Assembly: GCA_016748015.1 (NCBI GenBank)
Contig: JAAOMT010000595.1
Span: 255,051-319,050, forward strand
DNA: 64,000 nucleotides
Reading direction: 5' to 3'
Source of the DNA: Geosiphon pyriformis uo1
Taxonomy: Eukaryota > Fungi > Glomeromycota
Part shown: one piece after another, positions 1 to 64,000 of the stretch
Layout: each line of letters begins with the position of its first letter
Position numbering within the stretch: position 1 is the first letter of the stretch
The notes under the pieces: model-generated
Database searches by the model: none
Seen by the model: the letters and a program-made list of their open reading frames with translations, nothing else
Told to the model about the DNA's origin: nothing
Program-made: the position numbers and the translations under genes

Positions 1-419
1 TAAAAATTGTAAAAATTAGTTTAGTAGTTTTTTTGCCTTTTTTTAAAGTTAATAATTTTTATTTTAATTAACTGTTTTTTTATAACTTAAATAAAATTGT
101 TAAATAATAATAATTAATTATTATTAATTGTATTTTAGATTAATAGTCAATTTGCAAAGCTTTTAATTAAGCAAAATTTTGATTTTTTTGAGTCATTTGT
201 AATCAACATAATTATTTAATTTTTGGATTTTGAAACTTTTATATTAATTTTAATGCAACTTTTGTTGATGTAGCTTTTATAATTTCAAGTATTATCAATA
301 TTAAATATTAAGTAAATAAAAATTCACCAATATTTTCATAAAATTAAAAAACACTTAATTATTATAGTTATTAATAATTTGCTTTATAAAATTAAAATTA
401 TTTAGCAGCTTGAACTTTG

Positions 420-1430
420 AAGGCGGACGCTCTGGTGGACCAGGGGGCTTTCAGTTTGAATGCGAACCTAGTCACGGAAATTTTCACTTTGTTAATTGGA
501 TGATACAGTCATTTCGTACAACATAAGACGTTATATCAAGCAATTATATGAACAGATTAATTATGTAAACTGGAACTTGGACCGTTTTGTTTCACGCGTT
601 GTCAGTTCGGTTTTGACCTCTGTCGATTGGGACAGGACTCTGAAGGTATGACACACTGATGGCCACATGGCCGCTGGTTCTCGAGTGCCTCTACTGCACG
701 TGTTCGCACGTACGTGATGAAGGCAGTATACGGAAAAAGGACCCTGCAATTAGATGCCTTAAGTGTGGTGAAGTGGAATGCTCAGATCACGTGCTTGAAT
801 GTGTTTTTGACTAGGAATCTTGAATAAAAATTTTAAATAAATGTTGGAACGCCTGGCGCAATTTGGGTGCCTCCGTTAATTTTACCATCATTTTACAGGA
901 CTTAAGACGGCTTAGGGACACCAAAGAGGGGTTTACGTCGGCTGACTCGTCGCTGGCATACGAGCAACTTGCGAAGGGTATGGTGCCGAAATGATGGTTC
1001 AAGGAATCGGTCTCGCGCTTCCGAGACGTCAAGGTTGCGGAATCGAAAATTGTGTAATTGGTTTCATCTGTAGTAAGGAAACACCGTGAGTTAATCTGGT
1101 TGCCGATGGCAAAAATTAGGTCCGACATTGAGGAACAAGGATTAATTCAGGAGGTGGATTCGGACAGGTTTAAGGATAAGTCCAGTTATGACGCCAGTCA
1201 CGCGTTCGGTTTGCACAAATGGGCGGCCGGTGCTAAAATCAGATGTAAATTGGGGAATTTAGAAGTTTAAAATGCTAAAATTTCACGTGCTACAGATTTT
1301 GTCGCAAGAGTAAGATAGTGTAGTCCTGACGGGTTCGGGTGGCTAGTCACATATAGACAGAGTGTGATTCACGTTTACTTTAGGCATGTATACGTACTAA
1401 TACAGTAGATTACGTTTGGGCTACACTCGC
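420..1430. other. GC/CpG-rich island between extremely AT-rich tracts; possibly an undecayed part of a transposon or a regulatory region
   Basis: Abrupt composition change at about 420 and 1430, many CpGs, only short unrecognisable ORFs. Confidence 0.4.
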
Positions 1431-2830
1431 ATAAGCAAAATTATATACCAATAAATTATATTCAATAGCTTTTTATTTATGCAAATTTACTTCAATAGAA
1501 ATAAATTATAATATTTATTACAAGAAACTTTTAACTATTGTTAAATATTTAAAAAAATAATGTCATTATTTAGTTAAACATAATTCAAAATAGTTGTACT
1601 TTGTAATCATAAAAGCCTGGATTTTATTATTATTTGAATGTTTAATAAAAAAACTTATTTGTTTTTATTATTAACTTTGTAATTAATTTTAATTTTTAAA
1701 ATACAATAATCAAATCAGATAAATTATAATTGCAAATATTTTATTTGTTTTTATGAATATGAATAAAATATTATTACAACTAATAAAATTTTATTTTTAA
1801 TTAAACAGCTTAGCACCTAATTTAATTCAGCAATTAAATAATTTTAATAAATTAAATAATTATATTAATTCAAATTTGAAAATTAATTATTATGCAAAAA
1901 ATTTCTAAATGTTTTTATAATAGTTCGAAATTTCCAGTTTTATAAATTTGTTATGACTTATTAATTATTAAACATTTTAAAAAATAAGAAAACTTTTTAA
2001 ATTAATTAATTGAAATTTTTGCTTGTTTAATTTAGAAATTTTTTAATATATATTTAAAAACAAAAGCAAAAAAAACATTAAAGTTTTATAGATTATTACA
2101 ATAACAATTAATTTTTATGAATTTTATTTTATAATATATAATAAATTACATTTTTTTAAATAAAATTGTTTTTAATTGTGTTTTCTAGTTTTTTTTTAAT
2201 TACTTAAATTATTTTGAACAAACATCAATTTTTTTACAGCTTTTTATTTATAAACTAATATTAAACAGAATAAATTAATTAAATTTTTACTTTAATAAAT
2301 AATAAATAATAAAAATTATTATTTTTACATTTTTAATTCTGTTTATTTAGTTTATTTTAATAATAATAGCAATTATGTAATTAAATTAAAACTTTTGCAA
2401 TTAATGTATTTTAAATTTTGAAATATAATTAATTAGAAAAAAGTTGTAATTGGTAAATAATTTATAAATTACAATTAATTACAATTAAGAATTGTAATTT
2501 TGTATATAAATTATAACTATTGTTAGAATTGTAATTGCTTTAAAGCTTAATGTAATATTGTTATATAAATAATAATTGGAAAAAATTGAAAAATAAATTT
2601 GAATTAAATAAAATAAATATAAATTACAGATGTAAATTTATATTAGTGTGGTATATTTTTTAATAAATTAAAAACAAAACAAACAAACAAACAAACAAAT
2701 AAATAAATATTATTTACATACAAAAAATTGAACAATTTTTATTAAATTAAATTGATCAAACAGATTATTAATTAAATAAAACTGGTTTTATTTTCTTAAA
2801 CTAATTCTAATATTTGATTTAAAAAAAACT
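1430..2830. repeat. C/G-depleted AT-rich tract, probable decayed transposon relic
   Basis: Non-periodic sequence nearly devoid of C/G and CpG; no ORF >=60 aa; sharp left boundary. Confidence 0.45.
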
Positions 2831-3319
2831 AACATGCCGTCAATTTTTAATTGTATAATTTATATTAACATACAGTAAAAGTGGTTCTATTGTAAAATGT
2901 TTCAGTTTTATGTACATTGATGGTTGGGCCGCAATAAAAAACACATGTATACATTAATAACATAATTTTAAATTTGGGTGTTTTATATTTTATGATAAAA
3001 ATAGTTTTTTCTTGACTTTTAAAATTTATTTTTAATTGTCAAAATCTAATAAAAGTTCTGTCACATTATCGTAGTGATAAGTGGACTATTCAAACTTAAA
3101 TTCTATTCATAGAATAATAGGTATAACTAGTCAGATCCTCAAAGAAAAAATGGTTTATGGCCGGTAATTTTTTTAGACATTTACGTTATCAAAATAGAAT
3201 AAAACTGATGATTTTCCTAATGGGATTTAAAATTAAACTATTGGGTTATTTGAAAGATTTTTTTTTGAAATATAAAGAATTCTTCAAATTATTAGCATTC
3301 AAAAAAACACTTTCTCAAT

Positions 3320-4766
3320 TTAAATAGAAACAGTCTTCTTAATTGCAGGGAAAAAGGATTTTTTTAAATATACAATTTCTTGAATGTCACCAAAAGGAGC
3401 CAATACAGTTTTAAGCGCACAAGCTTCCTTATTAATCAAACTAGGTTTCCATTGAAGAAAAAGTTCTTTAAGTTTGTTGAGATCTTTTGAAAGAGTTACC
3501 GACCCTAACGCTGTTTGATCTAACAATCCACGCATTGCCCAAGGTATATAACCGAGAGTCGAGATATTTGTAAAATGGAAATCGACAAATGAGGCTTCTT
3601 TTTCAGGTGTGGGTTTTGAGAAATACAGGTAATCAACGGCAAGTTCAAAAACTTCATCTTGGTCATGTAAATCCGAGTGACCACAATTTGCGAAACATCC
3701 AATCATTACGTCACTTAAATGTGCTAAAAGGCCTTGGTCTGAGGCACCATGATTTCTTAGACGAACGAGGATTTGAATAAGGTAGCAGAGAAATTCTTTT
3801 TGATCGTAGGTTTCATCGTTTACATATACTGCGCGTAAGATCGATGGGTGATCAATGTGAGAGAATAGGGCGGAATGTAGCTAAGAAGAGAAAAAGATGG
3901 AGATTAATTTCAACTCGAGATTCAAAAATTCATTAAAGTGAAATTTTTTTTTAAAATCCTACCGGAACAACTTCATCATAGGCAGAGGCAACATAAACAG
4001 CTTTAACACCAGCTTTCAAAACCTTCATTGCACATTGTCGAAAAGTCATAAATAATTGGGTGCTCGAGTCCTGAAACTCGAATAATTCACTTTGAGATTT
4101 ATCTTTCAAAAGGTTTCCAAATTCCTTTTTCATTTCAATTTTATGTGTAGGGCCTTGATTTATCCCAGCCATAAATAATGTACAAACGCGTTGTTTCGCG
4201 GGCTCCAAAATTTTTTTTTCAATTAATCGTGAAAGGAGAATAGTACTCACTGGGACCCCTTGGGAATGTCCTAGGATAAATACTACATTTGCTTGTTTTA
4301 ACGAGGTAACCCATTCTTTATTTTCCTCTATTTGTTTCATAAAATTCTCAACTCGATCCAAAACTTGACCATATCCTAATAGTGGGATTTTTGTAAATTT
4401 TGCTTTGTCGGTTGATTTCAGATTTAGTTTTTGACGAATAACATTTTCCATGCTTTGGCAGAATTCTGCGGAGGGACCATCTTCTAAATTACTAATGAAT
4501 CTCGGTGCCCATCCATGTACACCAATTATTACGATTGATTTTTGTCTCTCAAGGGGGGCATTTTTTATGGATAATCGTCTTTTAATGTTTACGGTGGGAG
4601 TACTAGGGCTGGATGAAAATTTGTTTAGAATAAAACGACTTAGTATACTTGATATTTTGGGTTTGCTACCAAGTTTTGCGACCATAATGGGTCTTAAATT
4701 AAGCATTGGAGTATCTTCGAATTGTGGGATAATCATTTTGATGAAAATGAAGATTTCCAAGGTCAA
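3320..4766 (-). CDS. YML020W-like alpha/beta-hydrolase, 2 exons (start at 4736 or 4706, exon 1 ends 3963; exon 2 3880-3320)
   Basis: Motifs IVIIGVHGW, GHSQG, MAGINQGP, DEVVP. The GT-AG intron 3962-3881 joins in frame to LHSALFSHIDHPSILRAVYV...RLRNHGASDQGLLAHLSD...GHS. Putative Ser/Asp/His triad present. Confidence 0.8.
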
Positions 4767-5496
4767 TTAATGAGAAGAGTGAAAGAGAAAAGTGAAAAGG
4801 AAAAAGGGAAAAAGTGAAAAGTGAATTGGGGGTGAAAAATGAAATTAATTTTCTTTTTGCCTTTTTGCTCTCTCTATATATGTTTTATGCAAATTAATTT
4901 GTGAAGTTCTTAAAACGATATGGTTGGACTCGTCTTATTTTTGTACCCGCACACACTATAAAAACTCCGGGTTATAATAGTATAATTCAAATTGGGAAAT
5001 CGCAATGCATAAATCAGCAAACGGAAACTAAACTTTATTTGGACCTGAATTAATTTTCAATTTCATTTATCAAATAGCGCAGACATAAATATGAAAAAGG
5101 TTTTCTATTCTTGGAAATGCTTTATTATATATTTATTTTTAAAATTGACAATTCTCGCCCATTTCTTTTAAATTTCCGATTATACTAAGTTTCTTTTAAG
5201 CCTATCTCTAAGAATTTCTTGTATTCTTACCATTAATATAAGAAATAATATTTCTTAACAGAAATGAGAATTTTATTATTTATAAACTTTGAATAAATTA
5301 TTCTTGTGCTTTAATAATACAATTTGAATAAATTGAATTATAAATATGCAATTTACAATTGGTTAAAATCTTTTATAAATAATTTGTAAACTTAAAACAT
5401 AATATTTAAATAATACATTATTTAACATTGTGAATTTGATAGAAATTACAGCATATGTTTAATATTACTATTCAATAAAAGTTACAGAATAATATA

Positions 5497-6297
5497 CAGT
5501 GTGGTGCAAATTTTTTTTTATAAAGACGTGAAAAAACTCAATTACAACAATTATATATGTAATTTTACTATAAAATTTTTAAAACCTGTACCAAAACTTA
5601 AAATTTTCAATTACATTTTTCTTATTTTTATTTAAATGCTTTAACTAAGTATGATTTAGTGTTATTTATATACATTAAAAACAAATTTAACGAATTAAGT
5701 TAATACAACATTTTTTGGGCCAAGTGGCTTAACAAAACCAAAAGAAATGATTTTACAATTTAAAGCCAAATAATCTGAATTTTAATACTTATTGCAGTAT
5801 TAACAATTAAAAGTTTTCTATTAACACAATTTTTTTAAGATATGAGTTTTAACAACAATGATATTAAGTATTTTTGGATATTTTCATAATAGTTAGACTA
5901 AAGTAATTGAAAAATAAAATATGTTTAATCATAATTATATTATTAATTTTATAAACTATATAGCCAAAAAAATTAACCAATTTGTTTTTAAAAGCATTTT
6001 TTAAGCAATGTTTTTGAAAAAATTTCATTATTGTTTTTTTTAACCAAATAAATTAGTTATTAAAAGTAAATTAACAAACATGAGTTTTAAATAAACAATA
6101 AGATTTTTATTAGTTTAAAATTAGTCTAAAAGATTATTATACAATTATTTTTAATGTCTATTATTAAGTTATTATTAATTAATATTAACATAAAATTTCA
6201 GATTTTATAAAATTAATTTTTTATTTTTAAAATTTAAATATAATATAATTAAAATTAGAATCAAAAATAATCTAATAATTGAATTTTTAACACATTG
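5497..6297. mobile_element. Heavily decayed Tc1/mariner-like element
   Basis: TA|CAGTGTGGTGCAAA at 5495-5510 resembles the TIR of the element at 59471. A degenerate reverse copy TTTTTAACACATTG|TA lies at 6284-6299. Confidence 0.4.
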
Positions 6298-6299
6298 TA

Positions 6300-8100
6300 A
6301 TATTAAATTAGATTTTGAATAGATTAAGATATTTTGATTGTTATATTTGAAATTTTTATTATAAAAGGCTGTTTAATTAAAGAGTAATAAATAACAGTTG
6401 TTTTATTATACATAAATAAAAAAAAAGTTTGTAACATATATATATAATATATTAAATATGCAAATTATTTTACAACAATAAAATTTGGTAAAATTTTTAG
6501 CAATATTTTAATAATTATTAAAATTAAAAAAAATATTTAGAAAAAATAACACTTTTAGTAATATATTTTTACAAATTACTTAACAATTATAATTTTATTA
6601 AATAGCTTAAGAGTATTTTTATTATTATCAAAAAATGTGTTAAATAAAATATTATAAAATACACAACAACAAAAACAAAAACAAAATAAAAAAGTATAAC
6701 AGATTTTGCAATCTTTAATATAATAAAAAAATAATCTAATTTAATTTTGATAATGGTATTCAAGATTTTTTAAAATGTAAATTTTATACAAAACAGTTTA
6801 ATATTGTTTTTTGTAACTAATTTAAAACTAATAAAATTATAAAACAATAAAAAAACAGTTTTAAAATAAGCCAATTTAATTTTAAAAAAAATGATTTTTA
6901 TTTTATTAATAATCTAATTTGTACAATCTAAAATATTTTGTATTATATAATAAAAAATTTACCAAAATTTTTTCATGTTAAAATTGATTATTTCAAATCT
7001 AAAAAAATATTTCAAAAATTTTATTTTAATACAAATTTATTTAAAATATAAATTATTTAATTTTAAAATAATCAAATTAAATTTTTACATAAAACATAAC
7101 TTTTTTCAATTTTATAAAAAAATAGTCTAAACTAATTGCAATTTTTAAAATAACAGTGTTAATATTTATAAAAAAATTTAATTTATTAATAAATATCATT
7201 ACAATAATTAAAAAAAAAATTGATCATTCTTATAAATATAAAACTTAAAAACAAATTAGCAAATATTTTTGTTTCTTAAACAAAGATACAAATAATAATT
7301 TCTTTAATTACTAAAGTAAAAATAACAAAATTATTATAAGATATTTTTAATAATAATGTATTGTTGCTATTGTTATTTATAACCAGATTGGAATTTATTA
7401 TTATTATTAAAGTTAGTAAAATAAAATTAATAAAAAATTAATATTGAATAAAAACAGTCTTTATATAAAGAAATTTGCTATTAGAATTAATTATAATAAT
7501 AATTGTTTTTTAACTGTCTTATTTTTTTGACTTTTAAAAAATGGTAAACATAATTAAAAAAGATAGTAATTTTATTACTGATTTATTTTTGAAAACACTA
7601 AGACTTTTAGTAGTAATTATAAAAATTTTAAAATTGTTTTTTATTTAAATAAAAACTTGACTGAAAAGAAACTTTTAATTAAAAGTGAAAAAAAGTGTTT
7701 TTAAAACAGTTAAAGATTATTTTAATTTAGGAAAAATGTTTTTATAATATCTTATTTAGCTGTTTTTATTACTAAAAAGACTTTTTCATTTATTGTTTCT
7801 TAGTTATATTATAAAAAAGAGTGAGTGTTTTTTTTCTGCTCTTATTGTAAACATAAAATTTAAAAACCCAAAATTTTTTTCTTAATTATACAATCAAAAA
7901 TTTAATGATAAATTTTTTATAATATAAAAAAATAAATTTACTTAAAACCATTCTATGAAATAACCTAATAAAATAAATTTTTATAAAATAAAATTATAAG
8001 AAATTTTTTAAAAAATGCTCTTATTTATTTCCTATTAAGAATATATATTTAAATTTTCCTTTTAATTAGATAATTATTTATAAAAAAAAGAATATCTAAT
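6300..8100. repeat. C/G-depleted AT-rich tract, probable decayed transposon relic
   Basis: Near absence of C/G, no ORFs, sharp end just past the HMG gene 3' region. Confidence 0.45.
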
Positions 8101-8369
8101 TTTTTGTACGTGTAATACAATCTTTGCATTGATCTACCCATTCAAATGGAACAAGAAAACAGCCAATCAATTTAATTCAAGCAAGATAAGCTAGCCATAA
8201 TAGCCATAATACTAATGCGTTTTTTGATTGGAAAAAGCTTATTCTTATATGCAGCAAAGATAAAGCTAGAGAATGGAAAGGTGCATTAACAAAGCAACAA
8301 GTAATTTTTTTAAAATCAACTGCTCCACAAGCCAGTTAAGATTTGCAAGCATCTTCACGAAATTCCAAG

Positions 8370-9008
8370 TTATTCATCATCAGAGATCGTTTCTTCACTT
8401 TTCATGCGAGTCTTAATTGGATCCAATCATTAGTTTGATAAAATTTTTCTTTATAAATAATTTTATAAGAAAATACTTACTCCATTATCAGCATTAGCGG
8501 CCTTTTCTGATTCATATCGTTGCTTATCAGCAGCGGCCATTTGCTTGTAGGGCTATAAATTTTGAGGAGTAAAAAAGTTGGTTAAAGTGAAAAGTATTTT
8601 GAATTTGGTTCTCCATTAAAAGCGATTGAGCGTGTAAATTACCTCTTTTTCTTTATCAGATAGCTGTTTCCATTTTTCTGCCACCAATTTACTCACTTCC
8701 TCTGCATTTTGATAGCACGTAAATTATTTTTAAATAAACTATATCAAAAAAGCGAAGACTAAAATAAAAGCTCGTTACTTACTAAAATCTGCCTCAGGAT
8801 GTTCATTTTTTACTGTTTCACGCTGTTCTTTCACAAAGAACATGTAAGATGATAGACCACGTTTTGGACCTTTTTCACCAAGAGTTGTAGAACTCTTCTT
8901 TGAACGAGTCTCTCTCACAACTTTGGTATCGGCCACTTGCCTTTTGGCTTTTGTGGTGGTAGCAGCACGTGGCATCTTGGCTGTGGCAGTCTTGGCGACT
9001 TTAGGCAT
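8370..9008 (-). CDS. NHP6-like single HMG-box protein, 4 exons (9008-8783, 8701-8643, 8552-8481, 8411-8370)
   Basis: Spliced product: basic N-terminal tail then PKRGLSSYMFFVKEQRETVKNEHPEADFKEVSKLVAEKWKQLSDKEKEPYKQMAAADKQRYESEK. All introns GT-AG and in frame. Confidence 0.92.
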
Positions 9009-10294
9009 TAGGTTAGCGATTGTTGGATTAATTCTGGAGTTTTTATTTACTGCGGGATTTTCTGGGTAGTTTTGTATTGGAAAATTTAAAGAGTCGAGAA
9101 AACTTGCTCTTCTTTTTGTGAAAAATATAATTTAGCTCTTTGAAATATTGCCCTTTCAAACAATAGTCTATCAAGCCACAAAGTGAAACAAAAGTCCCAA
9201 CAAAAAATATTCATAGATCATCAAAAAGACTATCCGAAGCAAAATTAAAAGTTTCCCTACCAAGAAATATTTCTTAAATGCCTTAAGTTGTGGAGTATTT
9301 TAAAAACGCTAACGAAGTCTTGGAGTTGCAAGGGACAATCAAGAGTTTTCTGAGGTTAAGATATAATTTTAATATTGAAAGTAGGGCAACCAGGCAATAG
9401 GAAAAGAAAAAAAAATTGCTACAATATTTTTTGATTTTTATAGACGAAGGATTAAGTCATTTTATGCGTCATTATGGATTTCCTATTTTTACTATATTAA
9501 AAGTCATGATTTTTTTAAGATTCAACAGTCACGTTTAAAAAATTTTATGCTTCGTCTGCTGACACATGATTTGGGAATTCCCAATAGCCCAGTTAGTGTT
9601 TTGACTGTATTGGCTGAGAGTTGCTTTCGCCTATAATGGATGATTAATAGTAAATGACGATTTCGTAAATACATTGTATTAAAGCATGGAAGATGATCTA
9701 AATGATGCTTGTTCTACATTCAGAGACAAGGCTATCTTTGAAATTTTAGTGGCGAGGATTTGACGGGAGATGGCATGGATGTAATAATGACGTCAGTGAA
9801 CTTCCTTGAATCAAACTGAAGGTAATATTTAGATATTTGTTTAGGAGAAAATCTTTAAAATGAAATATTCGCAAGTTTCCAATAATTTGTTTTGCGATAT
9901 TTCATTGGATCATCCCTCACGAAAAAGTCCAGCTTTTTTGAGGCCATTTTACGAGAATATTCAATAACAGAAATTCGTTAAAATGGAAAAATCAGTGTCA
10001 ATAATTTATTATTAAAAAAAGCTTTACAGCAAAAGAAAAAATATGAAATACTTTATTAGAAAATTTTATACAAGTTGATCCTTTTAGGAAAGATATTCCC
10101 ACAATTTACTCTACAAGTAAGAACTTTCTCGAGCTTACGAAATTTCAAAGTTTATGTTCAGATATCAAATCCAGATTTATAAATATTTACTGTTGAAAAA
10201 TTCCTATCGCTTTGTACATTTACAGTATATGACCCAAAATGGTCGACAATTCACCTTCGAATTTTCAAAAATCTAGAGCTACATCCCATACTTT

Positions 10295-10759
10295 TTAACA
10301 ATTGATCCAAGCCCATCTTTTTCTCACTACTAAATCAGATTCTTTTTCATCAATCTGACCAACAATTTTACCTTGTTGGACTCTTTCTATATGTTCCACA
10401 ACTCTGGTCAATATCCTCAACAACTTGTCAATTGTGGTCAACTTTATCATTCGAATCTGCCATGGAAATACATCAAATGGGGCAATCTTTCCCTTTAATG
10501 TTAATAACAATAAATCATTTTCAATTTTGACCTCTTGATCATATGTTGAGAGTTTTGGGTGCTTTGCCAGTCGTACGGTAAGTTCTCGAAGAATGAATGG
10601 TGTAATTGTTTTTTTGAAAATTTTGGAAACACGTGAGAGTTTATGGTGTAGATGGCCGAGTTCGATATTCTGATAGATTTCACAGAGTAATTCTTGAGGA
10701 AGAGTTACTAGTGTTGGTGAAATTTGTTTGACAATATTCGGACTTTTGTCTGAAGTCAT
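10295..10759 (-). pseudogene. F-box-like protein, probably truncated or pseudogenised
   Basis: N-terminal LVTLPQELLCEIYQNI...LSRVSKIF F-box pattern. Coding-like sequence continues past the stop in another frame with several stops, to about 10070. Confidence 0.55.
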
Positions 10760-12097
10760 TTTTAAATTTTTGTTCTAGTTTTTAAGGTTGTTTTCTCTTT
10801 TAAATATTTCAATTGAATTTTATTAGCCTAAAGATTTGAGAGTACATGTATTTATAAAGAAAAAATCTTTAGATTTATAATGTCCAAGAATTTTTGTGTA
10901 TCCATTAGGATATTAGTAATACATGTACTTGCACAAACGGATAAATAATTAATCGTTCCTTCTAGAAACTTTTACTACTCTATGCTGATCTTTCATTTTT
11001 TTTGGAATTTTTAAAATTGCATGTTACTAAATCAAATTAATGATATTTTAACATACATATAATTTCATTTTTTTTTGTTTGATTGGTCTTCGTATCATAT
11101 AAACAATTCTTGTCAATAAGTTTTCAAAAATATCAATCTTGTAATAATTTTTAATACAGACAAAAAACAATTTTTTTAAGGCATTTGAGAAAATTCAAAG
11201 ACATATAATATAAATTTCAAAAGTTTATAATTGCAAAAAAATGGGTTTAAAGTATAAAATAAATAGATAAATATTTTTTGTCAAGATCTTACTAATTGAA
11301 AAAATGAGATATAAATATATGTATATATTTTTTACTAACTTTAATAAAATTTCGAATGGATTAAATTTATATGCTAAATGAAAAAATAGAGATGATTTTC
11401 TAGTATTATAAAAATTATTTTATAATTTTATAATAATTACATTTTAATTATGTGAGTTCATGATTAAAATAGTTAAATATATTTATTTGTAATTAATTAC
11501 ATTTATATTGTATTATACTATATTATATCATATTATATGAAATATATCTATTGTTTAATTTTGACAACATTAATCTTTAGTGTTTTAATAAAAAAATTAA
11601 TTTTTTATATTTTAGTAATATTTAGAAAAACTATAATACTGGTTTTTTATGATAAGAAGTTTTTCATTAAATATTTATGATAAAAACTTAATATCTGAAT
11701 AATTTATAATAATCAACCAATTGCTATTATTATTATTATTATTATTATTATGCAAAATATCATAGTATTTACATGTTATAATATTTCATCACCAAAAAAA
11801 TATAACAAATTTTTTTAATAACTAAAAAATATTAAACCAAACATACCACTTTAGAAAAATTGTTATGCTCATTTTTAATTTTTCTAATTTTAAACCAATT
11901 AAAACAAAAATTTTGTTTTTCAAGCTTAAACTGTGATCTTATTTAAAATAAAACTTATTGTAGGCACAAATCTGATTATCAACATTTTTAAGAATTCAAA
12001 AATAAAATGTTTAAATATTTTGAAAAATCAAAAAAGAAAAATTCTCCCTGCCCAAGGAAAGAGAGAAATATCAGTCACAATTTAAAATTTTATAATT

Positions 12098-13347
12098 TCA
12101 TTCTTCAGGGTTACGATTATTCGTGCAGTTTTTCATGAAATATCGGACCTGTCAACGTCCATTTCTTCTTCTCATTTCTGCTCCGGAAATACAATCCTTT
12201 TATTAGGAAAAAATTTTCGACCCCATAAATGATTTATAAAGCTTCATTCAATTCGAAACAAAATTTTAAAGGAACTTACTCGATGATCCTTCCAATCCCT
12301 AGTCGATATACATTCATATACATTGGGGAATGATGGTTTTTCCCAGGAACACATTCACATTGCTCTTGTCTTGGAATCCAATATTCCTTTTTCAGTGAAA
12401 CATACATAATCTTTTTTTTTCTTCACTTAAACCCAAACTAGGTGATAAGGGTGCCCAATCATCAACATAAGTCACTGGGAAAATTCGAAGTCTACTTCTT
12501 ACATGTTGAACAAATCCAGAGTTTCCAATACGTGGCATGCCGAATGTTACGACAATCGGTTTTGAATTTACATTATAATGTTCAAAAAATTCTAAGGCAG
12601 CAAATATCACAGAAGCTGTTCGTTTTAAAAGAGAGAAAACTTAGGTCGCTTAATTTAGGAAATCATTGTAATGAGATTATTATTTTTTACACCACCGCCT
12701 CTCCCAAATCCAGTGAATGTAAACAGATGTTTTAATTCAAGAAAATTTTGATCTTCAGTCAAAACTTTCATTTTTATCCAAAAGGCTTTACTGGCATCTT
12801 TTATAAAAAAACGATTCGACATATGCATCTTGGCCACCAAGAAATAGAAGAGCAATCCAAAGTTTCGGTTTTTATTTTGGTAAGTTGCTTCTCGACCATT
12901 AAAAGCAATCACGATTGGCTTTTTTCTGTTTGATAGCGAAGCACTAAAATTTTGTGGAATTCTAGCTTGAAATTTTTATTCAAGAAATGATTGAGTAGCT
13001 TGATTTTGGATTTTAAAACATTAAAAATTCTTTAAAGCTTAGAATTATTCTGACAGAATGCTTTTTTGGAATAATAGGCACGATTTTGCTAGCATAGTTA
13101 GAAATTTGCGTGAATCTATTTGATTTTTTATATAATGACTTTGTCCCGACGATAATTCTCGTCTCCAAAATTTAAGATTCCAAAGCTTTCCGCTTTTTCC
13201 AAATTTCGCATCTAAATATCTATTGTTAATTTTTGTTGAAGTTTCAATTTGCATGTCTTCATTCTTCGAAATACGATTCGCATAATAATATATGAAAAAC
13301 CACAATGGCACTAAAATGGTTAAATATAGGAAAAATATTTTATTCAT
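12098..13347 (-). pseudogene. Class-3 lipase-like secreted/membrane-anchored protein, multi-exon, disrupted
   Basis: Hydrophobic N-terminus; VIAFNG, FTGFGRGG (elbow), VVTFGMPRIGN, VTYVDDWAP, EYWI motifs. In-frame TGA at 12392-12394 and an apparent downstream frameshift. Confidence 0.75.
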
Positions 13348-14045
13348 TAAAGGCTTATGAACTTAAAATAATGAGATTAAGTAGCAATTCAAATATTGTT
13401 TTGAAACGAAACTATTTATAATACGGTGCCTTACCAAAATATTTCAATAAACCATTTCTTTAATTTGTGTTTGCAATATAAATATTCTTAATTATGTTAA
13501 ATAAGATTAATCTAAATAAGAAAATTTATCAAAATATTGTTAGAATTATCATTTTTGGTTCATAATAACCACGAAATATGAAATTTTTTTCCTCCCCATG
13601 CAATTAACTTTTTTAAAAGTCTTATTAACAATCTAATTAAGCTTGAGTCGAAAATGGCCAAGTGTTTAATTTGAAAAAGAAATTGAGAATATATTGAGAA
13701 TATTTTTATATTTTAAGGTTATAATGATTTAAATCTTTTAAAATATTATTGATTCTTACTAATCAGAAAGAAATTAGCTTGTAATAATTCTTTAAGGTAA
13801 AGAATGCATACACTATATCTTAAATGTGAAGCTTTATTATGAATATCAGTCAAATACTTCAAAAGCAAATTATTTTATGGTGAGAGCTTTAAATATAATT
13901 TAAATGTCTTTAAAGAAAGCCTGGTATTTTACGAATATGATTCTTATAGATTTAATTTTTTGCAAATAATGATCTATAGCACAAACACACATTCTGGAAT
14001 TTCATTCAAAGTTTGTAAAATTAGAAAAAAAACCCACCATAATTT

Positions 14046-14802
14046 CTAATAAGCCGTGATATAAAATTTATCACTAAAATTCAAAAAAATACCTCAGAAA
14101 CAAAATCATTTTTTACCAACTTTTAAAACATTTTAAATAAGTTGGAATTACCTATAAATAGTACAATGAGGCCCTTTTAGACCAGTTCCTCCCCAGGTTC
14201 TCAAGAAAAAACGAGTAGATCCTTCATTTGTACCATACGTAATGAAATCCAAATTATTGGGTATATTAAATTTCATATCGATTTCAGCGATACCAGTCGA
14301 GTTGAAATGTTGATTCGGACCGGTCCAAAGATCCGTGACCAAACCTTTATCGTGAAAAAGCTCAACGTTCAGGATTTCAACCACTTGAGATTCGTTCTTC
14401 TGGTAGGTGAGATGAATTGTTTCTCCTTTTTTGAAGACTTTACCGCCTAATGGTGTTATCAATTTGAAATCTTGAAATTGGAGGAAAATAAATTATATTT
14501 TACTAAAAAATCATATTTTATCATATATTGATAAGAATAAATTTTTAGAATATGCATACTTTTACATTGGTTCTCAATAGAATAAAAATCGGCTGCAAGG
14601 ATTTAGATACAAATTTTAATATCACGAGACGTTTAATTCCAAATTCCAAATCCCGAATTTATTTTCACAACAAATTACCATTTTTTAACCTCTGAATAGA
14701 AGATGCAGCAACATAATTGTTCAATTGAAGGACATATATGGCAAAAAAACAAAATGAAAGCAGGAAGAAGAATTTTGGGCTTTGAAATTTTCGATTTAAC
14801 AT
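14046..14802 (-). CDS. Small secreted protein with a putative Ig-like (Kre9/Knh1 N-terminal-like) domain, about 4 exons
   Basis: ATG at 14802 followed by a signal-peptide-like FFFLLSFCFFAIYVLQL. Spliced exons give QCKNFKLITPLGGKVFKKGETIHLTY...FFLRTWG...PHCTIYSDKFYITAY*. Confidence 0.65.
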
Positions 14803-16559
14803 TTTAATAATGGGTTCCTGCTCTTTACTATATTTAGGATGAATAATAATGATTAAATAAATTTCTGCAGATAAGTCTATAGAGAAGAACTTATTTAAAT
14901 TGAAGTTTATTTTAGTACTTGTTAATCAAGCGAGGGCTTAAATTGCTTCTTTTATAATTCTTATAATTTTGTTCCTTAAACTTGATGTGCTATGATGATA
15001 TATTAATGACTCATAAATAGAAACCTATGTCATACTAACATAATTCCTATAATCACACCATTTGTAATAATATAGCTTTTTTCACCATTTAATTTTCTAG
15101 ACGGTGGATTAAAAATCGATATTTTTTGTGTCTCACTAAATAGTTCTGTAAGAACAAAGTATCCAAGTTTGGTGCTATCGGAAGCTAGGAATGGCCGGCT
15201 ATCCTCGGGATACAGAATTATTGGGGGTTTTGGGGCACTCGACAGAGTTTAGATCTGTCAGAAGCCAGTAATCGTATAGTCGAATACCGGCCTTGAGTTA
15301 AAAATGGCCCACTTAAGTAGTTATTGACTAGCTATGGCTAAAACAAAATGATCAACTTTTTTTTTGTCAAGTCATGCTATCTTCGCGCGAAATTCATGCA
15401 ACAGCGTCACGTTAATTGGATGCCTGAATGCTCCTCTCGACTCCTTTCGAAACTATGCCTTAGACAAGTACAACATTGCCCTTCATCAAGCTATAAAGTG
15501 CTGCAAGAATCTGATGAAAAAATGAAATAATGGCTGATATGTACATACTCTAAAAAATGCTTTACTTCAAGCGTATTGGAAAAGCAGTATTTTCCCTTAC
15601 TAGTAAGTGTATTGCGGACTAGACTGTTTGGTTAAATGAGGAGAGAGCAATCTATTTAATCATTCAAAACTTTTGAAAATTTTTCGTGGCCGCTAATTGT
15701 CTATATTTGATAGAATCTGAACCATAAAGTTATCCCTCAAACCTAAACGCAAGTTCACAGGTAACTAACACGATCATTCAAAACCCAATATCATCTAAGG
15801 CATTATTAATATTTTGACCATTCATCAAACGTGAAAGTATGCTAAACATTTTGATTATTGTTCTGCAGATAGATGATTTGCTGGGATCAAGGGTATAAAT
15901 CCAGTCCAGTATGTAAACAAAAGCTGAGAAAAAGTGCATGAAAGCTTTGGGAAAGTTTAAATGTACTCAATTATTCCGCAATCTGCTAATGAGAAAAATA
16001 GGATGTCGATTTTTTGGCAAATATCGATTCAAAACCAATTATTGGAATTTTGCTAATCACTGATTATGGAAAAACGTATACCCGACAATGAGGGTTGAAA
16101 AGAGATTCAACATTGAGATCACCTGCAGTTTGGAAGTGCCAGAAGGTTCTATCGACTTCGCCACTTGCTGTATAGAAAAATATTCACGTCGAATTTCGTT
16201 GGGAGATTGTTTTCTATTTTCGTACTGCTTTTTTCAAAACCCAAACTTTTCGCAGCGATAGTGACGATTTGGCGACCTTAATTTTCACCTGGTCGTTTAG
16301 TTAAACCTGGGGTGTGTACCTTGATATGTAAAACATATTGCGTGTAGCTAGGAGTGAGGAGAGAATGAGCATCAGAGAACAGCAAAAAGTGGCTCTAGGA
16401 AAGTAGGCTAAAGATGTCAAAGTAAAGTTGGATGTTCAATGACCATGTTGGATAAGTTGAAGACAATTGGATTTGTATATGAAGGTGAATTCTGATAATT
16501 ATGTGTGGAAAGTTTGTCATCGTCCTTTTAACGTTCCCATTGTGTGGTTTATAATTATT

Positions 16560-16735
16560 ATTTCGGATGAGATCAACAAAAATATTACTGGACTTGGACT
16601 CTTTGAAAGATACGTGTGTTGGCTAATTGGTGGGAACATCTACAAAAGGTTGCTGATAACATAATTGCAGACAGGTTGAAAGATGCTTCACTCATCAATT
16701 TGTGTGCTCATAGTTTGGGGGCACCTAGCTGATGA
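16560..16735 (+). pseudogene. Possible alpha/beta-hydrolase remnant
   Basis: Interrupted frame reads ...RLKDASLINLCAHSLGA (AHSLG at 16706-16720), flanked by stops. Confidence 0.25.
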
Positions 16736-18791
16736 TAACATTGAGGTCTTGGGATGTTTGAAGTGCGAGAGTCTGAAGATAGTAATTTCAGAAGTAATGA
16801 ATTTTTGATTCTGCTCTTAACTACGGATGCAAGACAATATTTTAGTAGATTGCATATTTTTTTAGCTTAATTTGTATGGAAGTTTTATAATTTATAAGAA
16901 TACAAATGATATTGATAGTATACGAAATTTCGGGGACATTCGTATTTTTTTCTTTATATTCTTTCACTGTAAACATAAGAATAAGTTATCTATTATATTA
17001 GCCACTAAGTGTTTGCTCTTCAGCGTCCTAAAATTTCGAGCTGCAGTGTGCACGACATAGAAAATTAAGATCTCGTCTATATCCATTGCCAAAAATTATT
17101 CATAATAGCGATAAAGATGTTTTTTTATTTGATTACCATCTCAATCACATGGGGCATGCTTTCACAAAGTCATAAATATAATTAAGAGGAAAGATGAAAT
17201 TAATTAAAAAATAGCATTATTAGAGTAAAAAATAACCTAACCAATTTACTAAAAATAATAGAAATAAATACGTATTTAAGAAAAAATATAAACCATAATC
17301 TTTGTTATTTAATAGTCATAAATTTTAGTTTAAAAAATAAAATTTTTTTTTAATCATTTTACTATTTAATACTAGTCACGGTAATTTTTTTTAATGAAAA
17401 ATTATTAATTTGACTGCTATATTTTTTTAAGTTGTATAGCTAATATTTTTAAAAATAAAAAATTATAGTTTTATTAAGGTTTATTTTTTAAAATTTATAC
17501 ATTAATTAATATTTTTGATAAATTTTATTTATTAAAAACTGCTTTTTTATTTTATTTTAAAGATTATAATTAAATAAACAAAACTACTATTGAATTTTTC
17601 ATTTTGTTAATATATATATTCTGAATTATTTTATTATTCAATTTTTAATATTACAACATATTTTTCAATTTAAATATTATTAGTAAGTATAGTATAACAT
17701 AACATAATATAATATAATATAATATAATGTAATGTAAAAAACAATACTAAAATATAAATAAATAATAATAACATATTATTATTATTAATTAATATTTTAT
17801 AAAACAATTTTTTACAGTTCTAGAAGTTTTTATTCATATATTTATCAAAAAAGGCAATAAAACTCTACTTGTTAAAGCAATAATTATTGTCTTAATAATT
17901 AAATTAATAGCTAATTCTAAAAATAGGAGGGGAGAACGGGCGAAGAGGGCTCCCACTGGAGACTGTAAAAATGATCAGCTGTTCACCAAATAATTTTTCT
18001 GAACAAATATTTCCAAAATAATAGATTGACTATTTAATAATCCAGATCTGAATTTAATCAAAAATTTATAAAATATTACTATAAAGGATGAAATTCTATT
18101 TCAAATACAAATTTGGTTAGATTAATGCATTATAGGTGTGAGATAATAATAGAAAATTATAGTGAATGTATCTTTATTAAGAATTGTATTAAATAAATTT
18201 TCAGTTTTTTGTCTTTTAAACATGATATTATTTGTTATAATTATTTTAGCCATTATAAAGTCTCAAGGCTTTCAAAATAAAATGATATTTAGCGAATTTT
18301 TACAGAAATTTGCACAATTCGCTTAGAAAATGGAACATAAAATATTTAATAAATACAGCCCTAGCAGAAAATAATGGGCAAAATTTTCTTTGAATTACAA
18401 ATTTTTTTTAAATGCAAGATAACTTAATATCAATGTTATAATATATTTAAAAACTAATATTTATTATGTTCTCTTGCATTTATACAAACTTAGTTTTTAA
18501 ATTTCCAAATTTATAAATCACGCTCAAATTTTAATACACATATTGATTGAATCAGCTTAAGACATTTAAGATGCAGTAATTATGTATTACTGTATTTCTT
18601 ATGTATCACACGAAACCTAAATCGTTTTATTCTTGTCGCAACTTGTTTGGCATCTTTATTTACTATAGCTACTTAATACGATTTTTAGGAATAAATAATA
18701 AATCCGAACCCCGCCTTTAAAAAATTACTTTTTAAAAAGCTTCTTCTCATAAAGTATTCACATTTTATCCATCCTATACTTTATCCACACC

Positions 18792-18923
18792 ATGGAAATC
18801 CTTGTAATTAAAAGAACTCGTCTAGAAGCTCATGATTGTAACGAGTATTATCGGTGGTAAGGACTTTTCAAGCGGTAATAAAGTAGTTGATGAAATAATA
18901 AAGAATCCAATCTATACACCACC

Positions 18924-18972
<49 letters not shown>

Positions 18973-19253
18973 GATTGTACTGTTATTTATTATGAATGGA
19001 TTCCGTGGGAGCGTTTGTCGAATATCAACGAAATTGCTAGAGGAGGGTTCGGTGTAATTTATAAAGCAACTTATATCGATGGACTAAAGTAAGACTATTT
19101 ATAATATCAAATTTGCATGCACAGCAGTAATTTGTTTTATCATTTAGAATGCTCCCTTGCGACTCTTTCACACTTATTGCATCATGTCCAGAATATTGGT
19201 CTCCATTGCAAGAAGAGAATTATTTGGTAGCTGATTTGTGTTTAGCAAAATAA
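18792..19253 (+). pseudogene. Tyrosine-kinase-like (TKL) protein kinase pseudogene with a poly-Asn insertion
   Basis: FSSGNKVVDEII...EWIPWERLSNINEIARGGFGVIYKAT (Glomeromycota-type kinase N-lobe), stop at 19090-19092, later fragment LVADLCLAK* (DLG-like motif); most of the domain is missing. Confidence 0.8.
18925..18971 (+). repeat. (AAT)n microsatellite encoding poly-Asn
   Basis: Direct observation. Confidence 0.95.
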
Positions 19254-19930
19254 TAAATCTAAAAATTTTCATATTTTTATAATTTAATTTTTCTTTTGTG
19301 ACGCAAATTTATCCTTATACCATGCATGAAAACTTCTCATTCGTTTGGTTTCAGGTATTTATAGTCAATTTCCTCGCGAGTTTTTATCCCGAATACTAAT
19401 CTTTACTATTCTAAAGATCATGAATTGTTTAAAATTTTCTTGCCCTTAAAGTAGATTGAATTCAAAAGATCTTAACATGGATTAATTCAGAAATATTATA
19501 GTAAGTTTGATGAACTAGCTATTTCTAGTTCATATTTAAAAATTCAGGTTTAACAACTTGTAATTTATTGAATTTCTAAACCAAAACAAAATAAAAAATA
19601 ATTGTGTCATCGATTTAAAAATTTTTTGTTTATCAATTTACAAAATTGAAAATCACGACACTCCCCGTATCATTAGAATTTCTTCATAGAATCGATTAAA
19701 TTAATAACAAAGGAAACCAAACATTATTTAAATATCTTTTTAATAAAATTTCCGCAGTATTTACGAGAAAAAGGTTATTTTTTTGATGCCATAAGCGAAG
19801 ATTATGCCTCTCTTTTTATAGGATATATTTAACAGAAATACTGATAAGAGATTTTGACTTATAGTTTTCATTAATTTTGGGAAAAAAAGAAATATTTCGA
19901 TTAATAAATTTTAATAATAGATATTCGGAT

Positions 19931-20391
19931 TTAACAATATTCCCACTGATATAATAATTTCTTCAAATGTCCATAAGGCTCTGCTACCCAACATATAAAA
20001 ATCGTCTTTTTAATATGTTTGGTTTTTTCTTGTGTATCAAAGTCCTGTTTTTGCATAATCATTTCTTGATCGACCTCTCGGGTGTGGGGTTTCCGACTAT
20101 CCTTGAATGCTTTCTTATTGCATAGATTCTGGTGATTAGAAGCTACAAAAGCTAAATATATTGGAATTATACTCTTTTTTAAGAACTTTATTGTGTAAAT
20201 AAGACTTGTAATTCGGTTTTTACTTGCGAAAAAAATTTGAAAATGAAATTCTGATTGCATATATTTTTAATCTCTTTGTAGACATACTTTTTGGCGTTAA
20301 CGCAATCCGATACGGTTGAACTTAGCTCATTACGAACGGTTAATGCTATGCGTGTTATTTCCTCAATAATTATTGTGCTCATTGTAACCAT
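19931..20391 (-). pseudogene. Frameshifted coding-like remnant of unknown family
   Basis: Two overlapping minus-strand ORFs (20188-20391 and 19931-20260) that look like one disrupted reading frame. Confidence 0.25.
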
Positions 20392-20583
20392 ACGACACTA
20401 TCAAAATCTTGATTAATCAAGAAAATTCTCCAAAAATCACAACGATCCTACCAATAACTGCGAACTTCGCTAGATTCCTTCCCAATTACATTACTTCATG
20501 TCCTTACCATAATCACATGAACAGAAGAAATTAATTTCCTTACCTTAATTTTCGCATCAATAATTGAAATTATTATATCGTTT

Positions 20584-21001
20584 TTGATCACTTATGATCC
20601 TGAAACTAAAACCCTGTTTAGCACAGCGGACATCCCTAAAAGTTCTGAAGATAATCCCCAACCGTATATCGTTGAGAGAAAACACTTTAAATTGTCTAAG
20701 TGGTGGAATTTTGATGTTGAGATTATTGCAACCTGGAACTCTACCACCATTTACTGTGATAGCGATCACACAAACGAATTCCACTGGCATTCCAGCTCAA
20801 GGTGCTCATAATATGGCTTTCATGCCACCAAATAACGATGTTTATTATATGTCATCCGTGCCACCAAATAATGGTGTTCATGATATGTCTTTCGTGCCTA
20901 TCTCATCAACAACATTTTCCACAACAATTCGCCACAGATTTCATCTAATCCGAATGACCAAGCACAGCATCAGTCACAACTTTCATCTCAACACCAAATA
21001 G
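20584..21001 (+). pseudogene. Frameshifted coding-like region of unknown family containing a 36-bp tandem repeat
   Basis: Overlapping ORFs 20584-20811 and 20594-21001; repeat units start at 20801, 20837 and 20873 and encode (G/D)xxxMxxxPPNN. Confidence 0.35.
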
Positions 21002-21342
21002 TTTCTACCTCAAGTCCACAACTAGCTTTCAATCATAGTCATAACTACACCACAAAACCAATAATAAAGTCGTTGATATCGGTAAAAAAAATTAGAATCT
21101 CGAATTTTTTTATTCGAAGCTAATGATGGAATTTCTATCTAGTAATGTTTTTTGTAATTCTTTGTAATTTTATTCCATCAATATTTATTATCTTTTTTAT
21201 AGTTAGACTGGCACCAAAGTTTAACTTTAATCATTTTAAGAAAGCAGCAAGCTTTTTAAGTGAGGAAAATATTTCAATTGAACTTAAAAAAACAAAATTT
21301 CCGATTTTTTTATTCTCCTTAATTGATATTGAGTAGTTAATA

Positions 21343-22422
21343 TTAAAATCTGAAGCTATCAGATGTCTTTCTTGGTTCTGGAGAAATAAACCATCCAATT
21401 ATAGGTGAAACAACAATCTCCATTTCACCTCCTTCCCAGACACTCTCTTGTCTCGCACCTAAAAATCCTGCCGACATGTTCAAGTCTTCTGCCAATTCCT
21501 TCCCAATTAGTTTTAATTTAAATGGAACATTTACTCTGCCTTCTGGGACTTGATCAACAGCCAAGTAGTTTGTTGTTAATCTGTTTTGTTTTTTATCATA
21601 TGGGAAAAATGCCGCAATCCATCCTTCATACCGACGAAGTTCTCCGGATGCGTATCCTCTAGTTGACATTACTTTACTCCAAAATTCTTTATCGATTTCA
21701 CCACGATAGGTAGCAACAAATTTCCAAATTACGGGTTCTAATCTATCTAACCAGAAATTCATATCAAGCCCAAGTTGTCGAAGCCTGACAACTTTTTCTT
21801 GAAGTTTTTGCCAATCTTCTAAGGTTCCAGTAAGAGTAACTTTTGGAATTCCACATCCACCTCTCAAAGTGTAAGTAAAATATTTTTTCATAGCATCCAG
21901 TAAAACAATACGACTAGCGGTGATTGAAGCTTCGGAACTTGTAGAAAAGTCACAAACTAGCGTTTTAACAAGATCAACTTTTTCTACATTCTTTTCAACT
22001 TGGGCCACCAAAAGATTAACAGCTTTAGGCCAATCAAGGGGATCAACGAAGATTTCCAAATCTTTTTTTCCTTCATGTGCAACAAAGTGTGAACGTAATT
22101 GTTCAGCATTGATATTGATATGCTGACTAACACCTTGGGCAATCGTCAACCAAAGGTCATCGGGTGAAAGAGATAGATGTTGATGATAATCGTATGATTG
22201 ATGAATTGCTTGGAAGAATCCATGAGGTGTTTTGGTGTATTTCAGCTGTGTAGTTGGACTCTCATAACCTGATTGAGAATAATCAATTGAAATTGAATGG
22301 GCTATAGGAAATTTTTCTTTTATCTTTATGTGTTCAGCAAGTTTGTTTGATTGCTCTATATTGCTATCGATGATCTGAGTACTTCTTGGAAAAGCATTTT
22401 GGAGAATTTGAGTATAATTCAT
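21343..22422 (-). CDS. DUF4419-domain protein, intronless, 359 aa
   Basis: HGFFQAIHQSYDYHQHLSLSPDDLWLTIAQGVSQHININAE..R..FVAHEGKK, CDFSTS, CGIPKVTLTGTLEDW, GWIAAFFPY motifs. Confidence 0.9.
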   Translation of the reverse strand: MNYTQILQNAFPRSTQIIDSNIEQSNKLAEHIKIKEKFPIAHSISIDYSQSGYESPTTQLKYTKTPHGFFQAIHQSYDYHQHLSLSPDDLWLTIAQGVSQHININAEQLRSHFVAHEGKKDLEIFVDPLDWPKAVNLLVAQVEKNVEKVDLVKTLVCDFSTSSEASITASRIVLLDAMKKYFTYTLRGGCGIPKVTLTGTLEDWQKLQEKVVRLRQLGLDMNFWLDRLEPVIWKFVATYRGEIDKEFWSKVMSTRGYASGELRRYEGWIAAFFPYDKKQNRLTTNYLAVDQVPEGRVNVPFKLKLIGKELAEDLNMSAGFLGARQESVWEGGEMEIVVSPIIGWFISPEPRKTSDSFRF

Positions 22423-22939
22423 TTTAAGCTAAAAGGTAAAGCAGAGAAATGGCAAAAAATAAAGAACGGCTCTATTTATAATGGGCGAATTTTTTTATGA
22501 AATAAAAATATCCAATCAATGAATATCATGGTTATTGTTACTCTTGTTACAAACAGAGTTTCATTCTGCGCCATAATTTTTATTTATCCTATTTTGCTCT
22601 TTGAATAAAATTTATACTTATACATTGGTACCACACAACATTCAGATATCGAATAATTTATAGTGTACTGCGATATTAAGATTTAAAAATTTTACAAAAA
22701 TGGTCAAGTCTTTTATTTAGGCTAAGAAACCCATTCTCAGTAATTATAAATGAACAAGGTCTCATAATTAAGTTAAGTTCAAGAAACAAAGTTTCTCGTC
22801 AGAAAATACTCTTTTATCACCTCTATATCTAGAAAAATTTGCATCAATTAAAATTTTAAAATTAATGAGAAAATTGATCTAGACTAATAAAAATTCTTGA
22901 TTTAAATCTGGTTTGAGCAGATAATTCTTTCTACAGTCT

Positions 22940-23447
22940 TTATATATTAGTGTTTGCAGGCAAACCTTTTTCCCACGTAAATGATTTCCCACAGATACAG
23001 TGCATATTATCGCAGCCACCAATTTTTTCGATTAAACCCTTACAGCCAGGGCAACGTTTGAAGTTGCAAGAGGCTAAAAATAATTTCGTCTCACATGTTT
23101 CAAAGCTTCAGAATAATCAAAAGGTTAAAATTGTTTCAACAGTTGTATCCTTAACGACCAGCTAACTAACTAGTTATCTAAATAGGGTGAAATAAATTTT
23201 ATTGAAATAAAAAAGATCTCGAGACTCACTTTTGGATATATCGTTTGCTAAACACTGTAGTACATTTTGAATCTGGGCATTTTATATGACTCGCTCCATT
23301 TCGCAATTTCGAAACCACATGGCTTTCAACGCACTTAAAGCAGACATCGCGATGTTGAAAGAACATATGAAAGTCGTAACCAGTTAAGATGAATTTGTGT
23401 GTAAGACAGATCTTACATTCTGGAAATAACAAGTTGTACTGGGTCAT
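22940..23447 (-). pseudogene. Reduced RBR-type E3 ligase (degenerate RING1 plus RING2, no IBR); gene or pseudogene
   Basis: Exon 1 has CKIC...H..VCFKC...IKCPDSKC with a donor at 23229. A downstream frame reads KRCPGCKGLIEKIGGCDNMHCICGKSFTW, stop 22940-22942. Confidence 0.7.
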
Positions 23448-25252
23448 AAAGACGGGGATTTAAAAATTAATTTATGGACGAGATTTAGATTATAATAAAT
23501 TAATGAGCTTTTAAAAAATCAAAATGTAAGTTTAAAAGTTTTTCTAGTTTAGAATAGGGTTTATATATAGTTTATAATTTTGAACTTTACTTTATCAACC
23601 TTTTCCTACTACATGTATCAATTTTATTGACTATTACTAGTAATATATATATATGTAAATATGATAAATATGATAAATTTAATATAAAGGAAAATTTGAA
23701 ATTTGAAATCATCATTCCAATTTAATGACTGAAATAAAAAATAAGCTAAACTTTTTGTTATCCTTGAAATAACTTTTAAAAATATCATTTGAAAATCCTT
23801 TTTAGGTGCAGTATAAACACTAAACATTCATTGCTTACCTAAAATAAATTTTTGTTTGTTGAATATTTTAATAAATAAAAATTTTCATACATTTAACTTA
23901 TTGAAACTAAAAAGATAATTGAATGAAATAATTCTAAATAAAGAAGATGAGATATTTGAATTTTTTGCAAATTAGTTTATTATTGTTTATTGTTGTGTTT
24001 ACATACCTAAAAATAGCAAATGGGATAATAGCAGATTTCCAAAAAAAAATAATTATTAGTATACAGCATTTCTCGAAAATTAATAGGATAAAAATCAGGT
24101 ATGTTAATGGTGATGGGAGAATGGTTATTTTTAGCTTTGGCTTATTTGATATTTGAACAATTTGTGAAAATATTTTCATCTGGCTGATATTACTATACCT
24201 TTTACAATAAAGTTAACATTTATAAAATTTAGATCATACAATAATTCCACCCAAGCTTTAATTATAGTTGGAGGAATAGCATATCCAAGCATTGAGATCT
24301 TTTGCTCATGTGTAATTCTTTTCAATGTAATGAATGTTGACTTGATATAAATTGTTGAAGAAAACTTTTTTATTCTTGCAAAATTTCTATTGACCAATGT
24401 AAAAAAAAAACATTATAGGATATGAAAATGTTTCTATGAAACCTTCGATTTTCGTAAAAAATCTTCTTTAATTAACATACCAAATCGAGCTGAAATTTCA
24501 TTAAATTTTATCGCAGTGGTAATCTCTTTATATGAAAGACTTCCTAAGATCAGCCCAGAAAATAAACAACTGAAATAATTTTCATGCTGTCGGGTCATTC
24601 GAAAAAAAGTAACTTCTTTAGTAAGTATATATACTTTAAAAAAGTTATTGTATCTTGGTTTTGATCAGAAAAATAAATTACACTAAAAAAAAACATTTAT
24701 TGAAACTAGAAAAGTCCTTAACGATTGTGATGTTTGAAAAAAAGTTTTAAGAGTGAAATGGACGAAACGAAATTTCAGCCACATTGATTATCGATCAATT
24801 ATCCAATAGTAATAGGCAATCATATTCGACTCGACACGCAAACGGTTTTTGAACACAAAGTTTCTAATAGGGTATTCATTGGAAAGAGATTTTATTTGTT
24901 TGAGCATTTTTTTAGAAGCTCAAGAAAAGATTCCTATGTGATAGAACAACCTGAGCTATAATAAATATTTAGTATTACAATTTACATATCCATTTTTGTA
25001 TCGAAAAATATCGATTTTTTTATTATTAATTAAACCTCCAATTGATGATTATTTTCTTAAGCTTACCTGCACTTCCTAATCTTACAGCTTTAAATTCTTA
25101 TATTTATTGCTGAGATTTAAAGAACCATTGAAACATTAAAAGTCTTTTTGACAAAATAAATAAAGGAAAATTCTTCAATCAAAAAAGTTTAGTATTCTAG
25201 AATAAACTTTTATTGACCCAATCAGAAAAATAGGAACATGAAACTGAATTGT

Positions 25253-25762
25253 TCAAACTAATGAACCGGCCGCATGGGATCTATCCTCGATTGGTTTAAT
25301 CTTGAAATTAATCCCCACTCGAGCATTTAGCGGTGCACGCCAAGTTCCAAATATACTTTGTTTATTTTGCCCGGGTGTTCCGTACAGCGGAGATTGATGA
25401 TCATGTAAATTTTTTTCAATTGTATAGATCACAGTAAACATGAGCTTTTGTAAGGTGTTTGGATCACCCGATTCGCAACACAAGTTAACAGCTTCAACAA
25501 CACGTTGAAGTGTTGGGTCGTTGTTAATATCAGAATGTTTTATAAACGCGTAGAGCTGAGGTTGCGATAATTTGGGAGAAGTTTGAGCTGTCATAGGCGA
25601 TGCAGGTGGCGTCATAGAAGATGTTGGTTGTAGTGATTCAAAATCAAATAAATTTGAGTCTCTTGCGGGTGAAAGGGGTGGAGATGAACATGTAATTGAG
25701 CTTTTTGAAGAAATGGAAGATTCAGAGTTATTTATGGATTGAATTGAGAAAAGTGGTGCCAT
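25253..25762 (-). CDS. Hypothetical protein, 169 aa, Ser/Pro-rich N-terminus plus a small globular C-terminal domain
   Basis: Uninterrupted ATG-initiated ORF with coding-like GC content. Confidence 0.65.
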   Translation of the reverse strand: MAPLFSIQSINNSESSISSKSSITCSSPPLSPARDSNLFDFESLQPTSSMTPPASPMTAQTSPKLSQPQLYAFIKHSDINNDPTLQRVVEAVNLCCESGDPNTLQKLMFTVIYTIEKNLHDHQSPLYGTPGQNKQSIFGTWRAPLNARVGINFKIKPIEDRSHAAGSLV

Positions 25763-28379
25763 TTTTATCTTGTTTTCAATGGGTCAATAGTCTAGATGAA
25801 ACCTGGATTTTCTGTTAGTTGAGCACTTAATTCTTTGATTGAAAATTGTAAAGGTTGTAGAAACTTTGAAATTTTTCTCAAGTTTTTCTGAAGGCAATTT
25901 ACTTATTATCGCCACTTCTGAATTTGTTGTGAGGATTTGACCAACTTCCTGGAGCTTCATATTTATCTCAAAAATCTTTTTCGAGTTCATCATTTGTTAA
26001 AAAGCAAAATATCGAGAGCTCATCTAAATTACGTTAAAGTCTTAATAACAAAGACCAAAAAGATAATACCACCTAAAAAATGTATTCACCTCCTATTTCG
26101 GTAACTTGTTTCGAATAGTTTACATCAAAATGGAAACACGCAACCAAACCAAGATTGAAGTTACATTGATAATTCTATTTTATTTTTCAAAGTCGCTCTA
26201 ACGGCAATAATTATTAAAGAGTGGCTTATTGTTGAATAAAGTTTCTCAATGACCTTTAGTGGCATAGCCAATCTTGTAAGAGGAATTTAAGAGCCAATTA
26301 AAGAAATTTATTCTTTTTCGGGACTCAGAATTTTACGTTTCGCTCATTAGAGTTTTAATGTGCAAAACGTATAACCGTGACGCAAACCTTATTTAATAAT
26401 TCAAAGCTAAAAAACTTGATTTGACTGGAAAATTAGCTGTGTTATTCAAGTATTCCGGGATATTATTATTAAAAATATTTACTTGGGAGATTTTTATTCC
26501 ATGATTTTGGTATTTTGAATTTCATGTAACAGGTTCTGTTTGAACAGCATTAAATTCGAGTAGTTCATATTATTCCAAGAAATTAATTATATCTAACAAT
26601 TAGCAAAGAAAAAAGCTTCTGAACAAACGATATCCTTTGAAGTTCAAATTGTTTAAATGGAACCATAATTGTTGAATTTTATCCTTATTATTTTCGATAG
26701 GCTTTAACATCGAGATAAGCCATAGCAACAACAATTAGGTTTTATGATTGCATGTGGTGAATTGGTAATTGTGCTAGCTATCATAAATTCCTTGTGAACT
26801 TGATTAATACAATCAAATGAGAGTAAACTTTAGAGAAGTTCAAGATGATCTGCATGAGTTTGCGGATTTACAAAATTCCAAAAGAAACTTGGGTTGGGTT
26901 TCTTTTGATACGCAGCTTCTAGGAGTCTGAGGTTTATAAATTTAGCTATTATATCAATTTTTTTAATAATCCTTTTTTGTACATTAAATTTCCCTTGATT
27001 TTCAGGCACGACTTTGGTTATTTAAAAGGGGAAATTTATAAAAGGCATTTTAATAACAGACTTTTTACAATTCGATCATTTTCAAAATCCCCCTTTATAA
27101 TAAATTTGTTGTCCATTAAGATAACCCTTATTTGGATGACAACATAGCCTAACTCTGGGCCTTGATGATCAGAGATTGATGGTAACGATAATGTATCCAC
27201 CAGAGCATTTTTGGGACGGTCTTTAGGGTAATTTTCTTGCCTTATGATTTACTATTTCTGACCCTCAAAACGTGGGGATAACAATTTCATCAAACTCACA
27301 AGTGAAAAAAGGCTGCGCTTCTACGGATTTCACTCTGCAGATACACAATCCTTTGTCTTATGTGCAAAACTGCTTTATTGAGCGGCTGGGCCCTGTCATT
27401 CTTATGCTTTGAAGTGAAGACAGCTAGTTGAATTTTACGAAATAAGATAATCAAATACAGGATTAATAAAATGCATAAGTGGAACTGTCTGCTTACATTT
27501 TGTAGGTTTGCATCTTATAGAGCCAGAAAATGTAAATTCGTTGATTTGTCGAGAATATGAACTTTTCTATCAGATATAATCTTGTGCAAATAGGTCCACT
27601 TATTATTTCTACACTTTGAAAAGTCCATATTATGAATTTAGTTTTATTTTAGACCATTTATCTTGTGTCAATGTGCAAAGGCATTCATCGACGAAATATG
27701 AAATTACATAAAAACGGTTCCACTATGATGTTGAAAATACTGAGTGCAAATCCTAGTGCACCTCATCGCTAATAATTTCGTTTTATATTGACTAATAGCT
27801 TCACATTGATGATATTAGTAAAAGCAAAACCTAACCAACCTCGTAAAGTCTACAAAACTTCAATAGTCGAAAAATTATCAAAATAAAATGTTTCTGTTGA
27901 AGCATCATAACTTCAATCTTTTCTTTTCTTTGATGCTATATACCTTCTTTAAGATAACACAACGTCTTTTGTTATATACCCCATTTATGATATTAAAAGC
28001 AAAGCTTTTCAAGCCCATCCATTGCTTCAAGAGGTGTTTCTAAATAGGATTAGGATACACTTGAGCCAGCAACATGCCATTAAGAGTTTTCACATGCTGC
28101 TATTGCCATAGTTTTTGTTCTTTTTCTGGTGCTCTCTTCTTTATTTAGCTGTTCGCTATCTTTGCATTCTACAGAAGAAGACCGTATTGATGGCAAGAAT
28201 ATTTTGGGAAAGTTCATGATTGTCAGATGTTTCATTGTTGAAGAGGACCAGAATAGAGGGAAAAGATATATATTAGAGGAGATCGAAGGCAAAGGAGCTG
28301 AAATGAAAAATACAACTTCTGAAATCATCTCGCAATTTGTCTATTCCAGTAAGAACTTAATTCCTGATATTTTAATTTT

Positions 28380-29360
28380 TATCTTAAATTTTTATTAATT
28401 CTTTTCCAAAATCAATTAAAAAAACTAAATTTATCTAATAAATAAGAATATATAATATTTTTTGAAATAAATTAAATATGAATAATATTATATATATATA
28501 TATAATTGAAAATTAGATCAAAAACAAACAAAAAACAATTTTAAGTAAATTATAAAAGAATAATAACTGATATTGATTAAACTAAAAATTCTGTGTGTTA
28601 ATTATTTTATATTAAATTTATTGCTAATAATTATAAATGTGTATCCATTAAGCATTATGTTTTTTTTTGAATGATTTTATCAAAAATAAGTTCCAACATC
28701 AATAAAATGATGATAATTGTACACTTTTTGTAAAATATGTTTAATTTTATTTTATTTTTTAAGATCTATTTTTGAATTTTATTAGATTATTTATTTTTTA
28801 ATATAAAATATCAATGAATTAAGTACAAAAATTAATTTTAATCTCATTCAATATGATTTTCAATATTTTATCAGAAATATTTGTTAATTTTATTCAATAT
28901 ACATATATTTATGTTATATTGAATAAATTTATTTTTTAAACAAATACATTATTTTTATTTAAATTATAACATATAAGTACATTTACAAAGTTTTTTTTAT
29001 CAATATTTTTCAACAAATTTTCAATCAATTTATAATATAATTGAATATTTAAACAACCTTGAAACATTATTCTATAATTTTCAAATTTGAATTTTGACAT
29101 ACTATATTGATTTATTAAAAATGCATTGAATTTTTTTTAGAAATATTGTTTTTTTATTAGATTCAAATAATAAGAATTTACCAAATAACTCATTTCTGAT
29201 TTTTAATAATCCAATTTTGAAACTTTTTTTTTTAATTTAGTTCAAATGATTTCTTTGTGTGATTTTCAAAGAAATAATTAATTAACATATCATTTATATA
29301 GGTCTGAATTTTAATTTATCATTAGAACTTTCAGTATTTTCTTTATTTTTTTTATTTTTA
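28380..29360. repeat. C/G-depleted AT-rich tract
   Basis: Composition, sharp borders. Confidence 0.4.
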
Positions 29361-31279
29361 TTTTCTTTTAACGAGTGAGGCCCAAATGCCACCTAGCACA
29401 ATACATCAAACTAAGTGATCTAAAATAGGCGCAAATCATGCATTTTCTACACGCGACCAGTTACTCGGGCCAATCAGAGCGACACTACGAACCTATCTTA
29501 ACAGACACTACACTATCAGTACCAGAGAAAAAACTGCAAAGCTTACGAAAACCAAAACTGACACCATGCGCCTCTGCAATCCCAAGCAACTTAATGACAC
29601 CATCAGAGAGCAGAGATAAAGGACCACTCTTTATTTTTGAGTATTCGTACAACTGAATATATAATTACATATTTCGTACAACAATTTGTCTGGTAGGAAT
29701 ATTCATCTTTGTAAATAGTGTGAATAAGAAAATATTTTCCGACTGAATTTAATAGTATATTATTAATACCAAGTTGTAATATTACGATAATTTTTATATA
29801 TAATGTAGTGAGAAAAAAATTACCCATATATAGTAACCTTAAGTTCAAAGTCTTTTGTTCGACATCAATCAAAAGAAACCTAAACACCAAGCTTAATCAT
29901 TTCATTAATTAAAATGATAATTGGTACCATAACTATTATCAAATAATTTACTTATAAGTCTAAATAATTAAAATAGACATCTTTTTTTTTGTGTACAACT
30001 CTTAAATAAAAAGTAATCAAAATTTTAAATGTTCAATTTCTTTTGTGTATACAATATTTATATTTGACCAATTTTTGAAAATCATTCTCAGAAAAAAAAA
30101 AAAACACTAAATCTGGATAAATTTCCTTTACAAAATTACATTTTTGAGGAATTCTTACTTTGAAATTTAATGATGGTAAAGGAACCCTTTTTTTTTTTAT
30201 TGTTTTCATTGATGTGCAATAATTACTTTATCAAAATTAAATAAAAAAATAAAAAATTTGCTTTATTGAACCATAAGTTTAAATGTAGTGAGAAAGCAAT
30301 TTTGGATTTACGACGATAAGAAGATAATTTAAAGATTCTGAAGTAACTTTTTTCATTTATTTCAATGCGAGAAAATAATTTTTTATATTTCAAGTGTAAA
30401 TTAGCTGATTTTAATTTTTGACATCAAAATTTGGTCTCGCTCTTATAAATATGGAAATTAATTTCGTTCTTTTATTCAGTCTTGAAATTTTATTCAAGCC
30501 TAAAAATTATGAAATTATGCATCAAACTCTTAATAGATTGAAAAATACTGAATTTAAATTTATAAGATCTCAATTTGGTTAGCCTTATGAATTAGGTTTA
30601 GCACAACTTTGAACGGAAAGGTATATTTTAAAAATTCTTTCATAGACAATTATTAAAGTTGTTCCCAACCCATCGTAGGTAATAACCTATTTACATTTAT
30701 TCCAAATTAAATCGCATGAATCGTTGACAAATCAATTTTGTGTTGCGTAAGCGATCATCCGAATTCCTTCTGGATGATTCTTTTCAATGATGTTGATCAA
30801 TTTATGCATCAGTTATCACACATTCTTAATATACGCAAATACTCACGTCACTTAAAAATCCAGGAATCTCCCGTCCAAGTTAAATCCTTTCCCTTTTCTA
30901 TATTCCCATATTTATTTTCCATGTATATCTCTTTCCATTGTGAAATCTGGACACAAATAGTTTTTTCAGTTGCAAAAATTGAAATGAAATACATAATTGT
31001 GTCGTTAAACCATGAAGAGTACATGATCTTGAATTAATTGATTATATAACATCCCCTGAATTTATAAAAAGAGGTTGGGCGCGCTTTCCAGTGAAAGAAA
31101 TTGGTCCAATTTTTTCTGGCATCATTTTTTATATAGGAAGATATTTTGGACCCACTACACAATTTGACGAGGAAGCAATCATCATTGAATTCAAGCATCC
31201 AAGATACTTAATTTTGGGCCTTTGCTTAAAAAAAAAAATTTTTTTAAAAACCCCCCAATTTTGCTTGCTTAAAATAGCA

Positions 31280-32122
31280 ATGGAATCTCCTCAGCCTATC
31301 TATGATAATTTTGAAATCATGACAATACCACCAATTGCTTCTACGTCAATGGAATTAGAATCCTCGGTCATCGTCAATGAGACTATTACACCTGAACCTC
31401 TGACTCCAGTATCTTTGATTGAAATCGAAGAATCAAATTTGCCAACTGATCTTTTGGATTCTTTAGAACGGAGAAGACTGTTTCGTAAACAAAAAATTGA
31501 TATTTTATTGCATGAATTTGAGTATCTTGATGCAATGATTGACGGAGCAGCCACCTACGTATCATTATGCCAAAAATATGAACAAATATATTCTTTATGG
31601 GTCTATGCATACCCACATTTTAACCCATTTGAACTTAACTTACAAGAAGCAAAAACATGGCGCTTAATCCCGGCTATTTTACTATGTTATAAACATTTTC
31701 TCATTCGCAAAAGAGAAAATATGGATTTGCAAAATTTCGATATGGATGATAGATTAGAAGAAGGGCGAACCTTGCGTTCAATCCCAAAACGAGGGGATAA
31801 TGATATCGTGAAATTGGTAAAAATTTTCGATAGAGCAATGAATATTATTGGGATGTATTCGACAAAATCAATTGAACCTCCATTGAAAAAAGAAAAAAAA
31901 TTGCGAGAGTTTACTGTTAAAGAATTACGGCAAGAATGGAAAGAGTTGATTAAAAATTTAAGAACCGTTAGAGATGCCTGGGCGGCTGGTGAGGAAACTG
32001 AAATTCACAGTACGCGAGAAAGACGAGGTTGGAAATGTGAGTTTAGAAGATTAAGAAGGAAAGTTGAGGCTTCTTCTGTCCTTGATTTAGATCTGAATAT
32101 AAAGAAAAAATGCAAAAAGTAA
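31280..32122 (+). CDS. Hypothetical alpha-helical protein (280 aa from ATG 31280)
   Basis: Long intact ORF; acidic Pro-rich N-terminus, helical body, basic C-terminus. The upstream GTG extension crosses homopolymer runs and is less credible. Confidence 0.7.
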   Translation: MESPQPIYDNFEIMTIPPIASTSMELESSVIVNETITPEPLTPVSLIEIEESNLPTDLLDSLERRRLFRKQKIDILLHEFEYLDAMIDGAATYVSLCQKYEQIYSLWVYAYPHFNPFELNLQEAKTWRLIPAILLCYKHFLIRKRENMDLQNFDMDDRLEEGRTLRSIPKRGDNDIVKLVKIFDRAMNIIGMYSTKSIEPPLKKEKKLREFTVKELRQEWKELIKNLRTVRDAWAAGEETEIHSTRERRGWKCEFRRLRRKVEASSVLDLDLNIKKKCKK

Positions 32123-34709
32123 TTTTAAAGGTCAAAGAATATTGAAATGAGTTGTGTAAATGCTGTACATGTACTGTGCATGCTAGAAAAATTCTCGAGT
32201 TACACCTAATTAGAAAAACCGAAAATTTTAGTGACTTGTCATACAACTGATCATCAGCTTTCTTATACAAAGTTAGAATGAATTCTAGAACTTAATTTCT
32301 AAATTTGTATAATGATTGACGTAGAGTTAATTTTAGCTTTCAGCTGTCATGCTTAAACTAATAAGGCAAGGTTCATGTTCGTATTCTCGTTCGGCTCTTT
32401 GCGCAATTATCCGAAGAAAAATTATGTTTGATTTCCCATACTTTTTACGAACATTTAACAAAATTAAATTTTAAAAAGGATCTCACCATCTCAATAAATT
32501 ATATAAATGAATTTTAAATATATTGAAGGATAAAGTTTCGCTAGATTAAACTTCTGTTTGAGAAGCAGCCAAAGATTCTTAAAATGATGTATAATGTATG
32601 TATGAGATCATCCTGTGTTGGTCTTAAAATAAGAAACTGGAAAAATGTCCCGATACAATATTTTAAAATATAACCATTTAGTTAATTTTAATTCAGTTGA
32701 AAGGATTTTATTAATAGCAAATGAGTCACTGTAATTTTGTTGTTGATAAACTTAAATTAAGAATGGTTTTTGAAAGAAAGTATGCTCGAGATAGCTTGAA
32801 AAAAATTTACTTATTAAAGGGTTTGTAACAAGAGAGATAAAATTTGTTAATATAAGAATTATTCTTTAATATCAAGAGAACTAGACAAAAATTTTTCAAG
32901 ATTGAAATGATTGTGATTATCAAGTTCCAAACAGAATTTTTCAATATTAGTTTTTATCAATTTCGGCAGAATGACTCATTTATTTTCGAACTCTTAACTA
33001 TCATGGCTAAAAAAAATTTGAGATTATTTAATAAGAAATTGTAAAATAATTTTATATTAAAAATACCAGCCTAAAAATTGAAAAAATACTTAAAAATTAC
33101 ATTCAATTTTAAAAATAAATCAAAATAATTAAATTTTTTAAACCTTATTTTAAATTAAATTTTAATATTGAACACTTTATCAGATTGATAAGATATTAAT
33201 TAACGCATCTCTCTCACGTTAAATATTAGTTTGTTTTTATACGGGTTAAAATCTTTTAAAATAAATAATTCCTAATGAAATTTTAATGCCATGAAATATA
33301 TTCACCAAAAGGTTTCTCTATAGAGACTTATACTTATTTTAATCGAAAGTAATGAAGCATCAATTTTTTTTAAGATATTTTTTAAATTTTAATCATCCCT
33401 AAGTATTTTCTTTTATATCAGTCATCATAATTGCCAAATATATTGGAAATATGATAATTTTAAATAATCTTTTTTGATTCAAAATATAGTTAATAATAAG
33501 CTGGACAAACGAACAAATAAAAAAACAAACAAACAAACAAATCTTTTTATCTGGCTAGTAAACTAATATTAAAAGTTTGAATTTTTCTCAATGAGTTTTT
33601 CTTTTCATTTGAGAGTTTTCATCATCATTAGATTTATTATATTTTTCAATTTGACTGGTATGATTCAATACTCGAACGAAGAAATTTCTATTGATCTTTC
33701 AAATCGGCTAAAATCTCTAATGCTATACGAACCAGGAGTTATTAATTCTGACTATAACTTAAAAATTACACCAGAAACAAGATATCAAAAAAAACCAATA
33801 CAGCAACAAAATTTTCCGAGAAATATAAAACATTTTCATCGAACTAGAATTCTGCCAATAACATTGATTAAGCCTAATCCAAGTGTTTCTCCGCTTCGTT
33901 AAACGAAATCTATCGGCTCATAAAAAAACTTTTGAGATAATCTTTAATTGTCGACACCATAAAAAAAGTAAACGATGAAAGTATTTTATAAAATTCAGAA
34001 ACGTAATTATGAAGCTTTTTAAAAAATATTGTAGATAATTCAAGGTTTAATACTTAAATATAGAATTTCAAAAAGTGAAGCTCATAAGTACCTTGATTTT
34101 AATCTATCTAAATGATCGCTTTTTCAAAATATAAATATTATGCCAACTATGAGTTAGGATCTAAGTTGAAAATTAAAACCCTTTAGTGTGATCTAGTAGA
34201 CTTAAATATGATTGTAATATCATTTGATGTGATCGATCATGTTGTGCAATTAGAAACTTTACAAAAATTCTAAAGTATTTTTCATTTGTCCTCAAATCTT
34301 TAAAAGTTAAGAAGAATAATATAAATAATCACAATTTGATTTAGGCTAAATTTTTTTCAAAAGGATAAAATACACATTAATCCTATACTTTTAAAAAGAT
34401 GTATCAACATTTAATCCCCACCCCAAAATATATTCATATTCAGTCAACTGTGAAAACCAGTCATGTTATCACGATGTCATTTTGATGATCTGTCAAGATT
34501 TCAGACCAGCAACCTATTTATTTTCTCAAGAGGAAAATATCGATGCGTGTTCAGACTTTATAATGTCCAAGTTGGTTTGTCACTACGCCAAATGACCACT
34601 TTTGTTAAAAAGTACAACCGAAATGATCGTCAATTTTGATAAGTCTGATTTTCAACCTTTTTTAATTACAGTTCAGTTGGCGATCACTTAAAAAACCAAT
34701 ATTGATACT

Positions 34710-35858
34710 ATGTCTTCGACAATTCAAAAGAATGAAAAAACACCGCCAATATTCAGAGGTTTCCAACGCGAACAATTATCTGGATTTTTTAAACGACTTG
34801 AAAGCTCTTTTAAATATCTTTCAAAAGAAGTCACATCTACTGAAGAAACATTAAATGATGAGCAAATAAAGATATTGGAAATTTATCTCGCATCAGAAGC
34901 CAAACGTTGGTACAACAATGTAAATTGGAATGATTGGCAAAATGGAAAACCAGGTCCTATAAAGAATTCTATCTCACCAAAACCTGGCAGAGTTCCTGCG
35001 ACTTATGATCAACGAAAAGCCTGGATGTTTGAAAACTTCCCATTTCATTCCATTGGCGAAAAATTTCAGTATAAGGATTATTTGAAACAAGGTCCTTTAG
35101 AATCACCCAAAAATTTTTATCAAAGAATTGTTCACGTTTTAAAAGAGAAAGGTTTGAAGGATAATGTCATTTTAGAATCGAGATTTGTTGATGGCCTCTA
35201 TCCACAATTAAGAATTTATATTCCTCAAATTACCACGAAATCTATGAAATTTGCTCAACATGTTGATCGTGTTGACAAACAATTTCATAAAATGTGTCCA
35301 GAGAGTGATTTAATTCATTCAAAATCTGATTATGGAATTTTAAAATGGACAGGAGTCTTCAGTAATGATTCTCCTAAATCAGATGATGAAAAGTTTAAAA
35401 AACTCCCTCCAATGGGTGCAGTCCTTTGCCTGAAACAAGGATTCGACGAAAGTCCATGGGACTATTATATTCGGCTTGGAGATGCCTGCGAGCACGACGG
35501 TATAGATGTTGATCAAAGCCGAAAGCTATTGTTTTATCGTGGATTAAATGAAAAAGTTCAAGAAGAGGAAAAGGTTTGGAACGCTTCGAACCTTGAAGAA
35601 CAGGTTGCCATGGCACATCAATGGTGGATGAAGGATTATTGGAAGAATCGACATCACGAAGCTCATCTAGAGTTTGCCAAAAGCAAATATCATTATGAAC
35701 AAGTCGAAGAAACAGATTATCAATTTTCACATCCTCGCTACAGCGTTCTTCCACTCAATGGGGGTTCAGATGAATTTTTTTACGATATCATGCAACCGAA
35801 TGTTGACACTAGTCCAACATTTGCCATCGGAGATCCATCCACTTGTAGTATTTCTTGA
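34710..35858 (+). CDS. Retrotransposon Gag/capsid-like protein with two tandem CA C-terminal-domain repeats
   Basis: PPIFRG..E...FFKRLE..F, YLASEAKRWY, TYDQRKAWMFENF (CA-NTD pattern). LKQGPLESPKNFYQRI...FVDGLYPQLR and LKQGFDESPWDYYIRL...FYRGLNEKVQ (MHR/CA-CTD pattern twice). Confidence 0.75.
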   Translation: MSSTIQKNEKTPPIFRGFQREQLSGFFKRLESSFKYLSKEVTSTEETLNDEQIKILEIYLASEAKRWYNNVNWNDWQNGKPGPIKNSISPKPGRVPATYDQRKAWMFENFPFHSIGEKFQYKDYLKQGPLESPKNFYQRIVHVLKEKGLKDNVILESRFVDGLYPQLRIYIPQITTKSMKFAQHVDRVDKQFHKMCPESDLIHSKSDYGILKWTGVFSNDSPKSDDEKFKKLPPMGAVLCLKQGFDESPWDYYIRLGDACEHDGIDVDQSRKLLFYRGLNEKVQEEEKVWNASNLEEQVAMAHQWWMKDYWKNRHHEAHLEFAKSKYHYEQVEETDYQFSHPRYSVLPLNGGSDEFFYDIMQPNVDTSPTFAIGDPSTCSIS

Positions 35859-36391
35859 GAATATTTTCTATTGGATTTATGAATTAGACGACATTGACAA
35901 TCAATGAATTTCAAAATTTTATACTACTAATCTAAGAGTTCTTAGCTTTCAAAATCAAAATATTTGTCAAATATTTGCTACGGGTATATTCTGGAATTGA
36001 AAATTTTAAAGCGATTTTAGGTTTAAAGTTTAGAGCAAACTTGAAATTTTTTTAAATATTAGACTATATACATGAATTTAAAGTAAATCTTTCTTTCCTT
36101 TTTATCGATCATACTTGCAAATTGATTTATTAAAAAAGTTCTTCCGGGTTCATAATTTCCAGAAAGTACGCTATCATGAAAATACTCTAAAACAAAGATG
36201 TACATGAACTGCCCATCCAAAAATAATGGTGATCAAAGATTCTCTTGAAATAATCCTTGATAAACCTCATGTAGGAAAAAGTTTGGATTATCTGAAATAT
36301 TATGAAACTCCAAGGATGATGTTTTGAATTAAAAAGAAAATGTAAAAGTTAGGTTGGAATAATTATCTTTCTTTATGAATCTGATTATAAG

Positions 36392-38167
36392 ATGAATTTG
36401 AGAACCCATTTCGATGGATCATGGAGGATGAGAAATCATGGGGGTAGAACATTGCCAATAGCGGCATTATTGTTCTTTCCCTGGTGCTCACAATTTTTTT
36501 CTATATTTATCGATGCTTCCCCAAGTTTTCTGTTTGCCAAGAGGGAAAGTTCATACGCGGCAGAACAGAGCTCTAATAAATTAAATGAAGGCTTAGTACA
36601 AAATTTGTTTTCTCATAATGAAACAATTTGGTATGATAAATACTATTCCACTGGATTAAATACGGAAAAACCCAGTAGATATGATTTGGGAGATACCTTC
36701 GAATCTATGACTCCTATTAACAACAACAATATCCAACAGCTTCCCGTGAATGACTTTGAATTTGGTTTAGACCCATCAAGTAATCAAAATTTTATGTTAA
36801 CCGAACTTGAAACCTCAAGTGAAAACAAGGAAAAAATTTTTCAACCCTTTAATGATTTCAGCTTGTCTACTGGGCTATCAAGTCAGAATTTGCAAAACAA
36901 AGAGGAAGAGTCTTTTGAAGAAATAGTTGAAATAACCCCACCACTATTAGATTCAAAAAAATATCAAAATAAACTTTTTCCAGAACAAAGCTCGCGAAAA
37001 AAAGTTAGTGAAGGCAAGGAACAATCAGGAAATGAGAAAGGCTTATGGGAATTTCTCTTTGGGGATGGTTTTCCTCGTGATACCAAATATCGCCAACGAA
37101 TAATGAATCCCAACATTCGACGTCTTCTTATTACTTTTGGAGACATGACAAAATACGGTTTCTGTTTTGCCATGAGTCGCGGAGTCGCTTATTCTCCCGA
37201 TCTTTATGGTTAGTTAGTGGACCCAAATATTTTCATGATCGGTGCTTCATCTTTTAAGGAATTTCACTTTTGAATTTTTCTCTGATAGGACTTTCGGGTT
37301 ACGATATTGAAAAGAAAGAAATTTATGTAATTTTGAGTTACCATGGCAAGGTTGGCAAAAAATTATTTTTCACTGAGGAAAAACCGCCCCCATTCACGGC
37401 TTATAAACCCGTAAATGGAAGCGAGATTTTGTTGAATCAATTATTGTATCAAGAGTTTTTACTTGCACGGAAAAATTTTACACAACAAATTCGACCCTTG
37501 ATTCAAGACGGCTATACTATACACATAACTTCATGGGGAGTTGGGGCGGGTAATTTGAACTGATTAAATTTATTGCTAGATTACAAATTTTTTAATAATT
37601 TAAAAAATGTTATATTTTTTATTTTTAGCATTCGCCGTTCTTTGCGCCTTAGCCATCACAGAGGAATTCTCACAAACAATGGGAAAAGTCAACTTATACA
37701 CCTTTGGCCAGCCTCGAATTGGGAATGAAAATTTTGCGAAATATGTCAACTCCAGGGTTCAAGCATTTCGTGTGACGCGAAAGCATGATGAATGGCCAAT
37801 AACACCTTCTTTTCAATACGGTTTTGTACACCACAATACAGAGTATTGGATTTCCTCGCCTTTTGAGGTGAGAAGACCAAATAAAGGGCCGCTATATATG
37901 TGTAATGCAAAATCAGGTGAAGAGAGTCCGGTAAGTCGGCATTTTTATTACTTTAGGGGTTATTTTTTCTGTTCTATTTTAAATTTAACCTAAACTTTTT
38001 CCAAGGATTGTACAAACTCTGAGATTCTCGAGAGTGGCTATGTATCAGACTCTCATCAACATCCCTTTTTTGGTCTCGATATGAGCGTTATCGATTGCTA
38101 TCACTATCCGCCACCAACTCCTTTATTCCTCCAAAATTCCAAGACTGGATTTCTAGGTAATTCCTAA
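36392..38167 (+). CDS. Class-3 lipase-like protein with a long N-terminal pro-region, 4 exons (36392-37208, 37289-37549, 37629-37930, 38006-38167); lacks the nucleophile Ser
   Basis: In-frame GT-AG splicing. Motifs KKEIYVILSY, IHITSWGVGAAFAVLCAL, LYTFGQPRIGNENFA, RVTRKHDEWP, GFVHHNTEYWI, DCTNS...SHQHPFFG; hydrophobic segment near the N-terminus. Confidence 0.85.
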
Positions 38168-38674
38168 ATAGATTCGAAAGACAATATTGGTCATGGAACG
38201 GAGAAGTAGTATTCATTCTAGAGATCGATGAAAAATCTTAATTTTAATTATCTGTTTGCATAAATGTGTAAAGAGTGCATATTTGGCTTATTCCTAAATT
38301 AATAATTGCTAAACCGTATTAACTTGCAGTCGATATCGAATGCGAATAGCCAGTTGATTATTAAATATCTCGAGCTTTTGGAAGTATTTAACATATACAA
38401 CGCCTATTACCAGTGTACACGAATTTCTTGAGCAAATTTCATCGTAAAAAAAATTTCTCGTGGATTATTCACTCAAAACTTTTTCTCTCTCTCAATTGTT
38501 AAGCTAAAATATAGCGGGGAGTAAAATCCAGAAACATGTTCCGATTGTTCATGATTCGTGTTTCACAAAATAGTATCACTGCTTTGTAATGCATGACATC
38601 TATTTTAGGATTAGACGACCATCCTGACAATTGTCATATTTTTTAGTTTCAAAGTTTCCCTTTCATCTTTATTG

Positions 38675-39745
38675 ATGGCCTCCACGCTCCCTGTATTATG
38701 TCTTTACGAAATATTTCATTGTGTTCTTGAAAAACGGTCCCTTTATTCATGTGCCCAAGTGAGTCGCCATTGGTGTCAAAATGCGATTCCAGTTATGTGG
38801 CGTGAACCACTGCCGGTAGAATCAGCAGGGCCGTTTATTGAGACTTTACTTCGTTGCTTCCCCGAGACCAAATCTGAAAAACCTTTGATGTTCCAATACA
38901 GCTATTTTATTAAACAAATCTCTGTTACTTTATTTTACAAAGCGATTGTTCAATGGGCGAGAATGAATTGGACCTCTGATCAAGAAAAATCTCCTTTGAT
39001 TATTTCCAAGACGCTTCATTTTCTATTGCGTAATTTAATTATTCAGCCGAATGCATTTATTGATCTTGATATTGAATTTGATGAAGAAATTCAGGAAATT
39101 ATCGACAAAGAAAAAAGCGACTTTCAAACCTCAGAATGGAATCTTTTTACGCTTCCTGGTGCCGAGATTTCCCTTGGTCATTTGAAATCCTTAACAATCT
39201 TTGGAAAACAGAATTTAGAAATTCTTTTAATGGCTGGAAAAATTTGTCCTCGGATTGAATCTCTAAAAATTTTCGGAGATCCTCAGCACTTGTTTCCAAT
39301 ATTGCCAAAGTTGGAAAATTTTATTAATCTGAAGGATTTGCACATTGATAACATGGGATTCTATACTTTATGGGCTGAAGATTATCTCAAAGATCTTGCC
39401 AAACAACTGCCTAATACTTTGGAAGGTATATACATTTATGACGACTTAAACTTCTCACCAGATGCTTTAGCGCAATTTTATGAGGGGCTTAAGCATAGAA
39501 GTCTTTTATCCTGCTCCCTACCAAACTCAGAATGCATCTCTGATAAACATTTAGATGTTTTTGCTGAATATGGGAAAGGGAAGCTGACTATTCTTGATAT
39601 CGGTGAGGCTCGATATGTCTCGAGGAAAAAGGCTGACGAGTTACTTGATATGGGCATTATTGTTTATGTGAGAACTTACTGGGATGAGGAAGAATGGGAT
39701 GAGCAATTTAATTTTTTGACTTATCAATTGAGATACCCTTTTTGA
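38675..39745 (+). CDS. F-box/LRR (RNI-like) protein
   Basis: MASTLPVLCLYEIF...LYSCAQVSRHWCQNAIPVMWREP, PLMFQYSYFIKQI, LRR-like C-terminal half. Confidence 0.88.
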   Translation: MASTLPVLCLYEIFHCVLEKRSLYSCAQVSRHWCQNAIPVMWREPLPVESAGPFIETLLRCFPETKSEKPLMFQYSYFIKQISVTLFYKAIVQWARMNWTSDQEKSPLIISKTLHFLLRNLIIQPNAFIDLDIEFDEEIQEIIDKEKSDFQTSEWNLFTLPGAEISLGHLKSLTIFGKQNLEILLMAGKICPRIESLKIFGDPQHLFPILPKLENFINLKDLHIDNMGFYTLWAEDYLKDLAKQLPNTLEGIYIYDDLNFSPDALAQFYEGLKHRSLLSCSLPNSECISDKHLDVFAEYGKGKLTILDIGEARYVSRKKADELLDMGIIVYVRTYWDEEEWDEQFNFLTYQLRYPF

Positions 39746-40250
39746 GTACAGAAGATCCCATCGAAGTGACCTGGGTCTGAGTTTTAGAAATCTGTTTTCA
39801 TTTACTGCAATTTTTATTTCTTGTATTTTAGAGTATTTATAGAACTTTTTTGACATATATATTATTTAGAATCAAATATTTAATTTTGGGGATTCCTTTT
39901 ATCTCTTTTAAATTTTTTCATTGATAGTATGAATCTGAGCCTGAAACTACATAGGAAAATGTTCATCCAAAAGTTCTTTGAGAAATATCCCATATGGAGA
40001 ATTTAGATTCTTTGGTATTTAATTAGATTATGCAAATTCGTATTCTTGAATTGTTGGAACTGTCGACCCATTATTGAATCAGGCATGAATAGATTATTTA
40101 CTAAAAATGGCATCATTTAATAATAAAATTTGAGAAAAGACTTGGGCACTGGTTTTTTAATTATATAAACACTATAATGGAATTGAATAATAATTTAAAT
40201 CAAAAACTTAAAGAGTTCATTTAAATCACGAAAGTTGAAAATTAATTTTA

Positions 40251-41783
40251 TCAATTACTAATATCATCTCTCAACTCCCTATAATTGATCTTAATTACTG
40301 GTATGAAGATTTTTGCATCTCTAAAAGCTGATCTTGTCACATAATAAGCATTGTTTATATTCAGTTCGTACAAATGACTGGCGTATTTTCGCACCACAGC
40401 CAAATGTTTATCAGAGAAAAGCGCTGAATTTGTAAAAGAAAGCCTCTTAAATTTTGCTTCAGTATTTTTGAAAAAGTGCTCCAATGACGCAGGTGAAAAT
40501 TTTAAATTTAAATCAATTGCTAGGTCTATAATTGTGGCTGATAAGATTGAGCCTAAGCGTGGGAGAAATTCCTCAGCTTCAATAGGAGATGTTGACAGTT
40601 CCCGTGTGATATGAAGAGTTTTCAAATGGTTAAAAGAGCGAGCGACCAAAAGGATAGAATCAAGTTCAGGTAATGAACATTCAAAATGGGCTAGATTTAC
40701 AAGGTGTGTGATATAAGACTTTACCAATTCGCTAGATGGAAAGCCACCTTTTATAATGACCCACTTTTTGAGACAGTGTCCAGCATTTTTAGCAAGAGCT
40801 TGAGCAAAGTTAACGCAGTATGTAGTATTATTAATTTCGATACTCTCCAGGCAAGATATTGAATTGGTTTGGATATCTTCTTCCGCAACATCCGCAAAAT
40901 TCCGACAATCTTGAATTAATAAAAATTTCAAATTGACGCATTTCTTAAGTAGTTTGATTAAGGGATATCTGTTAAAATTAAAATCTATGAATTCCAGTTT
41001 AGTCAAGGAACTTGAACATTGGTTTAATCCATGAAATAAAAGGTTGGGATTGCCATTGAATTCAGCAAGTCCAACATGGCTCAGTTTTTTTTGTACTAAT
41101 AGGAGGATGCTCAGAGAATCTGCTCGCTCTTGTGCCACATTTGTGTCTGAATATTGGGAGGAAAGGGTAAGAACCAAGCTTTGAATTTCATGTGAAACCT
41201 TAGCAGCTGATAAAAGCATTTGTGGAGGATAGGCTTCGAGTAAAAACAAAATTTCTAGCTTCCGAAAAGAATTTTCTGCGCCTTCAAACGAAAATACATC
41301 CCATGAGCTGTGATCCCAATTATTTTGGTTAAAAGCGATTGCGTATACAAAGTCACTCGACAACTGTGTAATCTTGGACGAGCAACGAACCAAGTGCCTG
41401 CAAAAGGTATTTAAAACTAAATTTTCAGATGAATTTCCAGCTCTCATTTCACACCAATCAGATATAATCCTTGAGAGGCTTTCAATAGGAAGGTGTCGAA
41501 GAAATTTGGTATATGGAAATAGTGGATGTTGCTGGGCGATTGTTGGTAATCGATTACCAATTTTTTCTTTTTCTTCTCTTGAGAAACAAGCCATTGATAT
41601 ATCGATCAGATGTAAGCAGGATATATTCCCGCTGATAATTTTAAATGGTTCTTGCCACAACCGATGTATGGCATGTTGACACCAATATCGGTTGATAAAA
41701 ATGCAAGCGTATAGAGTCGGTGTGTGATTATCAAGTGCATCAAAAATTTCGTCAAAGCATAGAGTTGGTAAAGTGGAAGCCAT
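40251..41783 (-). CDS. F-box/LRR (RNI-like) protein
   Basis: MASTLPTLCFDEIF...LYACIFINRYWCQHAIHRLWQEPF, PLFPYTKFLRHL, LRR repeats; paralogous to the convergent neighbour. Confidence 0.9.
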   Translation of the reverse strand: MASTLPTLCFDEIFDALDNHTPTLYACIFINRYWCQHAIHRLWQEPFKIISGNISCLHLIDISMACFSREEKEKIGNRLPTIAQQHPLFPYTKFLRHLPIESLSRIISDWCEMRAGNSSENLVLNTFCRHLVRCSSKITQLSSDFVYAIAFNQNNWDHSSWDVFSFEGAENSFRKLEILFLLEAYPPQMLLSAAKVSHEIQSLVLTLSSQYSDTNVAQERADSLSILLLVQKKLSHVGLAEFNGNPNLLFHGLNQCSSSLTKLEFIDFNFNRYPLIKLLKKCVNLKFLLIQDCRNFADVAEEDIQTNSISCLESIEINNTTYCVNFAQALAKNAGHCLKKWVIIKGGFPSSELVKSYITHLVNLAHFECSLPELDSILLVARSFNHLKTLHITRELSTSPIEAEEFLPRLGSILSATIIDLAIDLNLKFSPASLEHFFKNTEAKFKRLSFTNSALFSDKHLAVVRKYASHLYELNINNAYYVTRSAFRDAKIFIPVIKINYRELRDDISN

Positions 41784-42199
41784 GGTTTTTGTATTTTAAA
41801 ACTACATAATAAATACATGATAAATCGAAGATGGAATATATGGTCACAAAGTTTAATGGTGGTTTAATCCGTGTAACGATTAAAATGAGTGATCTTCACC
41901 AATTAAATTTTTTTGCAGAGTCACCTTATACTTGGATAGGTTTCTGTGACCAAGGTCAAATCAAATACAAGATTAAAGAACAAGACTAAGTATCCTTTTT
42001 ATTGAAGCAAGCAAAATAATGTAAAACTTTTTGATATCTATACACAGTTCAATAAGGATAAGTTGTTGGGAGAGAAAATGCCCATTTAATCTTTCAATAG
42101 AAGTACACTCGCTTCCAAATATAGACATTAACAAAGATTTCCAGAGAGTTGTCCCAATTTGTTAATTTAAATTAAAAATTCCAATCCTATTTGGTATTT

Positions 42200-43550
42200 G
42201 TCCCGATTGTCTTGTAATTAATTGAATATTTTAATTTTTTGGCAATTAGTTAAATTTAATACAATGCTTTTGTAATAACTATAAATAATTAAAGATAAAT
42301 AAAATCAAATTGTACATTATTTCTATTTTATTTATTTGCATTATTGCAATAATTTTTATCTTTGTTCTTTTTATTAAAAATCACATTAAATGTATTATTT
42401 AAATTTTTTTTTATAAATTTTTTTTTGTTTTCTTACTGCTTTATTTTGAATATTAAATAAAATGAACTTTACAAAACTAAAATAAAAAAATCTTATTTAT
42501 CTAGTAATTAAAATACAATACAAAAAGATTTGGATTTTATTATAATTATAATAAACAGTAAAAATTTATACTAAAATATTTTAATTTTGATTAAATAATT
42601 TTTTGTTTTTAATCAATTTAGTGTTCTTATTATATTTTTTAATTTATTTTTAATAAATGTTTTTTAAAATAAATTTTTATAAAAATTAATAAGTATTTTT
42701 TAGACAAATTAGTTTATAGTTTATTTTTTACTCATAAAAATAGGATTAAATTATTTTATTGAAATCTTTTTTTGGGTAATTTATAAATTTCAACATAATT
42801 TTTCAGGACATTTTTTATAGCTGTTTAATATTTTTATTTATTACTTTTCAATATTATTATATATATTTTATAATTATTATTGATCAAAATAATATACTAA
42901 TGAATAGCAGAAAAGAAAGAAAAGAAAAGAAAAGAAAAGAATTTAAGCAAATTTCAAAAGAAAATTAATTAATTTTTTTTAAAAAAAATCTGAAAGTTGA
43001 AGAATAATCTATAATTGCCAATAAAAAGAATAAAGCTGCTATAACTCTATGTCTCAATTGGTGCTTTTTAAAATGCGATAACAGATATTAATTATGTTTA
43101 AAAATTATTTATTTAAAAATATAATAAAATTCTTCAGCTAATTTTACCAAATACAAATAAAAAATAAAATTTAACTGTTATTTTGATTTTTTTATTCTAA
43201 AATATTCAGATTCAAAAAGAAGGAAATAAAATAATTAAGAAAAAATTAATAGCTTTTTTTCAAATATTTTTACAGTTTTGTAAAAGTCTTGCTTATATAG
43301 CTTCTAAAAAAGGCAAAATGACCAAATCAATAAATAAGTCAACAATTTATTCAATTATCAGACTATTTATCAAGTCATATTTATTTACTAACATTTTGAC
43401 AATCTTTCTTTCACTTATTATTAATTATTAATCTATTTTGAGTCATTTAATTGATCACATAAAATCTTTTTATAGTTTTTGGTGGATTAACTTTCAAATA
43501 ATGACCACTTAATTTTTATATTATTTGGTCAGTGAAAATTTTATTCTCGG
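42200..43550. repeat. C/G-depleted AT-rich tract, probable nested DNA-transposon relics
   Basis: Composition; short inverted motifs such as TGACCAAAT / ATTTGGTCA near 43319 and 43523. Confidence 0.35.
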
Positions 43551-44802
43551 TTCTCTTAAAACCCACGACCGAAAGTTAGAAAGCTCAATCTTCTTTGGCT
43601 GGTTTTCATCGATGAATTAAAACTAAAAATTGCTAAGGTCGTAACTTCCCCGGGGAGAATTAAAATAAATTTTTTAAATCAAAAATATAACAAAAAATTA
43701 TTAATTGATATTAAAATCTATCATATCAAAATTTGTATTATTTATAATGAACCTGTTTTGAATAAATTTTTTAAATTAAACAAGGCTGTATGGGCCCTTT
43801 TTTATCTCTGAAAGTTATAAAATTATATGACTTTCACAAAAATAATATTTTGATTGCCAAAACTTTTTATTTGATTAATGTGATCCTGCGTGTCTATTCA
43901 TCTATATTTGATAATTAAAATCAATGCAGTCAACGTTAAAGGCTTTAGGTGAAATATTTGAAGGTTCGGGCCTTTGCTCCCGAACAGTATTTAATATTTC
44001 AGCCTGATGTGTTACAGATGACCATATGTTAATTTATAATAAATTTAAAAGAATATCAATCAGTTTTTTTTTGTATAACAATGCTCTAAACCTGGACGCT
44101 TAATGACTAATTTTCTTTGAGATGAAAAAGTATAATTTCTTGTTAGCTTGATATTGTAATCTAGATCTAGCAAAATTCTAACTACAAGTATTTTTTGCTA
44201 ATATTCTCCCTTCTAAATACTTAATGAAAAGTCAAGTTTAAATTTTTTTTAAAATCTTTCAACTTTCCCTCTAATTGTTAAAATTTGCATGCTTCAATTC
44301 AAATAATAAAACAACTTTTCTTCTTGCATGTCTAATATAGGTATAATGTCCAATCGTTTGAGATAAGGACATAACGAATTCCCTAAGAACACATGGAAGA
44401 TGTTTAGATTTTAGTGGGTTAAGTGTTGCATTTGAATAAAAACTTTGGTCCAAAATTTGATGTCTATTTTAAATTATTTTCCCATGTGGTAATTTTCTTT
44501 TTCTGAAAACTAGCTTTTATTTGGTGAGAGCCTTTTAATAGGAGCTTTTTCATGTCTCTCGAAAAAGAAAGTTAAAAAACCTCGTGTAAATAAAGTTACT
44601 TCAATATGATTGGTTAATCAATCTTTTCTTGGTAAAATGATGCATGTTTAAATACTTGTCACTAAAGAAAAGCTTGATGAAATTACGATAATTTTATTTT
44701 TAAAAAATTAAACAGATGCATGATATTAATAATTCCTAAATCTTTGAAAAATTTGTTTCGTATTCTTTCTAACCTTAAAAGTAGCTTTTAACAATTTTAA
44801 AA

Positions 44803-46445
44803 ATGACTAAAAACAACACTTACAGAAATATGGGCAAAGCTTATGAACGCGCAGCAATTAAAAATGAGTGGACTAACGAGGACGGTTCCGTTTTCCCTAT
44901 ATCTGCCGCGAATCTCTTCAAATTTCTTAAAGTGAGGGCTGAAACTTGTACTCCTCGTACCTTAGAAGGATATGTTTCTGCGATAGCCGGATACCAACGA
45001 AGTTATCGTCAGATGGATATAGATTTGGGTGCCCTCAGATCTGATCCGCAAATTCAGAAGCTTGTGAATAAAAACCCAAAGATTTATCGCAACGGTTCAT
45101 TTAAAACTGGTAGGAAATTAAAGAAAAACAAAAAAAAGATGATTGATAAAGTTACTGTCGAATATGAGTACGATGATCCAATGGAAATGTCGATGAATGA
45201 AAATGAATACACTAAAGCTCGTGGTATTGTCTTGAATGATCCTGCTGTTGAAGCGACCGAAAATTTACCTATTCTTGAAGGAAAAGATGTTGGAGATATG
45301 GAAGAAGATCCTTGGGATTCTGGTCAAGGTTAGACTCAACCGCTGGGACTAACAACTTTTTAATAAGAAGGACAATAATTTGATTGGGAAACTTGTTCTA
45401 AAACAAGATGCCGAAGGTGAAGATGAAATTAGCCCTAATGATCAGAGCGAAAGTGCAGTAATTTTGAATCAACAAAACCAAGGTTGGGGAAATATAGAGA
45501 TTTTTTAATTATTGAGGCCTATTAGTTCTTGATTAAGGATGGCATTGCCGCTGGTTGCAACCCAGTTGCAACCAGTTGAAAAATTTTGAAACTCTAAAAA
45601 ATGCTATCTTTATTCTCATCATATAACAAGGGGATCAATTGCAAGAAAATATTATGAGTATTTATATACCAACGTAAAACTTAATATTCGGAATTTTGAA
45701 AACCAATGAGTCATTAAACTAATGTTTTTCCAATAGGATCCTTTGATCCCAAATCTATTTCTGGAATGAATATCTTACATGTGGTGAAATCTGATCAAGG
45801 TGACTTTATTCTCCAGCTCACTAATATTTGATTCGTGCTATATGCTTTAATTCGAAATTTTCAATTTGTCTTATGAAACTGAAGACATGGGTTCGTCGAA
45901 TATTGAAGGTAACAAAACTCTGTAAACTATGATACTTTAAAGTGATGAATTAACGTTGTTTCTCACAATAAATTTAGAACTGCCAAGTGTCCTACCCATT
46001 TTCGCAAAGGCAGCAAACGGCACTCAAGTAGGAGGCTTTTCTTTCAGGTTTATCGTTTTCCTCGGTTCAAAAAATGAATCAATCCTGAATGATTTAATTT
46101 AGGTAGAGTTATGTCGCTTTGACCTATTTTTTCGAATGTCTTTGGCAATTCTTCAAGCTGGATACGTTGGGACTTGCAAATATCATCCCTCTGGTTGTTT
46201 TCAAATCGATAAAGAAAGACACATTTTGCTCACCGAGTCCATGTTAAAAACGTGGGCCATCTTAACGGTAGGCTTAGCTAAATATTTTGTTCAAAATTCT
46301 GGCGACATTTAAATTAGTAATTTATGAAATTTTAATGCAGGCCACAGATAAATCTATAAATCGAGATGAGTTGCCTGAATTTAAAGAGTTGCCAGAGTTT
46401 TGGCATGAAAATGCGGTTTACATTCAACATAAAAATCGGAAATAA
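44803..46445 (+). pseudogene. Multi-exon gene or pseudogene: integrase SAM-like (tyrosine-recombinase core-binding) N-terminal domain plus a C-terminal CxxHxxxC...H...WA domain
   Basis: Exon 1 has LFKFLKVRAETCTPRTLEGYVSAIAGYQ...LRSDPQIQKL. Late exons 46103-46267 and 46341-46445 read GTCKYHPSGCFQIDKERHILLTESMLKTWAILT/ATDKSINRDELP. Middle exons do not splice cleanly (TAA at 45624-45626). Confidence 0.55.
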
Positions 46446-47289
46446 GTAGGTTTGAATTTTATTTTGGTAAGCGTTTCAATAAATCTCGTCAACTTTTTCT
46501 CTAATTCTCGTGAGTCGGAAACGCCAATTCAATTTTGTAGTTGAGAATTTTTTTTTAGTTTGCAAATCATGATTAATGCATTCCAAAGCATGTGGATCCC
46601 CGAAATTTTCACAAAAACATCCAACATTTTGGTGAAGAGAACGACCAGTTTTGATATCAAAAAGAATTTTCAACACATACCAACATGCGAAAAGCTTGCA
46701 ATTTAGCCGGGATCAACTATTAGTTCATAATCATTTCCATTCAGGAATAGGTTATTAATCTATGATGGCACATTTTAGTTTTTAACGCTTTTTAATGTAT
46801 CAAGGCCGGTGGTATAAGTAACTTATTTAAGAAAAATTTTTCCAAAAAATTTGTCAGCTAAATAATTGATTCTTTGAATATTTGTTAAATCATAATAAAA
46901 TATATTATAATTTGAATGTTTCTCAAAAACATTATCATCCATTTTTATTTTTTTATTTTTTAAATATTATAAATTTTAAATTTTAAAATTGATATACAAA
47001 ATTTGAAATATTTTTCGGCCTTTAAAAAAATAAGTTTAAAAGTGGTAATATAATATTGGATTACATTTTAAAACACTAAAAAGTTGAATTAAACTTAAAA
47101 TAATGATGAAATAAATTTTTCTTTTAAACGAAAAAAAGTTAATATTAATAAAAATATTTTAAAAAATAGTAATGACCAACAGTTTTTACCTAATTTATTA
47201 AATATTAAATAAATAAATAAATATATATATATATTCAAATATTCAAATAAAAAAATAGTAATATTATACAAAAATCAAATTGTATTAAA

Positions 47290-47330
<41 letters not shown>

Positions 47331-48686
47331 AATAATCAATTAATATTCAAGTCAATTAATTTTAAAAATTAGATACAACAATATTTTTTATATTTTATTC
47401 TTTTTATTATTTAAATAATTTAAATAAAATAAATATATATATTAATCATATGGTACAGAAATTTATACTTTTTTTACCATTATTTTTTTAATCTAATAAA
47501 AAAGAGTAAAATAATTCTTGCGATTTCGATGTCACGATAAAAGTTTTTTTTTTTCTCTTCTCTTTGAATCGTTAATTTTTGATGATTAATAATCTCAAAA
47601 AGTTCGTATTTATTCTGTACATATTTAAGGGGAATTCCCTTTTTTTACCGAAATTTAGTTCTAGATCTTGGTTGAAATGATTTTTTCAAAAAAAAAAAAG
47701 AATATTCGATTCAAACCAATTTTTAACTAATAAAGTATATTTTGACAAAATAATGAAATTTGAAATAAAAATAACATATTAAATTCGTATTTGTTTGAAA
47801 ATGGCGTCTTGATTCTTCCAAAGTTTCGGAAGATCTAAAATGATATATGGATTATATGGATCATATTTTGCTCTAAAAAAAAAAATTTCTTTGTATAATG
47901 TTTAATAATTTGGAAATTTTTTTCCCCAAAAATAATTTATTAATTAAAAAGCAAGAATAAAATAAATAATTATATGTATGTATTTATCAATAGGTCAAAA
48001 AGAATCTAGAACTTTTTTAATGGTCTTTTCAATATCGATATCAAGAATCACCCAAAAAAAAAATATTTATGGGATTACGGCTAAATTGGTTTTTAGAATA
48101 GATCTAGGATAAATTTAAAGAAGATTTCTCGTTTCGAAAGTATTTAATTAAAAAAAATATATATTAAGTGAATCAAAGTTTCATCATAAATTATTGTTTA
48201 TGATGATGGATAGGGATAAAATCTTTTTCAAGATTAATTTTAGTCAGTTATTCAATTTTCCAGATTCTGTAATAAAGAAATCAGGCTTAATTTATCCCCC
48301 GTAAGCCGATAAATTGAGTCTAGACCTTCAAAAAAAGAAAAATTGTGGAATAAATAATTCAAAGACGCCTAGTTCTATTGCAACGTTTGGATATTTTTGT
48401 AAGATTGCAATTAAAATGTACAATAGGAAAATGATGGAGACAAAAAAAGACATGAAAGAATTGCGTCTTCTTACATTCTGAATTCTCAAAAAGGAGTCAA
48501 ACGGCATAAACATTTTTCGAAATTCTTTTTTTTAATTATTTACACATGAGAATTTTTTGAAATTGATTCTAGATTAATGCAGAAGCAGCAGGCGTATTAA
48601 AACAAAACAACCATTTCAAGTGTCGGGTGTTTTTCTAAATATGAATTACTGAGAAATTGGTTGTTTTCATAAGATTCTTTATGGAA

Positions 48687-48687
<1 letters not shown>

Positions 48688-48734
<47 letters not shown>
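48688..48734 (+). repeat. Poly-A run (47 nt)
   Basis: Direct observation. Confidence 0.95.
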
Positions 48735-48736
<2 letters not shown>

Positions 48737-49235
48737 CAACCATATTTCTGAGATTCATTGTTGTAACAAATAGAATTCAAAAATGCAAGTGTAAAACAAG
48801 AATGAAAGTTTTTATGATAATTACTGTTTCTTTGCATATATTTCTCAGCAATGGCAAAATTTTCTTTTATGACTTAATTGTGCTCAAGTTTTACCCCACA
48901 GTCTTAAGACTAAGCAAAGATCACAAGTTCCCGGTACTGCAGTTTCGTTAACTGAGCAATTGGTCTAGACTCAAGTTTACACGGAAACACCTGATACAAA
49001 TCATAACATTTGAAGCCTCGTTTTTTTTTTTTTTTAATTGTCTTTACTAAGACAATTAAAAAAATCTGTTTTGATGACAAAAAAAATTTTTGGGAAAAAA
49101 CTTGAGCACAGAAATTTTGTTTTATCTAAATAAGTATTATAAATGACTTTTTTACCCTAGACGTGGCTGATTTTCATGCAATGATCTTCTGAGCAAAAGT
49201 CTATGCGTCTGATAATTTTGATTCATTTGATAGTA

Positions 49236-49279
49236 ACATCAACATCAACATCAACATCAACATCAACATCAACAACATC
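49236..49279 (+). repeat. (CATCAA)n hexanucleotide microsatellite
   Basis: Direct observation. Confidence 0.9.
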
Positions 49280-49905
49280 CCTTAATTGATTTTCGGATCT
49301 CCAGGAATTTTCCATCTTCTGCAAGAATTACAGAAATGGAGGAATCCTTGTTTGAACCTCTTCTAGGTTTCTACTAGCAATAATTTCAAAATAAAAATTG
49401 GTCAAATATTTAGCCTTCTAAAAATAGTAATACCGAATCAATTTCAAGGTTGTTGTTTTTTGTCTCCTTGCCTCTTTCCATTTTGAATCTTACATCAATG
49501 TTGATAAGTCAACGATTGTTTCCCAGGGATTAGGAATTTAAAGCTTGCTTTGAATTATCAAATCAATTAACGAGTAAAAGAATTGAAATTTTAAATTCTA
49601 AAGACGAGCAACTCCTAAAAAAAACCCACACCAGGCATACCACAACTCGCCAATTGGGTATGGGCTATTAAGTGTTTTTACTTGAGGAACGGTTCGATTT
49701 TCAAATTTTCATATCTTTTTGAATTCTTTCTGGCTGAATTAAAAAACAGAGTAAAAAATTATTTCTTTGCACGTTTCTTCTTTGTTAAATTAAGAATGAC
49801 AGATTGAGAGTAAAAAGAAGAAGATGTAGTACCTGTAGCATGGTAGTTTTGAACGCAAAGACTTGAATGTGGGAAAACTATTAGTGAGATTTGACATCAT
49901 TACAC

Positions 49906-49921
49906 AATAATAATAACAGTA

Positions 49922-49974
<53 letters not shown>

Positions 49975-50002
49975 GTAATATAATAATAATAATAATAATA
50001 AT
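49906..50002 (+). repeat. (AAT)n microsatellite
   Basis: Direct observation. Confidence 0.95.
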
Positions 50003-51092
50003 AGATATTTCAAAAAGCTTACAATTGTACTCGTACTACTACTACTAGTTCTATTTAAAATATTCTTTCTCAAAAAAACCTGAATTTTAAAAAAATAAAT
50101 AAATACTTTTTGGCCTTTTTAGGGAGTTCATTCTCGCTCGCTACATTTATTTGACAGGTAGGCCTAGACTCCTCAATGAATTATATATATCAGTTTTATG
50201 CAGATGATTGTGATTTTATTTTATTTTTTAATCTCTAAAATAAAATTATCTTACCTTGAAATCATTGATTAATCAAAATAAACTTGAGTCATCACGATGA
50301 CGTTCATAAGTAAAAGCTCTTTGACTTTATTATTATAATATACACAATAGAAAACAATGAAAATTATTGATATATATATATATGTGATTCTCCGAATTTA
50401 AACGAATCGGGAATTCGGTAATGACCTAACTAGTATGCTCTTGCCGTTTTTATCCTCATAGCTAATTTATGGGTGGGGGAAAAAGAAAATAATTTTAAAT
50501 GAAAAGAAGAGGACAGAATAAATTATTTGGATTAATTACAAAAATAAATTTTTTTTCCATTAAAAGAATTTATCGTTTTAAAAAAGAAAATCAATTAAAG
50601 AAAAAAAAAATTTTTCCTTTATTAAAAAAGTTTTAATTAATCACGTTTTTTGTAAACTAATCACGAGACAACTATAGATTACTCGATATTCTTGGAAATT
50701 AGGTGAATTTCACAAACAAAATTCACATTTTGATGGAAAAAATCATAAAATGGTGAGTCTAGAACAGACTAAATTGCTGGCGTTATTGTTACAATTGGCG
50801 TGTGCTCTTTTTTTTTTCATGGAATATTCATGCAAGTTGAATTTAATGTAACACAAAAATACGGTAAAAACCTGGTATTTTAATACTTGATAGATAGAAG
50901 GGTAAAATGATTGTAAGCTTATTTGATATCAAATATGTTGTGGTCAATAATGATATATAATCATTGATAAGGGTATCAATATTATTATAAGTGATCAACT
51001 GATGCCTGCATCACTATTTTTTTTGCATAATATGCACAATTGACAAAGGAAAAAATACCAAGGGTCTAGGCAATCAATCAATCATTCATTGA

Positions 51093-51129
<37 letters not shown>

Positions 51130-51332
51130 GAGGAAGTCATGTAAAATGATTCTGATAAATAGAATTTTGAAATTTTTTTTTTACAAATTCACTTCAAATC
51201 ACGTATTTGATAGGCGATATTTGGTTGGTTTCAAGGTTTTACTAATATTTTCTGGCATTGATGAACGGGGGATAGATTTTAAAAGAAACGTTTGATAATT
51301 TAAAGGCTTCTAAATATCATGAGAAAATCTTT

Positions 51333-51446
51333 TATACTATTACTACTACTACTACTATTTGTACTATTATTATTATTATTATTACTACTATTACTATTAT
51401 TATTATTATTATTATTATTACTATTATTATTATTATTATTACTATA
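51333..51446 (+). repeat. Compound (TAT/TAC)n microsatellite
   Basis: Direct observation. Confidence 0.95.
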
Positions 51447-52494
51447 ATAAAAACATCACTATAAAAACTTGACTACTATATGATTCACAATCGTCAATAT
51501 ATGAAAATGAGGGACTTTGATACGTCACTTTCCTTACCCTATTTTAGATAGATATAGGCCAATCTAGACCGATCCTGAAAATTCGAGACAATAATTGTTG
51601 TGTAATATGCAACGCGTGCGTTAGTAGATCCTTGAGTTGGGGATGCTGGGATTTTCTGTCAAAAAGAGTGATAAGAAAAAATTTTTTGGTTTCACAAGAG
51701 AAAAAAAAAACGAATGGATGGGGGAGAATGAGAAAGATTTTTTTTTTGAAATTTTCAATGTTATAAATCTCATAGAGTAAACAAAATACTTAGTTTATTA
51801 TGGATAAACTTCATTCAAAAAGATATTCATTTTTGTAAAAAAGTTTTAGAATTTTTTTTACTAAAATAGACATAATCAGGAAAATCATCATATATTAGCT
51901 GAGAATAAAAAACATTTTTTTTTTTTTGATGGGTTATGGTAAAAAGAAAAAAAATATGGTAACCAGAAATGATTCAATTATTAAAATTGCTATTTTTTGA
52001 ATTAGTTTTTTAATCGTGGGTATTTGAAATTCCTTTTCTTTTTTTTTTTTTTTTTAAAGAATTCAATTCAAATAATTCAAATAATACAACTAATATAAAA
52101 TCCCTACTAATACAACTAAAACAAAATACCTTTTATGCACTCCTGATTTTTTTTAACATAAAATAATAGAATATCACTTTTTAATATATGATCTCGAAGT
52201 GACATGAACAACAATAACAACAAGAACAAACACAAGGTTAACTCCAAAATACAAAATTACACAACAGCATACAGCATTATAAAAAAAAAATACTAAATTC
52301 CAAAATAGGAAAAGTTCGACAAGTAAACAAACAAAAATTGAGAAATTCAAAAATTTTTCGAATGGTCTCGACCTTTTAATAAAAATTTTTTTTAAGCCCA
52401 ATTGTATCTAAAGGGGTTATAAAGAAGCCTAGTCTGTCGAGTTCAAAAAAAATTAGTTTGTAATAATAATCTATATATATTCCTCCTTTTTTCC

Positions 52495-52535
52495 TCATCA
52501 TCATCTTATTATTATTACTACTACTACTACTACTT

Positions 52536-52573
<38 letters not shown>

Positions 52574-52575
52574 TC
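52495..52575 (+). repeat. Compound (TCA/TTA/CTA)n microsatellite
   Basis: Direct observation. Confidence 0.9.
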
Positions 52576-53000
52576 CCAATTTCTCTTTTCAATAGAGATA
52601 AAATAAAAATAAATAATAAAGTAATTATATAATTGCATTAAAATTGTAATCAACTACCCCACATTTGATTCACTCACTCATAAAGAAGAAATTTAAAATA
52701 AAAGATTGTCTAATTGTACTTTAAATCAACAACAACAACAACAACAACAACTTTGCATTTTTTTCACGCGCGCGCGCTCATTCTCACTATCACAATCATC
52801 AATCATCGTCATATTTTATTATCAAGAAAAAAGTTCTATATAAACTCTAGCCCGTCCCCCACTCAAAAAAATCAAAATCATCTCTAAAAGTTTATACAAT
52901 CAAAGGAAAAGCATAAAACTCTTTGACAACTTGTAACAATTTAACATACACACACACATACACACACACATACATACATACATACATACACACATTCAAA

Positions 53001-53960
53001 ATGACTACAACATACTTCTCACCAACTATAACATTACCAGTAATAAAATCAACACACATTTCAGAAGGTGCTTACATAACGATCGGGAATATTGATGCTT
53101 ACTGTGTCGGTCGAGCAAAGAATAAAAAAGCCGTTATTGTGGGTCATGATATGATGGGCTTCACTCCTCGTTCCGAACAACTTTGTGATATCATAGCATC
53201 TCAAGGCTATCAAGTAGTAATGCCATATCTATTTCTTGGTGAATCATATACATTAGAACGAGGGAAACGAGAAACGTAAGTTGAACTTTTAATCAAATCA
53301 ATGAAAGATATAAACGCTTTATCAATTTCAAAAAACAAAATACTAATTTGTTTTCCTTTTTTATTTTTACAGAAATCTTGATAGATTCATATGGGTATCA
53401 CAAGTTGCCCCGATAGAACATCAAAAAAGTGTAATCGAACAAACTCTTCAATATTTACGAGCAGAAGGGATTGATGACTTTGGTTTCTTTGGTGCATCAT
53501 GGGGTGGTAAATGCGCCGCATTAGCCTCACATAATAAAGCATTCTCTGCTGTAGTATTGGTACACGTACCATGGCTGAGCAACGAAGACTTTATTGATAC
53601 ACAATGTCCAATCGCAATACTAACGCCCGGGGATTTAAGAGATCTCGTAAGTACTCACTTATTCTTTCCTTCTCTCTTTTTTATTAAAATGATCTCGTAT
53701 CCATTTTTACATATCACTCACACACACAAATTTCTTCTATTCAATCAATCAATTCTTTACAGACACCAATTGTGCAAACACTTAAATCTACAAAACCCTT
53801 CGCACGAAAAATTGTACATAAAAGGTTTCCAGAGGCACGTTACGGATGGATTGGTACTTTTAGTGATTACACAAATCCATCAGTTGCCGAGCAAACGACC
53901 GAAGCTATGCGAATAGCGGTCACATTCTTCAGAGAAAATATTGGAATACGGAATTATTAA
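53001..53960 (+). CDS. Dienelactone hydrolase (DLH/AIM2-like) family protein, 3 exons (53001-53275, 53373-53646, 53763-53960), with a non-canonical triad
   Basis: IGNIDAYCVG...KAVIVGHDMMGF...QLCDIIASQGYQVVMP; FGFFGASWGGK; SAVVLVHVPWL..ED....CPIAIL; KRFPEARYGW. In-frame GT-AG introns. Confidence 0.88.
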
Positions 53961-54824
53961 AAAAAAAAATTCATCCATCCATCCATCAATCCATCCTCAA
54001 AACTCTATTAAAATAATATTGATATGAACATCAAAAATCATGCATAATATTTCAAAATCTTTTAACATTTTTTCAATCTCTCCCCTCCACTCAATCCCTC
54101 TAAAAATCTCAAAACTACGAAAATAATACTAATGTATGATTTGTTTATATAAAACTTTGTAATATATGAAACTCATTCTCGACTTATTAGTTTTTCTAAT
54201 CAGTCGTAAAAAATATATATTAAAAAAATGAAGAAAAAAAAAATTTTTTATTATTTTTTTGATTCAATCGTCAAACCTTTAAGATAAATTAACTATTCTA
54301 TAGAATTAAATAGGTATCGAAAGTTGAGTATTAATTTGATAGTCGAGAATTAATTAAGGAAACAAACGCATGCCCAACAAACTGGCCTCATGTCACAAAT
54401 TTTAAAACCAATATTTTCAAAACCCAAAACCTAACCACAATTGTCGAAAAATCCAAAAGTCAACTGACTCAAATTACAATATGTTCAAAGTTAAAACCTA
54501 TTTTCATGGGATTAATTATAACGATAACAAATAGTTTTTCAGATTTGGACTCGTCACAAGACATAAAAATAACAAGAAAATTTTTAGTTTATTTTCTAAT
54601 CAAAAAAGATTTTGTACAAAAAGTTTTGTGGGATGCAATAAAATTTGAATATTTTATCAAACTTGTGTCATTTAATCAACGGAAAAACACATTATGATTG
54701 GATATCGTACCTTAAAAGATGTGATAAAGATACATTATATCTAAGGAACTTTACGTGTGCATGAAATAAATGATCCGTTATCCGGTAAAAAAGTTGGCTC
54801 ATCTAATTGAGAAAAATAAGCCAG

Positions 54825-54905
54825 TATTTGATATCTAATTATTGATTGATGATGAATATATTTGATATCTAATAATTGATTGATTGATGATGAGTATATT
54901 TGATC
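54825..54905 (+). repeat. Imperfect tandem duplication, unit about 33-37 bp
   Basis: TATTTGATATCTAAT...GATTGATGATGA occurs twice plus a partial third copy. Confidence 0.8.
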
Positions 54906-55191
54906 TCATAAGTTTAAAAGTTCCATAATTTTATCAACCCAATCCAATCCAATCCAATTTAAACCAATATAAGTTAAATCAAAATTTGAGCACAGACTTT
55001 TTTCATTTAATAATAAAAATAAAAATAATAAGAATAATAAAAAATGCATATCATCGATCTCTGCATTTATTATTTTTTTTTTTAAAATCAAATTCAAAAA
55101 GTAAATATTTTCAAAATATATAATTTTTTTTTTCTTTATATGGATATGTCAAACAGGAAAAATTCTTGATAATAACACTTTTTTGCAAATT

Positions 55192-55195
<4 letters not shown>

Positions 55196-55229
<34 letters not shown>
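55196..55229 (+). repeat. Poly-T run (34 nt)
   Basis: Direct observation. Confidence 0.95.
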
Positions 55230-55235
<6 letters not shown>

Positions 55236-57732
55236 CTTTGAATCAAGGATCGATTAAAATTTAAAAAAAACAATCATACATCAAATTTTTTTTTTTAAGC
55301 TAAATATAAATATATATATATATACATATATATTTATATTAGATATATTAATAAATATAATGGAGTCCAAAACTATTTTAAATAAAAAGATTTACAGAAA
55401 TCGATCCGTAAATTTTTTGAAATATTTATTATAATTATTATTATTATTATTATTATATTATTAAGAATGAATTATTATAAAATTTTAATTTTTTCTAAAT
55501 TATTTCCATAAATAAAAACTGTTAAATAATTAATAATAATTTATTTCCAGATGATTTTGTATAATTCGATTCACAAAATTTTTTAGAATTTGAAGATAGA
55601 GGAAAAACATGTAAATATTCCATTTTAAAATTAAAAATTTTTTTTTTAAAGAAAAAGGATTGGAGAATCAATTATTAAAAAGAAAAAATGATAAGAAGGT
55701 TAAAAAAAGATTATACAGCAGCAAAGTATTCTCTCGATCAGAATCGTAATAAAAATAAAATTTAAAACACCTTCAAACGTTTACATCGAGATGATGATTT
55801 TTTGTTTTCAAGGTTTCCTCGAGATTTCTACAGCAACTCAAAAAATTAATCTTTTTTGAAATACCCAATAAATTTTCGAAAAAACTTTTTAGAAAAAAAC
55901 CTTTTTTTAAATATTTCGTAATCACCTCATAAATCGATCGACTTCTTAAAACTCAAATCATTTCTGAAACAATAAATTTTATTTACAGCAGCAGCATCAT
56001 AATGTTTTCTCTGAATAATTTTGCCATCGGTAATGGATGATCTTTTCACTTTCTTTATTGAGATTTGCGAATCGAGAACATATTCAGCTTTGACACATTC
56101 TAACCACATTCTATTTTCCGATTTATGATTAAAAATAGTTAAATTTTATATTTATTAAATATTATATTACAAAATTTTAGAACACAACAATCAATTTCTA
56201 GAATCAGTTTACCTATTTGAATTTTAATTATTATTAAATGAGGAACAGATAAATATACATTGTATGGGGTATAAAATAATTTTTCTTGAAAGTTTTTACT
56301 ATTGTGAATTCTTAAATCTATGTTCAAAAAATTTATATATTTATTAAATTATTAAATTTTAACTTTTTACTTTATCAAAACTTTTTCTTGTAAATTACTC
56401 CGATTTCTTCGAATTTCTAATATTAAATTTTGTACCATCTAATTAATATGATCACAATTGTGAACACTAGCATTAATATCAAAAATTGCTTGCAACATAA
56501 CATACACCCTGATAGCATATAAATGAGATAGCATATATAAAGGACAAGCACAAATCAAGTCGCAAAATTATCACTCGATTTTCCTCCCTATTTTTGATCG
56601 CTAAAATATATTTTCCTTTATTCTAGATCCAAAAAGCCCTAAAGACTTTAATAATTCAATCAATCAATCAAAGCTTTAAAATTTACAAATATTCAATGTG
56701 AGATAAAAAACCGAGGGAACCTAATTTTTTTTAATTTCTTTTCATCATGTTCAAACACTGTTAATCTGTTCTAGGCACCTTTTTATTAAAAATTTAGGAT
56801 ATTAAAAGAAAAATATACAGTGTATAAAAATATCCTAAATGATGTACACTTTATTTTTCGGAAAACTTGTAATGCGTCGATGCCTGGGAAGGATCTTCTT
56901 TCTCGTAATTAATTTTGTCATGAATCGGTTCAATAGAAAAACTCTCAAAAATATAAAAGTTTTACTTTTCTTTGATAAAATTTAGGGAAATCTTATTTCT
57001 TTTATTTTATTTTATTTTATTTTATATTATATTATATGAATTCTTCAAACAAATCGCCATTAATATAATATATTATTAATTATATACTGCTCTGTTAATC
57101 ATAAAAATACAAAATACATATAATTAATTCTATACAAATAAAAATGGAAATCGGTATCGTGCCAAAACTCAAGTGTTATTGAGATTTTTTTTTATTATGG
57201 CCAAAGCTCTATTCGTGTAAATTCGGGATTGATGCTATTTATGAATTTTTTTATTTACCATAAATTCCTTTCATCTTAGCAAAAAGCTTCATTCTATAAA
57301 AAAAGTCTTTGTAGAATGTAATAGTGGTTTCACGTGCTTTTATTATCAATATTTGGTTCATTTTAGTCGAGAAAATTTATTCTTTTGGTTAATAATACTA
57401 TTACCTTTAGTGATATTCTGGTTTTTATTCTTAAACAAATACAGCAAAAGATAATTCCATTTTTGAAATCAAAATCAAAATTTTTTCTTTTTTTACCAAG
57501 TCTTATCATTTTTTTTTGACATTTAATTTTGCCAAGTTTTTATCTTTTATTAACAAATTAAAAAAAAAATTATATTGATTTTTGTAACTGTAATATTAAT
57601 TTTAATATATATGGTATTTAAAAAGTTTTTATTCTAATATTTATAATATCAATTTCAAAATAATAATTCATATTTTTAAAAATTTTATAAACAGATATTT
57701 AATTTTTTTAAAATTTATTTCATCCAATCATT

Positions 57733-58470
57733 CATTCTCTCATTTCATAGGTTCCTAACTGGGAAATACACTAAATAAAGTCTTGCTTCAAAATAGGGTG
57801 AGCAAGGTGGCAGAAATGGAAGCAATATCAAGCACGGAGTTATTGCTCATAATTGGAAAATTTTGGAAACTGTAAAAGAAATTGCCGCTGAAACTGGCAA
57901 AAAGTCCAGTACAGGTTAAGGTCTTAAAAGAAACTTTAAAAGTTATTTTATCGCAATATTTCGTTTTAGTAAATACAAAACTTTGAGCAAATTATTGATC
58001 TCATTAAATTGGATCGCCCAAAAACCCACCCCTCATTGCAGCTCGTAACGTCAAGCAGCTTGAAGAAAACATTCAATCGTTGAACTTCAAGTAAAGATTT
58101 TCACCATTATATCATGGTTAATTCAATTGCAATAAATTACAGAAACTATATCCTTAAATAACTTTCACTAAGCTTGATGACATTTCTGCTCCTCGAAACT
58201 TAGCGTTCCATATGGATATGGAGAACTTTTTGAAAGGCTTATCGACCCCAAGATAGAAGTGCCAAAAAATTTTGAGCCAATTTTTCATATTAAAAAATTT
58301 AGGTAATAATGAAAAGAAATTATTCTTTCAAGTTTGTTGATATTAAACTTGGCTACATGTACTGGCTAAAATTAAAATCTGAGCTTTTTATTTAGATTAG
58401 TTTTATATGAGAGATTTGAAAAATATAAGGGGATATTTAATTTATTTTTAAATATATAATGACTTTTAAT
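57733..58470 (+). pseudogene. Inverted partial duplicate of the AKR gene (last three exons, introns and 3' UTR)
   Basis: Reverse-complement match to about 60755-61600 (e.g. CATTTCATAGGTTCCTAACTGGGAAATACACTAAA; AAGCAGCTTGAAGAAAACATTCAATC), with stops and deletions. Confidence 0.92.
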
Positions 58471-59470
58471 ATTTAATATTTTATTTTTTTATCAATTTTG
58501 CTTGATTGATAAATAATTTTTTTTAGGATATAGTTATTTTCATATTTATTAGTATGACTTTAACTATTAATTTTATAATTACTCAGTAATTAAGTATATA
58601 TATGAAAATAGCAACAGATCTTTAAGAATTAGATATCAAAAAAAATTAGTGTCAAATATAATCTTTTCAAATCACAAATATATTTTTATTTATCTTAAAA
58701 AATTGAAAAACAATATGTTAAATATTTTATATTTGACTATAATAATTTTCAATTAAAAGTATATAAATATTTATTAAGAAATATAAATCAAAATTATTAG
58801 TATTTTAATATTATATAATTATATTTATTTTTTTAGATTAACTTATTTTATTATTTTATTTTATTTTTTTATTACATGTATAAACTTTTATAAGTAATTA
58901 ATATTTATATATTACCTAAAATAATAGTTCAATATAATTATTGAAATATTTTATAGATCTCTTTGTAATAATCATTTTGATTTTTATTCTACATTGCATT
59001 TTTAAAATATATATATATATATATATATGAATATTTAGCTTATTAACTAGGTAAAATAAAAACTCAATATACATGTTTAACTTTTTGATAGTTTAAAATC
59101 TAAAAATATTTTAATACTGCAGAGTACATTTAAAATTTATTTTCGAAATAATTAGATTTAAAAGTTTGCTACAAAATTACATTGTTCTTGTAATAGAATT
59201 TAGTATTAAAGAGAAAATAAATGTACTAATTTTTTTGTAAATTGGATAGCTTTGAATCTAATTATCAGCATGTTTACTACAATATATGTTTATTTTGTTG
59301 TTAACAGATAAAATAAATTTTTTGTTTCCATTTCTTCGTTGCCCAAATGATATTAAATATGATATAAAATTATGCTTAACTGCGAATACAAATGAAACAA
59401 ATACTGTATGAATTATAAAAGTTATATTATTATATTGTTTTTAAAGAAAATACAAAAATAGATTAATATA

Positions 59471-60691
59471 CAGTGTGTTGCAAAAAGAATTGGACAGAAA
59501 AAAATAATCACTGTGCTTTATCCAATGCACCAAAAGAAATAAATTTTATACCATTAGAAAGCTAAAAAGCACATGATATTCTTTCATCCTTATTCGCAAT
59601 TATCATCTCACAATGGTGTTTCATTGATCCCACTAACCCAATTAGGTATAAACTGCTCTAATTCATCCAGATTTTTGGGCATACGCTTCTCCACATTCCT
59701 TTTCACAATAGCCCATAAGTTTTCAATGAGATTCAAGTCAGGACTATTAGATGGCCAAGCTATAACTTCAGGCATATTCTCTTGAAGAAAGGCTTCGGCT
59801 AGACGGCTTGTGTGCTTTGGGTCATTGTCCTGTTGAAACCGCCACTCATTCCCTAACATTCCTCTTATCTCAGGTAAATGTTCACGAGTAATTTCTACAT
59901 AGAACTTAGCATCCATTATTTGGGTAAAACAAAATAAACTTACCTTTTCTTTCTCATAAAAACCACCCCACGCCATAATATTTGTTCGATCTTTTGGTAT
60001 AGCACGAGTTGGTCGCTGGCCTTTATACCAACGTTCTACTGTATTTCGGAATAGACAAAAAGCTGTTTCATCCGAAGAAACAGTTCTTTTCCAAATTATC
60101 ATTGAGATGTTCTTGAGCCCACTTTACACGATTTTCCTTGCGGAGATTTGTGAGCATTGGAATTGCCAAAGGCAAGTCTTTTATATCCATGATTAATTAA
60201 ATGCCTTTGGATAGTACTAGGAGAAACGTCTACATTCTTTTTTGCTAATTTTATTTTCAAAGTCCTCAAAGATATTGAAGAATCTCGACGGAGGTATTGT
60301 CCTAATGTTCGTGATGCATCTTTAATTTTTCGCGGCCGACCATTTCCACCCGCATGCTCCACCATCCCTGTTTTTTTGAGTTTTTTAAGGATATGATAGA
60401 TAGTTGAGCGTAGTATATTTGTTCGCTGTTTTATTTCAGTTGAGTCTCGTATCCCTTCATTCCAAAAATATAATACGGTTTGGCGCTGTGTTTCTTGCTT
60501 GGAAGGTAGCATTGTGCAAGGAAATTTCTAAAAATATCATTAGTAAAACGCGCGAAAAAAATTTATCATATTTAGCCACTTATCTTAACATTCACTTCCT
60601 AATTCAACCGCCAAAAACTAACTAAAATTTGTTAAACTGTATCAAGTTTTGTGATGTGCATTTTTGGCCAATTTTTTTTTGCAACACACTG
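59471..60691 (-). mobile_element. Full-length Tc1/mariner (DD34E) DNA transposon, 1221 bp
   Basis: TIRs CAGTGTGTTGCAAAAA...ATTGG at both ends, TA target-site duplication (59469-70, 60692-93), internal transposase. Confidence 0.95.
59608..60512 (-). pseudogene. Tc1 transposase, frameshifted
   Basis: HTH and GRPRK N-terminus (60099-60512) plus DDE domain SSDE / QQDNDPKH / WPSNSPDLNLIENLW (34 residues between D and E), split across frames. Confidence 0.93.
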
Positions 60692-60975
60692 TAATAGAAA
60701 AAATTATTCAAAATATTCTTACAAATCAAAGTAACAAGCTATAAGATAACAAAAATAAAGGTCAATATATATGTAAAATAATTAAAATCTCCTTAAAATT
60801 TGTCAAATCTCTCATATGAAACTAATGTAGATTGTTTTGCAATAATGTGACAATAAAAAACTCAAACTTTAATTTTAGCCAATAAATGTGGCTAAAATTA
60901 AGATGAATCTATTTCAATTCTTTTCAAGAACAATATAGAATGAATCTAACAAATCACAAAGACTATTTCTTTTCA

Positions 60976-63082
60976 TTATTCCCCGAATTTTTTAATATGA
61001 AAAATTGGCTCAAACTTTTTCGGCACTTCTATCTTGGGGCCGATAATCCTGTTAAGATGTTCTTTATATCCAAGTGGGAACGGTAACTTCTGAGGAGCAG
61101 AAATGTCATCAAGGCGTTCCATTTGTTCTGGTGTGAGCCTAGTGAAAGTCATATAAGGATATAGTTTTTTGTAATCGATTGCAATCGAGTTAACGTCATG
61201 ATTTAATGATGAAAATCTTTACTTGAAGTTCAAGGATTGAATGTTTTCTTCAAGCTGCTTGACGTTACGTGCTCCAATGAGGGTTGAGGTAATACCGGGT
61301 TTTTGGGCGGTCCAGTTTAATGAGACCTGAAATAGATCAATAATTTGCCCAAAGTTTTGTATTTACTATAAGGAAGTATTGCATAAAATAAATTTCAAAG
61401 TTTCTTTTAAGATCTTAACTTGTGCTGGGCTTTTTCCAGTTTCAGCCGCAATTTCTTTTACAGTTTCCAAAATTTCCCAATTATGAGCAATATTGCTGTG
61501 CTTGATAGTGCTTCTATTTCTACCACCTTGCTCATTTTTTTTTGAGGCAAGATCTTCTTTAGTGTATTTCCCAGTTAGGAACCTATGAAATGAGAGAATG
61601 GGAAAATACATCGCTGATAACTTAAATAGTACATTGAAACTGTTATATTTCTAATCAAACGTACCCTTCCGCAAGACAACCCCATGGAATAACAGCAAGC
61701 TTTAGAAGAAATTATAGCGATTAGAATTGAGTATTTTTGAATTTATCCATTGAACTGGAAAATTCGAAAGAAGCTTACATTATGTTCGGCACTTGCTGGC
61801 TGCAGCTCTTGCTCAAAACTTCGGTCCAATAAACTGTATCGTGTCTGAAGGGCAGAATATGGACTATAAATCCAGAATGAAATTAACTTATGTTTCTTTT
61901 GAAAAAGTTTTTCTTTTCTTCAAAGGAATCTTAAGGATATACCTCCATCCACGAAACTCAGCAATTGTATTTGATCTACTAACTACCCAAGCAGGAGCGT
62001 CGCTAATTGCGACATAATATACCTAATTTAGGGCAGTCAAGAAAAGCTCTTATCATCGCATTTTTTAAATTATCAGTAAGTTTTGTAGAACGAACCTTGC
62101 CACTACGGACTGCGTCGTCCAAGGCACGCATTGTTTCTTCAATTGAGGATCTATATTCCCAAAAGTGAACATAGAGGATATCGACATAGCCTGTGCCTAA
62201 CCTTTTTAAACTGGCGTCAAGGTTTTCCACAAGGCTTTTGCGATGGTTACCACCTGAATTTAATACATACGAAATTTATTTCAATCACGTTACTTTCTAC
62301 CATCTTAATAAATATTCATTTCAGAATGTAATCTTACCTGCATTGGGATTGTACTTTGGTTGGCCAGTCAAAAGAGCCCCAGCGCTAGGATTATCTACAA
62401 ATAATAAAAATTGTATCTTAATTGGCAACTATAAACCTCCGATAACTTTAATATTGTTTATGTATCGATGTCTGAAAAATTATTACACGTATATTTAGTA
62501 GCTAAAATAATTTCTGAACGTTTATCAGAGATTAATTCGCCAACAAACTTTTCGCTCTGTATAGATAAAATATTTTGATTAAGTTATTAGTCTGCCCATT
62601 TAATACTTCAAAAAGTTGGTAATACCGAGCCCTGGTTATAAACATTCGCCGTGTCTTTTTGACGGAAAAAAAATTAGCAATTGAATTATCTTATTTACTC
62701 TGTACTTGCCAGATTATTTGATTGGCTTCTTACCAACAAAATTCCCTCCTTTTTCATAATAGTAGTCAAAAACTTTCTTAGATTCTTCAAAATTGGAGCC
62801 AAAACCCTAACATCAAAAGCAGTGTTCAACATTGAACAATTGAAATGGGACTTTCAATAATGGAGAATAAATAACTTTTATTTACCCACTCTTCACCAAA
62901 AGTCTTAGATTGTTAACGAAGAATTGACAATTAGCTTGTGTAGTCAATAGTTTCCATTTTTTGTCAAAGGTGCCTACCATAGTGCCTAAACATAACGGTG
63001 AAACACGTAGCCCAGTAGAACCAAGAAGTACATGATGATCAAGTCCTTTTAATTTGGGAACGTTAGATGTATCAGTCGTCAT
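60976..63082 (-). CDS. Aldo-keto reductase (aryl-alcohol dehydrogenase-like), 13 exons
   Basis: [121 protein letters not shown]. Asp/Tyr/Lys/His tetrad intact; introns splice in frame. Confidence 0.95.
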
Positions 63083-63273
63083 TCTTCAAATTCGTTGCTG
63101 TTTTAAAAAAAAACCACCAAAAGATGAAAGGCTTTGGTAAAGTTTTGCCTATTTCTATTTATATTAAACATCAATAATCGAAAGATCTCGAGAAAACAAC
63201 TATTCTCCATTTTGGTCGTAATTTACACAACAATTGAAATAAAACGACAGGGTGAAATCTGAGCTAACAAATA

Positions 63274-63373
63274 GTAAAACCTGCGATGATCAGCTATATA
63301 ATGTAAAACCTGCGATAGATTGGGTAAAACCGGCGATAGATTGGGTAAAACCTGCAATAGGGTAAAAACCTGA
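63274..63373. repeat. Imperfect tandem repeat of about 21 bp (GTAAAACCTGCGATAGATTGG) upstream of the AKR gene
   Basis: Units start at about 63274, 63303, 63324, 63345 and 63362. Confidence 0.85.
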
Positions 63374-64000
63374 TCGTATCAAGTGAGAAAATGAAATATA
63401 TAAAATGTGTAAAGAAGGTAAAGGTACTACCATAACATTATCACTAATGGGCGATTATGCTTTGTCTACTAGCTCTATTGAAACAAAAAAGGCCATTTGG
63501 CGCCCATAATTGTCAACTATTCGATGCATACAAGTGCCACTTATAGAAGTACCCTCAGTGTTAGACTTATATATGTTTGATACGGTATCCCTAGAAGGTG
63601 GTAGTCTTTAGTAACGGCTATAAAATTTTAGATCATGATTGTATGCATAAGAAGCGGGTAAGAGATTGTTATTTATATGAATTATACTTCTATATATATA
63701 ATATTATTTTATTGAATATTAAGGTACGTGAAGGAGATGTAAAAGCCATTACACTTGTAAATGAAGATGCAAACAAAAATTCAAATTCAAAGTTGGCATA
63801 CGTAGAATATCTTGGATGTTCCAATAGGGTATAAAATAAAGAATAATTTCTAATCAAAATTAAAAAGTATTAACTTTATCTTTATTTATAGAATGGGTGA
63901 TACTGTATCAAAAAGACAAATCGACCAGCGACTGCCTCTGATCCTTGTCATCAATGTTACGGGAATTAGCACCATTAATGAAAAGACATCTCTTCAGAAC

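Follow-up and report, generated by a model that had tools for sequence, protein, structure and literature searches.

That animal hosts have adopted capsid genes of retroelements is well established, Arc, PEG10 and PNMA being examples (PMC11011659). In mammals, Arc, PNMA, RTL/SIRH and PEG10 are domesticated Metaviridae capsid genes, and their variants comprise the full capsid, the N-lobe only (LDOC1, RTL8) and the capsid together with NC/PR, with no tandem C-terminal domain (CTD) among them (PMC11011659). The capsid (CA) CTD has also been reused as a dimerisation module within a host protein, as the SCAN domain of vertebrate zinc-finger proteins (PMC11011659). In fungi, only three cases of co-opted gag genes were catalogued in a survey, and these are single-copy, syntenic, gag-only and under purifying selection (PMC8321522). 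They derive from Ty1/copia elements in Dothideomycetes and from Bel-Pao elements in Tremellomycetes; the same survey lists none of Ty3/gypsy origin and no repeated capsid domain, and leaves Glomeromycota and Mucoromycota unmentioned (PMC8321522). In addition, the budding-yeast factors Ty1 p22/p18 and DRT2 restrict retrotransposition and consist of the CA-CTD only (PMC13709905).

The gene described here lies in a 64,000-nucleotide stretch of Geosiphon pyriformis DNA, hereafter called the window, and belongs to an early-diverging lineage of Glomeromycota that comprises the window's species and Ambispora, of the order Archaeosporales. With a probability of roughly 0.7, it is a domesticated Ty3/gypsy-type gag that serves as a host gene and whose product would act through capsid-type protein-protein contacts. 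Like the surveyed fungal gag genes it is single-copy, syntenic, gag-only and under purifying selection, but those genes are of Ty1/copia or Bel-Pao origin and their capsid domain is not repeated. With Arc, PNMA, RTL and PEG10 it shares the condition of a host gene built on a retroelement capsid fold, in some cases without a nucleocapsid (Arc), and the capsid-like CTDs of PEG10 and MOAP1 superpose on its second CTD module; however, the sequence relationship is undetectable beyond the fold, and the fungal domestication is independent. The factors p22/p18 and DRT2 are likewise fungal and Gag-derived, the CA-CTD is their active part, and DRT2 is domesticated and under purifying selection. They nevertheless comprise nothing but a CTD, originate from Ty1/copia, arose recently (within a species) and hardly differ from their target, whereas the present gene has kept the N-terminal domain (NTD), carries two CTDs and is ancient, and a closely matching element was not found. 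Gag-derived restriction factors also exist in mammals, as exemplified by Fv1 and enJS56A1. SCAN is a lone CTD fused to unrelated domains, while here the whole capsid is kept with its CTD doubled.

A Gag-derived gene with two capsid C-terminal domains

The protein consists of an N-terminal capsid domain, a first CTD, a variable linker, a second CTD and an acidic tail, and both CTDs contain a major homology region (MHR). The gene, its parts and its downstream neighbour are as follows (window positions, strand):

34710..35858, +, whole gene, a single exon of 382 codons and a stop codon, with the same annotation in the source record
34710..35045, +, N-terminal capsid-like domain, aa 1-112, basic (pI 9.4), aligning with transposon Gag residues 2-90
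35046..35309, +, CA-CTD module 1, aa 113-200, basic (pI 9.2), aligned to transposon Gag by hhalign
35088..35129, +, MHR motif 1, QGPLESPKNFYQRI, from the pattern count and the profile alignment to the MoMLV MHR peptide
35310..35405, +, variable linker between the modules, aa 201-232, with low identity, indels and pLDDT below 30
35406..35669, +, CA-CTD module 2, aa 233-320, acidic (pI 5.2), from hhalign to transposon Gag and AF2/Foldseek
35436..35477, +, MHR motif 2, QGFDESPWDYYIRL, from the pattern count and the orthologue alignment
35670..35855, +, acidic C-terminal tail, aa 321-382, pI 4.3, not basic and without a knuckle
36392..38349, +, class-3 lipase gene, the downstream neighbour, not part of the element

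The intron-less, intact open reading frame (ORF) of 382 aa starts with an ATG at 34710 on the forward strand; its exact coordinates, proposed by the sequence-only reading as those of a clean ORF, were confirmed, and the source record holds the same gene model. Since stop codons make up 7.2% of the codons in the window, a 382-codon open frame would arise by chance with P ~4e-13, and the frame is thus not a chance one. The GC content of the coding sequence is 36% compared to 26–28% in the flanks, in agreement with the earlier statement that the C/G decay is absent at the ORF.

A Pfam search of the 382-aa ORF gave zero matches, even at E <= 10. The features of a mobile element that the sequence-only reading had reported missing are indeed absent. 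There is no zf-CCHC match, and the four cysteines of the ORF never occur in the CX2CX4HX4C spacing of a zinc knuckle; no protease, reverse transcriptase (RT) or integrase lies downstream, where the next gene, the class-3 lipase, starts at 36392, 534 bp past the stop codon; and no LTR pair was detected, as the region from 24 to 46 kb of the window is free of LTR-like direct repeats of at least 60 bp and LTR-like repeats are missing from all three loci (the window and the two Ambispora loci). A mixed profile aligned 'NRH..AHLEF' to HIV nucleocapsid knuckles, but this candidate relic knuckle was rejected because P0005 and P0006 contribute the signal through their CCHC rows in the profile, and Cys ligands are missing from the family. 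Separately, a DDE_3 fragment in the window represents transposon debris.

Outside the gene's own family, an exhaustive profile search returned only transposon Gags (P0005, P0006 and P0007). P0005 and P0006 both carry CCHC knuckles and were matched at E 2e-8 and 8e-8; on L003, which is too short to include RT, an aspartyl protease ORF lies downstream of the P0005 gene. P0007 matches Ty3_capsid at E 2e-6, its score of 27.8 bits falling short of the 29.1-bit cut-off. This Gag is situated among chromovirus remnants. The family profile, built from the ORF and two Ambispora orthologues, aligned by hhalign with the transposon Gag alignment at E 1.8e-15 (probability 98.5%), the NTD and module 1 being contiguous in this full-length match. 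Furthermore, each of the three Gags matched the ORF twice in tblastn (E 1e-13), Gag residues ~90-170 falling on both modules. Aligned separately by hhalign, module 1 corresponds to Gag 101-150 (E 5e-7) and module 2 to Gag 98-169 (E 3.7e-11). The Gag derivation proposed earlier is therefore upheld by profile search, hhalign and tblastn, and the two similar modules noticed in the ORF prove to be each independently homologous to the same Gag stretch. As judged from these homologies, the gene descends from the gag of an LTR retrotransposon, and the near-threshold Ty3_capsid score points weakly to a source element most likely of Ty3/gypsy type.

A six-frame translation of all 64 kb of the window contains the MHR pattern QG..E....[FY]..R[FILMV] at just two places, nt 35088 and nt 35436, and the ORF includes both. 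The profile aligns the MHR to the MoMLV capsid MHR peptide 1bm4 (E 0.0014) and to the MLV CA-CTD 6gza, and the Ambispora orthologues give weak Gag_p24_C matches at the position of MHR motif 1. MHR motif 2 lies within a nearly invariant block, GAV.C.KQG.DESPWDYYIRLGDACEHDG.DVD. The modules and the transposon Gags have the E-S-P, R and G-L positions invariant in common. Compared to each other, the two modules are only weakly alike, with 13/39 identical positions (E 1e-3) and 10/25 (E 2e-4) in BLASTP and an hhalign E of 0.002 (probability 13%); they are 18–21% identical mutually but 24–33% identical to the transposon Gags.

The collinear arrangement of NTD and CTD with an MHR is that of Ty3/gypsy Gag (Ty3_capsid PF19259, Retrotrans_gag PF03732), and the capsid forms the very N-terminus of the protein, with no matrix domain before it, as in the related transposon Gags P0005-P0007. 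The protein differs from Ty3/gypsy Gag in having no direct Pfam match, in carrying a second CTD in place of the spacer and CCHC knuckle, and in the absence of pol and LTRs. The conserved motifs of the NTD are P.FRGFQRE..GFF.RLE.SF, ILE..ASEAKRWY, WN.W and ATY..RK.WM..NFPFHS, and AF2 predicts aa 11-110 as helical with moderate confidence (block pLDDT 61-88); a PDB sequence search with this domain gave no match. The Ty3/gypsy-type CA-NTD pattern that had been read from the sequence is not detected by Pfam in this protein and depends on homology with the transposon Gags, among which one falls slightly short of the threshold for Ty3_capsid. In the linker, aa 201-227 are 13–22% identical to Ambispora, with indels, while the tail has conserved the short motifs Y.QV, Y.FS..R.S.LP and D.F..D.MQP.

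Structure prediction supports a CA-CTD fold for module 2. The module was modelled by AF2 with a mean pLDDT of 83.8 and a pTM of 0.71, from an alignment that included transposon Gag rows and so leans the model towards the capsid fold. It is predicted as a CA-CTD: the best 50 PDB matches listed by Foldseek are all CA-CTD or capsid/Gag chains (MLV, HTLV-1, HIV-1, PEG10, MOAP1), with probabilities of 0.92-1.00 and TM scores up to 0.70 among the matches listed. The module superposes on HTLV-1 8puh with a TM of 0.70 and an rmsd of 2.6 Å, and on PEG10 7lga with a TM of 0.65, and a structure search of a viral library returned almost exclusively Gag proteins. The full-length AF2 model, made from an alignment of 7 rows, has a poor mean pLDDT of 47.6, and serves as supporting evidence only and as no guide to the domain arrangement. 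Its listed Foldseek matches are capsid proteins only; it fits 6gza with an rmsd of 2.2 Å over 79 columns, the aligned query region not being given, and matches the two-domain capsids of MLV, dArc1 and Arc at E 0.016-0.4. For module 1, a CA-CTD fold is suggested by this lower-confidence full-length model alone. Two other PDB results were set aside: designer pentatricopeptide proteins in a single-protein search were an artefact of summing repeats around 'KEKGLKDNVI..FVDGL', none of the individual stretches passing, and KCNQ1 helix A-B, returned by the profile of module 2 alone at E 0.04-0.2, was judged a chance match.

Orthologues, synteny and selection

Orthologues were found in two Ambispora species (P0002 and P0003), with 47–49% identity over 96% of the length. 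Across 5.8 billion protein clusters and 1.84 billion representatives, the full-length members number three, one per genome. One extra member, P0004, is a soil fragment whose source label is SRC and whose accession is of the SRR-run type, presumably a protein-level assembly from soil sequencing; it has no contig on record. Further word-indexed protein searches with profiles added zero new members, profile scans of JGI metagenome contigs gave no relative, and the window contains no second copy of the gene. The gene is thus single-copy in these collections.

Both Ambispora orthologues occupy a conserved position. On the 13-kb A. leptoticha contig, four other genes have counterparts located at most 10 kb from the window gene, and the gene order is the same in A. 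gerdemannii. The synteny markers are (window positions, strand, counterparts):

38672..39745, +, F-box-like gene, orthologous to L001 6499-7590 and L002 4289-5383
40251..41783, -, inverted paralogue of the F-box-like gene, corresponding to L001 8345-9622 (-) and L002 6472-7758 (-)
31091..32122, +, marker gene, corresponding to L001 1537-2149 with 69% identity over 71 aa
25253..25762, -, marker gene, corresponding to L001 3008-3274 (-) with 51% identity over 89 aa

The dN/dS of the whole gene is 0.30 as estimated by a counting method (NG86) on one close species pair, A. leptoticha and A. gerdemannii, a value that indicates purifying selection and is not near 1. By part, it is 0.38 in module 1, 1.17 in the linker, 0.098 in module 2, which is the most constrained, and 0.30 in the tail. 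Between the window species and Ambispora the synonymous sites are saturated (pS 0.73-0.76), yet the frame is intact in three species.

Wang & Han 2021 recognise co-opted gag genes by syntenic orthologues in different host lineages, by the disappearance of the transposon parts together with a low copy number, by purifying selection and by expression. Of these, the present gene displays synteny, the absence of LTRs and pol with a low copy number in the protein collections, and purifying selection. On this comparative evidence it behaves as a host gene and not a mobile element, having lost the knuckle, pol and LTRs. The sequence-only reading of a host-retained capsid gene with an NTD-CTD-CTD architecture accordingly stands, given its synteny, single copy, purifying selection and two CTDs.

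Possible roles and origin of the second C-terminal domain

Capsid C-terminal domains are dimerisation modules. Because CA-CTDs dimerise and each chain has two of them, the protein might fold into an intramolecular pseudo-dimer, or else act as a cross-linking, lattice-forming unit through capsid-type contacts. Since module 2 is almost invariant over saturated synonymous divergence, the functional core would lie there; this domain probably has a conserved binding partner, which could be itself or a host protein. It also occupies the former place of the spacer and nucleocapsid. As this replacement is accompanied by the acidity of module 2 and the tail (pI 5.2 and 4.3), canonical RNA packaging by the gene product appears unlikely, which would make a cellular scaffold or assembly role more likely than RNA transfer or the restriction of transposons. 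We therefore infer an assembly or scaffold role that does without canonical RNA packaging.

The NTD-CTD-CTD architecture is absent from the catalogued variants of domesticated capsids (PMC11011659), and no description of a tandem CA-CTD in any other host-adopted capsid gene was found in the literature. The gene adds a deep, syntenic fungal case in a mycorrhizal phylum that was previously without a catalogued one (PMC8321522). A bolder proposal, which can be put forward only tentatively, is that an ancient domestication took place here, the first reported in fungi for capsids of Ty3/gypsy type and the first for Glomeromycota, and that the tandem CTDs build a new assembly for a cellular function specific to Archaeosporales; if so, the assembly could be a capsid-like lattice, double-layered or cross-linked, or else a closed pseudo-dimeric adaptor. 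The CA-CTD drives lattice formation and is the active part of p22 and DRT2, so a protein with two CTDs offers a natural experiment in the rewiring of capsid interfaces. The family is tiny and confined to hard-to-manipulate fungi, but the small, intron-less gene is easy to express, which makes oligomerisation, particle formation and Gag poisoning directly testable.

The main rival to a cellular scaffold is a restriction factor that poisons the lattice, co-assembling with a resident Ty3/gypsy-like Gag whose growing lattice the extra CTD would block or mis-link, in the manner of p22/p18 and DRT2 in yeast and of Fv1 and enJS56A1 in mammals. The domains of the protein are those through which Gags contact one another, transposon debris (the DDE_3 fragment) is present in the window, and a bare fungal CA-CTD suffices against Ty1, DRT2 being a domesticated case whose purifying selection makes restriction compatible with that seen here (PMC13709905). 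However, lattice poisoning of Ty1 requires near-homotypic pairing, which even sister subfamilies escape (PMC13709905), whereas the closest transposon Gags found are only 24–33% identical in the CTD, and tblastn detected no related Gags in the window or the Ambispora loci. An almost invariant module 2 at saturated synonymous divergence is not what an arms race would leave behind, and the gene is old and syntenic, in contrast to the young, dynamic DRT2 locus, which together leave restriction an unlikely function. Still less probable is a capsid resembling that of Arc or PEG10, in which the protein would self-assemble into closed particles that take up RNA or a different cargo and deliver it from one hyphal compartment to another, or to a plant or cyanobacterial partner. 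It would suit the complete N-terminal and C-terminal capsid unit, the basic N-terminal half (pI 9.2-9.4) and the precedent of Arc, which is likewise without a nucleocapsid domain (PMC11011659), but a nucleic-acid-binding domain is absent, the interior-facing part, consisting of module 2 and the tail, is acidic, and an extra C-terminal load of 180 residues per subunit is unprecedented in known capsids.

The remaining alternatives concern the origin of the gene instead of its function. That it is not domesticated at all, but a solo gag remnant or a low-copy non-autonomous retroelement left intact by happenstance, is very hard to credit: although it is intron-less, of transposon origin and without Pfam annotation, the chance of the open frame is ~4e-13 per species and the frame is kept in three species, the dN/dS of 0.30 is structured by domain, the neighbourhood is conserved, LTRs are absent and there is one copy per proteome. 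A somewhat doubtful but possible variant within the domesticated host gene is that CTD2 did not arise by internal duplication but was captured independently from another Gag, which would make the gene chimeric. The lower identity between the modules (18–21%) than to the transposon Gags (24–33%) points in this direction, as does a maximum-likelihood tree in which module 1 clusters with the Blakeslea Gag and module 2 falls in the part that contains the CCHC Gags (77/80 support), and the W..A...AHL...Y stretch that follows module 2 is collinear with the post-CTD region of P0006. On the other hand, the tree support is weak, uniting the modules costs 2.2 log-likelihood units (AU p = 0.21), and unequal rates (dN/dS 0.38 versus 0.10, with a long stem for module 2) can yield the same tree. 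Regarding the duplicated CTD of the sequence-only reading, the two copies are therefore real, and a single internal origin is not rejected at this AU value, yet each module is nearer to transposon Gags than to the other.

The Gag-derived gene, its surroundings and its relatives

The Gag-derived gene is an ATG-initiated open frame of 382 codons at 34710..35858 (+), identical to the gene model of the source record (GCA_016748015.1, JAAOMT010000595.1). Since 7.2% of the codons of this AT-rich window are stops (six frames), a 382-codon frame would be expected by chance with P ~4e-13, and the GC content of the coding sequence is 36% compared with 26-28% in the immediate flanks. The next gene on the 3' side encodes a class-3 lipase (534 bp from stop to start), and no protease, reverse transcriptase or integrase was found downstream of the Gag-derived gene. 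Direct repeats of at least 40 bp within window 30-41 kb or at least 60 bp within 24-46 kb were not detected, nor was a second copy of the ORF anywhere in the window. The clean 382-aa frame, the lipase some 530 bp on with no pol genes between, and the lack of an LTR pair, all claimed in the sequence-only reading, therefore stand. An unsupported antisense ORF of 119 aa inside the gene (35395-35754, -) is most likely a by-product of coding-strand composition.

The protein matches no Pfam family even at E <= 10. Designer PPR repeats, the sole result of a single-sequence PDB search, were rejected as an artefact. A word-indexed search of 5.8 billion protein clusters returned two relatives, P0002 from Ambispora leptoticha (372 aa) and P0003 from A. 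gerdemannii (377 aa), which are 47-49% identical to the Gag-derived protein over 96% of its length. With the three-sequence profile, exhaustive HMMER searching of 1.84 billion cluster representatives added only four proteins. The first, P0004, is a 142-aa fragment (E 6e-34) labelled SRC with an SRR-run accession; we take the label to mean that soil sequencing reads were assembled at the protein level. Neither two additional protein searches nor two scans of metagenomes yielded further members, and among the annotated proteins and metagenomes searched the family appears limited to the window species, Ambispora (Archaeosporales) and this fragment.

The other three proteins are transposon Gags, because the ~330-aa Gag proteins P0005 (E 2e-8) and P0006 (E 8e-8) both possess a CCHC zinc knuckle, P0005 precedes, on its contig, an ORF for an aspartyl protease domain, and P0007, a 176-aa Blakeslea trispora protein (E 5e-4), matches Ty3_capsid (E 2e-6; 27.8 bits, just under the curated cut-off of 29.1) amid chromodomain-bearing Ty3/gypsy remnants. 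These remnants include a 1005-aa RT-RNaseH-integrase-chromo ORF on the same contig (JAIWNE010000129.1), which also bears, on the opposite strand, a Retrotrans_gag-matching ORF of 697 aa. By profile-profile comparison, the family (query 3-176) aligned with the transposon Gag alignment (Gag 2-151; probability 98.5%, E 1.8e-15), in agreement with the Gag derivation proposed earlier. The shared motifs are PTF.G...E....FF..LE..F, NVNWN, ATYE.RK, ESP..FY.R and F..GL.P.[IL]R, and this motif-by-motif match is convincing.

Two capsid C-terminal domains and their origin

Domains of the Gag-derived protein
aa 1-112: N-terminal capsid-like domain, pI 9.4
aa 113-200: C-terminal domain 1 (module 1), pI 9.2
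aa 201-232: variable linker
aa 233-320: C-terminal domain 2 (module 2), pI 5.2
aa 321-382: acidic tail, pI 4.3

The two modules described in the sequence-only reading are real, yet resemble each other only weakly in direct comparison (BLASTP E 2e-4 to 1e-3, hhalign E 0.002), and the decisive support for two C-terminal domains is transitive, via the transposon Gags: module 1 alone matches Gag 101-150 (E 5e-7), and module 2 alone matches the same stretch, Gag 98-169 (E 3.7e-11), ungapped over 72 columns. Likewise, each of the three Gags gave two tblastn matches in the window, Gag 3-165 to nt 34740-35264 (E 1e-13 to 6e-12) and Gag 90-174 to nt 35397-35630 (E 1e-5 to 1e-4). At each of the two Ambispora loci the N-terminal region and module 2 were matched as well, with the exception of P0005 on the A. 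leptoticha contig, which matched module 2 only.

A joint alignment of three module 1, three module 2 and three Gag segments contains invariant E-S-P, R and G-L positions, and both modules show Q-G-x2-E-x4-[FY]-x2-R-hydrophobic, spaced as in the retroviral major homology region (MHR). This motif occurs exactly twice in the six-frame translation of the whole window, both times in the Gag-derived ORF. Against the PDB, the joint profile scored best with two MLV entries: 1bm4 (E 0.0014), an MHR peptide of the Moloney MLV capsid, and 6gza (E 0.003), the C-terminal domain of the MLV capsid. The doubling is specific to the host gene, because in the related transposon Gags the C-terminal domain occurs once, and a long low-complexity spacer and then the knuckle come after it. 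The Cys and His residues C240, C260, H262, H315 and H319, within module 2 or directly behind it (window 35427-35669, aa 240-319), are invariant, and their spacing does not fit a canonical zinc knuckle.

The full-length AF2 model from a seven-row alignment is poor overall (mean pLDDT 47.6), with blocks at 61-88 for residues 11-110 and at ~65-69 across much of module 1. All 50 of its listed Foldseek PDB matches are retroviral or retroelement capsids, including MLV, HIV-1, EIAV, HERV-K, dArc1 and Arc (MLV C-terminal domain 6gza, rmsd 2.2 A over 79 columns). The N-terminal domain, which finds no match in the PDB by sequence, is predicted as likely to have a capsid fold. Module 2 (aa 228-335), modelled from a ten-row alignment, reached a mean pLDDT of 83.8 (90-96 for construct residues 11-80) and a pTM of 0.71. 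A caveat is that this alignment contained Gag rows, whose homology to module 2 had been established independently (E 3.7e-11). Every one of the best 50 PDB matches of the module 2 model is a capsid C-terminal domain or a capsid/Gag chain, so that the AlphaFold and Foldseek check suggested for the fold came out in its favour. Those listed include MLV, HTLV-1 (8puh, TM 0.70, rmsd 2.6 A), HIV-1, BLV, PEG10 (7lga, TM 0.65) and MOAP1, with probabilities of 0.92-1.00 and E-values that are modest (0.014-0.18) because the domain has 80 residues. In a viral library nearly every match is a Gag protein, ORF1 of a Penicillium metavirus among them. In the model, the last helix of module 2 is a single one of 30 residues that extends beyond the domain (window 35592-35681, aa 295-324; pLDDT down to ~70); Foldseek aligned it to the helix at the CTD-SP1 junction in immature HIV-1 Gag (6n3j, 6bhr).

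Identity is 18-21% between modules 1 and 2 but 24-33% between them and the transposon Gag domains. In a small maximum-likelihood tree they are not sisters (weak support, 77/80), and constraining them as sisters costs 2.2 log-likelihood units (AU p = 0.21). The second domain probably arose by duplication within the gene and unequal divergence thereafter; its separate capture from another Gag is less likely.

Orthology and selection in Ambispora

The gene is a single uninterrupted frame in all three genomic copies. The annotated 69-nt intron of A. leptoticha (L001:10094-10162) is in frame, stop-free and encodes residues that align with the A. gerdemannii and window proteins; it was probably annotated in error, and the actual protein is likely to have 395 aa. 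One gene on L001, the 13-kb contig of A. leptoticha, corresponds to window 31466-32068 (69% identity over 71 aa) and another to 25289-25555 (51% over 89 aa), and an inverted F-box-like pair on this contig corresponds to window 38672-39745 (+) and 40251-41783 (-).

F-box-like inverted pairs on the Ambispora contigs
L001 6499-7590 (+) / 8345-9622 (-): A. leptoticha
L002 4289-5383 (+) / 6472-7758 (-): A. gerdemannii

Gene order is locally rearranged between the window and the Ambispora contigs, on which the lipase gene was not seen. Five genes together within ~17 kb nonetheless amount to orthology, not chance, and the syntenic orthologues sought are thereby recovered. LTR-like repeats were found at none of the three loci. 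The inverted paralogous F-box-like pair adjoins the Gag-derived gene in all three species, and in Ambispora its second member is divergent to that gene, ~380-400 bp apart.

Selection estimates (Nei-Gojobori counting)
A. leptoticha vs A. gerdemannii, whole gene: dS 0.32, dN 0.096, dN/dS 0.30
A. leptoticha vs A. gerdemannii, N-terminal domain: dN/dS 0.26
A. leptoticha vs A. gerdemannii, module 1: dN/dS 0.38
A. leptoticha vs A. gerdemannii, linker: dN/dS 1.17
A. leptoticha vs A. gerdemannii, module 2: dN/dS 0.098
A. leptoticha vs A. gerdemannii, tail: dN/dS 0.30
Window species vs Ambispora, whole gene: dS saturated (pS 0.73-0.76), dN 0.39-0.41, dN/dS not reliable

The ratios for the Ambispora pair, 0.30 overall and 0.098 in module 2, answer the dN/dS check in favour of a retained gene. 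Even at saturated synonymous sites, the frame of the window species is unbroken and 35 residues of module 2 (GAV.C.KQG.DESPWDYYIRLGDACEHDG.DVD) form a nearly invariant block. This pattern reads as the signature of a functional protein, of which the second C-terminal domain would be the most important part; a non-domesticated relic is effectively excluded.

Proposed working and comparison with known domesticated Gags

In retroelement lattices the dimerising elements are the C-terminal domains of the capsid, and lone ones act as interaction modules (SCAN, p18, DRT2). The Gag-derived protein comprises a full capsid unit followed by a second, much more constrained C-terminal domain and an acidic tail, the second domain standing where the spacer and nucleocapsid were lost. 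This arrangement leads to the prediction that it oligomerises or binds a conserved partner via capsid-type interfaces, forming either an intramolecular CTD1-CTD2 pseudo-dimer or a bivalent cross-linker, and it argues against nucleocapsid-type RNA packaging. For the Gag-derived identity, the host-gene status and this general mechanism taken jointly, we estimate a probability of about 0.7, and within this explanation a cellular scaffold or assembly role is favoured.

The main rival is that the protein poisons the lattices of resident elements, for which there are good fungal precedents (PMC13709905). Three points weaken it: the gene is old, module 2 is near-invariant, and no Gag found here is a close match (best 33% identity). 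Poisoning of Ty1 is specific even between subfamilies (PMC13709905). That the protein forms an Arc-like, RNA-carrying capsid is possible, though its acidic C-terminal half makes this less likely.

Wang & Han catalogued three cases of gag co-option in fungi (two copia, one Bel-Pao), from Dothideomycetes and Tremellomycetes; in no fungal case is the origin Ty3/gypsy, and Glomeromycota and Mucoromycota are absent from the text (PMC8321522). For mammalian domesticated capsids, Henriques et al. list full capsid, N-lobe only and capsid plus NC/PR architectures, and tandem C-terminal domains go unmentioned (PMC11011659). The Gag-derived gene thus belongs with the domesticated Gags, among which its domain arrangement is new.

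Other features of the window
59608-60102 (-): 164-aa ORF, DDE_3 transposase family (E 5e-14); a DNA-transposon fragment unrelated to the Gag-derived gene
21343-22422 (-): 359-aa ORF with a full-length DUF4419 domain (E 4e-76)
2001-3000, 6001-8000, 11001-12000, 42001-43000, 47001-48000: tracts of 12-16% GC (genes on either side 30-36%), which may be the relic tracts of the sequence-only reading
52001-53000: strong negative GC skew (-0.45), due to the simple repeats (TAC)n, (CAA)n and (ACAT)n
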